NCBI GenBank assembly: GCA_036785375.1
Contig: JAWMAR010000243.1
Coordinates: 2,728,001-2,792,000 of the forward strand
Length of the DNA: 64,000 bases
Source of the DNA: Leucoraja ocellata
Taxonomy: Eukaryota
Direction: 5' to 3'
Position numbers and translations under genes: made by a program. A model generated the notes under the pieces. It was not told the origin of the DNA. It searched no databases and saw nothing but the letters and a program-made list of their open reading frames with translations. This document shows positions 1 through 64,000 of the stretch, in pieces. Within the stretch, counting starts at the first letter, position 1; each line of letters opens with the position of its first letter.

Positions 1-1934
1 AGCCTGTACATGCAACAACACTGATGATATATAAAAGCAAATGATCCATTTATTAATTGTAATACTTGGAAACCAGGCTATAGTAGAGCAAAACAGAAGC
101 ATGTAATGCAACTAGAGGCACTGTCCACAGGTGATCATAGTTGCTGAAGACTGAGCAACACAAGGAACTGCAGGTGCTGGAACCTTGCAGCACAAAGTGC
201 CGGAGTAACTTAGTGGGTCAGGCCGCATTTTTGGAGGTCATGGGTGCCAAGGTTACTGTAGTTTAGTGTTGAAGAGCCTGATAGTTGCTGTGAAAAACCT
301 GTTCTTGAATTTGGAGTCATGGTTTTCAGTCTTTTGTACCTTCTTCTCAAAGGCATTAGCGAGATGAGAATGTAACCAGGGTCTTTGGTATTAGCTGTGG
401 TTTTGAGGCAGTGCCCCTTCAATGGTGGGGAGGTCAGTCCCTCTGATGGACTGGGTGGTGTCTACCCCTCTCTAGTCCCCTTACAATAATGACTCCGATT
501 AACTGTTGCTGCACAACCAGGAATGGAATTTGAAATCTTACAAGTCTGCATGTCACAATACCAAACCTACAGGCCACAGGCATTTCTGTGGACTCATTAG
601 TGATAGTGACACATCTTTGCTCAGGATTGAAATTAACATTTAGACATGAAGAGAAATACCATGTCTGCTTTAGAATTAAACTAAAAGTGTTGAATATCAG
701 GAAGCATTTATTTTTCCCTAAAGAAGAATGTTTATTTTAATCAAGATTGGAGGCCTGCAAGTATACAAATTGTGTTGCATTCACTAAGGCTTTGCTAACA
801 ATTTTGATGAAATGAAAGACAACAAATATTTAAATCCCTTGACTACTAAGTGGTTAGATAATTAGTTTATGTGAGGATACTGAACCGTGACTATATCCAA
901 TTTACTATGTTTATTACTGCTGAACTCGTCAGAAAATAAACCACATAATGAATAAACTGTCATATTGTCAGTTTGATAAGTAACAAATATTTACAGTTCT
1001 TTTTCTGCAGAGCTAAAATGGCCAGTGAAATTTAAGTGATGTTTCTCTGAGGCAGATATTTTTTGCAATTGATACCAACGTATCACTAAGTGACAGGAAC
1101 CAGAAGCACTACGTTCCAGGAACACATTGATCTCATCCTATTTCTGTGCTAATTTAGCTGGTCTTGGCCAAAGCAGTACATTGGATATTACAGGTGACTC
1201 GACACAAGAGTATGTGCATGTCCATTTTCTTGAGAACAGGTGCAGGTTTATCTGTTACACACTCTATAAAGTCAAAATACCTGAGAACATACCGTTTAAG
1301 GTAACATAGGAACGTGTGCTGAGTTAAGTAATGGAAGTGCCTTACCCAAAATGAGTCAAACTAGATGGTTCGAAAATCGAGATGCATGTTTATAAAAGTA
1401 CATGTTGAGGCAAGGTGCAAGGAAGAGGGTCTTGACCCGACACGTCACCTATTCCTTTACTCCAGAGATGCTGTCTTACCCGCTGAGTTACTCCAGCTTT
1501 TTGTGTTTATCATCACATGGAATAACAATGCAGGTTTGTCTCCAGGGTCTTGATAGCACTGATGAAAGGTGACAGAGGAATAAAACGATAGGTTCCCGAA
1601 ATAAATAGATATACAATATGGCCCCAAATGTGGTAGCTAGAGAGTCTGATTAGTTTACAGTTACATTGTGGATACCAACTGTTGGATAAATATTTACAGA
1701 AAGATAGCAATGCGAGTTGCATGAAGGAGAGTTGATCTCTGGGTTATGCCATTATCCAGTATTATTATGCCCTCTGGTGACTATAGACCACAATCAAGAT
1801 GATCATGTGTGAAATTAAAAGAACATAAAACATTTGAACTAAGGCATACTCCTGTTTTTGAGCTTTCTCAGTCATTCATCAAGATCTTGCTTCACCCTCC
1901 CTCCCCAGCCACACATCTTTCTTGCATTTAACTG

Positions 1935-2550
1935 GAAAACACTAGTCATTTAGCATGGAAACAGGCCCTTCAATATAGTTCATCCAGGCTGACCAAGACA
2001 CTCCATCTCAGCTAGTCCCATTTGCCCGCATTTACTCATTACTCATTTACCGCTAAACCATTCCCATCCATGTACCTGTTTCAGATGTTTTTCATCATAC
2101 CTTCTTCAACTATTTCCTCTGGCTGCCCATTCTATACATTCATTAACATCTTGGTGAAAAAGTTGTCTCTCAGGATCCTGTTAAATCTTTCCCCACTGTC
2201 TGACTAGACCGATGCCTATGCCCTCTAAACCTATGCCCTCTTGTTTTTGACTTGCCCAACCCTGGGGAAAATACCCTGTACATTCATCATATCTATTCTC
2301 CTCCTGATTTGAAACACCTCTATAAGTTTACCCTCAGTCCATTGGCTCCAAGGAATAAAATCCTAGCCTGCCCAACCAACCTCTCTCTATAGCTCGGAAC
2401 CTCGAGTCCTGGGGGCAACATCCTTATAAATCATCTCTGCACCCTTCGCAGCTTAATGGCATCTGTTCTATACCAGGGTGAACGAAACTGAACACAATAC
2501 CCCATGTGTGGCCTCACCATCGTCATCTACAACTGTAACACAACGTTCCA
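1935..2550 (-). mobile_element. CR1-like LINE 3' fragment. Other minus-strand fragments at ~11845-11995, 24388-24451, 34975-35315, 41065-41380, 45630-45880, 48335-48790, 53600-53740, 61795-62195
   Basis: Reverse complement of the CR1 tail (acagcatggaaacaggcccttcggccc.../catagaaacatagaaaataggtgcagg...) and the ORF2 end (gtgaaaaagttg, ctggactc). Confidence 0.8.
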
Positions 2551-2551
2551 A

Positions 2552-2745
2552 TTTCTGCAGATGCTGGTAACTTACGCAAAAAAACACAGTGCTGGTGGAA
2601 CTCAGCAAGTCAGTAAGCATCTGAGGAATATATCCTCCTTCAGATTATTCTTCAGTCTGAAGAAGGGTTGCAACCTGTAACTTCACCTATCCATGCTCTC
2701 TACAGATGCTGCCTGACCTACTGAGTACTTCCAGCTCTGCATTTT
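2552..2745. mobile_element. Older diverged fold-back PLE-derived element. Similar remnants at ~160-235, 1420-1510, 12800-12930, 22550-22625, 23300-23370, 23620-23740, 27640-27848, 37018-37105, 43045-43150, 48065-48185, 56700-56785, 59750-59910, 61270-61360, 61466-61600, 63370-63465
   Basis: All share the ctgcagatgctgg...tgctggagtaactcagcgggtcaggcagcatct motif or its reverse complement; several keep a degenerate ctgaagaagggt..gaaac. Confidence 0.75.
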
Positions 2746-2819
2746 TATACCCAACCTCTGGACTCAGCGTGCCAAAGTGGTGATGTGTACTTCAGCATTC
2801 ATTTCTGATTTGTTTTCAG

Positions 2820-2938
2820 GCTTGGCTGGCTGAGGTGGAAGGTCGCTTACCGACAAAGTCGGATCAAACTCGGCGGCAGAGTGAAATGTACGAGTCGCAG
2901 AGCAGCGCCGTCAACAACTGTCCACAGGATAGAGAGAG
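2820..2938 (+). CDS. FNBP1: FNBP1 internal coding exon (end of HR1 region/linker)
   Basis: Acceptor ttttcag|GCT, donor AG|gtacgg. Encodes [39 protein letters not shown](S), matching the FNBP1 [11 protein letters not shown]...NNCAQDRES segment. Phase 0 to 2, consistent with the next exon. Confidence 0.93.
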
Positions 2939-3149
2939 GTACGGTACCGCTATTGGTCACGGAGACTTGCAGACTGAGCTGGATGTTGAGAAGGTGAAGT
3001 TGGCGGCAGACATTGCTGTTCCCTTGTTGTACTCTGTGTGTTATTGAACCTGTGGCCACTTCACACAAGGATGTGGTCAGGCAGCACAGAGTTTATCTGA
3101 TCTCTGCCTTCCTGGTTGTGCCCGAATCACAGAGGAGATTGGGGGGTGG

Positions 3150-3450
3150 ATGATGTTTAAGGTCAGGACCTTTCTTCAGACTGATTGTCGTGAGGGAGAG
3201 AACTGGAAGAGAGAGATGGTGGTGGAACAAAGCCTGGCAAGTGTTAGGATAGAGGTAAATAGGAGGGGGGGGGGGGGGGGGAATAGCTGATGGATGGAGT
3301 AAGTGACAAAGGCGAGAGATGAACAGGAGACAAACGGGGGTTAGATAAGGAATAAGGTAGAAAGCCAGAGGGAGGGATGTGAGTGGAAGGAGACAATGAA
3401 GGGGTGGGGAGAAGAGGGGGTGATGGTAGAAGATGTGGGTGCATGGAATG
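3150..3450 (-). mobile_element. PLE 3'UTR-like fragment, purine-rich on + (related piece at ~56330-56550 on +)
   Basis: Begins with the reverse complement of a degenerate hammerhead (ctttcttcagactg), followed by GA-rich sequence resembling the reverse complement of 56330-56550. Confidence 0.55.
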
Positions 3451-5772
3451 ATACTCCAATGATCCTGGTGACCTTAATTTGCGTCAGGAATGCCCAGTTT
3501 TGAGTTACTGACTCAATTCAAGATCTATCCCACTTAACACAGCAATATTGTGAACAACATCTTTATTATGGAGACGGGACTGATATTCCTGGGTGTTTGA
3601 GACGCTCACCAATGAATCGATGCATGTGGAACAGATGGACTTGTGAAAATTAGGCCGTTTTTTTCCTCTCTCGCCATCTGCCGTGTGCCTGACAGACCGC
3701 AGCCAATGTGCATGACCATGGGGCAAAATCTGGCATTTGGAACTGACAGGATTTCTGTAGAATGAACCGGCATGGACTTGGTTGGCCAAGTTGCACTTTT
3801 TGTTTTGTAACGTAGACTAATACAGCACGGAAGCAGGCACTTCGACACAACTTGTCCATACTGACTAGGATGCCGCATCTAAGCTAATCCCATTTGCCCA
3901 CGTTTAAGACATTTCTAATGTTGCATGTGATTTGGCCTAGGGGGTTTGTAATCCTGAGGTGGAAGTTAAACACAACTTGTTCTAAGTTGTGTTTAAATAG
4001 AACAGTGCTAATGTGTCATGTGTCGAAAGGGGAAAATGGAAGGTAGTGTGGAAAATATATGGTCATCATGACAAATGACTCAAATTCTTCTCTCAAGGTG
4101 TTTGTGAAATTGTTGATTATTTATAATATTTTCTTGCTCACCATTATAGGTATTGGCCATTGATTCTAGATTTTTCAACTGAATTTAAATTCCACAATAT
4201 CATCTGAGCAATTTGAATCTATCTGTAGATTACCACTCCTTTCTCTTGAAATTATTTTGCAAAAATTCCCAACTTACTGAAATTCGTCATCATCATCGAA
4301 TAATCTATTATTTAAAATAGACAAAATAGAATAGAATGAATAAATTAGAATTCAGTTTGACCTGATGAATTAAATGGATATATTTTGTCCAGAGGTTTAT
4401 AAATTGTGAATTCCTGTGCAATTTCTGAAATGTTTTAAAAATCTAGATTAAATTGTTTCTTTTAGTTCTTCTGCTATGCCCGAGAACTTAATTTTGGATG
4501 TTGCGATCAGATTTATTTTACAAGGCGCCATGAAGTCATTTAATTTAACAGGAGTTTATGTAACTGTAAATTCCCAACTCAATGCGCTGTTGTTGATGCA
4601 GGGAGTTAGTCAGGAGTGTGTCAAGAGTGTTTAATTGTCCCATGCACCAACAACAGAACAATTAAATTCTTACTTGTTGCGACTTAACCGGCCCATAAAC
4701 GTAACATCACACAGTTAAATATACTATAATCAATAATACAATTAATTAATCACAATAAAACTAGGTAACCATAATAGTGCAACACCGATGTCTGTAGTGG
4801 AACCAAAGACACGGTCCATAGAAAATCATAGTTACTGAGCGGTGTTTGTGGTTGTTAAAATAAGAATTGCATTTACTGGAAATCGAAATAAAGCACAAAT
4901 TGGTCAATATGTAAAATCATAAAAGTTGTTTTGGTTTAGTTAAATAATATCTAAAAGTATTCATGAGTTTACTCTCAGTGTATCTCTTCTTGCAATTGAA
5001 ACAAGTGATGAAACAATCTTGCAATTTCTGCCAAACAGCAAAGTATACTTTGTAACAAATGAACACAACTGAAAACGATACAGTGAAAGAAGAAGCTTTT
5101 CACTCTATCTTGGTACTCGTGGAAATAGTAAACAGTTGCCAACTATTCTTAATGTATTTTGAGTGTCAAACAAGAGTGCAATACAGCAATATAAACTTTA
5201 ATATTTGCTGTTCAACAATGTCCAAATTGGATTATTGATCATTTTTGTATGTGAATTAGCAATTATGTGCATAGTATCAATTTATAAATTCTGGACAATT
5301 AATGGCTGCGTTATACAAAGCTATCAGATAGACTCAATGCCTTTTATCCAAAATTGCGACTGTCAGGTATTACATAATGTGTGCAGCTTTCAGCTCGAGA
5401 GATTAGTGGAGCCTGAGACTAGCACCACATTTAACCAGTGGCCACTGGAAGAACTATATGCCCATGTCACTATAGACCAGGGATTGGGAAGTTTAATCAG
5501 ATCCAAGTCCATCGGTGAATGCAATGGAAATGATGGGCAGAGAGGTCTTCTTCTCTGATATTACTTGCCCTGTTTTTACGATATCATATATTGAGGGTTT
5601 GTTAATGCTTTCCTAGGTGATTTCTACTGGTGATGACGCTGTAGCTGCATATGATATTGCTTTACTGCAAGGTTTCTATCAGCTGTTATGCTGCCGTGGT
5701 CTGCGGATCTGCTGTGGTTTATTTGGGACATACTATTTCTATAGTTACTGTATTTCTTTCTTTCTTGAGCAG

Positions 5773-5912
5773 TCCTGATGGTAGTTATACCGAAGAACAA
5801 AGCCAAGACCCACAGTTAAAAGTTGCAGCCCAAAACGAGTTTGATGATGAGTTTGATGATGAAGAAGTGCTGACGTCAATTGGTACATGCAAGGCCATGT
5901 ATCCCTTTGAAG
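5773..5912 (+). CDS. FNBP1: FNBP1 coding exon (acidic DDEFDDEE motif and start of SH3)
   Basis: Polypyrimidine tract then gagcag|T; donor G|gtataa. Encodes (S)[46 protein letters not shown](G). Phase 2 to 1. Confidence 0.95.
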
Positions 5913-6539
5913 GTATAAAGACCGTAGAGAAAAGAAAGCAGCTAAAACCACACCTTAGAAATCCAGCAACACTCTATGTCCTTTAGAGAGATAAAAAGAG
6001 TATGTTGGCCGCCTCTGCAATAGGCTTTGAGTACAAGAGGAGAGAATTCTTGTTGCAATTGTATGGAAACCTGGTTAGAGCAATGGGATGTAATTCACAG
6101 GTTGATGGAAGGGAATGATTGGAACAAAGTGACTGGCTTGATTTTATTAATGTATAGTGTGTCTGATCCTTTTGAATAACATGCAAAACAAAGCTTTTCT
6201 CTGTACCCCAGTACACGTGACAGTATCAAACCTAAATCTAACGCTGACGAGGGGTTGCAGGATGTGGATGCATTCCTCTGTTTCTATGTTTTCAATCAGA
6301 AGACAGTTTCTCCCTACAAATAATCTGGAGCAGTATTGTGGTTGAAGCTGCAAACAAGATGTGTTGTACCGTGCAGTGAAATTGAAATCGGATATTTTTG
6401 AGCCTCTTTTTTCAATTGGAATACCAGGGGTTAATTGGGGATGAAGCAAATAACTGTGGAGGAGACTCTCAATGGAGCTAAACCAGCTAACCTGAAGCTT
6501 CTCTTGAAAACTCTTTCCCTGTCCAAAGTGAGGATCCAA

Positions 6540-6870
6540 ATTGTGGATTGAGAGAGTTTATATGTAGCAGGGTGAACCTTTTACCCAGGGCGGAAATGTC
6601 AAAGATTAGAGGGCATAGCTTTAAGGTGTGAGGAGCAAAGTTTAAAGGAGTTTTTTTTTACACTGAAGGTGGTAGGTGCCTGGAACATGGTGTTGCTAGG
6701 TTAATGGAGGCAGATATCACAGAGGCATTTAAGACGCTTTCAGACAGGCACATGGATATTCAGGGAATGGAAGGATATGGATCACGTGCATGCAGAGGAA
6801 GTTGGTTTAACTCAACATCATGTTTAGCACAGACATTGTGGGCCAAAGGGCCAGTACTGTTCTATCCAAT
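6540..6870 (+). mobile_element. CR1-like LINE 3' fragment. Other plus-strand fragments at ~5985-6140, 10870-11100, 16410-16615, 16770-16930, 23185-23300, 52120-52465, 62560-63110
   Basis: agagggcatagctttaaggtg...ttttttacac...tggaac...gggccaaagggcc tail. Confidence 0.78.
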
Positions 6871-6955
6871 GAACACAATGTTTGTCTTTCCTAGTGCTGT
6901 CTGTAGTGCCATCGCATCTGGTGTAACCTGATTTGTGAATCTGCTTTCAATTCAG

Positions 6956-7134
6956 GTCAGAATGAAGGAACTATAACGATTACAGAGGGAGAGACGTTGA
7001 CTGTGATAGAGGAAGATAAAGGAGATGGGTGGACAAGAGTTCGACGAAGTGAAGACGAGGAAGGATATGTTCCAACGTCTTATGTGGAGGTCTATTTGGA
7101 CAAAAGTGTTAAAGGTGCAATGACTTATATCTAG
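6956..7134 (+). CDS. FNBP1: FNBP1 SH3 exon, read-through form ending KGAMTYI*
   Basis: Acceptor ttcag|GT. Encodes (G)[58 protein letters not shown], stop TAG at 7132-7134. The YVEVxLDK end fits FNBP1 rather than FNBP1L or TRIP10. Internal donor G|gtgcaa after 7114. Confidence 0.93.
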
Positions 7135-7908
7135 TTTTAAGTAAACTCTCTGTTAGACAGGACCTGCTTGACACATACAAGAGAATGCAACAAAGTGCAA
7201 TACACTGTCTGGTCATATCACTTCCTTATTTTGCACTATACTCACTGACCTCTGCATGTTGCTGGAGAGTAGATGGGGAAACCTCTCTCGTGCTGATTGT
7301 AGTTTGTGATCAGTGAGTTTGGATCTGGTACATCCTGATAACGACTTCAGTGCTTGGTGTTTTATGTGTGAAAATCAACATCCATTTTCATCTGTCCATA
7401 CAAACAGTATGGTTTTCGTGCAAACTAAAATCGCTTCATGGTACATAGAACTGTAAATTTATATTTCATCTTCACAAAATCTAATGCACAAAGTATTTGC
7501 TTTCATTGCTTCGATATGTATGCACATTTTTCTATATTATAAAATGGCTGCTTATTTTTTATTTAAAATACATAATGAGTTTCATGACAATAGGAATTTC
7601 TGCCCACATCCAGTTGATGCAGCTGCATTGTAGAGAAATCCTGTCCACAGTACAGGTCATTTTCAAGGTCATACATTTCTGCTTTTATGCTGACACCACC
7701 CAGTATTATGACAATGAATGATTAACAGTACTTCAAATCATCTGGGATATCCTTAAAGATGCGATATAAAGGCATTTTTCTTGTTCTCATTTTGTCTTTT
7801 TCTCTGTCTCGGGTTCCGTCCTTTTTGCTCTCAAGCTTTCTTTCCTGTACGCTCTCTTTTTATCTCTCTCTCTCTCTGTCTCTCTGCATCCCTCCCTCTC
7901 CCCCTCTC

Positions 7909-8265
7909 NNNNNNNNNNNNNNNNNNNNNNNNNNNNNNNNNNNNNNNNNNNNNNNNNNNNNNNNNNNNNNNNNNNNNNNNNNNNNNNNNNNNNNNNNNNN
8001 NNNNNNNNNNNNNNNNNNNNNNNNNNNNNNNNNNNNNNNNNNNNNNNNNNNNNNNNNNNNNNNNNNNNNNNNNNNNNNNNNNNNNNNNNNNNNNNNNNNN
8101 NNNNNNNNNNNNNNNNNNNNNNNNNNNNNNNNNNNNNNNNNNNNNNNNNNNNNNNNNNNNNNNNNNNNNNNNNNNNNNNNNNNNNNNNNNNNNNNNNNNN
8201 NNNNNNNNNNNNNNNNNNNNNNNNNNNNNNNNNNNNNNNNNNNNNNNNNNNNNNNNNNNNNNNNN
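7909..8265. other. Assembly gap (Ns) preceded by CT-rich simple repeat
   Basis: Run of N. Confidence 0.99.
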
Positions 8266-9231
8266 TACTGAAAGAATGCTTCTGAGTGGGTGCCAATTTG
8301 ATAGATTAAGTCACTGAAGGGCTAATTGTTTTACAGAAACACCCATGTTACATATTTTATTTCTCCACAATGAACTGCATCCAGCATAAACCTCTGTATA
8401 AATAATTTTGTAAGTAACGGAATGAATTGCTTATCATTGTTTAACAAAACTATTTAATCTTTTATATAATGGTCCATCTGCATTTCTGCTAGTACCTAAT
8501 TACAGTTTTTACATTTTTATAATTTTTGTTAATTTTTTGTTTTAAAAAAAAGAGAATTTTAAAAATATTATTTGCATGACTGCCTGGGCTGATTATAATT
8601 ATAGCAGCGTACCCATTCGGTACACAAGATGTTTGATGATTATTAGCTGTTTGCACCAGTTTTAATTTGTTTCATTGCTGTTGTTTCAATTTTCCACCTC
8701 TTCATCTGTTTGCTGTGTATTCATGAGCAGAGAGATTGATTGATGTCAAGAAGACTGAGTGACATACTTTGCATGCAATGCAGGGTCAAACTTCTCTGGG
8801 TACTTGGGTGAACGGCGCAGATACAGTATTTGCTACATTTTAGCCTTGTGTAATTTAGTTCCATTGAAGTGACTGATGGAAACGCAACTGTACCTGTCTA
8901 ATTGCATTTGGCACAAGAGGCTAAGGTGGAATTCTCTCCCATGCACTTCACTGGTTCAAGCTGGCCTCTGTGTAAGCCAGTGTACAACACTCGCAAACTG
9001 TTAATTGCAGAAGCCCTTTATGTAGAGATTTCTGTAAATGCAAACTCCTTCAACAACCAGAAATATCTTCCTCCATTCCATCAATTACCAGCAGTGGGTT
9101 TTTTTTACATTGCAATCGCTAGCTGGTTTATACAGCAATTTGATTAGTTACCTTAAGTGTTATAAGTCTGTTTCGGAAGGAAATGGCTCTGAAAGAAAAA
9201 AATAATTATAGTTCAAATAATTTCTTTAAAA

Positions 9232-9597
9232 TGTCTTTAAAGGTCTTTAAAATGATGAAAGGGATAGACAGAGTTGCTGTGGATCAGCTTTTCCCTTTGA
9301 GAATAGGGAAGATTCAAACAAGAGGACATGACTTCAGAATTAAGGGACAGAAGTTTAGGGGTAACATGAGGGGGAACTTCTTTACTCAGAGAGTGGTAGC
9401 GGTGTGGAATGAGCTTACAGTGGAAGTGGTGGAGGCAGGTTCGTTGGTATCAATTAAAAATAAATTGGATAGGCATATGGATGATAAGGGAATGGAGGGT
9501 TATGGTATGAGTGCAGGCAGGTGGGATTAAGGGAAAAAAGTTGTTCGGTACGGACTTGTAGGGCCGAGATGGCCTGTTTCCGTGCTGTAATTGCTAT
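9232..9597 (+). mobile_element. CR1/HER1-like LINE 3' end (ORF2 C-terminus and 3'UTR)
   Basis: VFKMMKGIDRV...TRGHDFRIKGQKFRGNMRGNFFTQRVVAVWNEL is the CR1 ORF2 C-terminal motif. Confidence 0.9.
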
Positions 9598-11140
9598 AAA
9601 TATGATGCAGGAGAGTGCTCAGTGCAATGAAGGACATAAGATGATTTAAAAAAAATAAACCTGACATCAATATCACACAGAGCCAAGAACAAATTAGTAT
9701 AAATCTTGTCCCGTGAACACTTTTCACTATGCCAGTCGTGGTCTATAAATCCGCTGAACCTTTTTCTTTATAGCAGAACAATACCTCATCCAAGTAGCAA
9801 TTAGTGCTCAGCTTCACAGCGGGAATTCATCAGCAAATAACCTTCCTGAGATCTTAAAATAAAATCCACATTATATTCCTACATGAATGCAGAATCATCA
9901 TCACCATCACCAAAGTAGAACTGAGCACCAACCATTGGCTTGCTAACACTCTGTCTGTCCTTTGTTTTTTACCTTCATGGTGTCACTATTGGGGAAAATA
10001 TCCATTAAGCCAAACTGTACTTTGTGAACGCTAACCTACAGTTCTCATCGTATTGTTCTTTATGAGTAAATAATACTTGGTTTAATTTTGCAAACCGGCC
10101 TCATTATACCTTGATATCCTAGCCTCTGAGTTGTCTCTGAGGTCCTGACTAAACTGTTAATATTATTTAATTTTATATATCTTCCTTTGGAAGCTGCCTG
10201 ATCTTTACAATATTGTCATTCTTGCATACTTAAACTTCTATGTTGTAGTTGTAGTGTCAGATACAGTAAATATAATTGTGTCTGCACACCCCTAGCCTAA
10301 GAGACAAAGCTTATTGTTCTAACCAGGACATCCTATTTTGAACCTACATGATGGTACAGTCACAGAACCAGACTGGTTGGGATGTTCATTTTTACAGTCT
10401 TGTTTGTACCGAGGGAAGTCGTAGGTTAAAAATCCCTGCCAAATGCCACAACTTGTCTATTCTTTAGACAAGGTTTACTATTTTGATTTGGGTTTGTCCT
10501 GTGAGGCAGTGGATTTTGTCTTTTGTAAGAATTAGATCATACAGATTTCTTACAGGCTTGAAATGTTGGGAGCTATTTCATCTGGCTGGAGAATGTAGAA
10601 TCTGTTATCTTGTTCTTGGGATCAAAGATTGTCTTTTAAACCTATATCATCTGCAATCTTTCAGATTCTCTCCCCTAAATAGGTTAGTTTTCACATATAC
10701 CTAAATGTTCACCCATGCCATGCGTTTTCTGGGGAAAACATCTAATATAATAAATTTGAGATTTATTTAGAATGTTTTCCATAAATATATGGAAAAATGC
10801 TGCAATTTTAATTCTTGTAACAATCTTGTAACAATAGTTTTTTTATGGTACGTAAAGTGAATGAACTCAACACAGTGAGCTCAACAGGAGAGATACTGCC
10901 CTTGGTTCGGGAGTCTAGAATTATAATTCACTGAAATGGGGAATGTCTTCTCAGGCAGGTGAATCTGTGGAATTCTCTATCTTGGAAGGCCATTGAGGAT
11001 TGGAATTAATTTTATGCACAGCAGAGAGTGATAGATTTCTTGATAGTAAAGGAACCTAGGTATAAGAAGATATTGTGGGCCGAAGCGCCTGTTCCTGTGT
11101 TCTAAGGCAGAAAAACGGTGCTGTGGCACATTATGTTGAA

Positions 11141-11172
11141 GTCTGAAGAGGGGGCTCGCCCCGAAACGTCAA
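11141..11172 (+). ncRNA. Isolated minimal hammerhead core (PLE remnant)
   Basis: CTGAAGA-G-GGGG-CTCG-CCCC-GAAA-CG-TC at 11143-11170; stem I poorly formed. Confidence 0.45.
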
Positions 11173-13454
11173 TGGTGGCATTTTTTAAGATATTATGTAT
11201 ATATTCCAATTATTACATGAATGCAAGGAACATTTACCGCATATACATATTGCATATCAAACTAAAGCAAAAACGGAAAAAAATGGTTTTAAATCTTTCC
11301 AAAGAAATATGAAGATAGGTTCATACTTTGTTGTAGGTTGTTGTTTATTTAGAAACAATCTTAATTCCATCCCCATTAGCCCCAGACTTGGCATCTTCTG
11401 CAGAGAACAATCAGCTATTGGTCCTTCAAACAGCCGCTCATGCTGCTGTCGACCAACCAGTTAAAATGTGCAGGAAGACAGCCCATTAATCCCACTTATT
11501 CTCATGTCTACATGATGACACTTTGCCCCTTGGGCATGCCCCCACAGCAGCGTAACTAAGATTGGCAAAACAGTGGAGTAGAGAGCTGATTTGGCATCTC
11601 ATCATTTGTTGCGTCCATGTAAATGAATGTTATTGAGATTTAATTTGTTAACATGGCTTGTACTTTGGGCCTGGAAACTGATCTGTTTTCGTGCCTTCAT
11701 AGAAGATACTTGAGACAATAAACTTCTGACTCACTTACAGTAAATTGTGCTGTTTGTAATCATAATATTACATGACGGTTTCAAGAGGATCAGTGATGAC
11801 CGATGTCAAAAGCATGAAATTATCCACCCACCAGGCTCAAAGAGCCATACAGTATGGAAACAGGCCCTTCAGCCCAACTCTTGCATGCCAACCGAGATGC
11901 CCATCAAAGCTAGTCCCATTTGCCCACATTCAATCTACATTTCCTCTAATTATATTTCTATTCATGTACCTGTCCAAGTGTCTTTTAAGTTGTCATTGAA
12001 CTTTCTTCTTTTATGATTACCAGTCACTTTTCAAAGTAATGGTTGCATGATTTACAGAAAGGGGTTTAAAGAACTGTTTTTGTTTTAATCTGCAGTGATT
12101 TTAAGAAAATCAGAACGTAGGTGTCCAAAACACATCTAACAATGTAAAATCACTGCCATCCTATTGGATGTTTTCACAGTGGAAGCATCTTTCTTTGAAG
12201 CAGTATTTTAAATTGATGTGTGGTTGTTTGTAGTGTCTGATTTCAAATGCTTTCTAATGTTTATTAAAAAAGAGAATATTTTAATCTCCTCTGTCTTTTG
12301 GGGCCATTACTTATTTTCTGCAGTAATGCCCTATTTGTGCTTGTGCTGGAGAAAGTGTGCTTTAAACCATGGATTTCAAATGAAAGCAAGAAGCTTGGCA
12401 AACTGCTGTTTAATTTGTAATCACCAGAAAATGTGCAGTGGGGTCTGAGATTCACGCCCTCTGCAAAGGAACAGAAATCAGACTGCTTTGTGAGACATCA
12501 CTGAATCTGTCATATTTTGGAGAGGAAGTTTAAATCTATTATTTTGTTTTTGGATCTGCAATTATGGTGAATCTTCAGTTTACATTCAAACCTGCCGTCT
12601 CTTTAACTTTGTTATCGGACATTTGCACCTGTAAATTTAAATTCAGAACATGGTGCTGTATCAGTGTAAGATTTAGCATTGCTTCAATATGTTTGTGAAC
12701 TGCTAAAATTGGAGAATAAGAAGTCTCTCTTCATATGGATGTTTTTCATTCCATAAAAATATGGATTTGTTTTTTTTTTAACTGCCAATGTTAGAAATAT
12801 AAAATAAATCCGGAAACGCTGGAAATACTCAGTAGGTCAGGCTGCATCAATGGGAAGAAAAACGGAACTCTTTCTTGCTTCCCACATATACCCCCTGGCC
12901 TGCTGAATATTTCCAGCATTTTCTGTTTTTATTCCATAAAATAAATGTTTGCTAATGATCTCACACTGAAATTCAATGGCACCTATAGCCAAGCCACTAA
13001 ATATTGTTGGAATATCTGATTCAGAATGTCTATGTGACATGTAATTAATATGGATCACCTTTCATCGAGAGTTGTATTGTATTTCTCTCTTTTTTCCTCT
13101 CTGGCCAAATTTTGAATATTTAAAAAAAAAATGTTATTAATATTTTTTATGTTGTTCGTAGATACCTTCAATTTCAAATTGTAATGAGCAATATTAAATT
13201 TTTTGATTTTATTGGTGTACCATACAAAAAGTTGTAGCTAGGCAATGACATTTCGTTCAGACCGAAAGGTCTGAATGACAAATAAAGGATTCAATTCAAT
13301 TCAAGAACTGGAAGACATGTTCACGACATCAGCGTTACTGAATGCTTCCTTGTAGGCTCTTTGTCTAGTTGCACCAGCTGTGAGGTTTCTGATTGTCCCC
13401 TTAACTTTGTCATTGTCACTAACCCGTGTCCCTTTCTCCCTCTCTGGACTCTAG

Positions 13455-13462
13455 GTACCTAA
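13455..13462 (+). CDS. FNBP1: Predicted alternative terminal coding exon of FNBP1 (…VKG-T*), followed by 3'UTR
   Basis: Branch-point-like CACTAAC at 13417-13423, pyrimidine tract, then ctctag|GTACCTAA. Splicing from the 7114 donor gives GGT ACC TAA, comparable to the short spliced ends of FNBP1 (-KDS) and FNBP1L (-KGS). Confidence 0.62.
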
Positions 13463-16400
13463 GGTGGTGTCATGGTCCATGAATCACGGGCGAGCTGGTA
13501 TACAAGGACACCTTCTCCAGCTTAACAATATTCAAAATGGAAGACTAGCCAGACTGGTTTAGTTTTTAATAATCAAAAGCAAAACCAGCAAGATGAAAAA
13601 ATTATATGATCATAAGGTGCAAGTGCTTGCTCTTATTTCATGGCATGCCATCTATTGCTCGAATTAACTCGGATACTCCGTAAATGTCAAAAATGCAATT
13701 TTCTGATGCATGCCTCTGTCTAAAATTTTGCCCATTTTAAAAATTTTAAAAATATGTGAATTTTGAAATCTACTTTACAGAATACATGTACTTCATCACC
13801 ACAGTAACCGTCCATTGTTTGGGTGGATATTGTTCATTTAATCTTTATTCGAGCCAAGGTACGGGTAGTTCTTGGCTGGGAAGGGATAGTAAAATGACGT
13901 AATTGACAATGTAAGTTAGTTTAGTTGAGTTTGTTCTATATAAGAAGTTAAGGGATCACCTGGGTTGCCACAAAGCATTTTCAGTGTTCAGAAAAACGTC
14001 GCCACTTCAGTGCTAGTCCTATCACAATTGTGATGCTTACAATCTTGGCTTCAGAGGCCTTGAGAGATACATTCATACCTCACTTTTGATGAACTTGCAT
14101 TGCAAACCGCATACATAGTTAATCTTCCCAGAAGATGAAATTATGTGGAGTGACTGGAAGTTGTAAAAAGAAGTCCAACTAACGATTGACTGAAGTGCAG
14201 TTAATTTTCATTCATCCTCAGCTCTACAGAGTTTTTAAGTTTTATATTTGATTTTTCTCTACCTCTTCCACACATATCCAGCCCAGATACCTTGGTAAAA
14301 TAGAGAAACTTCCTGAGGTTTTGCCCATTAAATGCAAAGAAGATACTTGAAGGCCATAGTCCCATTTGCTTGTGAGCATTTAGCCAAGTAGAAAGGTAGA
14401 ATATTTTTAGCGTGGATCAAGTTGTTTTAATTGTCAAAGCATGTAGATACTGGGAATGACAGAGTGGAGCACTTGTGGTCATGCAGTACCTGTATCTGGT
14501 ATTTGGTAGATTTCTTTGTCACCATCACATCACTATTATCATTTTGGTTTGTAGCACTGCCCAACATCAGTCCATCTTTTCCAGTCTGCATGCTCGCCCT
14601 GATGCTCTGCCTGTGCCCACTTTAATGAAAGTTATGGTCACATTTTCTGCGTCATTATTTTGTTGGCTTTAAGAAGTGGAGTTGCTGGTCGTGTGACACG
14701 TTTTTTTCTTGCATGTTCACCTGTGTATTTGTTGGAGTTTCTGCTGCTCTCCCTAAAGCTGCCTACAAACCACTGTGTGCTAACCTGCTGGGGTTTCAGC
14801 TGTTTGTAATCGCTTCTACTCTTAACACCGTCCGAGTGAAAATGTGAAGAAATAGTTGACATTAACCGTGTACACAGAGAGCCAGGAATGAGCGATCCAG
14901 GGAAGCGTCTAGCGCTTGGCTTGCATTTCTGCAAGGGATTTTAGTTTCATGCTGTCCGCTGTTCTTGATTATCGGTGAATGTTCCCCCCCCCCCCCCCCC
15001 CCCCCCCCCAAGTACTGCTGTCTCAATGGTTAAATATACATATACTGCACCTTAAGGTAAAGCAGTCACATCGAATCCCAGATCCATTGTCCCACAGCAA
15101 ATCGAAGTTGAATTAGTAATGAAAGATATGTGAGTAAGAGGTTGTAGTGAACAAATAATCCAAAACTGGTATTATTCCACCTGCCTTCAAATGTGTGCCA
15201 ACTGTGTTCTGAAACCAAGCACTAAGATTTCTGTAGGGATGTGCCTTACCAACTATCACCCTCATGAGGCATGATTGAGATTGGAAAGGCATGTGTGGGA
15301 GGTTGAATGTGTGCTGGTTCTGTCTGGCAGATATTAAAATTAACCAAATAAAGTTTCACACTATTGTGGAAAGTAATTCCCTGTTGACACCAGTGGCACA
15401 TGTTGTTACATTGACAAATGGGACACAATGTCTGGCATTGGTCATGTTGGTCACCCTTTCACCATAGTTGGGTTACAAAGGCTGGCTGATTATTCAGACG
15501 TTTTGATGTTTGTGATCACTCTCGTCAATAATCAGAAATGCAGTGCAAAGCTGCTTTAAGGTGCAGGTCCCACCAAAATGTTAATTCTGAATTTCCCCAA
15601 ACCAGAAAATCATTTATCTTTAAATAATCCAATTACGCTGCAGAAAAAAAACTACACTCATTTGTAGTTCTGTTAATTTTTTTTTAATGTTTCTGAAATA
15701 CATTTTCACAATAGAGACCATGCTTATAAAATTCAGCTGAAACCCTGTGTTTTGTGTCAGTATTATAAATACAACAGTTGCGAAATAAATCAAATACCTC
15801 ATTGATTTCTTAAAAAGACAAAAGTCCAGCTTGGGTTTTGCATTGCACAAACCTTGATCTTACTCCTTCCAAATGTGTGTTTATTTGTTAGTTAATCAGT
15901 AATCATCAGGGTTTATTGTTTATTTTTGTGCAAGGCATTTGTGAAGTACCTTTGTCTTGGTGACTAACTGCACCCAACCAGTGTAGCCACAGCAATGAGG
16001 TGAGGTGGAGAAACTGGAGTCTCGGAGTATCTGACTGTTGAGGCTTGTTAAAGAATATTCAGGAGAAACCAAGACTGTCAATTTGAAACACCCAGGTTTA
16101 CCAATTATGATAACTATAGCCAGTGCTTTATTTGTGACAGTGTTCACCAGAATGTTGTGCCAGTATCTCTAGCATGACACGTTTGTTTATTAATCATGCC
16201 TAGTTAATGGAAAGCATAATTGAATGGAAATTAACATTTGTTTTCAAGTTTTATTTACTAGCTTTAACGGTGATGCCAGATTATTGGTTCTCCTCCTCTT
16301 TACTATTGGAGCTGAGTAATTCTTTAACCCGTAATAGTAATGTCGTTTTTTCCCTAATTCTTGGAATTTGGTCATTACAGAGGAAAGGTAAAGATTATAG

Positions 16401-19400
16401 GATATGGAAGATTAATACGAATCTGAGGGGCAACTTTTTCACACAGAGGGTGGCGGGTGTATGGAACAAGCTGCCAGAGGAGGTAGTTGAGGACAGGTTT
16501 GGAGGGTTATTGACCAAGCGCAGGCAAGTGGGACTAGCACAGCTGGGACATTGTTGGCCAGTGTGGGTGAGTTGGGCTGAAGGGCTTGTTTCCACACTGT
16601 AGTACTCTATGACTCTACATAGACAGTTGGAGATGGAAAGCCTCACGGTTAGAGTTTGGCAGTAGCAAGATTATTTTTGAATAAACATAGTTTCACTCCT
16701 GTAAACTTAGTTGACCAGATGAAAATGGCTGTATGGCTTCCCTGACTTTCAGTTGTAACTTACAATTATGACATTTAAAAGATATTTAGACAGATATATG
16801 GATGGAAAACATTTAGGGGGATATGAGCTAAATCCAAACCAGTGGCATTGGTCCAATTTTCCAATATGGTCAGCATGATCTAGGTGGGCCGAAGGGTCTG
16901 TTTCCGTGCTGTTCAGTGCTGGAACTCTACTGATAAGGAACCTAGAGTCGGCTTTCAGTATTTAGGCCTGTTGCTTCTGCCTCGACAATGGAAGATGAGA
17001 AGTAACCTCAACCAAACTGTTTGCAAATATAGATTGGGTCCATAACAGTCTGGTATTAAATGCAGAGAATAATAAAAAAGGAACTAAATAAATATAGTTG
17101 GCAGTACCTAGCAAATTATTGTATCATAGTCAGAAATAGAATGTGAAACTCCAAGCAGTTAGAACACTTAAAGTGGAAAAACCAACAATAAAACCTAATG
17201 AACTTACTTAAAGACGTGACGCACATGGAAGGACCAAGAAAAACTTATCTCAATATTTTGCTTTCCTCTTGGCACCTGTTGTATTAAAAAAAAGCTGCAA
17301 TGTTTTTTAATTTCTGTTTCTGGATGAGCAGAGAACTCTCCACATGCTGTGATGTTTACTTTTTGGTTTTGGACTTTGCCTATCCCCAGTGATGTGCAAG
17401 AGCCCGTGTCCTGATTTTGATAATAATTTAAAAATTAATATATTGTTAATTTATTAACAAGAGTTCAATTCAAGTGCCATTGCAAAAAAAAAAAAAAAAA
17501 ATCATTTTTCTGCCGATTTGATTCTAGAATTCAAAGTTTCCTGCTAATGTATTGTTCCCAGTGTGTCTGGGAGTTCTGTAAGTCCGCTTTCCTTTTTTTT
17601 AATTTTTATTTTTTATTTAATTATTTCTTTATTCTGCGCATCGTGAAATTAACTGGTGAGCGATATTTTGCATGTTGCATATATGCAATGAATGCAGCGG
17701 AATGGGCTATTTCAAAATTCCTAATGACCTTGTTCATCTAATTCTTGGCGAAGTGCATTCTCTCTGTTGGCGTAAGAGACCAATTCCTCAATCTTCCTTA
17801 TTGATTACTTTCTTCATCATGGCAGTCGCTTCTCGAAATCGAGATGCTACAACTCGGCCCCCTTGCCTTGCCTTGCCTTCTTATGAAACGCCTCCATTGA
17901 GGATTTTTCTTTTCCTGCCGGAAAGAAACGCTCTGCTTAAGTCTGGTTGTTGAAAGCTTTTTGATCAATTGACTTGAAGCAGCTTGCATGGTTTTTCTCT
18001 GGGAAGATTGCGTTAAACTGCCGGCTATCTTTGGCTCGGCCACTAGGCCACCACGACCCGCCATTTTGTGACCCGCCTCTGGCCTTTAGATAACAGTGAG
18101 AATAACTGCCGAGGAGGCATGTTTGCACAGGGTCATTGACTTTGACACACTGTTCTGTCGGGGTGGAGTCAAATGTGGGATTTCCTTAAGACATGCTGAG
18201 CTGTTACTTATCAGTGAAACTGATTCAGAACTCATGTGAACCAACTCAAATTAATTATTGAGAATGAAACTTTGTGCATCATGGTTGAACGTGGCTATCA
18301 CACTGGGACAGCAGAGCCAAAACTGAAAAGGAAGTAAAAGTACATTGCTTTAAGATGTTTTTAATTCATTTGTGTATGGCTTGTTGTTGTGAATTGTACA
18401 CTTGTTTGCATATTATTTCTCCCCCACAATCTAAAGATCTATACTTGCCAGCTTTCCTAAGCAAATATCATCCTAATCATGCAGCGTATGTACATCGCTG
18501 TTGAATTCACTCTGTTGTATATTTCAACCTTTTAAAACAAAAAAAAAAGATCTATACATACAAATATACACTTTGCAATTGAGTTACAGATTTATACAAC
18601 CATTCACAATTTAAACATAGGTGTCTGTGGTACAATTTAGTAATTGTACAGGACATGGTTCAATTAGGAATTCAGTTCTTATTTTGCCCTTGTGACTGCA
18701 TCTGGGTGTTTAAAATGTTGCTTAATAGTAGAAATTGGTATTTAGAATGATTGTAGTTTGATATGTTACAAGATTTAATTTTGAAACAATGTTTACACTT
18801 CAAGTTACTGACAGCGCTGTTTAAAATGTTGGTAATCCTGCTGCCTGCCTGCTCTCTTACACAGCCTAGAAACATAATGTTAAAAAATGAAAGCTACCCG
18901 CCTTGAATTTGCTCCAGTACAAATATCAATCATTTAGTTTCAAATAGATACCATAGGAAAAAGTGGTTAAGTGAACTTCATATCGTCTTTCAGCAGTCCA
19001 AAGCTACTTGCTCTGTTTGCTTTTGCTAAGTTAGTTTGTTCTCTCTGTCTCTTGCAGCTGACTTTGACGATGAGTTGATTATGTGCTTTTGCTTTTGTGT
19101 GGTTGATTATTTTGGCCACCTTTTGTCTGTTTGTTGAACTCTCTCCCGCTGGCTTCTCAGCACTCTGCATAAAAAGTGATTCTTTAATATGAAATATTTT
19201 TCCTTTAATTGCCTTCATGAAAATGTTTATACAAGGATTAAAGGTGACTCTGATCTCGTTAATCGCCGTGCTGGTTTGAACTGTATTGCATTTTCTGTGA
19301 TAAACGTATATTCAAACATTTTATAGACTGTGGTTACTAATGTATTTATTTGTAATTAATGCACAAAAATTGAGAACGTATTAGCACTATACAGTACATA

Positions 19401-22400
19401 TCATTTATAGAAGTTTCATGATTGGTTTTGTTTCCTATTTTAAGAAATATTTTTATCTACAAAGTTTAAGTACTCATTATTGAGTGGCAAATGTACTTGT
19501 TACACTTTCTATATCATGTGTCTCCCCAAGATAAAAGTTTTTGAGAGTGAGCTGCTTTTGCAAGAAGTCCAGTTTCGTAACCACTTAGTTAATTTAAACT
19601 CAATTTTTCGAAGGTTTAACATTCTATAAGCGTGAGTATGTTCACAGACAAGGAAGCACCCAGGCACATTTATAACATTGGGAACATAATACAATAATAC
19701 AAACTCAGCTGCATAGTTGTAATTGCAATTGCCAAACTTAATCAAACAGCTCACCAAATAGAGAGAAAAAACTTTTCATTCCAAAATAATTACTACCCCC
19801 CCCCCCCCCCCCCCCCCCATCAATTGTGAATAAAGTGACATCCATTCATCTTATGATACAAAAACTCAGGAAAGATGGCAAGTATTGAGAATTTATTCTG
19901 ATGGCTGACAGCTAACGTTTACAAAGAAACAGTTTTTCGCAAAACTACCACAAACTCATATTTTTATAACGCACTATAACACCAGCAGTTATCCAAACTC
20001 CTGACCTTGTAGTTTGAAACCATAGTTTGCAATTTAATGTGGTTTAATGCTGGTTGATTGTTAGTGGATGGGATTTCCTTATGTAAATCTCAGTGCGCTG
20101 CTGAAAACCAGGTTTTCCTTGTAATATTCTTAAACTGTGATGGTAATTGAGGAGCCTCTTAAGCAGAATGTTGTAGACATGACTGTTGTTATTTTTAGTT
20201 CCTGGATCTTGCATCAGTTTATAGATTAAGCTGTCTGAGGTCAGTTGTTCTGCTGCCGCACGGCAAAACATGAGAATTTATTTTGCTTTTTACCTTTAAA
20301 TTCTTGTAAGCCGTACAATATGAGCCCGAATTAGGAATGTTACACATTACTGAGTTTTATTCCCTTTCATTGTGTGAATATTTTGGAGAAAAATGTTAAC
20401 AATTTTTTTTTTTTTTTTTTTTTTTTAAACCATCTGGAAAAAGTTGTTTCTTAAGTTGAAGGTTATAGCTGTGCATTGGTTAGACATGAAAACTGTATTT
20501 GCTATTTTTATATCGTGTCGCTTTCTTCCTTGCCACCTTTGACCTCCAGATGTAGCCAATTAAACCCTAAATGTTTTTTTTTTTGATTTTATATTTAACG
20601 ATATTTACAAAAATATTATAATTGTGCACTTTTGTTATGCCTTGTTTCCGAGCACTGAGTTTGTTGTGATTATTTTACCCTGTACAATGTGCCATTTTGG
20701 AAGTTCCATTTACCCAGTTTAATGCTGTGGTGTTTGTGTTTGCAAAATCTTCACCCCCACATTAGAGGAATCATCTGAAAGGCAAACGTACAAATGTTGG
20801 ATTTTTTTTTTAAAAAGCAGAAGATGCTCATTTATTTCTGAATGAGGCAAATTGAGAAATATTTAAAGAAAACTGGTCATCCATTAATAATGTGATATTG
20901 TTTTCAGGAAACTCTTTACAGATATTCCTTTAGTCTTCTTAAGGTAAAAAGAAGTAAGATCAAACTGGAGTAGGTTCCTGGGGTAGAATTACTTATACTA
21001 AGTCCACATTTAGTATTTGCTTGCAGCGATATTATTTCTTATCTGAGCTAAAAAAAACAACTTGTTTAATGTTCCACCATATCTAATTTTAAATTGGTTC
21101 ATGCAAGCCAAAAGGAAATGTATCCAGGGTAATATCCTGCAGTGTGGAGTGGTGAGGGCAAATTACTTCTTATCTCATTATATAAATTAAACTATTTTAT
21201 ATTACTGAGCAAAAACATCCAACAATTGGGAGTGCTGAAGTTATTGAACTTCACTGCAATGAGTGCAGAGTGAGTAGCAGTGTAAGTGAGACACGGTAGC
21301 ATTCCAAATGCAACGGAACGCCAGTGAACTTGAAATTTATTTTAATAAAATTGCATTGAGAAAAAATAATCTTATATTTTTTAAACGAGTAAATTGGTGG
21401 ATAAAATATGTGCTTGAAAAGGATTTAAAATTTATGCCAATTCTGGACCGATATCAACATGTTATTCCTGGAATTCTTACAGAATCAGAATTGCAGTGAT
21501 CTTTGGAGGTAAAGTGTGCCAATTCAAGAGAATTCAGTCTGCTTGCAATAGGAAAGAGCTGAGGGAGAAAAAAGTTTATAAGGATGGGGCCAATGCACTG
21601 ATGGAACAGTTATAAAGATATATTTTTTGCATAGAAATACTGCATTTGGAATGTTAATGGTTTTACAAACCATTGTCTCACTCTCTGCACCTGAAATGAG
21701 CTACCTAGAAGTTTTTAAATGGCAATTCGAAAACAAATAGGAAATCTAAAGCATTTACATTGAAATAGGTTTTTTTTCTGTACATTTCTGCATTTTGAGA
21801 TCAGAAGATGTTAATAAGTTTGTCAATGATTGTCCTCACCATCAAAGAAACCATGGAGCCAAAGTATCATGTGTTCATTTCATCTGGCTTTGGATGTGGT
21901 AAACGTGGCCGGCATCTGAATATTGGACTGCAGATACTGTGAGTGAAAAGTTATACGATGCATAGTTGACTTATCAACGCTGTGTAGCAATCAGCATGAG
22001 CTTATGGAACAAGACCAATGTGATATTAGAAGATCAGAGTGCACTTTAGCATCTGGAAGGATGGAACAAAACTGAATAAATTGTGGCATCAGCGATCCTT
22101 CATGGGGGAAAATGCAACGTATGGAAAAGTAGACATTTCATTCTGTAACAGCTTGCATTTCAGCTTGTGATTTAACAAAATGTTCTTTTATTATTCATTG
22201 AGTTTGCCAAACATGAAATCGACATCTTTAGTTTCCCTTTCTAAAGATTTAAATGAACAAATCCTGGCTTGAAATAAGTTGAAAGTTTAATTAAACAGCT
22301 TATTTGAACATGTAAAAACGAGTTGTGTGGACTTAATTTCTTGCTTCTGTGATAGAACCTGGCGTTGAAATCATCCGAACGGGGAAGCGGTGATCTTCAT

Positions 22401-24799
22401 CTTGTCGATAACCCCATGCAGTTTGTTACAGAATGTAACATTTTAATTGTGAATTACTATTTTACATCAATTAACAACTGAGAACTTATTAGACTCATTC
22501 CGTGGACCATTATTTCTGGTGAAATGTTCTAGATTTGTCTGGGGGGGAAAAAGGGTCCAGACCTGAAACATTCCCTCCACAGATGCTGCCTGACCTGCTG
22601 AGTTCCTCCAGCACTTTGTGTTTTAGTCAAGGCAGGTAGTGATTGTGCTGATCAAAATAGAAGGGAAAGGACACAACTTATATATGTCGTGATACTTTAA
22701 ATCGTGCCCATTGTAGGACTAATGCCTAGTGGAAACATCCACCATGTAAGTAGCACAAAATACTTGGGGAGAGGAATGGAGGAAGGAAAGTGTAGAATAT
22801 TGACTACCTTTCCCTGTAACTCACAATGTTAGTATCCAAATAAAGAGCATATATTATAACATATTTAAAGATGTTCATAATAGCATGATAAAACACAGTT
22901 ATCAGGTTGTGTTTTCCTGGTTTAAAGTGTTAGTCTTTTGCCAAGGTATAGTTTTACGTATCATTTTGTGTTTAAGACTCTGACAGTTTCAGTAAAGCAG
23001 ATTTTGTCAGTTTATCGTGTACTATTACCCCTCAAGGTAGCCTCAATATTTTCCACATTATGTGAGAAATGTGACTGATGGTTTCTTAAGAAGCAGTGAC
23101 AAAAGCTCATGGATAAATGCTCTTGGACATATTCAGGTAAAGTATGCAGGAGCACAAACAAAGCGCGAGAGGAACTTGCAATGCAGGAAAGGTTTAGAGG
23201 GATATGGGCCAAACACAGGCAAATGGGACTTGCTTTGATGCGCCACCTTGGTCGGCATGGATGTGTTGGACCGAATGGCCTCTTTTCAGTGCTGTGTGAC
23301 TACCAGCTCAGGAAACATTTGCGGAGTGAAATGGACAGATGACATTTTGGGTTGAGACTCTTCTTCAGACTACACATGACTATAATAGTGAGTCCGGATC
23401 GGACCGTGGCAGGAGAGCAGGAGGAATCATAGAGGGGGAGCAGTGAGAGGGGTCGCACAGAACCCTTGTCTTGGAGAGGAGGAGAACTTCCTTAAAGTGG
23501 GCGAACTTTGAGTAGGCTTTGCATGGAGTAGTAAAATATAGACATTAGAGGTTGGAGATGCTGGAGTCTGGTACCACAGAGAGGAAGGTCAGTTTTCTCT
23601 CAGTTCTGCTGCAGAGTATCACCCTGAAATGTCAACACATACCTTCTGCCTCCACAGATGCTGCCTGACCTGCTGAGTTCCTTCAGTGAATAAAAATGCT
23701 GGAGGAATTCAGTAGGTCAGGCAGCATGTGTAAAGGGAATGAACAGGGACACTTTAGACAGAACAATTTAGGAGAAAGATCATGTATGTGGGAATACCAT
23801 CTACAACTTATTCCACTGTGTTTCGTGCTTACAACACAAGTCAGGCAGCATGATTTAGGAATTCATTTAATTTGCTCATTGTTTGCTTCTCTGTGTCTGT
23901 ATTGTAGTCTGCACTTGTTTGACACCAGATGATTAACCCAATTAGTTTTTTACCAATCATTCAAATTAAAAGTCTTTTAAACCTTAGCTGCATTCGGCTG
24001 AAATAGATTGAAGAAATGACACAGATTTATCATGTGTATTCCTATTTATTATTCCAGCATGCATAGTTTGGAAAAAAATCTTTAAAGCAAACAGTTTAAT
24101 TATTTTGAATGTTTCACTCATACAGGGCAGGCTAATTAACCCTATCTTTGTAATAAGCCTTTAAGTACACTATCACGAGTGTTGTTTAATTGTGAGCTCC
24201 CTAATTAGTTTGATATGGATTATACAGTCAGCAGGTACTGCACTAAAGAGATTTTCCATCCTAATGTAGGCTATAGTGTGGAAGACATGATGGCAGAGGT
24301 AGGTCAGTACAGATTCTTAGTCTCCTGGACCCTTCTCATCATGATTATTCAGTTCTCTCTCTTGCCTTCCATTATTGGCATCAGTCTTCATAGAAACATA
24401 GAAAATAGGTGCAGGAGGAGGCCATTCGGCCCTTCGAGTCAGCACCGCCATGCCGATATTCATGCCAATATTCACCTTGCCTAAATCTGAGACTCCACTG
24501 AATCTGCAAATCCTGGGACTTTGCCCAATATTCTGACTGGCAATGCTCTGGGAGATGAAGGCAGGCCTCCAACACCAAAGGAATCGATGAGGAAATTAAA
24601 CTGGATTTTTAATCCGTGTTGCCATGCGCAAGCAGATGTGAATGTTCTAAAAGATGCCAACTTGGGTATCAGAACCCGTGTCCCAGTCCCCATTGCCAGA
24701 ACTACAGAAAAACATTCGAACCATACACCTTCTGACCTGAAAGTTGTCACTAAGTCAGAAGAATATTCTTGACGGAAGGTAATTGAAGGAATCTATAGC

Positions 24800-25185
24800 A
24801 GGTGCTCCTTCAAAGGTCAGCCATTATCATCAAAGACCCACACCTCTCTGGCCATGCTCTCATCTCAATGGTGTCGCCGTGAAGAAGGTAAGGAGCTTGA
24901 AAACTGACCTCCGGGTCAAAATAGCATCTTCCCAGCAACCTTCAGTCTCTTGAACACTACACAATGCTAAGCTCAGCAACCAGGATCTTCTATGGGTGAT
25001 TGCACTGCGGACTTTGGCTTTGAACTTTTATGGTAACCAACTATTAGTTATTACTTTATTGTATTATTGATCATTATGTATTTCTCTGTATTATTGCATT
25101 TACAAGCCTGTAAAACCGCAGCAAGTAAGAATTTCATTGTTCTGTTGCCGGTACATAGGACAATTAAACACTTGATTCTTGACTG
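24800..25185 (+). mobile_element. Non-LTR element 3' fragment (Rex1/RTE-like). Related pieces at ~4618-4850 (-), ~35620-35690 (-) and an RT-like piece at ~46215-46550
   Basis: aaagacccacac...gaagaaggta..agcttgaaa, then tail aagaatttcattgttc...acaattaaacac(ttga)n, whose reverse complement occurs at 4620-4680. Family assignment is tentative. Confidence 0.55.
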
Positions 25186-26282
25186 AGAGGTTTTAAACTT
25201 CTCCCAAATCTGAGGTTTCCGTGGAACTATCCCGGAGCTAGTTAAGAATTGTATATTAGGGTGTAACTTAAGCGGTACCTGAGATTTTCTATGCAAATAT
25301 CAATTCACTCAGACTGGAGTAAACCACCTGAAGTGAAATGTTTTGCATTGTGGCTGGGCAGAGCTCCACTTGTTTCTGCCAACGTGACTTGAGAGACATT
25401 TTCCTCTCAGCATGAAGGAAGTATTGAAGGATACCCTAAAATATCTCCTTTTTGGCATTTGATCCCTCAATTTCTTCACTGTTAGTTAATGGAGGGAAGG
25501 GGAGTGCAGTCATATGTTATAGTGGTTCCAACCATCCCTTAGCACTCTGGAAGTAGTAGATTGCCAGGAGAATGATATTGCAGTGATGTCTGTAAGGAAT
25601 TGTAGAATTCAAGCTGTCAAAGTTCCAATCTATTCAACACTTCATATTCCAGTTATGATTTTCAATATTCCTTTTTTGCTCCTCTTCTATCGTAATTTAC
25701 AATCCTTGCCATGAGGAGCCACCTCACATGCCTTGTATGTCACTGCAAGTCTACATCATCCGACTGAATAAGGGAGCACAAAATAGTTGCTGCTGCCTTA
25801 ATCACTGTGATTGCCATGGATAACTTGAATGTCAAGTATCAACTTCTTGGCATGTCTTGGCCCTAATCATGGGGACTTGGGGAGTTGTCCCTGAGGCCAC
25901 GACTCGCTTTTCACTTATTTAATGTTAATTATAGGTTTTGTGAGCGCACTGGAATCTTGCACAACACTGAAGCCGCCATTAATTCTCCCTCCTATTCAAC
26001 CTTTTGTCATCACAGGTTATCTCTTCCTCCTTCAAATCAACTGCCCATTTCCATTTCTGTCCGCAGCCTCTGCTCACTAACTGTCATTCAATCTCTGATC
26101 TCGGCATGCATTGCAAAGAAAACCTTGTATTACAGGTATCAGAACCCGTGTCCCAGTCCCCGGAGGGGAAGCACTATTACATGTAATAAGCTACTATGAT
26201 ATTTTTAATACAACTCAATACATACATTTTTGCCTTCATCATGTTACAGGGAAAATTAATAATTATATTATTTAATCAATTT

Positions 26283-26500
26283 TATTTTGACTGACCTTTG
26301 ACTTATTCAGGACATTGAGCCTGCAGCACAGCATACTTAGAGATAAGTTGTTTTGGCCTTCCATCACAGCGATGTGATGGATGTTTATGTAAATTATGTT
26401 GTGTCTTGGGTCTATTTGTTTGTAATGTATGACTGCAGAAACGGCATTTCGTTTGGACCTCAAGGGGTCCAAATGACAATTAAATTGAATCTTGAATCTT
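26283..26500 (+). mobile_element. Non-LTR 3' end with terminal stem-loop and (GAATCTT)n tail; related short end at 13210-13304
   Basis: atttcg-TTTGGACC-tcaagg-GGTCCAAA-tgacaattaaa-ttgaatcttgaatctt. The internal part resembles the reverse complement of 36160-36205. Confidence 0.6.
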
Positions 26501-26959
26501 ATCAGAGTTATAAGGTAAAGTGTAAAAATATGGAAATAACAGTTACATTTTAAATGCTTTTTAATCAGTACTGTGCCCATCATTCAGTCTGGAGAGCAAT
26601 AAAGCTCCATGAAGAACTCTGGAGAGGTACCTACTGACTTTCACTAAGAACAATATCGCCCATCAATGGCTGAGTTCTGTGAATCTTGGTTTTAAAATTA
26701 CATTCCACAAAATACTTTTAACATTTGAAGTAGTGTTGTATCGGAAGTCTGAACATCAGACAATGTGGAAGAGGCTTTCATCCAATCCACTTTTTGTCAA
26801 TGTTTTAGGACAGTCACAGACAATTGTGTGGATTGGCAGAGTTATGACAGTAATTGATGGTGAGGCTGAGTTGGTGTTGCAGTTTCTTGTTATTGCCAGC
26901 AGGTAGCAGCATTGAGCTATTAGCGGCTCCAGGCAGGTGGGGGATTCCATTCAATGATT

Positions 26960-27090
26960 AAGAGGGAACTGCAGATGCTGGAAAATCGAAGGTAGACAAA
27001 AATGCTGGAGAAACTCAGTGGGTGAGGCAGCATCTATGGAGCGAAGGAATAGGCGACGTTTCGGGTCTCGACCCTTCTTCAGACCAGTCT
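26960..27090 (-). mobile_element. Single-arm Penelope-derived short element with intact minimal hammerhead motif
   Basis: Same family. Minus strand reads GGT-CTGAAGA-A-GGGTC-GA-GACCC-GAAA-CG-TC-GCC. Confidence 0.8.
27052..27085 (-). ncRNA. Minimal type-I hammerhead ribozyme motif (PLE type)
   Basis: Core CUGANGA and GAAA, stem II GGGUC/GACCC, palindromic loopless stem III (ACGU), GUC cleavage triplet, short stem I GGU/GCC. Activity not shown. Confidence 0.65.
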
Positions 27091-28397
27091 ACCAATTCAA
27101 TGGTACCTTTATGAATCATAAATGAAAATCGGGGACAGAAAATTTCTTAGAAACTTACATTGTTGTTTTAAAGTTTATATTGTATTCCAGCATGGTAATG
27201 TCATAATTTTCTATGTTTTACTTTGTTAACCAAGCACTAATTCATAACTACTGAGCGAGGAAGTGAGAGAGGAATATTGAAACTGTTGCAAAAGTACGGA
27301 TGATATATAACAGCGAAAGGATAACAAGTGTTGTGAGACTTTCCCACTGTAGCATTTAACACACAGACTGTATTCTGTGTCTGTCAGGTTAAATGGTTGC
27401 AAAATACAAGGTGCAGAAACATGAACAATTCACATTGACTCCTTCGTTCAAATTTCTCATCAGCTCTCATGTGTCTGAATTCACTGGTCTGCTGTATTAA
27501 CTCCTCTGCCTCTATACTACATCAAATGTAAACACAACTTTTTAATATTCCATATGATTTATATGCAGATTGTAGATACCTACTGGCTGTTTCGTTCTGT
27601 TAATTCACCTACACTCAGTCTTAAAGTTTATTTTAAATAGACACAATGCTGAAGTAACTCAGCGGGTCAGGCAACATCTCTGGAGAACATGGAGAAGTGA
27701 CGTTTCTGGTCGATCTGAAACAGTCCATTCCCTCCACAAATGCTACCTGACCTCCATTCCCTCCACAAATGCTGCCTGACCCGTTGAGTTACTCCAGCAC
27801 TTTATATATTGGTGAAGGTTCCAGCATCTACAGTTTTCTTGTGTCTCTCAAAGTTTTTTAAAATTAGAATTTTTAGTTTTTGGTGAAACAAGTAGATAAG
27901 AAAGTGACAGTATGGAGAGAGAGAGAGATAGGTTAAACGGTAGACGCCAGAGGTCAATTGCCATTATGGAACATGAGGGGTGTTCACTGAAGCAGCATTC
28001 ATAGTTTCTTGGAGCAGACTTAGGCTGTTCGGCCATTGAACCGGTGTGCATGGAGAATGGACTCAAGGTTCAAGGCAAAGACTGGAAGAGTGGCAGTTTT
28101 AGTTAATATCAAACCTTTCACAATCCTTATCATAATTCTAAATGGATCAATAGATGGGTACTAAATATGTGAGAAGTAAAAGGATAAAATGAACGGACTT
28201 GTTAGTCTTTGGAGCATGTTGCAGACTATTTCATGAATTCAATCCAAGCAATATTTCAGAGTTCAGGAAAACAATTGTCCAACGTTCATTGAGGACCAGT
28301 CTCCTGGGTCAGGGTGGCAGCAAATCAAAGCACCGGGATTTTGAGTCTGAACGATCCCAACCCTATACGTTGCCTACCCTATCCCTCCACTGATGCT

Positions 28398-28575
28398 TAA
28401 GAACTGCAGATGCTGGAAAATCAAAAGGTACACAAAAATGCTGGAGAAACTCAGCGGGCGCAGCAGCATCTATGGAGCGAAGGAAATAGGCAACGTTTCG
28501 GCCCGAAACGTTGCCTATTTCCTTCGCTCCATAGATGCTGCTGTGCCCGCTGAGTTTCTCCAGCATTTCTGTGTA
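28398..28575. mobile_element. Fold-back Penelope-derived short element with 14-bp TSD, nested in an older relative
   Basis: ~75-bp inverted arms (28426-28578) centred near 28502. CCTCCACTGATGCT duplicated at 28384-28397 and 28576-28589. Confidence 0.85.
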
Positions 28576-29770
28576 CCTCCACTGATGCTGCCTGAACCCC
28601 CTGAGTTCCTCCAGCACTTTGCGTTTCACTAACATGTCCATTTAATCACTTAGTTTCTACTTTAATATTTTCTCAAATTTCTGATGTTTCTCATGTTGCT
28701 TGAGATAGTGAGATTAATGTTTTATTTTTTATCCCAGTTACCACACAACCTGTGAACAGTATCAGAGGACAATCCAGAGGCAACAGTGCTGGTGTGGAGA
28801 CATAAATACGTAGGCTAGATCAGGTAAGGAAAGCAGGATTCATTCTCAAAAGGGCTCTGGTGAGGTTTTTACAACGATCTGACATTTCTAACATTGCTTG
28901 TACAGATAATTACCTTCCAGGTTTCAGTTTATTTTAACAGAATTCAGAATTCAGATTAATTGGGTTTGAGTTACCCAATATATGACACTTAGCGTAGTAA
29001 CAAACACATTGTAATTACTGTAAAACTTCAGCAATGACTTGAGTAAAATAGCAACCCTTCCAGGGCTTGGCTCCAGAGAGTCAACTCCTTTTTATAAATG
29101 CACGGTTATGGCAATCCCACCACTGTGAGCACGACTGCAAGTCTAGCACGGTGCGTCAATGGTCAGATATCTTTTGGTCAAGAGAAGAAGTGGATAATTG
29201 AAGATCAAGACCTCACACCCAGCACAAACTCATGGTCAACTTAGTTGCGATGATGTCTTCATGCTTCTGTGATTTGAACTACTCACACCAAAGCCTCGAA
29301 GCAATTTCAACAATGCAGTCTCTGCAAAATTCTTCAAATGTGCGTGCAGGATAAGGCGATCCATGTCAGTGTCTCATGCCCAGCACAAGATGCCTGAAGG
29401 GGGCGCTCCAAACACAACTCTTCCATGGAAAGAAATTGAGATGGACATTTGTAAAGATTCCTTGATTTACAAAAAAAAATTGTCACTGGTGTGAATGGAA
29501 ATCCTGAATCAACGCTGTAAGATTGTTCTGTAAAGGTAAAATGGTTGGCCAGGTAGACTGAAATAAAAAAGCATGAAATGGCTGCTGACTAGACTTGTTG
29601 AAACTGGGGCTGCAGGTTTCAGGAAGGGACTGCACAATGTCTTGCAGTTACTGCATAGTCGTGAATAGGGGATCACCTGCTCCGTCTGACAAGGTTGAGG
29701 AATATACAATCCCCCTCGCCGGGAAGACTAAGGAATGTACCGGTCTGATCTCTAGTGTGGTTCCTCTAAC

Positions 29771-30165
29771 TAACATCTCCTCATCTACTGCATCCGCTGC
29801 TCTAGATGTCAGCTGATCTACATCGGGGAGACTAAGCGGAGGTTGGGCGATCGTTTCGCCGAACCTCCGCTCAGTCCGCAATAACCTACCTGAACTCCCG
29901 ATGGCTCAGCACTTCAACTCCCCCTCCCATTCCCAATCCGACCTCTCTGTCCTGGGTCTCCTCCATTGCCAGAGTGAACAACACCGGAAATTGGAGGAAC
30001 AGCACCTCATATTCCGCCTGGGTAGCTTGCATCCTGATGGCATTAACGTTGAATTCTCCCAATTTTGCTAGCCCTTGCTGTCTCCTCCCCTTCCTTAACC
30101 CTTGAGCTGTCTCCTCCCATCCCCCCGCCCTCGGGCTTTCTCCAGCAATTTTGTGTACCTTCCTT
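29771..30165 (+). mobile_element. Penelope-like retroelement 3' fragment: GIY-YIG endonuclease C-terminus plus tail
   Basis: Translates as LIYCIRCSRCQLIYIGETKRRLGDRFAE / LRSVRNNLPELPMAQHFNSPSHSQSDLSVLGLLHCQSEQHRKLEEQHLIFRLGSLHPDGINVEFSQFC*, with a frameshift near 29863 and stop at 30071. Shows the IYC-CxxC-YIGET pattern of PLE endonucleases. Continues into tttctccagcaattttgtgtaccttc, the tail shared with the short elements. Confidence 0.88.
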
Positions 30166-31814
30166 ATATGTACATACCTGTTGTCCTGTATTTTGCGTAC
30201 GTGTCGGTTCCTTGATTGGGGGGAATGTGGGAGGTGCTAAACATTGGCATTAAAATATAAAAGGCATTGCAATTAAGGGCAGAGAGCTTGACTCTTTGCT
30301 AGGTTGTTAACCTGTGTGAAGACTCAGTGCTGAATAAACGTACATTTAAAGCAACCCTGGTGTCCGGTCGATTATTGTCGAAACAACCGATGTAAGCGAA
30401 AAACGAGAATCAACACTGGTTCCTGGGAATCCATGAATTGCTCTAGGCAATAGGGGAATACTTGGCATGGGAGTGAGAGTTTGAGTCTGTGCATCAGGAG
30501 CACATGGAAGCCCTGCATTAATGGCAGAAGAAGTGTCCCACCTCCTAAACCATCCACCCATCAGCCCTGCCAAGCACACTGGCCTCTTCAGTCACGTCAG
30601 GATCAGAGTCTTCTCAACATCGGGATGGGGAGGAGCAGAGCTTCATTTGATCAATTTGTTAGAGTTACCAGCTTATTGGTGTGATGGGAAACCACCATGG
30701 ACAAGAATGTCAATAAAGGATTGAGTGAAAAGTTCATTATGATTAAGAAAGTTTTATTTTGTGACTACAGCACGTCAAGGCGCTGATGGCATTGCGCTGG
30801 GCCATGCTGACCCCTATTTCATCCACCCGTGCCACATGGACCCCAGGGCTTAAAGGAATGATAATAAGAAATCGCACATCTCCTAGGGCCAGAGACTTGG
30901 ATGTTGCAAGATGGTGCTGGAACGTGGAGACACTCTGCGTGCTGTTCCAGACGTTCTATTATAGTCATGTATTGTATGATTTGACTGGATAGCAGAACAA
31001 GCATTGCACTCCCTCTCTGTGCACGTGGTAGTAAATTGAACCATTGGAAGCAAGTCGCTGTCAGGGTCATTAAAACAGCAGCAGCATCGTGTGTCCATGT
31101 CTCCAGGGAGATTGGGAGCAGAGTCTGTTCTGGAGAAAGAAAATAATGAAAATCATCTTCTGCTTTTCCGCCATCGCAGGAAAAATAACTGCAGATACGT
31201 GGATGTGAATCGCGCTTGTGTATTGTAGATGGACTGAATGAAATATCAAAGATCATGTTTGAGCCTTTATTCTTGCCCTTCGTTGAACTGGCACATACCT
31301 CACCACAGGGGGCATGGATCTCAGACTCTGTGTCGTCTCCATGTCATCTCTGGTGAACAGCAGCAGAGACCAGAGTGTATCATGAGGGAGGGGAAATAAT
31401 TTGATCTGTTAAGTAAAACATTATATGTTCTCTGATTCTAATCCTGATTAGATCATGGCTTTCTCCATACATTTATTGTGCCAGTTCCTTTAGTGCAATG
31501 AAACTTAAATGGAAGTGGCTAGTGTAATAAATATGTAATAAAGTCTGTGATGAGCACTCGAAAGCTATAAATGTAATGCTAGAGTGGTTGTTAAAAGGCA
31601 AGGAATCAATCCAGTGGTAATGTGTTGTTCAAGTCACCACTACGCCAGATTTGACTGAAAAGATGTAACGTTTAGCCTGGATGACCCTGGTGACAGGGAA
31701 ACGAAAGTTCACTTTCTGAATGACGACGCAGGTCTATTGTGGGTCAGGTGAGGAAGGGATAGAGTTAGATAATTGAAAACTATTTCAAATGTTAATCGCA
31801 GTGGGATAATGTAG

Positions 31815-32115
31815 ATTCAAACAAGGGGACATGACATGAGAATTAAGGGACTGAAGTTTAGGGGTAACATGAGGGGGAACTTCTTTACTCAGAGAGTGGT
31901 AGCTGTGTGGAATGAGCTTCCAGTGAAGGTGGTGGAGGCAGGTTCGTTTTTATCATTTAAAAATAAATTGGATAGTTATATGGATGGGAAGGGAATGGAG
32001 GGTTATGGTCTGAGCGCAGGTATATGGGACTAGGGGAGATTATGTGTTCGGCACGGACTAGAAGGGTCAAGATGGCCTGTTTCCGTGCTGTAATTGTTAT
32101 ATTATATTATATATT
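31815..32115 (+). mobile_element. CR1/HER1-like LINE 3' end
   Basis: Highly similar to 9310-9590 (KFRGNMRGNFFTQRVVAVWNELP); AT-rich repetitive tail. Confidence 0.9.
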
Positions 32116-33995
32116 AATGTAGAACCACGGTGATGGATGGTCGGCGTAGACTTGATGGGTCGAAGGGCCTGTTTCCATGCTGGTTTTTTAAATTTCAATC
32201 AACCAAACATACCTGGGACTCCTCCCCGCTCAAAAGAGTTGAGAGTGAGAGTGATGGAGCTTTTTGTTGGGTTATTGTGTCAAGAGATTTACAGTAAGGA
32301 AACAACGTTGAGATACAGGATAACTGATCTTAATGAATGGCAGTGGGATTAAATGTCCCAACTGGTCACTGTGATACTTAACTGCAGCTCAATCCTTCTG
32401 CAAGGACCCCAGATCTTGTTTAGCAAAGAAGGGAAATGCATTGGCATTTTGATTTTTTTTGTGAAGTAAACTTCGTTAAACCTAGACTGCGAAGGACATC
32501 CCAGATACTCCTCCATCGAGCTGTTTGAACACATCTGTTGTTTGGAAAGCTTTCTACCCATTTGTAACTGAAGCCCTTGAATGTCTGGCTGACATGTTGG
32601 ACATGATGCATTACACCTCAACAGACAGCGGACTTTAAGCTGCAGCTACACAGCTGCTGTATGGGACAGATGGGACCTGCAGTGAATCACTACGTGAAGC
32701 TGGCATCCAAAGCATTGTTGGCTGAAGGATGGAAAGAGATGCACTGAAAGCAAAAAGGTATTACAATGGAGACTTTGTGCTTAAAACAGTGCATTAAACA
32801 AAATAGAAATGTGGTGAGGTTGGCACTTGAATAGGAAGTTTGTTATTCTCCCCATCTATCCTGGACCATGGGTGCTTGCTGCCATTAACTTCCATGATCA
32901 TAATGTTGCTAGAGCTGAGAGAGGCTAATGAATGTGCAGACATAGAGTGATTGTAACTTGTCTATTCAACCATGTGTAGATGAAGTCAATGGTGGGGAAG
33001 CTGGTCTGCATTATCATAGGAGGACTAACAGTAAATACTTTGAACCGTTTGTCCCGACTGAAGCGGGTACTTAACTATTTTATGTGTTAAAGAGTGTACA
33101 GCTGTTCATTACTTTGACTAATCACTGCTGCTAAACGAAACTTGATTACAAAGTCATTAGTCATTGTGCTGAATAGCACAGAAATGTATACAAAGATCAG
33201 GCCCAAACTGGATATTTTTTACGTGGCACTGGTAGCTGGTTCAAGTCAGCCTGTGATATTGAAAGGAAGCTCCTTTTCCTATTTCTGTCCAACTCACGGG
33301 CACAGCCTCGGTTGCTGCTCAAAGCGGTTGAGTGAAGCCCTTATTTAAAAAAATCCACACATGCAGTTTAACATCAGTGAATGGTGATCGTGGCTGATTC
33401 CAACATTCCAGTCACCCTCAACTCCTTGCCAAGTCCATTGGCTATTTTTGATAGATTGGGTCCATGCTGGTTTGAATGGTTCTGTCCACGTTACATGGAG
33501 GCATTATCCTGAATTCAAGACCATTTCATTCAAAGCAACAAAATCATAAATTGGAAATTCAAGAGAATGTAGTAAAACTTAAAATAACTGATCACCTTAA
33601 AGCCGGCCTTTAAAATGAAACTTTGTTTTCGGAAGCAGGTCTTTAACAGTATTTGGACTGCCCAGCGAACAAGGAGAACTCTTAATACTACTTCCCTACT
33701 CTATCTCACCCCAAATCCCTACCCTGTCTTAGTTTCTTGGCCATGGATAATCGTGAAATTGCAGAAATGTAGAGCTTGGAGAATGTTGTTTTGATAGTTT
33801 GGGAGATTTTAACAGAATCTTTGATTAACACGTTTAGACCAGAGATACTTCAAGTATTGATGTATCAGTGAGATGTTGTATTCTAGCACAAAATGAGTAT
33901 GTGCCTGCCCCAGATCAAATACAGACCACAGGTTGAACGGAGACGTGAGTAGCTCTGGGCTACTCCAAGCTTTTCCTTGAATTATGAATTGGAGA

Positions 33996-34294
33996 GGCAC
34001 GGTGGTGCAGCGGTAGAGTTGCTGCCTTACAGCGCCAGAGACCCGGGTTCCATCCTGAGCACGGGTATTGTCTGTACTGAGTTTGTATGTTCTCCACATG
34101 ACCTGTGTGGCTTTTCTCCGGGATCTCCAGTTTCCTTTCACACTCCCAAGACGTACAGTTTGTAGGCTAATTGGCTTGGTATAATTGTAAATTGAGTGTG
34201 GAAGATAGTGTCAATAGGTGGAGATCACTGGTCGGCAAGGACTCAATGGGCCAAAGGGCTTGTTTCCGTGCTGTATCTCTAAACTAAACTTAAC
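33996..34294 (+). mobile_element. HE1-like tRNA-derived V-SINE
   Basis: ggcacggtggtgcagcggtagag (A box), ccgggttccatcc (B box), V-domain-like gagtttgtatgttctcc...gcttttctccggg, LINE-like tail gggccaaagggcttgtttccgtgctgtatctc(taaac)n. Confidence 0.82.
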
Positions 34295-36066
34295 TTCAAT
34301 GCTGTGCGTGATGTCTTTTACAGTGGTGCTGGAGAATTTAAGAATGTTGAATAGATGATAAAGGCTTGTTTAATTATTATTGAGAGAATGCTATGTTTTT
34401 CCAAGATGAGACATAACTTTGCGCTGTTGGTCATTGTTACACAGAACATGATGAATTATTCACTGAACCAATGGGGAGCAGCTCATTGTTATTTTGTTCC
34501 CATCTGCTGTCGTGGTAATAATCAATCTCCAACTGACAAGTAGAAATATGTCCTCACCCCTCCCACACCCGTGTAACACATTGCAATAAATCGTCTTATG
34601 TGAAGCTGATGAGAGAACAAACCGGGATCTCCCAGCAATTCCACCGCACAGTGACTTGTGGAATCCGGTGGCAGCTGGAGGCATGGGTAATGCCATTGTC
34701 ATGCTGATACCTATTTCCATGACAGATGAGACCAACAGCAGGACAGGCATCTGTTGAGGGCTGAGGAGGTGGGGGTGGTCATTCAATCCAGATTAGCCAG
34801 ACCCTTGTTTGTTAACCAAATAAAAAGAATGCAGCTGCTGAAGTCTCCACGGCTTCAATATCAATATATGGATAATAAATCGAGCATTAATGTTGCCTTG
34901 TCCTATCCAGCACTACAGAGAGTTCTTATTATACTGTTAACTTATGTGATTATCTCCCTATTATTGATTCTTAAGATAAAGTCATGCAGCACGGAAACAG
35001 TCCCTTCGGCCCAATTAGTCCATGCCAACCAAGATACCCCATCTAAGCTAGTCTCATTTGCCTGAATTTGGCCCACATACTTCCAAAATCTTCCTATCCA
35101 TTTACTTGTTCCAATCTTTTTCAAATGTTGTTATTGTACCTGCCTTGACTACTACCTCTAGCTCGACAAGCTGTTCCATATACCCACCACCTTCCGAGTG
35201 GAAAAGTTGCCCCGCAGATTCCTGTTAAATCTTTCCCTTCTCACCTTAAACCTATTTCCTGTTTCTTGATTCCCCTACCTGGGGAAAAGACTGTGCAGTC
35301 GTGCTATCTATTTCACACACAATTTGCATCTAGAAGCGGTAGGAAATTATTATATAACTGAGTTGATAATTTTCATTGAAAATTGGATGTTTATTAAAAT
35401 TCGTACAGTGCTATGTGAAATTACATGGAAATATTCTTGTATTTAATCATAAGTGCACATTTGGCCCGGATTTGTATTCAACAGGGTGTCGTTCCACTTG
35501 TCAGAGAATAGCTTTAATTCAAAATTGCTCTTTTTATGTACTTTTAATTAAAAAGATGAAATGTGTGTTACAAAAAGAAAGCTTTAGTGTTGACAGATTA
35601 ATATTCAGAACTCCAGTGGTAAAGTCAAAAGTATTTAATTGTCATTTGCATCGAAATGGAACAATGACATTTTTATTCTCCTTGTGCTCCTACAATGAGT
35701 TTGGTTACAATCGTAAACTCAGTCCAATATGGGTATTGTGAGACCGATGAGGGGAGTGATGTAATTTTTCTCGATCTGTGGGGAGGAATCTGTTGATGAT
35801 TTCACTTATAGCTGCCATCGAATAAGTACCCGAGTGTTTGTGTGTGGACAGGGTGCACTGAAAAGTTGCACATGAAAAATTGATACATTTTAGCAATGGC
35901 TGTCAGATTCTGTAGGAATAGAATCTGTTCAAAAATGAGAAAAAATATTATTTATCTTTTTAATTATATCGTTAATCAATATTGGATAGCCAACTGGAAT
36001 GCAACCGATTTTTTTATTTGTTGAAGATCCATTTTAAATTTGAGAATGAAATACGCCCTCCCCCAC

Positions 36067-36745
36067 TCATAATCATCATAATCATATTTTATTAGCCAAG
36101 TATGTTTTGCAACATAAGAGGAATTTCAGTGGCCGTACAGTCATACCAATAAAAAGCAACAGAACACACAAGATACAATTTAACATGAACATCCACCACA
36201 GTGATTCCCCCACATTCCTCGCTGTGAGGAAGATGGAAAACAAAGTTCAATCTCTCCCTTCTTTGTCCTCCAGCGGTCGGGGGCCTCTAACCTTCTGTTG
36301 ATGGGACGATCTTACTCCCATAGCCGGTGACGGGCCTTCCTCGTCGGGGCGATCAAGCTCCTGCATCGGGGAGGAATCTCAGCTCCCCCGCACCGGGCAA
36401 TCTACCCCGGGTCAGGGCTAGTCGGACATCGTGCGGCTTTTGGAGCTCCCCGATGTCGGTCTCAACCTGAGACTGCGCACTCACCAACGGTGAAATCCAC
36501 AGGCCGCGGTTGGAGCGTTGATCCCAGGCAAGGGATCGGCTCCGATGGTAAGTCCACGTCCCCGCAGTGGGGCTCAAAGACAGCCCCGAGCAAGGCCGCC
36601 AGCTCCACGATGCTAGACCGCAGAGATACGACCAGAGATACCATCCAGAAAACAATTGCATCGCTGGCAAGGTGAGAGATAGAAAAAAAGTTACCCCCGA
36701 CCCCCCCCTCCCCACATAAAACAAACCAGAGAACATTAACATGTT
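36067..36745 (-). mobile_element. GC-rich interspersed repeat with AATAAA and microsatellite tail, probably a non-LTR derivative
   Basis: Abrupt GC/CpG-rich block. On the minus strand it ends aataaaaatatgattatgatgattatg. Shares a segment with 26355-26420. Confidence 0.55.
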
Positions 36746-38338
36746 TAAAGGGGCTGTCCCACTGCAGTGACCTGGGAAAGTTTGCAAAAGTGTCATGTTG
36801 AAGACATCCATTGACTATGTTGAGGACTGGCTTTGGGAAAATTGGACACCGAATAGTGGAGTGAAGACGACCTCCTTCGACCTCCCTTTGACTATGTTGA
36901 AGATTATGTACGACTTCCTTCGACTACCTTCGTGCCACCATGCCGCAAAGCTCTAATTTTGGAGTTGATTATGACTTTTATTTGAAAAACAGAAGGGGAG
37001 CAGAAAGGAGCCAAAAGGTCTGAAAAGGGTCCTGATAGTGAACATCGCTATCCATGTTCTCCAGAGGCTGCCTGACCCACTGAGTTACTCCAGCACTTTG
37101 TGTTCCAAGGAGCCATAAGTAATGTTTGTGTTTATAGTTTCCAAGACTGGTGCACCAAATCAATGGATACTGCAATTTGCTTCAGCACTTGGGGCAGCTG
37201 CCTGTTCATTTGATTGATTTTGGTCAGTGATGATACCAGTACTGAAATATTTGAAGTTCTGCCTCTTTGGATGGAAGCATATTGAAACCATATGTAGTAC
37301 ATTCCATCTCTTTCCATTCCACAGAAAATGGTTCAAGCTTTCTAACTGGACTGGTGTACATTTTGGATAAAGCTTTCACATTTACACACCATCTTCTGAA
37401 ACATTTTGCAAAAGGTGCCTGATCTATTGTTCTCTTAACTCTATTGAGGATGGGTTTAAGACTTGAATTGCATATTGAAAGCTTATATTCTTTGCTCCAT
37501 TCGTATGTGTGTGTGTTTGTGTGTGTGCCTCGACCACACATATCTGTCACATTTTGAAGGGTCATAGAAGATGCAGTATGAAAACTTTTAAAATACCACC
37601 TTATAAAAGTAAGGGGAATGATGAAGATTGGGGATGAGGGTTTTAGTTCTGCGGTTTGACCTATGCTGTAAATGATTTGAGAGATCTCAGTGCTGGGTTA
37701 CCAAGATAGAAAGAGTTTTGTGTTCCTCTGTACTGATATTCATCAAGGTGGAAGAGTCTGCGGAGAATCACTTAAACTAAACATCCTCCGCCCCCTCCCT
37801 CAAATACTGTCAACAGGTAAAGGTCAATAGTTTGCGTCAAAAATGGTGGCTTTTGGAGTGTGTTAACTGAAGGGAATTGTTCTGTCAAATAATGCTTGGC
37901 CAGCTAACTCTAGGTGTCAATAATTGTCGCACAGCTTCTGCAAGGTCACTGAAAGCGGCAACAGTTATGAAAGGTGGTAATGACGTTAGTTAATGAACCA
38001 CGCTTAATAAACCTAATCTGACTGGCAAAGAAATACCTGCGTTCATCTTCCTGTCAGTTTTTATTGGCGAGCATTTTTCTCCTCTCTTGAAAGTGGCCTC
38101 TTACTCTAGGGTGTGGGTTTTAAAGCACCTCAAGTGATCATACCTGTACTAAATTTGTCACTTTACGTGGGAATTATTCCCAAAATAATTAGTGCTCCAA
38201 GATGTGCTAATTCAGCACAGACGTGGAATTAAACTGTTGGGACTTACAGCTACCAATTGAAACATCAAGAACTTTAACCAAAGGATAAACTATTTCATGA
38301 TTAAAAACCATAAACGATTATTTTCTCATTTTTTTCAA

Positions 38339-38344
38339 TTTATT
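38339..38344 (-). terminator. Candidate SH2D3C polyadenylation signal (AATAAA), implying a ~2.3 kb 3'UTR
   Basis: TTTATT on + at the end of an AT-rich stretch below the stop codon with no repeats I recognised. Confidence 0.4.
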
Positions 38345-40632
38345 AGCATTTCTCAACTTTTAATCAACGTGTATTTAAAAAAATTATTTTAATTGCACCA
38401 ATGAAGTCGGAAATGACATACTGTACTGTACGATCACTTACTTTCGCTCATACACATCTTAATACAAATGAAATCATTCATAAACAACCAAGATTATATT
38501 CTGTAACAAATGGGACAATTTTATGTAAGGACATATTCATTATATACATCTGTTTCTATTTACACTGTGCCATTGTTGCAAAAGCAGAAGAACACTGAAG
38601 AGTTTTGCGGTTAAACATAAATGTAATTAGATGGCCTGAGGACCACATTAGTACGTATATGAGGTATGTTCCTTTTTTGGGCAATTAATGCAGGATTGGT
38701 GTTGGACATGTACAGTATTAACTGCTGTTGTCTATTCGGTTGTGTCTGTTTGGATCTGTGCACCTGCATTCCATTTGTTGTGCCATTCAACGTGGCCAAT
38801 GCCAAATGGAGTGCTTTTAAACATTTGTTATGGTGTGTTGGATGTGACTCGGAAAGCATAGTTTTGGCAGCATCTGTCTCAGAAACAGAATAATGCTGGC
38901 CCCTCCCCCAAAGGAACCTCTTGGGAATAGCAGAAAATGTTAGCACTGTGGTGAAGGCCTGTCTTCAGCTTTTACAGAGTTCATTGTCTTCAGCAGTAAG
39001 ATATACCACCTATGCGTCTAACCCTAACCTTATTCACTAACACTGTTAAGTACACTGGTAATTACATATTTTCAAGTTAAATTCTGTATTTTAAGCCAGA
39101 AAGCTACAAAAGAGTGAGTCTATTCCAGATTGTTGAGTTTCTCTACTCCTTCAATGAAAGACAATTTGATGTGCAGGAGTCCAACAGGACCGAGGAAAGG
39201 TTAGTACCCTGATACTTAAGAGTACAATTACTCAGTTTTTGCAACAACCCCTTCCCCCCCCAAAGTCTTCCCTCCCATGGCATGTCTTCTGTTTTCCCTC
39301 CTGAAAGTGCATGCTTGGGTCCTTGGGTTTAACTTTCTTCAAAGTAGTTTAAGCAAAGAAGTCCAGTTGTAGAGGGTTGGAGAGCATACAAGGCATCAAT
39401 GTTTCACATGTGCAGAAGGTCACTGAACAAAGATTGGAAGCTAAACATTTGCTTCCTATCTAGTTGCTCGGGTAATGGGCAGCATCTGTGTGTATCTTCA
39501 CTCTCTGTCCCTCAGTGTTGCCTTCAGAGTGCAGATTGTGCTCTCTGCTATTAGAAAGCTCTAAGCCATCTCAAAAATGAGATGCCTCTCACACTGCACC
39601 CGGTTGGGTTGACATGGGTGCATGGTGTTACTGATGGCAATTAGTCTGGGATTCCCCTTCCCACCAATACAGTGGTATTGGGTAGCGAGTGCTGATGTGC
39701 CATCTTACCCCTAACTTATCTCACAGTATAATTTTCCGGTAAGCTAACACAGTGAGACAGTCAGATGTTATTTTATGGATAACAAACCAAACAACCCTAG
39801 TTTTGCCTCTGAGGGATTGCTACCTGCCATCTTTCATTAAGACTTTGTTGATTTTTTTGTCATTTAGATCTCGGAGGCATCATTTGACTAGATCTCCTTT
39901 AGGCAGTGGAGCACCATGACATTCACAGCTATCATTTCCTCACATTCAAGATGTTAGATAACTACATATTGCAATATTGTTGATTAGTTTTTTTTTGGAA
40001 AAAGTGCAAATCTTTTTGGATTTGGTCACCTTTTGAAAGATTTATCAGTTTTCCACTGTGGTTTGGTTCCTCTTCTAAAACGTGCCAATTCTAGCTCCAG
40101 AACCTTATCCACATGACTGTTGTTCAAAGCAGGTTTGACCGTCAGTCCCAGTAAGCTAGTAGCATCTTGGCTTCATCCAATTTCAAATGCAGGTCCACTT
40201 CCCAGTAAAACTCACTGGATTGCAACTGCTTGCTGAGTTTCCTCCCCACTTCTCCAGTCTAAAAGAAAAGTTCCTTTTCACCCTCTGTAACACCTCAATG
40301 TTCACCTTGATGAAATGAGATTACATTTTGCACATGTTTTCTGTGGACTATTCTGATCCATACTGCTTGGCAATAAATGATTAAGAACGTTATCAAAGCA
40401 CTAAGTCCGAGATTGTCATAGTTTCTAAGATCTATAACCGTTAATCAACGTTTGAAATCCATGCCCATCTCTTTCTATTTATGAATCTGTGCACACATGA
40501 ATTACCAATGACTTACGATAGCCCATTAAACAGATGGGATTTCTAGAAATAAGTGAATGAGAAAAGAACAATACTAGGAAGTTCCTGTTTACTGATCCCC
40601 TTAACCAGGCTTGCGAAGATATTTGCTCCATG

Positions 40633-40808
40633 CTACAATTCACTGTGACGGACTGGAGGCTCCAGCTTGTTCGACAGTGCACATAGGACCTTGTCAAACT
40701 TTTTGTATCGCTCGGCTTGGCTGCCGCCTGCTCCTCGGCTGCCCCACAGCAACCGCATTTGGAACTCTGTCTTGAAGACTTCAAGAACTTGCTCATTCTC
40801 CTGAAAAC
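40633..40808 (-). CDS. SH2D3C: SH2D3C last coding exon (end of Cdc25-like/NSP domain)
   Basis: Acceptor cgcag|GT. Encodes (G)FQENEQVLEVFKTEFQMRLLWGSRGAGGSQAERYKKFDKVLCALSNKLEPPVRHSEL*. The end resembles SH2D3C (-EPAVRSSEL) more than BCAR3. Confidence 0.95.
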
Positions 40809-41540
40809 CTGCGGGATGCAAAAGAGAGTGTGACTTGCTTTGAAAACAAAGCTAGGATGGTGTAAACATCTCCTTTCAAATGGTGTTCCAGATCATTCAA
40901 CTTGCTCTAATTTAAAACAAAAGTATTTTATTATCCATGAAAGTTAGTTTGGGGCATTTAAATCGAGTGATGATTAAGGAACGGTGATGTACAAGTCATG
41001 ATGGTGTATGACGTGGTTGGGGAAGCAGTGGGGGTGATATTCCTATGCATCTGTTGAACAGTTAGGAACATAGAAACATAGAAAATAGGTGCAGGAGGAG
41101 GCCATTCAGCCCTTCGATCATTGTGATCATGGCTGATCGTCCACAATCAATAACCCGTGCCTGCCTTCTCTCCATATCCCTTGATTCCACCAGCACCTAG
41201 AGCTCTATCTAACTCGCTCTTAAATCCATCCAGTGATTTGGCCTCCACTGCCCTCTGTGGCAGGGAATTCCACAATTTCACAACTCTCTAGGTGAAACAG
41301 TTTTTTCTCACCTTAGCCCTAAATGGCCTCCCCTTTATTCTAAGACTGTGGCCCCTGGTTCTGGACTCGCCCAACATTGGGCGTTCTTTCTAGGTAGGTG
41401 AAGTTGTGGGTTTGAGAGGTGCTGAGTGAGTAGCAGAAATGAGAAACATCGATTCATTCTGCTGAGGTTGTGCACCAGTCATGCAGAGAACAAATGTTTA
41501 GACTGGTGAATCTGGTGCCAAACAACTGAATTGAATGGTA

Positions 41541-41740
41541 GGTAGACAAAAAAGCTGGAGAAACTCAGCGGGTGCAGCAGCATCTATGGAGCGAAGGAAA
41601 TAGGCGACGTCTCGGGCCGAAACCCTTCTTCAGAAACGTTGCCTATTTCCTTCGCTCCATAGATGCTGCTGCACCCGCTGAGTTTCTCCAGCTTTTTTGT
41701 GTGCCTTTGATTTTCCAGCATCTGCAGTTCCTTCTTAAAC
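41541..41740. mobile_element. Fold-back Penelope-derived short element
   Basis: Inverted arms of the same family. ATTGAATGGTA duplicated at 41530-41540 and 41748-41758. Inserted in an older LINE fragment. Confidence 0.85.
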
Positions 41741-42413
41741 ACAATGGATTGAATGGTATTGAGCTCTTGAGTATTGTTTGAGCAACACTCATCTTCGCAA
41801 GGGAAGCATGTTCCATCATACCCTTGACTGTGCCGTGTACACGGTTTAAGGCTTTGTGGCGCAGGCGAGTCGCTCCCCACAGGATACCCAACCACATTCC
41901 TGCTCTTGTAACCGTCTTATTTATGTGGTTGGGGCAGATGAGTTTCTGGTCAATGGTGACCCGGGGGACATTGAGGTAGAGGATGCAGCATTGGTAAAGT
42001 AACTGAATATCAAGAGTACATGGTTAGACTGACTCTCGCTAGAGATGGTCAGGGCCTGGCACTTTGTAGCAATAATGGTATTTGCAACTTAACAGCCCGT
42101 ATTTGTGCCTGAAGGTATGCACGGTTTCATTTGATGAGGAGTTCCAAATGGACTTGAACTTTGTACAGACATCAGTGATCATCCCCACACTCCATCCCCT
42201 TTGGTTTTATAGTGGTGGAAGGTCATTGATGAAGCAGCTGACGATGGCTGAGTCTTGGACAGTACCCTGAGGAAATCTTGTCGTGATGTCCTGGGGCTGG
42301 GATGATTGATATCCAACAATCACACACATGTCCCTGAACTGAAGTGAGTGCATTCTCTGCGCTCTGAGTTTACAGCTAGCTAAAACCTTACCACCAATAT
42401 TAAAACCTATCAG

Positions 42414-42620
42414 AGGTACACAAAAATGCTGGAGAAACTCAGCGGGTGCAGCAGCATCTATGGAGCGAAGGAAATAGGCAACGTTTCAGCCCGAAACCCT
42501 GGAAGGGTTTCGGGCCGAAACGTTGCCTATTTCCTTCGCTCCATAGATGCTGCTACACCCGCTGAGTTTCTCCAGTAGTTTTGTGTACCTTCGATTTTCC
42601 AGCATCTGCAGTTCCTTCTT
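42414..42620. mobile_element. Fold-back Penelope-derived short element
   Basis: Near-perfect inverted arms of ~85 bp. TAAAA(C/T)CTATCAG duplicated at 42401-42413 and 42620-42632. Confidence 0.85.
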
Positions 42621-43435
42621 AAAATCTATCAGCTTGGATCTTGTCCAAACCCCAGTCTCATAGGGTCAGGATACCTGCTATGTATTGACAGCTGCTACGC
42701 AATAATAATGGAATATGTGTGCATATTGTCTTACTTTTAAGTCCCCCTCCAGCTTCCACTATTTCCCCGAACCAGACAAACAAATTGCTCTTGGCTTCAT
42801 GCCAATTGTGTTTTGTAACCATCTAAAAGGCTTGTGCAGGATAACCTTGTGATAGGGGTTTCCTTCCTTTCCCATGACAAAATAACCACCATCTGTTCAG
42901 TCCAGCCCCTCCTCCCATACTGGACCAAGGCACAAAAGCAGCCAGAATGTGTGTGTGTAGCTACATCCTCCCCTGCCATTATCTGCTTTCCACTTTGCCT
43001 TCAAAGCAAACGTGGCTTTGAACTAAACAGATCAACGAGGGCGCACGAGAAACTGCAGATGCTGGAACCTTGAGAAGAACACAATAGTGCTGGAGGGACT
43101 CAGCGGGTCAGGCAGCATCTGTGAAGGGAATGGACAAACGATGTTTTGGGTTGGGTCTGATCGGTTTGGGTCTCCAGCCAAGGCCACATGAGCTGTCCTC
43201 AACTAGGTGGCAGTGGTCACACTGTTGGATGCAGCAGCCCGAGTCAAAGCAGTAAGAAAGAAAAGTCCAACACTGGTTCCTCACAGTGCCCAATGCTGGG
43301 AAACAATAGGAGATGCTTAGGCCAGGCCAGTACAGTGTTTAAACAGCTAGTCACTGTCGAAGCTCATGTAAAGATTGGATTTGGTACCTGGGTGGGCATT
43401 TGGCTTGAACCCTGCCGGTCTTACAGCCTTTAGAC

Positions 43436-43819
43436 CAGTGGTTCCCAACCTTTTTTTGGCCATGCCCCACCTAATCACCTCTAAAATCCTGATGCCCCCC
43501 CCCCCCCCCATGTGGTGATATATAATTCTTATCATTTAAAAAGTGAACTCCGTTTCAGCTGAAGAAGCTTAAAACGCCAATACCTTGGTTTAAACAAGCT
43601 TCAAAAAATAACTACACAATAAAGACCTTTTTTACCCCAAAAAAAATATTTACTCAAAATAACATCTGAAACATAAACCACATATGTTTACCTGATGGAA
43701 AATCCAAAAAAATAAAAATCGATAATTTGGACCCAGACCTCCTCAGTTGCGCTCAATTGCCCCCCTTAAAAATCAAATTGCCCCCCTGTGGGGCGTACGC
43801 CCCATGTTGGGAACCACTG
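43436..43819. mobile_element. Non-autonomous hAT (Charlie-like) MITE
   Basis: TIRs CAGTGGTTCCCAAC / GTTGGGAACCACTG; perfect 8-bp TSD CTTTAGAC at 43428-43435 and 43820-43827. Confidence 0.9.
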
Positions 43820-43916
43820 CTTTAGACCAAAGAGGGGATAACTGGGAAGAGAGATTATTGATGGATGCTAAATATAACTCTTTGTTTCAGCAAGAGAGAG
43901 TATTCTAAGTATTTAC

Positions 43917-44123
43917 CTTGTAGTTTCAGTTCAGCGTTGGTTTTATATAGCCCCCCGTGGTGTGCAATTGTTCTTGCAGCCTCCAGATGTGACATCACCA
44001 CCTCAACGCCACTGTCGCTGATCTCCCATGGCTCAATGTTCTCAGTCGTTGCCAAATTACGCTCGAGCAAAGTGATGAGAGGAACCACGTGAGGAAAGGT
44101 GGTGTTGGTCAGTGGAGATGCTT
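43917..44123 (-). CDS. SH2D3C: SH2D3C coding exon
   Basis: ttcag|AA ... CAAG|gtaaat. Encodes (E)ASPLTNTTFPHVVPLITLLERNLATTENIEPWEISDSGVEVVMSHLEAARTIAHHGGLYKTNAELKLQ; 207 bp, phase 1 to 1. Confidence 0.95.
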
Positions 44124-44755
44124 CTGAAAGGCAGATAGTTAACGTCTCAATAAAACTCAGAAAGCTAAATAAATTAGAATGAGAAGTTCCATCAATCCTG
44201 CTCTTACCACAGACTACCTGCCTAATTACAATTTCTACTTCATTCATTTAATCAGTTGCTAAATATTCTGATCCATAAAAGAAGATTTAAAAAAATCACT
44301 AAATATTTGTCAATGTTTTTTCCCCCTGGCCCTTTGACTCAGTAATTGACTTTGTAGCAACAGCTCCCCTGTCTCAAACCTATTTCTCATGGGCACTAGC
44401 ATTGCACAGGGGAGCATTTCATCCTGTTGGTCTGTTCCTATAGCACCAATAACTTATTTAATATTCAGTTGAGGATGGAGCTTGTTTACAAAGGCATTTA
44501 TTTCGTAAACGCTCACATAATGGTTTTATCTTCATATTAAGAGATGTTCTTGATATTGGATCTGTATCCATTCAAATCTATAATCCCTCGCATCTCATTT
44601 GTGGATCATCAGATGAGCCACTAAACGACCATTGGACCTTAATCCCACAATTAGCTGGGGGTCAACTTGCCACCGTGGATAGGCATTGAAGGTGTGTTGT
44701 CTTAACTAAAATAATTTTCTCTCCTTCCCTTTATTAGACTGTTTTCAGTATATGT

Positions 44756-44972
44756 GGGACGACAGATGGCACAATGGGCTAAGTGTTCGGCTGGCGACCG
44801 GAAGGTAGCCGGTTCGAATCCCGCTTGGAGTGCGTACTGTCGTTGTGTCCTTGGGGCAAGACACTTCACCCACCTTTGCCTGTGTGTAAATGTAATGTAA
44901 TTATGTGAAGCACTTTGGGGTCAATGCAAGTTGACTAAAAATGTGCTATATAAATAAGATTATTATTATTAT
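44756..44972 (+). mobile_element. Intact tRNA-derived SINE with CORE-like domain and L2-type tail
   Basis: A box TGGCACAATGG, B box GGTTCGAATCC (44811-44821), gtgtccttggggcaagacacttcac CORE-like motif, tail tgtgaagcactttggg...gtgctatataaataag(att)n, possible TATATG TSD. Confidence 0.75.
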
Positions 44973-45025
44973 ATGAAAACAGTTCTATAACAAACATGTC
45001 TGATGGATGAAGTTCTGGGTCTTAC

Positions 45026-45137
45026 CTCTTCCTTCATTCATGTTCCTCATGAAGGGTTTCAACTTTTTTTCATAAAGAATCGCCCCCTCAGTGTGTCGCT
45101 GTCTAAGAGCCATCCATGTCTGCTCGAGCCTCGAAAT
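45026..45137 (-). CDS. SH2D3C: SH2D3C coding exon
   Basis: ttgtag|ATT ... AGAG|gtaaga. Encodes ISRLEQTWMALRQRHTEGAILYEKKLKPFMRNMNEGR; 112 bp. Absent from the ORF track. Confidence 0.94.
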
Positions 45138-47760
45138 CTACAATAAAAACCTGCGGTGAATAAATGTTGCAACTGGGAAGATACAGATTTAATATGAATT
45201 GGACTATTTCATGGTGGGTAACCTGTCATGAAACTGCTTTGTCTCAGAGGGGAATTTGATACTGGTTGCTTGATTGAATTCACTTTTTGAGGTAACAGAA
45301 GTGAAGAAATGCAGTGCAATCGATGTATGTATATATTTTTAAGAACATATTTGATAAAGTATGACATTACAGATTTATTCACAAATTAGCAGCTTTAGGT
45401 ATTTCTGTTGGTGAGTCCTTGTGGACATTAGAGGCAAATGGTTAACAATAAAGAGGAGCGGTGAACTGCAGCAAAGTAGCAAGTGGGGGGTTGGTATTAT
45501 GGATACAAACTGAAGCTGGATTTAAGGAGTTTAATGGCAAAGTTCAGGATAATATAGTATTGTCGACAGTGAACAGGTAGTGGCATAGTTCAGGAAGATG
45601 AAGACTTATGATCAAAGGCAGATATTTGAGTCGTAGAGCTGTATAAGTACAAAACAGGCCCTTCGGTCCACTTTGTCCATGCCTACCAAGATGGCACACT
45701 GCACTTGCCCCATATCCATCTAAACCCTTCCTCTCCATATATCTGTCTGAATGTCCAGGTGCAAACCACCCTGAGTGAAAAAGTTGCCACTGCAGTCCTT
45801 TTTAAATCTCTCTCCCCTCTTGCCTTAACCCTTTACACTCGAGATTCAGATTTCTCTGTTTTGGGGAAAAAAGACTGTGAATCGCTTTTTCCCTGGGTAG
45901 ATGATATGACAAATGCAATTTAATTGGGCTTGGTGTGATGCGAGTCTCTGAGGGAGAAATGAGAGGAAATATGAACTAAATGCCATTGTTCTGAAGACGT
46001 GGTATAGTGAAAAGCAAATTAGATTTTGTATATTACTGAAGGTGTCAAGAAAAGTTAATGTGATAATTAACAAAACATATGAGATACTTAATAGTGTAGA
46101 GATCATAAAAGCAAGGGAGGCTTGCTTAATCGTTACAAATCACATTTTAAGATTCAGAAGGACTAATGTTTATAATGCTGTTTACATTACGTCAGGAAAA
46201 AGGTCATGGTCTCCTTTTCACTGACTATCAACACAGGTACACTTCAAGGCTACCTGCTTAGCCGCCTGCTCTTCTCTCTACACCCGTGAATCATCTATGT
46301 AGCTAAACACAGCTCCAATGCCATCTATAAATGTGCCAATGCACCCGCTGCTGTTGGCTGAATCTCAGGTGGCGATGAGTCAGAATACAGGAGATGGAAC
46401 AGGTGGTTGAGGGGTGTCACAACAACAACCTCACAGTCAACATCAACAGAATCCAAGAACTAATCATTGACTTCAGAATGGGGAAGTCAGTAGACCACAC
46501 ACTTGCCCCATGGGTCAGATGGTGGAGAGAGTTAGCAGCTTCAAATTCAAATGCCTCTGCTTTTGACAATTGAGGTGAAATGTCTTTGTTCAGAGGGTTA
46601 TTATGATCTGCAGCACCACCAGAGGATAGTGGTATCGCATTCCACTGTAACTTTAAACTGGCAATTGGATAAGCATATGAAAAGAATAGGCATAGCGTTC
46701 CCCTTCTGTTTGGAGCTTCAGTAAGTTTAAAAGATGTGATTTTGTAGATCTTACAGAATAATGGAACAAGCCATGAAATGGAATCATCAGAGCACCAGTA
46801 AAATCCTCAGAATCCTGCTCATTAGGAGTGTAGTTTCTTAGCCATGGTAAATCAATTGTCATGTTGTACAATGATGAGCAATACCACAGGAGGGTGATTG
46901 GTGAGAAGATCCACGGATACAAGGAACCCCGCCACCTGTCAAACTATTCAGTCAATGTCCACCGCCACCAATCATATTCTGACCACAATGGATAAGGAGA
47001 AGCAGCAGAGTTTGAATTCACACACGCTAGTTCCCTGAGTGCAAAGTCTGGTAACATAACCAAACAAAAACTGTTTCCAAGCAAGAATAAAAGCAGCAGA
47101 AGCTGACAATGACATTCCGAGAACAACTCCCAGCTCAATAATCAAAAATTCACCAAAAGACATTTACTGGAGAAACCTTACTCATATTTCAAGCTCATCG
47201 AGTTTGGATCAATATAGGATCATCAGTGATGGATTCATATATTTAATGGGACATCAACAGTAGTATGCAAGAGCGCACTACTGATATTGTTACCCTGTGG
47301 GCATTGTAAATGTAATGAATGCTAAGTATGAACAACACAATTAATTATTTAACATAGTTCCTTGGTCGTTTTGAATGTGACTTAAACCTCCTTCAAAGAC
47401 AAAAAAATAAACACTGGAACTGGATGCTATTACGATGAACAATGGAACAAATGCCACATATCCTGGGGGGTACCAGATTTGCACTCCCTGCTACCCTCAA
47501 CAATCCCATCTGTTGAGTGTTTAACCATTTCCCTCTGTGAGGAAGCAGACATTTTCCACAGTGTGGCAGAGGGGAAGTCAGACTGGGGGCGTTTAACAGG
47601 CTTTGCTGCCTCAACTGGCCGAGGGGAACAGAATAGTCAGGCTGTTGGCGGTTGGTCCAGGAGCACATATCTCACTCTACCCTTAGCCCAATAGTGGATT
47701 AATAATTAAACAAGGATACGAAATTCAGACTGAATCAATCTCACTGATTCCAGCACCTAC

Positions 47761-47932
47761 CTGAGGCATTTCCAGAGCTTTCATCACCGCGGCAAAGCCA
47801 AACATATTTCCCATATTGCTCTTCAGTTCAGCAGCCAACTGTATAGTTTTATGCAGGAGGGCAGCTCGCTCCTCTGTGCTGCTTGTGCAGCCCAGAATGT
47901 CCACTGCCATCATGATTGACATGGTATTAAAC
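47761..47932 (-). CDS. SH2D3C: SH2D3C coding exon
   Basis: ccatag|G ... CAG|gtaggt. Encodes (R)FNTMSIMMAVDILGCTSSTEERAALLHKTIQLAAELKSNMGNMFGFAAVMKALEMPQ; 172 bp. Confidence 0.95.
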
Positions 47933-49890
47933 CTATGGAAAAAGGTAAAGATCCAGAGTTAATATAGAAAATGCAGGGGACACTCAGTGGGTTAGATAAA
48001 GCAAACTGGCATATCATGACTATTTGTCAGAACTTTTAATTGCAGAGAATAGCAGAATATTTGATGCAGGGTTTCAACCCAAAACATTGACCATTCCTTC
48101 CCCCCTCAGATGCTGCTTGACCCATTGAGTTACTCCAGCAGATTGTTTGTTGCTCGATTCAAGCATCTGCCGTCACTTGCGTCTTCCAGACCCTGTTGTA
48201 CCTCTGTACTCAACCCCGGTCTAATTAGTTCAGTAAATAACATTGGCCTGGGGACCTCTCTAAGAACACTCAGCTACTTGTCCTGCAGCAATAGATGCTT
48301 GTCAAAACTCCCACCTGCATTTGTGGACAATTAAAGTCATACAGCATGAAATCAGTCCCTTAGCCCAACATGTCCATGCCAATCAGTATGTCCCATCTAC
48401 ATTGGTCCCATTGCCTGCATTATCCTATATACCTCTAAACCTTTTCCTAACCATGTACCTGTCCAAAATGTTTTAAATGTTGTTATAGTACCTGCTTCAA
48501 CTATTTCCTCAGACAGCTTGTTCCATGTACCTACCTACCTCTGATTGAAAAGGTTTATCCTCTGGCTCCTATTAAATCCTTCCCCTCTCACCTTAAACCT
48601 ATATTGTCTAGTTCTTGATTGACCTACTCTGGGTAAAGGACTATGTGCACTCACTCTACCTGTTCCCCTCATGATTTTATAAACCTGTATAAGATCACCC
48701 TTCAACCTCATGCACCCCAAGGAATAAAATCCTACCCTGCCGAACCTTTCCCTATAGCTCATGGCCTGGCAACATCCCTTGTACACATTAATTGTTCTCA
48801 AGAAGAACTGTGTAGTCATATATACTCCATAAAATATCATTCACTGTTTTCTAACCCTGATCCTGTCTTTGAGTGCCCCATAACACTCCATTTCCTTCAT
48901 CCTTCCCGCTTCCAAGTCCCCATTGATCATTCGTGTATGGATACTTTTATTGACTTACAAACTGCCCAGAGTGTTTGCAGGTTTTGCCACTGAATCTCAC
49001 ATGCGACTATTTGTTGCTTTAGATTAATATATACAGCTGTGCACTAATTCTACCTGCCAGCACACTGTGTTAATGTAAAATATTTAATAGAGTTAGCAGC
49101 CCCCAGAGCCTATAGGTTCTTCTAATTAATCTCCAAAATTGCCAGCAGGTAAAATAAGATTTAACTATTGCCTTTGAAAGTAACAGGGTGGACTTTGTGG
49201 GCTGAAGGGCCTGCTCTGGTGCTGTCCTGTTCTATGTTAACCCTTGGTCGTCTCAAAATACTGAGACTTGGGACCTTTAATAACCACTATAAACGGCAGA
49301 CTTGGGCCTTGTTTTAACTTGCTGCTGAAATGAGCCGCTCAGCTTGAGCCAAAATGGTGGTCCACATTCTGGATTGGAACTTAAAAACATATGTTGCATG
49401 GTCATGTGTTGCTCAGAGCTGACTAAAGCATAGGTAGGAACATCAGATCAGGCCTTTAATTTCCTGACCTGCAAATGAGTTTTGACCTAAAAATCAACAT
49501 GTGCTCCCCACGTGCTTCCTCTAGATTGTTGTGTGAATGTATCTGATTGTTGAATAGTCTTGTCTGCCTTCATTGTACGTAGCTAATGTAACAAACCAAG
49601 CAGTCGGCAGCACCTTTAGGATAGGAAGAAATGATCATACTTTTCCTTCCCACAGGACAAAAGAGTAAATGAAATGGAAATTTTCTGCACAAATTCTTGC
49701 TGCAGGAGATGGCCATCTGATTACAACAAGCAGTTTGGCTCAAATACAGTGACATTATCCCAATGTTACAAATTGATGCCAGAACATTTATGAAACAACT
49801 CTAGAAGCCACCCTGTTTCAAAGTAACTGTACTGCAAGGCGGCCAAGATCACAGGACGTGGTTTGCCTCACGACTCTCAGCTTCTCTCAC

Positions 49891-50006
49891 CGTTCCAGTA
49901 AGTCGAGTCGAAGCTGGTGCCCATGGGGAAGAGTCAGTAACTCCAGCCCTGAGCTCACTCCCATCTGCTTCTGCAGCTCCTTAGAAACAGCCAGTATCCT
50001 AGCAAC
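49891..50006 (-). CDS. SH2D3C: SH2D3C coding exon
   Basis: ccacag|GTT ... CG|gtgaga. Encodes VARILAVSKELQKQMGVSSGLELLTLPHGHQLRLDLLE(R); 116 bp. Confidence 0.94.
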
Positions 50007-51195
50007 CTGTGGAGACAGGATATAAAGGAGATTAATCAACTTGCACTCTCAGCAATTACATGGCCACAAGTAACAAGCATCACATTCACCCTCTGAATAT
50101 CGATCTGTTTGTGAAAAGGATCTCCACACTGTGTCTTGCGTTTGTGAAACATCAAGACTCCCAATCAACTGTTTGGGATACACATTTGTCTCTGAGAATT
50201 GGACAAGAGTACTGTGGATACACACACTGAAAAATGTTTTACTTAGTTTTAGTTTTAAGGAACATTGTCGCTTTTTTGCCAGAGAACAAATTGAAGTTGG
50301 TGGTTCGAACAGGCTGGTAATATGCCAACTACAATGCTTAAGATGAATAAATCAAGCAATTCAAGTCCACTTTCATTTCTTCTTCTGGCCTCACCAGGAC
50401 TCAGCCAGATTCTGCTAAGAGGCACTGGATAATCTGAGTCAGGACATTGTCCATGATAAATATTCAGCGGCACGTGTAACAAAACCGGGACTGATCCTGT
50501 CCTTACCTGACTGTTCCAGTAAGACAACTGATAGTTCACAATCTTCAGTGGAAAAACAACCCTCTCCCCAGATCCAGTACATGAAAACCACCAGGAGTGC
50601 TTCAGCTAGCACCGTGCCTCAGATTGTCCAACAGCATAGATTGTGAGACTTTCTGGAGCCTGTTTTGCTCTGTATTTACACTTTTGAGTTAGAGATTGTG
50701 GGTTCAGAGGTATTTGTGCCGTATAATCTGGCCTGGCACTTTGGTGCAATACTCCAGGAATGCTGCATCACTGAAGATGCAGTGTTTTGTGTGAGACCTT
50801 AAATTGAAGCTCCATCTATTCTTTGAGGCTGATATACAAGGCCTCATGGGGTAAGGGTCAGAACCTCTTCTCGGCTATCGAACCCAACATTCAATGCTCG
50901 ACTACAAACATCCACACAGATTAACCTGTCCTCTTTTCACTATTGTTTATGGGAGTTTCCTGGTGCCAATTACTGCCATTTATTACATTACAACGATGAC
51001 AAGTCTTTATTCTGTGAGAAGGACTTTGTCTGCTTCTGATGATTCGAAAAGGCAACATGGGAATGCGAACAAGCTTTAGATGGGACTTTCTTAGATTGGA
51101 CTAGTCTTGTTAATAAGAAAGGTTTACTATTTCCACAACTCAACACAATAATGAAATATAATTGAGATGAACCCACTGGAACTAGATTTTCTTAC

Positions 51196-51866
51196 CGTGC
51201 AGTCAGCTTTTGTGATATGTTTGGCAATAGTTTTTGCATCTTCCTCAGCCAACAGCTCCTTGACTCTCTTTAGGACGGTCATCTCGAGTGGCTTGTTCTC
51301 CAAGGAAATGAGCAGAGACTTATAACCGTTTGGGTGAAAGGAAGATTCCAGTTCGATGATCGGGGCAGTGAACCAATTGCACTGCTGTCCCTCCTCCTCC
51401 TCCTCCTCCGCACAGCTGGGCAAGGGACTGAGATACGTCTCTGTCTCCAGGAACCCGAAGTTCGTCTCCGACTGCCAGCTAGATATGTTTGGATTTTCCT
51501 CGACTTTCAACCGTTCCACGTAGCTCTTAGCCATCAGCTGGCTTTGCTTGAGGGCCACTTCCAGCTGCTGCCTCTCCCAGTCGATCGGCGAAGATGGCCG
51601 CAGCTCGCAGTAGTGGCTGTGCTCTGATTCCCCACAGTTCTCCGAGCCGACCCTCTGGTCTGACTGCGAGGAGCCGTGCGACTGGGTGGAATGTGTGCTG
51701 GTGCAATGAGGTCCACTCGAAGCCTCGGGTGCCTTGTCCTTGTTGGGCTCCTGACATAGACTGTGACCGATGGTTGGGCTTAGTTGTGGCTCACTGGATC
51801 GCCGGAGTACAGGCGATGATGGCGACATCCTCGCTACTCGGCCCAGCTGGCTTTTGTGCTTCAAGC
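51196..51866 (-). CDS. SH2D3C: SH2D3C large exon (Pro/Ser-rich linker and start of Cdc25-like domain)
   Basis: ccacag|GC ... ACG|gtaaga. Contains SPVLRRSSEPQL and ENKPLEMTVLKRVKELLAEEDAKTIAKHITKADCT; 671 bp, phase 1 to 0. Confidence 0.93.
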
Positions 51867-52558
51867 CTGTGGAAGATTTAACAACATTAGGTGCTGGTAT
51901 ACCCGTACCCCCAGCCCTTAAGCTTTTCGGATGGAACTGACATATTGCTGGGTTACAGATCCCGTGTCTGAGATTGATCCAGGGCCCAAATCAAAACGTG
52001 GGTCTGAGGTTCATAAACACATGCATCTCCCAAAGTGACTCCCTGACAGTGATTCTCACCTGCGGAAGCAAAACTTAAAAAAACAAAACTGTGTGCCGCT
52101 CTGGTCACCCAGCTACAGGTAGGGTGTTATTAAGTTGCAAAGGTTGCAGATGCACCAGGACGTTACCTGGGCTTGCGGGATTAAGTTCTAGGGAGAGGCT
52201 GGGACATTTTTCTTTGAAGGATTTTAAAACTAGAGGCATCGGCTGAGGGTGAGTAAGGAGAGATTTAAGATGGACATTCGCAGTAACCTTTTCACTCGGA
52301 CGGCAATTTGTATCTAGCATGAGCTGCAGATGGAAAGGATAGGAAAAGTTTAGAGGGCAATGGACCAAGTGCAGACAAATGGGTCGTTTCCAGGATGCTC
52401 ACTTAGTTGGCATAAACAAGGTGAACCAAATGGCCTGCTTCCATGTTGTTCTCCTCTATGACTCCAAATCTGTTTCGATCTTTGTCAAATGCTTTGTTGT
52501 GTCAGATGGCAACATTTTACTGGAAGGCCAGTTACGATATTATTTTGATGTCACTTAC

Positions 52559-52683
52559 TTGTGCTGTACTCTGGAGAGAGAGGGATCTCATTCACTGGGC
52601 CCATTCCGTGGCGAATGTCCTTGATTTGATCCATGCTAAGAGCAAAGTTGCGGATTGGATCCTTGTGATGTGGTGACGGACTG
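52559..52683 (-). CDS. SH2D3C: SH2D3C coding exon
   Basis: ctacag|C ... ACAA|gtaagt. Encodes (S)SPSPHHKDPIRNFALSMDQIKDIRHGMGPVNEIPLSPEYST, similar to the SH2D3C ALSMDQI...SPAYST segment; 125 bp, phase 2 to 1. Confidence 0.9.
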
Positions 52684-52982
52684 CTGTAGGAAGGCAAGAT
52701 ACTGTTGAATGGTAGCTCTTTTGCATTGTCAATTAGCATTTAACTGTCAAGAGGACACACCGTGCTCTCTAGAAGACGAAATCCAGGATTAAATTTGAGT
52801 AGATAGTGAAACCTGGTCCATTTTGAAGACATTCATTTACATCGTGCCAGCTGGCTATAGATGGAGATCAGGTGATCCTGGAGACTGCCAGGTTTCTCCT
52901 GACCATCTTTGTCTCACATGGCTTACAAATTTAAGAGAGCACAACTTGACAGTAAATTGCTGGGGATCCCACATAATGGCAA

Positions 52983-53093
52983 CCTAAACTATAGCATAGG
53001 CCCTGAACTGAAGCTTGAAGTGGGCTCGCCACCAGCATAGGCCCTAAACTGCAGCATGGGCCCTGAACTGAAATGTGAAGTGGGCTCACCACC
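52983..53093. repeat. Tandem duplication, period 60 bp, about 1.85 copies
   Basis: cctaaact..agcat.ggccctgaactgaa..tgaagtgggctc.ccacc starts at 52983 and again at 53043. Confidence 0.85.
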
Positions 53094-53769
53094 TGACTCT
53101 GGGAGTCTCTCTGAAGCAGCTGTAGTCCAAAGAAGCGATGCTGCCACTTTAGGATCCTCCCTACTTCCAATAATCATCTTGCCAACCCACTGCCCAATGT
53201 TGTGGAAGTTCAGAGCCAGCTGACATTCTCCTAGCCTCCTTTGAGGAGAGCGGTAATTTATTCCCTCCATTTCCAAGACACTGCCACCCCAAGCACAGCC
53301 CATTTTCATAATTACGGCCACCCCACTGCCAAATGTTTTCCTGCTTCTCTGATCTTCAAGCAGAAGGTCACAGTTTGCATGTCATTTGAGTGTCTCAGAC
53401 GATAAGATAATGGGGAATGGGCACAATGAAATCATAACGAAACCTGATCCTATATTCAGCCAATGAAAGAATGACACTTTCTTATCACAAGTGACATGTC
53501 ACGGTGGGATTTTTGTTTTGCATAAACAAGTCACCACATATAGGGTGCTGACAAGTTACAGAGTATTCCATTTAGTCCCAATACATGCGTACATGTTCAT
53601 AAGTTGTAGGAGCAGAATCAGGCCATTCGACCCATCAAGTTTACTCTGCCACTCAATCATGGCTGATCTATCTTTCCCTCTCAACCCCATTCTCCTGTCT
53701 TCCCCCCATAACCCTTGACCCCCTTGCCAATCACACCTTCTTAGATACAAAGCTGTCTGAGGATCTGAA

Positions 53770-53910
53770 ATGGGGGTGGGAGATTGCAAGCTTCACGTGG
53801 TCCACCCTGTTTCGACTAATGCAATCAACTCGACGTGCACAAACAAGATCAAATAGAACAAGATGACCTACAACTTTAGACTGTGCATGCCATACGCAAG
53901 AAGAAGAAGA
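53770..53910 (+). mobile_element. Short retroposon 3' end with (AAG)n tail (RTE-like)
   Basis: Discrete block ending ccatacgcaagaagaagaaga. Confidence 0.45.
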
Positions 53911-53982
53911 TTCTGAAACTCATTTTTTCTGCAGCACAATGGAAACAAGAGTTCCTTTTCCCTCAAGAACCCAAATATTTAC

Positions 53983-54431
53983 CTGTTACCACAGCTGTCA
54001 CTTCGGATGATCTTGTCAGATGTCAGACCGTCTGTCATGGTCACACTCCTCCGCTTGATGTATCCACCTTTCTGATTTGCAGAGGGGTGAGCGAGCCCAT
54101 ATTTCCCATTGGACAGCCCGTAGCTGGCCTCCAGGTATCGCAGGGGAAGGGTGCGGTTGATTGGACAGTAGATGATGGCACCACTCTGCTCGGAAACGGG
54201 CTTGCGGTTCCTGACGTAAAACCTGACCAGGGCGGGGATGTTGTCGAAGCTCTCCCGTTCGAACAGAAACTGGATGCGGGTGAAGGCCTCGTTCTGTTTG
54301 ATCATCACCTTGTTGATTTTGAAGTGGAGAGGTTCATTTCTCCATTGGCAGGTCAACACGTAATCACCGACACATGTGAGGGAATCTCGAATGAGGAAAT
54401 CGCCATTTTTCTGCATTAGATTCTCAGACAC
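53983..54431 (-). CDS. SH2D3C: SH2D3C SH2-domain exon
   Basis: tttcag|GTG ... AG|gtaaat. Encodes VSENLMQKNGDFLIRDSLTCVGDYVLTCQWRNEPLHFKINK...RTLPLRYLEASYGL...KRRSVTMTDGLTSDK; SH2 FLIRDS motif present. Confidence 0.96.
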
Positions 54432-55459
54432 CTGAAAAAATATCAGAATTTTTAAAAAATTGTTGAGGAACACAGGAACCAGATTTGTCCCCACAAGCCT
54501 GTTCGTCCATACAATTGGATATTGGGCAATCTATGTTGTAATCCTTACATTTTGCATAATTCTGATTCTCTTTATGCAGTTACCTAAAACAAAGTGTTGA
54601 ATCTTTCAGGTGACCCTGTACCTTCCCCCTACCTCTCCCCATTCCAGTTTCAATAGCATTTTTGAAGGAGTTTGTTCCAGATTTCTCACTTAACACTGCA
54701 TTTTCAACCTCAGTCGGTTCTTCATAAATTCTAACGGCCAATCCCTCAGCATCAGTTCCATTGACACACCCTTTGTCGCCCAGCCTCTGAAGTGAGTCCC
54801 TGTCTACAGCCTGTGCAGTACCTACACGGCTTTGACCCATGGGCTGGTATTTAGATCAAAACACCCAATGTTCTTGCTCCTGATCACTAACCAGCAGTTC
54901 CTCGCAGCAGTAGGAATATCATTCTGCAAAGACCCACATTGATGGATGGGAACAGGACCATCCATCAATGTAGCTACTTTGCACAATGGTGCACTTCCTG
55001 GGGTTGCAACAGAGGCATCCCCTGGTGAAACCAATGAAAGTGATCCACTCTGCTTGTGACGGCTGAACATGACCTGACAGTCATGTCGTTAACCCTGAGA
55101 TCCTGGAAAAAAAGACCATCGTTGCTTTTTTTAGTATCTTCTAAAAAGTTAAAAACTAGATTTTCAAATAACGTTTAATTTATAACAGGTGGTGATTTTA
55201 CCTTTCTAGTTATTAGTTGTTAAGTTAGAAGTTGATTGGGCGCAGAATCAAAACAGAGGAAAGGGACATATTGATGGGGAAAAAAATGTCGATAAATGTA
55301 GCATCATTTTTCAATTGATGTGTCTAGGAAAAAAAAAGCAACTGAAGATCACTATCCATTCTTCACCTCACTAGGCAGGTGTGAAATGTTCAGAATAAAC
55401 TAATGAAAATGTGTCAAGACACTGAGAAGCCATAGGCTGACTATTCATCAGACTGTCAG

Positions 55460-55495
<36 letters not shown>

Positions 55496-56163
55496 ACCAA
55501 CCGCTCACTGAGCTGATGTATATTTATGTTGTTAATGCCTGTAGCAGTAAAAATGTCAAATCCTTTTCCTGCGTAGAGGGAAAGGAGAAGATATATTGCA
55601 GTTTTTCCCAGCTTTTAGGTGCTATATCTCTTGATCATTTTTATTCATAGTAATACATGAGGGAGCTATCACCTTGACATTTCAATTTGTTTTCAAATTA
55701 GATTCATTCCTGGTAACTGAATTTCTGCTTTCTTTGTTAAGTGCTTCCACAAACACCTTGAAAACAGTGACTGAATAATGGGCTTCGGTGACTGGAACTA
55801 AATTTGGAAGTAGTTACAACATAAAAGTCTGAACATAAGGCGCATAACATGAACTCTTAAGTCTTTGCCGGTAACCTATTTATTGTAGAACAGTGACAAA
55901 ATAAATATATACATTTCATAGAATATCAAAGGATTCTTAAATTAGGCCCAAACTGCAGATGGTTATCTTTGGGTAATTCTTTGATAAAACCATTGATAAA
56001 AACTTTTAAATAATTTCTTAAAAGCTTATCGAGTTTCTTTCAACATAGCTTGAAATAGAAGATATCCAGGTCACCATCTCTTGCCATCTCCTTGCCATTG
56101 CTCAGCTCCCTTCCCTCCTGGCATGCAAAACTGTAACTCGATACACCTGACAATCGCAGACTA

Positions 56164-56320
56164 NNNNNNNNNNNNNNNNNNNNNNNNNNNNNNNNNNNNN
56201 NNNNNNNNNNNNNNNNNNNNNNNNNNNNNNNNNNNNNNNNNNNNNNNNNNNNNNNNNNNNNNNNNNNNNNNNNNNNNNNNNNNNNNNNNNNNNNNNNNNN
56301 NNNNNNNNNNNNNNNNNNNN
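56164..56320. other. Assembly gap (Ns)
   Basis: Run of N. Confidence 0.99.
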
Positions 56321-57686
56321 TTCCACACAAATACCTCCCTCTAGCTTAACATTTCACTCCTCCACATCTCTCCTCTCCTTTTCCTGACACCCTATTGTTT
56401 CCTTTGCCTCTCTTCTGTGTCACTTACTGCACCCATCTGCCCATCACCCTCTCCCCACACCTGTATCCACCTATTACTTGCCAGACTTAGTCTCGCCCCC
56501 ATCTCTCTATCCAACTTTCTCCCCCCCCATCCCAATCGGTCTGAAGAGGGTTCCCATTTTAGATGTCCATTTATTTAGGTGTTCCGCCTGTATTTTAGCA
56601 AGTTGAATTCACAGTCTTAATCTGTAATATAGTTTCCGTGGTTAAAACAATTTCTCCCCTGAAGTCAGTGCAAAAAATGAACAGCAGCCAATTTACGTGT
56701 AGGGAAAGAACTGCAGATGTTGGTTTAAATCAAAGGTGGACACAAAATGCTGGAGTAACTCAGCTGGAGAGAAGGAATGGGTGACCAATTTACTAGGTGT
56801 TTCGTTTAAGTCAATTCCTCTGCCAACTTCTGCGCCTCTTTGCTGAAGCTGACCGCTGAAGTTCAGCTTTGGTACCTCACATAGTGTAAATTGTGGAAAT
56901 TTGTGGAAAGCCTGATGTGAATAGAAAATCCAGCCAGATATCCTGGAGAAGATGTGTGTTAATAAGAGAATAAATTACAACACTGATTTATATCATAAAA
57001 ATAGAAATAATGTAATTAAGTATTTGAAAGGGGTTTGTAGTTTGGAAATGCTGACTTCAGTAGCACAGAACATGCCACGTAAATACCCAGTATTAGACAG
57101 GCAGGGTTTTACTGCCAGTGTCAGTCAATCCATGTCCCATGGGTGCAGCAAACAACATTAAAAAAGCAGGCATTTCAAAGTGAGCTATAAAAGGCTTCCA
57201 AATATTTTTTTTTAAATAAAGTAACTATCAGTGATTGTTTTAATCTAATTATTTTGTTACATTCATAAAACCTGCTGGCTGTGCTATTTTTTGGAGTCAC
57301 TCTCTCAACTATTTCTGCTCCATAAGGGGGAGCCCGAGCTTTCAGCAATTGGTGGTTCTCCAAGAAGCAACAATGAAACTGGAAAGCAATGATTTTCCTC
57401 CACACCAACTTCACAACATGCAAGAGGCACAGAACGTCGCGGGAGCTTGAGGAATTTTCTACTAACGGCTTTTGAGAAACATTGCGCCTAATAAATCGCA
57501 CTGTAATTCCATGAATAGCTGCCTTTGTTGCAATATTATCATCTGCACAATATATTACGCACTTGTAATGGTTACAAGTAATAGTAATAGTTAGTGGTAA
57601 TAATAACTTTTGCTCCAACAAAGATGTAATAGGCATGATATAATTGGCCCCTTTGTTAACTGAGAACCAAGATAATTTTTCATTAC

Positions 57687-57815
57687 CTCGCGTGGAATGC
57701 GTCCGTGGTACCAGGCGTGACTCCGCAGGTCTGTGCTACTCAGTTTGAGCTCCTCCTCCAACTCTTTGTGCAGTTTCTCAGGACTGGAATCCAGGATATA
57801 TTTATCCTTTGAAAA
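57687..57815 (-). CDS. SH2D3C: SH2D3C exon preceding and starting the SH2 domain
   Basis: ctctag|TTT ... GAG|gtaatg. Encodes FSKDKYILDSSPEKLHKELEEELKLSSTDLRSHAWYHGRIPRE; 129 bp. More 5' exons were not identified in the window. Confidence 0.95.
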
Positions 57816-58162
57816 CTAGAGGAAACAAGGGAAACTGGATGTTAGTCATAATTTGGCACTTTTTTGAAGTAACACCTGGGCTTGTCTGTTGTTAATTTGG
57901 ATTGGAACATGTGCTTGGCTCAGTAAGTTCCACCAACTTGTCCTAAAGATTTCTGACTACTACTCCAGAGCTCCTGGGCAATTGTTCTGGAAGTAAATGC
58001 TTCCCCTGCACTGGAAATACATGCCTAAACTTGATGGATATCACTTACCATAAATGTTGAGAGATTCCCTAAATTGGACACCTGATGTGTCCTTGACTTG
58101 ATGAGATTTTGTAAATTAAATAGACATCAAACTGGACAGACTGTACCCCAGATGTTGTGTAA

Positions 58163-58460
58163 GAGCACAGTGGCATGGCGGTAGACCTACTGCCTTGCAG
58201 CACCAGAGACCCAGGTTCAAAACTGACTACGGGTGCGGTCTGTACGGAGTTTGTACTTTCTCCCCGTGACCTGAGTGAGTTTTCTCTAAGATCTTCGGTT
58301 TCCAAAGGCGTGCAAGTTTGTTGGATACTTGACTTGGTTATAAATATAAAATTGTCCCCAGTGTGTGTAGGGTAGTGTTAATGTGCGGGGATCACTGGTC
58401 GGTGCGGACTCGGTGGGCCGAAGGGCCTGTTTCTGCGCTGTATCTCTAAACTTAACTAAA
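58163..58460 (+). mobile_element. HE1-like V-SINE (more degenerate copies at ~58859-59040 + and ~59160-59325 -)
   Basis: Collinear similarity to 33996-34294, including the tail gggccgaagggcctgtttctgcgctgtatctctaaac. Confidence 0.8.
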
Positions 58461-60667
58461 TGGCAGAAAACCTATGTTGAGGTTTTTCAAATTAGACTGG
58501 TATCAGGTACTTCTGATATTCAAAACTCGTCAAAATTGGAAAAGCTTCAGGTTCCCAGACATTTATATTCAGAAACCTTCAACGGGATCTTCCAACACAT
58601 CACTACGTCAAGGCTGTAACAGGTACTTTAACTTTTTTTTGGAACATAGCTGACCAAAATTCCGGGACCAAAGCTGGCAAATTGTGTCACTGTTGAGTCA
58701 CAGCTGCTTTTAAAATGTTGCTCTTTCACACAGTACACATTAGCACAAATTAAAAAATACTGTTAATTATCTTAGGTGGTCCCTGAGTACTTTAGAACAA
58801 TGAAATACTTTTGGACTGTATTAACTGCTGTAAGATAGGATATACAGCATCCAATGAATGGCACAATGGCACAGCTGGTAAAGCTGCTACCTCACACTGC
58901 CCAGGTTCAATCCTGACTTCGGGTGCTGTTCGTGTGGTGTTTGCACGTTTTCCTTATGAGCATATAGGTTTCCCCCAGTTTTCTCCCCCATCCCAAAGAC
59001 GGGTGAGTTTGAGGGTTAATTGGCCTCTATAAATTTCCCAATTTCTGTCCTCTGAATCCCTGCCTACCATCAATCACCCCTTTACAATAATCCTACATTA
59101 ATCCTATTTTCAAAACTCTCTTCTTATCCTCATCAACTATGCCCCCACCCCCCAGACTCTGCTATTCACCCACACACGGGACAATTTACAGAAGCGAATT
59201 TGGAACGTGGAAGAAAACGGGCACCTGGAGGAAACCTATGCAGTTACATGCAAACTCCACGCAGTCAGCATCTGAGGTCGGGATCAAACCTGGGTCTCTG
59301 GCACTGTGAGGCATCAGTTCCCCAGCTACAATTGACAACTACAATTGTTCCACTTGTTTACCTGCGTGATAGTACTCATGACGTGAATTGGCTGGATACC
59401 GCCTAAAGCAACGTTTTTCACTATAACTCGGTAAATGTGACCATAATATACTAAAACAAAGGTAAATATTTTTGGAAGTGAATTCTGAATTCCATACAGG
59501 CAAATGGATGTTCCCCGAACTGCTTTAATGTAGAGATATATTGCACTACATTAAAGCCCCACTAGGCACAGTAAAACACCAACGACACGACCACACTAAA
59601 TTACTCCACTATCTTACCTTCCTTTGCAATGCCTGACTATCACAGATGTTGACAGAATATCCTGGGGGATATTCTGCAGGATTTGAAGATTAATCATTGG
59701 AACAATGCTCTAAGCAACTCAGAAGAAACAACATAGAAATAAAAGAGAGAAAGGCACAAAGTGCTGGAGTAGCTCAGTGGGTCTGTCAGCATCACTGAAG
59801 GAAAGGGATAGGTGATGTTTCGGGTCGGGACCCTAGTTCGGACAAGCCCGCTGAGTTACTCCAGTACTTTGTGTCTATCTTTGGTTTAAACCAGTATCTG
59901 CAGTTATATGTCCACGCATTTGGGAATAAAGGAACATGCTTTCAATATTACTCAGATACAGGAGGAGACAACTAATCACATGGTATTATTCAGCATTTAT
60001 TTAGTGCCCTTAAATAGTGCCCATCTATCAAGGTGCAATATGGCAGAGGGGTGAATATGTCCCAGTATCTGTCACACATTTTAACATGAGGCGTTACAAA
60101 TAACCAAGAATGTGTCCCAAATAAAGCTCCCCTGTGTAACATGTTGTCTTACACTTTGGAAAATTTGATACGTCACTGTCTTTTGTGGGGGGAAAATACT
60201 TCAAAGTGTGTCCCATGGCCATTTTGTTTGAATTATCTCATCTGAGTTTGCCACAGACTATATTGCATCTGTGCTTGTCACCATGAAGAGAAGTTTCAAG
60301 CGGCTTTTTAAATATAGCTGGAGGTTAGGGTGTAAAGGAGGAATGTTGCATTGGACCGTGTGATGAGGGGTGTACTCCACGGAATGAGTCTGGTGTAGTA
60401 AACAGTAATATATGATGTTGGGTATATGAGGGAGTGGTGGCCTTGCTATATATGTGACTGAGGTTTAGCAGTCAATTCATATAACATGAAAGTTAAAATA
60501 TTCTTATAATTAACCCTGCCAGTGCTCATGATCATGGTGATAGCTTTTTTCCCCAACTCATTCTGTTTGCTCCTAATTTACTAGCCAGCCCTGGAGGGTT
60601 TGTCTGTGTGAAATTGCTTTTGATTCCTTTGTGCTAATTTGATGTGTTCGGCTATTGCCACTGCAAA

Positions 60668-60690
60668 TACACACACACACACACACACAC
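60668..60690. repeat. (CA)n microsatellite
   Basis: acacacacacacacacacacac. Confidence 0.9.
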
Positions 60691-63600
60691 CGCGGTGTGG
60701 CCGCAGGTCAGCTGGTGATGTCATATTATATTTTTACTCTGCTCTTCGAGATTCCCAGGGGTACTGGTACAATGCAAGGTTTAAACTGCCGCTTCTAAGG
60801 ACAGGAAGACAAAGAGGGAGAGATGGTGTGTGGAAGGACGTTGCACAAATTGAGAAAGGCTAGTTACACGACTGTAAGACAGAGAATAAGACAAAAAGAG
60901 GGCAGACATACATGAGCAAGTGGACAGAACGGGAGAAAAGACAAAATGAGAGGAGGGTTGGAGTGGAAATGGAACTGAAAGAAACATTAAGGCTACAAGG
61001 TGCGCAAGTCACATCAAAGCTAAGGCACAGAAGTGATTCCTGGAAAAAGACAGTCAGCCTAGTTCATTCCCGTGAGCACTTCTTACAGCCTATCTCTGGT
61101 CCATATTCGTCCTTTTAAGACAGGATGGGAGCAAATAAAGAAATGGGATGGGGAAAAATAGTTTAAAAATACGTTTGATCAGTAACACTGGCCCTCCAAT
61201 ATATATACATCATTGCTTCTGTGCCCAAAACAGATCAAGAACTAAATAAATCCACGAGGAAATTACAAAAACAAAATGCTGCAGGTGCAGAAAACAATTA
61301 GAAATCTATCTTGTGGATGCTGTTAGACCTGCTGAGTGATTCCAGTATTTTGTGTTCTAGTTTGACTCTGGAATTAGACTTCATATATTATAAAACATAG
61401 GATTGAAAGCAAGTCACTCACCTGAGCTTTTAAATTTCCATCACATATACAAATCACCACAGATTTAGAAACAAAGAAATACAGATGCTGGTTAATACAC
61501 AAAAGGACACACAGTGCTGGAGTAATTTGGCAGGTCAGGCATGGTTAGGCAGGCATAGGCGAGGTTTTGGGTCGAGACCTTTCTTTCGACTCTGATTGAC
61601 TTCACTTTAACAGTGTGACTTTCTCCAGCTCTCCGTGATCGCATTTCTCCAACATTAATCTCTTGTACAAATCCATTTCCTACAACACTCCAACACAAAG
61701 CTCAGGTTTCACTCTAACATTCCCTTTCTCAACGTTTCAGCTTTTTTTCCTCATTTAAGAAGTAAATTACAAGATACCTCTTTGCCCAAGTTACGTAGAA
61801 ACATAGAAAATAGATGCAGGAGTAGGCCCTTCGAGCCTGCACCGCCATTCAATATGATCATGGCTGATCATCCAACTCAGTATCCCGTACCTGCCTTCTC
61901 TCCATACCCCCTGATCCCCTTAGCCACAAGGGCCACATCTAACTCCCTCTTAAATATAACCAATGAACTGACCTCTACTACCTTCTGTGGCAGAGAATTC
62001 CAGAGATTCACCACTCTCTGGGTGAAAAATGTTTTTCTCAACTCGGTCCTAAAAGACTGCCCTCTTATCCTTAAACTGTGACCAACGGGAACAATCTTCC
62101 TGCATCTAGCCTGCCCAGCCCCTTAAGAATTTTGTAAGTTTCTATAAGATCCCCCCCTCAATCTTCTAAATTCTAGCGAGTACAAGCCGAGTCATTCGTC
62201 ATTGCCCACTAGCATGGTATTTTATCTGATTATGTTCCTTCCTTCGAGGATGTTTTATTACATTAAAGATACAACGTGGTTGCAAGTGCCAAGTCAGGCT
62301 GATTTTTGTTATTCTCCTCTAAAAATTAATCTTCCCAGCAGCCTTACTTTTGTCAGGCAGCCAGCTGTGTAAGGCCAGCCTGAATGAAGCCAATACTATA
62401 AGCATGGATTTTGAACAATAAAATGATGCCTGGTATCTATCACCTGCGTCCCAATGTCACAAGATCTCAGCTGTTTACATTGTGTGTGGCTGGATGCCAC
62501 AATATCATAGTTCCACAAAAGTGAAGACCAATAGACAGGGTGGTGAAGAGTATTTGCACACTTGCCTTCATTGTTGGAATTACTGGGTACAGGAGTTAGG
62601 ATTTTGGAATGCTTGGTATAAATCTGGTTGCCCTGTTAATGGAAGCCTGTTATTAAACTGGCAAATGTGCAACAAAGATGTTATTAGGTCTGGAGTTATG
62701 AGGGGAGGCTAGATAGACTGTGTCTTTTCCCCCTCATAGTATAGGAAGCTGCTGCGTGACCTGATAGAGCTATAGAAAATCACGAGGGGCTTAGATAAAG
62801 TAAATAACCACAGTCTTTTATCCAGAGTGGGAATCATGACCTTGGGGACATGAGTTTAAAGTGAAAAAGGAAAGATTTATCAAGAACTGGGGGCAACTTT
62901 TTCACACCGAGGGCGTTAGATATATGCAACGAGCTGCCAGAGGAAGTGGTAGAATTACAATATTTAAAGACATTTGGAAGGTACATGGATAGGAAAAGTT
63001 TGGAGGGATATGGGTCAGGAGCAGGCAAGTGGGACTACCTTGGTTAGGCAACTTGATCAGCACGTGGACTCAAATGTTTTATTTCCATAGTGTACAGTTC
63101 AATGACTCTACCCTGTCAAGCCATGTCATGATGTTGTATATTTATCCCTCACTCTTTTAAGCGAGAGAGCATAGGCCTAGTGTACTAGATCTCTCCTAAT
63201 AGAACACTTCCACCCTTGTCCCAAGTATCAATCTGGTGAGTTCTTGCAGCTCTTCCTCTAGGGAGACCAGTACTGTACATAATATACCGTTTGCCTCCCT
63301 GCTTGCTTTGTGTATCAACAAGTCATCTTTCATGGGCATAGACACCCAGGTGCCTCTGAACACCTGAGCAAAAATAACAAACTTGGAGGAACACAGTGGG
63401 TCGGGCAGCATCTGTGGAGGGAAAGGACAGACGATGTTTCGGGTTGGGACCCTTCTTCAGACTCTGAACTCTCAACCTTTCAATCTCTCACCACAAATAT
63501 ATTTGATATATCTTTTATTTATTGATATCAACAAGGATGCCTTCACATGTCCTGCCGTGGCCTTGCCCTTTCACGTACCTTCCCAATACCCCTGGGGCCT

Positions 63601-64000
63601 CTGTACATCATCCTGTCTACACACGCTGTCACCCTGCTTTGTCTCATCTTTGAATCATCGGTTGTGTCAGGCACATGGGACTGTGCAGCAGGACACAAGC
63701 GGGAGCTTTGTGCTGCAAAACCTTCACCCATCTTTTTGATCTGCCCTGCTTTGAAATGATCAACATTTAATGATCTCTGACTGATGAAATCTCGCTGCCT
63801 CCCCGGTAACACATTTGAGCAGTTTTAATATTCCTGACGCTTTTAATTGTAAACTCTAATTAATTGTTTATCAGCTTGCCCCTCTCCTTGCTCTTCACAA
63901 TCAGGGGCCAAGACTAAATAAGAGAACACAATGCTGATAATTACATGCCCTGGTTAATGATGTGCCATCGCAGTTCAGCATTCATTACCATATAGTGTAC

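Follow-up and report, generated by a model that had tools for sequence, protein, structure and literature searches.

The closest described counterparts of the insertions reported here are the inverted pLTR insertions of EN+ Penelope-like elements (PLEs), which, in the available parts of two reports, have the same layout, namely head-to-head pLTRs, a tail of 31-37 bp on one arm, a target duplication and palindromes at the junction (PMC3846280, PMC8557442). For Pen2a_Av from Adineta vaga, an inverted pLTR with a tail and a 15-bp overlap of the arms was explained by the hypothesis of self-priming, there on an antisense template; the inverted palindromic layout and its self-priming explanation are thus already published (PMC3846280). 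In vitro experiments with Poseidon from Anolis carolinensis revealed RT starts at two sites, one at each boundary of the tail, and cutting and extension of both target strands with no need for hammerhead cleavage; the available part of that report does not treat inverted insertions (PMC11167929). Minimal hammerheads of metazoan PLEs have a CUGANGA core, an unpaired base before stem II, GAAA and a palindromic ACGU for stem III, and dual motifs on opposite strands lie 100-700 bp apart (PMC4209133). A literature search on Penelope twin priming with inverted insertions, from which most subscription papers or supplements were absent, found no related report. In twin priming of L1, the opposite nick supplies a second primer, and the resulting inverted 5' segment is joined by microhomology.

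We analysed a window of 64,000 nucleotides from Leucoraja ocellata (contig JAWMAR010000243.1, positions 2,728,001 to 2,792,000), in which an earlier note had described three independent Penelope-derived inverted repeats, each with its own target-site duplication and a turn at a hammerhead hairpin. The three inverted repeats proved to be real, with arms that are 97% identical in insertion A (28426-28501/28503-28578), 95% in B (41540-41613/41633-41706) and 93% in C (42409-42500/42504-42595). With the C of CTGAAGA numbered as element position +1, the tailed arm of A (28398..28509, minus strand) runs from +11 to the tail end and the tailless arm (28495..28578, plus strand) from +11 to +94. The two overlap in a 15-bp self-complementary motif at 28495-28509, and the base at its centre, 28502, matches the tailless arm. 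The 14-bp duplications of A (28384..28397 and 28576..28589) are identical at 14/14 positions, and the insertion landed in an older copy from its own repeat class. Insertion B lies between 14-bp duplications at 41527..41540 and 41745..41758 (13/14 identical); its tailless arm (41540..41634, minus strand, +94 to 0) contains the entire hammerhead core and is longer than its tailed partner (41633..41742, plus strand, +21 to +130). Insertion C, with 14-bp duplications at 42400..42413 and 42619..42632 (13/14 identical), consists of a tailless arm (42414..42500, minus strand, +94 to +8) and a tailed arm (42502..42620, plus strand, +6 to the tail end) that is preceded by one extra base, 42501. The turns differ (centred on +18 in A, arms at 0 and +21 in B, arms at +8 and +6 in C), and the insertions are independent, in agreement with the earlier note. 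All three turns fall inside the hammerhead motif, which had been described as in or beside it, but none of the three on the stem II axis (+14/15).

Two further copies were found nearby. An unpaired tailed stump of a sister variant at 26955..27084 (minus strand, element -1 to +129) carries a duplication of 10 bp and a small number of filler bases resembling the start of a tailless arm. The old, diverged head-to-head copy at 27640..27848, which was thought to turn at the same place, does turn near +14/+19 by eye, but each arm resembles a different old variant, and only a degenerate duplication is recognisable (12/14).

The parent element is represented in the window by a 5'-truncated piece at 29779..30160 (plus strand), which comprises the end of the endonuclease domain and the 3' UTR, carries a deletion across the hammerhead and ends at the tailless site (+94). 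This piece has 97-98% identity to 39 other loci among the matches listed; scanned by itself against Pfam, the short fragment gave no match. The stumps match the 3' end of longer genomic copies, in which frames for RT and then a GIY-YIG endonuclease were read (RVT_1, E=2e-5 in L223; GIY-YIG, E=1.6e-4 in L231; both just under the curated cut-offs). The palindromes are 3' stumps of this RT/GIY-YIG Penelope-like element, in agreement with the Penelope origin proposed earlier. Like other EN+ PLEs, the family has a tail, its 3' ends falling 35 nt apart at either +94 or +129, and inverted 5'-truncated pLTRs with a target duplication. Copy L229 shows this layout on a long copy, where a short inverted arm ending at -2 is joined to at least 1.4 kb of element. 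A direct upstream hammerhead (tandem pLTR) was found in none of 12 long loci, all of which stop short of the element 5' end. A CX4CXXC linker lies between RT and EN in L223 and L231, suggesting that the parent element is of the Neptune/Nematis type, clades with a CX2-5CXXC linker in this place (PMC8557442). The family resembles Poseidon in having two putative start sites that bound the tail, and differs from it in the CX4CXXC linker and in the position of its hammerhead, which follows a C-rich tract in the 3' UTR (PMC11167929).

A search of the genome for exact-motif palindromes returned 6,245 and 7,912 matches versus 0 for the reversed control pattern, so these palindromes are not due to chance. 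Their total in the assembly, at least 14,000, is a lower bound. Unlike Pen2a_Av (PMC3846280), Leucoraja ocellata offers minimal cases (~190-230 bp) without an ORF by the tens of thousands, numbers that make arm lengths and centre bases countable. The first DNA search was biased to copy C and was excluded from junction frequencies. A junction-blind sample contained 77 unpaired stumps and 28 clean palindromes (29 counted minus one duplicate), and both classes stop in the same zone. Also left out was L257, a candidate tailless/tailless palindrome judged, from 86% identity and the lack of a duplication, to be an older copy in the neighbourhood. All 28 palindromes pair a tailed with a tailless arm, and the stumps end at one or the other of these two sites (47 and 30 of the 77). 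At the 5' side, 44 stumps end at -7 to +8, 16 beyond -8, six at +9 to +28 (four of these at +13 to +28 and only two at +9 to +12) and one at +29. Of the 30,878 copies across the genome that extend to -1, 5,782 show a non-element letter at -2, and 11,375 continue as element to -8. Among the inverted pairs listed, 4/11 turn hundreds of bases upstream. Cataloguing the target duplications showed that 90 of 98 palindromes have one, 62 of them 14-16 bp long. Animal non-LTR retrozymes are likewise short hammerhead-bearing PLE ends, but they are described in the available text as tandem, whereas the skate insertions are dispersed and head-to-head with their own duplications (bioRxiv 10.64898/2026.07.22.740005). 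A head-to-tail triplet occurs at L121. This is also the only locus among the copies listed where tail sequence was noticed before -1, and a circular (retrozyme) template was rejected as the origin of the 5' boundary.

The minimal type I hammerhead, with conserved core, stem II and palindromic stem III, was read directly. An Rfam scan gave no hammerhead match at E<=1; its 14 matches were microRNA and snoRNA models far below the cut-offs, which fit a hairpin shape. The skate motif shares its core features with metazoan PLE hammerheads but differs in a stem II of only 3 bp, a stem I of 2-3 bp and a rival rod as the predicted lowest-energy fold (PMC4209133). Self-cleavage is predicted after H17 (+28). 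The cut site at +29 is rarely an end (1/77 stumps, both arms of L235 and one arm of L301), which agrees with the earlier view that cleavage does not fix the geometry; the cut was likewise rejected as the main cause of the 5' boundary. As also supposed, self-complementary sequence matters: the turns cluster at the front edge of the ribozyme and at self-complementary motifs, the commonest of which overlaps stem II but is centred off it. By eye, 31 of the 50 first-listed palindromes of the short class have a length that fits a +18-centred GTTTCGG.CCGAAAC junction, and only four are centred on stem II, all in variants with a longer stem II, so that stem II is not the usual axis. The +18 junction occurs in 6/28 palindromes of the junction-blind sample (7 with one ambiguous), and perfect -1/-1 palindromes were found at L037 and L254. 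A centre variant, TCC/GGA at +17 to +19, was carried by 10 of the 31 +18 palindromes listed, which represent 8 unique loci, and by 0/62 stumps. Several variant backgrounds carry it, and it lies in either orientation relative to the tail (five unique loci in one, three in the other). Plain annealing does not explain the enrichment of the variant, which is possibly an assembly artefact.

The two arms of a palindrome carry the same variant letters (for example, agreement at +81 in 63/65 versus 35.7 expected), and the same junction turns up repeatedly in copies with different variant letters. Each event therefore appears to have used one template, with the junction made repeatedly, although repair within the hairpin could also make the arms agree. 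What was observed directly comprises the constant pairing of ends, the target duplications, the variety of junctions and the RT/GIY-YIG frame of the parent. Considering these, we estimate a probability of about 0.7 that each palindrome arose as a 5'-truncated insertion of an EN-bearing Penelope-like element, built anew by twin priming. In this model, the two target strands would be nicked by the enzyme ~14 bases apart, and the element RNA would be copied from each nick, with one cDNA begun at the tail end (+129) and its partner at +94. Unlike in L1, the second start would lie at a constant position, 35 nt from the first, and copying of one stretch twice would yield a palindrome. Both cDNAs would usually stop within ~130 bases, mostly at -7 to +8, ahead of the hammerhead core. 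The ends would then be joined at GTTTCGG.CCGAAAC (+18), at TCAG.CTGA (0) or at a long stem II where the variant has one, because two same-sense cDNA ends can pair only at self-complementary words; alternatively, joining may use 0-5 bp of microhomology or filler. Extension from one side only would leave an unpaired stump, and stumps ending at either site match the two in vitro RT start sites bounding the tail (PMC11167929), although that support comes from a lizard Poseidon-clade element of a different family. Against twin priming stand the fossil nature of all the sequence evidence and a lean of the centre base towards the tailed arm, described below.

The -7 to +8 boundary is probably the RNA 5' end at an initiator-like TCAGT, or possibly reflects a block at the C-rich tract. 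RT stalling at stem II was rejected, as 4/77 stumps end at +13 to +28, and a G-quadruplex in the cDNA seems unlikely because in most cases cDNA synthesis would end before reaching the C tract. A cap-derived extra G was weak and rejected (G 38, C 33, T 29 among 100 listed; p=0.044 versus base composition, confounded by an A-to-G change and the partner's G run). Reads on L070 had no discrete molecule starts, a step at ~-6 in RNA and DNA runs alike and, over the stump, the same depth for the two strands. This pattern is consistent with passive transcription of many copies, and the source organism may differ from Leucoraja ocellata; the reads were given no weight either for or against a start site.

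The earlier note had proposed snap-back self-priming. In the form considered here, one cDNA folds on a hairpin and copies itself, and the endonuclease resolves the product at the tailless site. The cDNA is indeed predicted to fold as GTTTCG/CGAAAC with a 3-nt loop exactly at the commonest junction, but with a stability no greater than that of shuffled sequences (z -0.24 to -0.62). The frequency of the +18 junction compared with the two stumps at +9 to +12, and the stem-II-centred turns where stem II is longer, also speak for a hairpin, as does the recurrent loop variant, which would form a GNA triloop in the cDNA, a stabilised DNA mini-hairpin. However, snap-back of a tail-primed cDNA cannot yield a longer tailless arm, and the tailless arm is the longer one in 21/31 asymmetric cases: it was longer in 8, shorter in 6 and equal in 14 of the 28 junction-blind palindromes, and longer in 13, shorter in 4 and equal in 1 of 18 loci picked as asymmetric blind to the tail side. 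Nor can it yield the tailless-arm centre base, seen by eye in 8/24 +18 junctions (16 from the tailed arm, a lean with p=0.15 against 1:1) while the inverted centre occurs in 0 of 100 listed intact-core copies and in 1/62 stumps, and it leaves many non-hairpin junctions and the stumps with only the tailless site without explanation. These arm-length and centre-base counts argue against self-priming alone; snap-back as the sole route is refuted unless later deletion is invoked, and we consider it an improbable account. Fold-back of one cDNA may still serve as the joining step in the symmetric class, with a second priming needed.

Such later deletion is itself a rival, since loss of the centre of long palindromes could place the asymmetry and the +18 junction after insertion. 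Palindromes would have been inserted long and symmetric, turning at about -1 or further upstream, and slippage between direct repeats formed by the self-complementary words would have removed their centres. The perfect -1/-1 palindromes fit this, as do arm ends shifted 3' relative to the stumps, and deletion between two copies of the 15-bp word would give the same +18 junction. Yet +18 palindromes are not more diverged than longer ones in the tail (4.0% versus 3.7%; 22/550 versus 19/517, a weak age test) or the core (1.5% versus 2.0%; 20 versus 20 loci), and the origin of the tailed/tailless pair would still have to be explained, so that we doubt this reading as well. Copying of a MITE-like unit from one or few master palindromes is very unlikely. 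Roughly 60% of the short-class palindromes have a junction in common, and four dispersed composite insertions (three at L179, one at L109) carry the same embedded junction as cargo, so a palindrome can be multiplied. Nevertheless, the shared junction and the centre variant lie on several backgrounds and in both tail orientations, and other junctions vary widely rather than being one and the same in all copies. The ~200-bp MITE-like family of the earlier note is not borne out either: instead of a uniform unit with terminal inverted repeats and a DNA transposase, we found arms unequal by the tail, varied junctions, a retroelement parent and a majority of unpaired stumps ending in the same zone.

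Returning to twin priming, we tentatively suggest a fuller version. A dimeric Penelope enzyme might make two cDNAs on one RNA from two fixed sites, one per nick, both running off the RNA 5' end at the initiator before the hammerhead. The gap might be closed by the cDNA ends pairing or folding at self-complementary words of the ribozyme core, so that the ribozyme sequence would act as a joining signal and the joint-enriched GNA-loop variant would record a hairpin intermediate.

These insertions, all of them dead stumps, derive from a highly abundant element of the Penelope type. They bear on how Penelope-like elements complete an insertion and on why the ends that remain are inverted and tailed on one side only, a question left open in the available parts of PMC8557442 and PMC11167929. 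More than 14,000 exact-motif palindromes provide arm lengths and centre bases by which the published self-priming can be told from twin priming, and the self-complementary words identified here are mutation targets for the existing in vitro assay.

The window holds the three inverted repeats that the earlier note had described, A (28384-28589), B (41527-41758) and C (42400-42632), each with its own 14-bp target duplication (14/14, 13/14 and 13/14 identical, respectively). A common turning point had also been claimed for them. With the C of CTGAAGA numbered +1, the turn of A is centred on +18, B turns between a tailless arm (3' end at +94) running to 0 and a tailed arm (3' end at about +129) starting from +21, and the arms of C run to +8 and +6; the inverted repeats are real but their turn positions are unequal. 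An older copy (27640-27848), said to turn alike, turns near +14/+19 by eye, although its arms are dissimilar and its duplication is degenerate. Another older inverted pair (23642-23745) departs from the head-to-head form, its copies facing tail-to-tail across a spacer that is short and AT-rich. Young copies are often nested in older members of their own repeat class (window 28340-28630; L002, L013, L023 and L229 elsewhere in the assembly), which gives the uncontrolled impression that old ends may be favoured targets. Other dispersed repeat families (D8, D11, D14-D20) occupy 1925-2026, 3797-3898, 16555-16912, 32089-32202, 34180-35062 and 58347-58460.

The window fragment 29779-30135 shows 97-98% identity to 39 other loci among the matches listed. 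Of 29 of these loci read by eye, 28 run on through a C-rich tract, which ends at about -6, into the hammerhead, and they end at +94 or, in four cases, at about +129. In longer copies there is an RT frame together with a GIY-YIG domain, both slightly below the Pfam cut-offs, and a CX4CXXC linker, a type given as a Neptune/Nematis feature in PMC8557442. Because of this continuity and these domains, we assign the palindromes to the last 90-130 bases of an EN+ Penelope-like element, the parent that the earlier note had hoped to rebuild from this fragment. An exact 38-mer of the element end occurs 72,520 times in the assembly, and exact-motif palindromes number 7,912 with gaps of 31-61 (short class) and 6,245 with gaps of 62-92 (long class), the count covering these two gap ranges in an assembly that contains duplicated loci (e.g., L054/L056); the control pattern gave 0 matches.

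The minimal hammerhead core was identified by direct reading of the sequence, and an Rfam scan returned no hammerhead match. Stem II pairs +9..+11 with +18..+20 (axis +14/15), the self-complementary word GTTTCGG.CCGAAAC spans +11..+25 (axis +18), a second such word, TCAG.CTGA, spans -4..+4, and the predicted cut follows +28. The predicted cDNA fold lies at the +18 word rather than at stem II, and the predicted RNA fold is a rival rod; neither was more stable than shuffles.

A junction-blind sample (160 10-kb stretches at fixed positions of contigs 1-160, plus the first 30 exact-core loci) yielded 134 anchors, and 118 were kept after removal of 16 (5 for low identity, 5 as duplicates, 3 because they lay at edges and 3 that had the tail only). 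These comprised 77 unpaired stumps, 30 palindromes and 11 odd cases; seven unpaired copies extend beyond the reference end (-647) and could have partners further up, and one long palindrome, L242, whose arms extend to -356 and -248, had been removed by the filters. Two palindromes were taken out by hand, namely the duplicate L260 and the tailless/tailless pair L257, whose second arm has 86% identity and lacks a duplication. A tailed arm was paired with a tailless arm in all 28 remaining palindromes and in 4 of the 11 odd cases.

Six of the 28 turn at the +18 word (a seventh is ambiguous), four at TCAG.CTGA, two bluntly at -1/-1 and one at +29/+29, the remainder being scattered. By eye, the +18-junction length was found in 31 of the first 50 listed short-class palindromes and a stem II centre in 4, and 10 of 50 listed long-class palindromes had the TCAG.CTGA-junction length; both listings include a few duplicated loci. 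All four stem-II-centred cases are variants with a 4-5 bp stem II and a broken +18 word. The junction hot spot tracks whichever self-complementary word a variant carries, and breakpoint mapping does not bear out stem II, the inversion point named in the earlier note, as the usual one. Among 100 listed places there were, by eye, 11 inverted pairs, of which 7 have their turn within the hammerhead region and the other 4 have it hundreds of bases further upstream. Termination precisely at +29, where the hammerhead is predicted to cut, occurs in a small number of arms (L235:1451-1613, L239:1487-1552 and L301), which may reflect rare cleaved templates or an effect of the AGGCCT word.

The unpaired stumps end 3' at +94 in 47 cases and at +129 in 30. 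Their 5' ends fall beyond -8 in 16, at -7..0 in 31, at +1..+8 in 13, at +9..+12 in 2, at +13..+28 in 4, at +29 in 1 and further 3' in 10. Genome-wide, 30,878 copies match exactly from -1 on; the letter at -2 is other than A in 5,782 of these, and the element sequence continues as far as -8 in 11,375, a figure obtained with a search pattern shortened by one base at the 3' end. Therefore, the accumulation of 5' ends at the front edge of the ribozyme is a property of all copies, not specific to palindromes, and coincides with neither stem II nor the cut site. TCAGTCT at the -7..+8 boundary fits the initiator consensus, and at L229 a short arm ending at -2 faces a long copy; in Drosophila, the Penelope promoter is internal and comprises Inr and DPE. 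However, RNA reads over locus L070 showed no discrete RNA starts at this boundary, and the letter at -2 in 100 listed copies was G in 38, C in 33 and T in 29.

Self-priming, proposed for inverted pLTR insertions in PMC3846280, was also the mechanism suggested by the earlier note. In such a snap-back, a tail-primed cDNA folds and copies only the sequence that it already contains, so the 5' extent of the tailed arm must equal or exceed that of the tailless arm, and the loop must come from the tailed arm. However, the tailless arm was longer in 8 of the 28 palindromes (tailed longer in 6, equal in 14) and in 13 of 18 further loci (tailed longer in 4, equal in 1), which were the usable ones of 20 chosen from listings for their asymmetry without knowledge of the tail side (the other 2 had lost the tail). 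The +18-junction centre came from the tailless arm in 8 of 24 unique loci, window A included, and from the tailed arm in 16; none of 100 listed copies with an intact core has the inverted centre, and 1 of 62 stumps does. These figures call for two primings, or else for a later deletion of the centres, which snap-back as the sole route would have to invoke. Such loss after insertion may give shorter or asymmetric junctions, but +18 palindromes were no more diverged than longer ones (tail, 22/550 vs 19/517; core, 17/1112 vs 21/1075), although this test is weak.

Target duplications, which the earlier note wished to see catalogued, flank 90 of 98 palindromes and are mostly of 14-16 bp, with all sets pooled, including the one biased towards copy C. 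Arms diverge by 3.4% within and 7.5% between insertions, and arms of one insertion agree at variant sites in 52/55, 59/63, 59/63, 63/65 and 62/68 cases, reflecting either a single template for each event or repair inside the hairpin. In vitro work in PMC11167929 found two RT start sites bounding the tail and extension of both strands, with a dimer predicted and hammerhead cleavage not required. Together with the arm lengths and centre bases, these observations favour twin priming, i.e., two cDNAs on one RNA, one per target nick, as the best reading of the palindromes. The element RNA would be copied twice, from two start sites bounding the tail, with one template per event; we infer the step from the in vitro assay to inverted insertions. 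A limited literature search found no publication applying twin priming to such insertions.

Of 31 listed +18 palindromes, 10, representing 8 unique loci (L263-L272), carry a TCC/GGA centre variant at +17 to +19, in both orientations and on several variant backgrounds; it occurs in 0 of 62 unpaired stumps and may mark a hairpin or added-base step, or be an assembly artefact. Among the palindromes closest to C (L002-L030, window 42484-42520), 13 of 54 arms have the centre base inverted (GGC at +17 to +19), against none of the 100 listed intact-core copies, an excess that may stem from query bias or from exchange between the two copies of the 15-bp word. Four dispersed composite insertions (L179:250-1150, 6100-7000 and 9300-10000; L109:4650-5600), in each of which an older element end bearing a hammerhead contains tandem units of 66 bp, share one embedded young palindrome junction, and one holds the palindrome twice. 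Therefore, palindromes can occasionally multiply as cargo. At L121:8969-9356, a -1 to +127 unit stands in three head-to-tail copies, retrozyme-like.

Inverted pLTR with a one-sided tail, target duplication, 15-bp overlap and junction palindromes appear in PMC3846280, the minimal hammerheads, as well as dual motifs lying on opposite strands, in PMC4209133, and the inverted layout is presented as general in PMC8557442. The palindromes are real, and an ordinary product of an already known class; their counts are informative on the mechanism of Penelope insertion.
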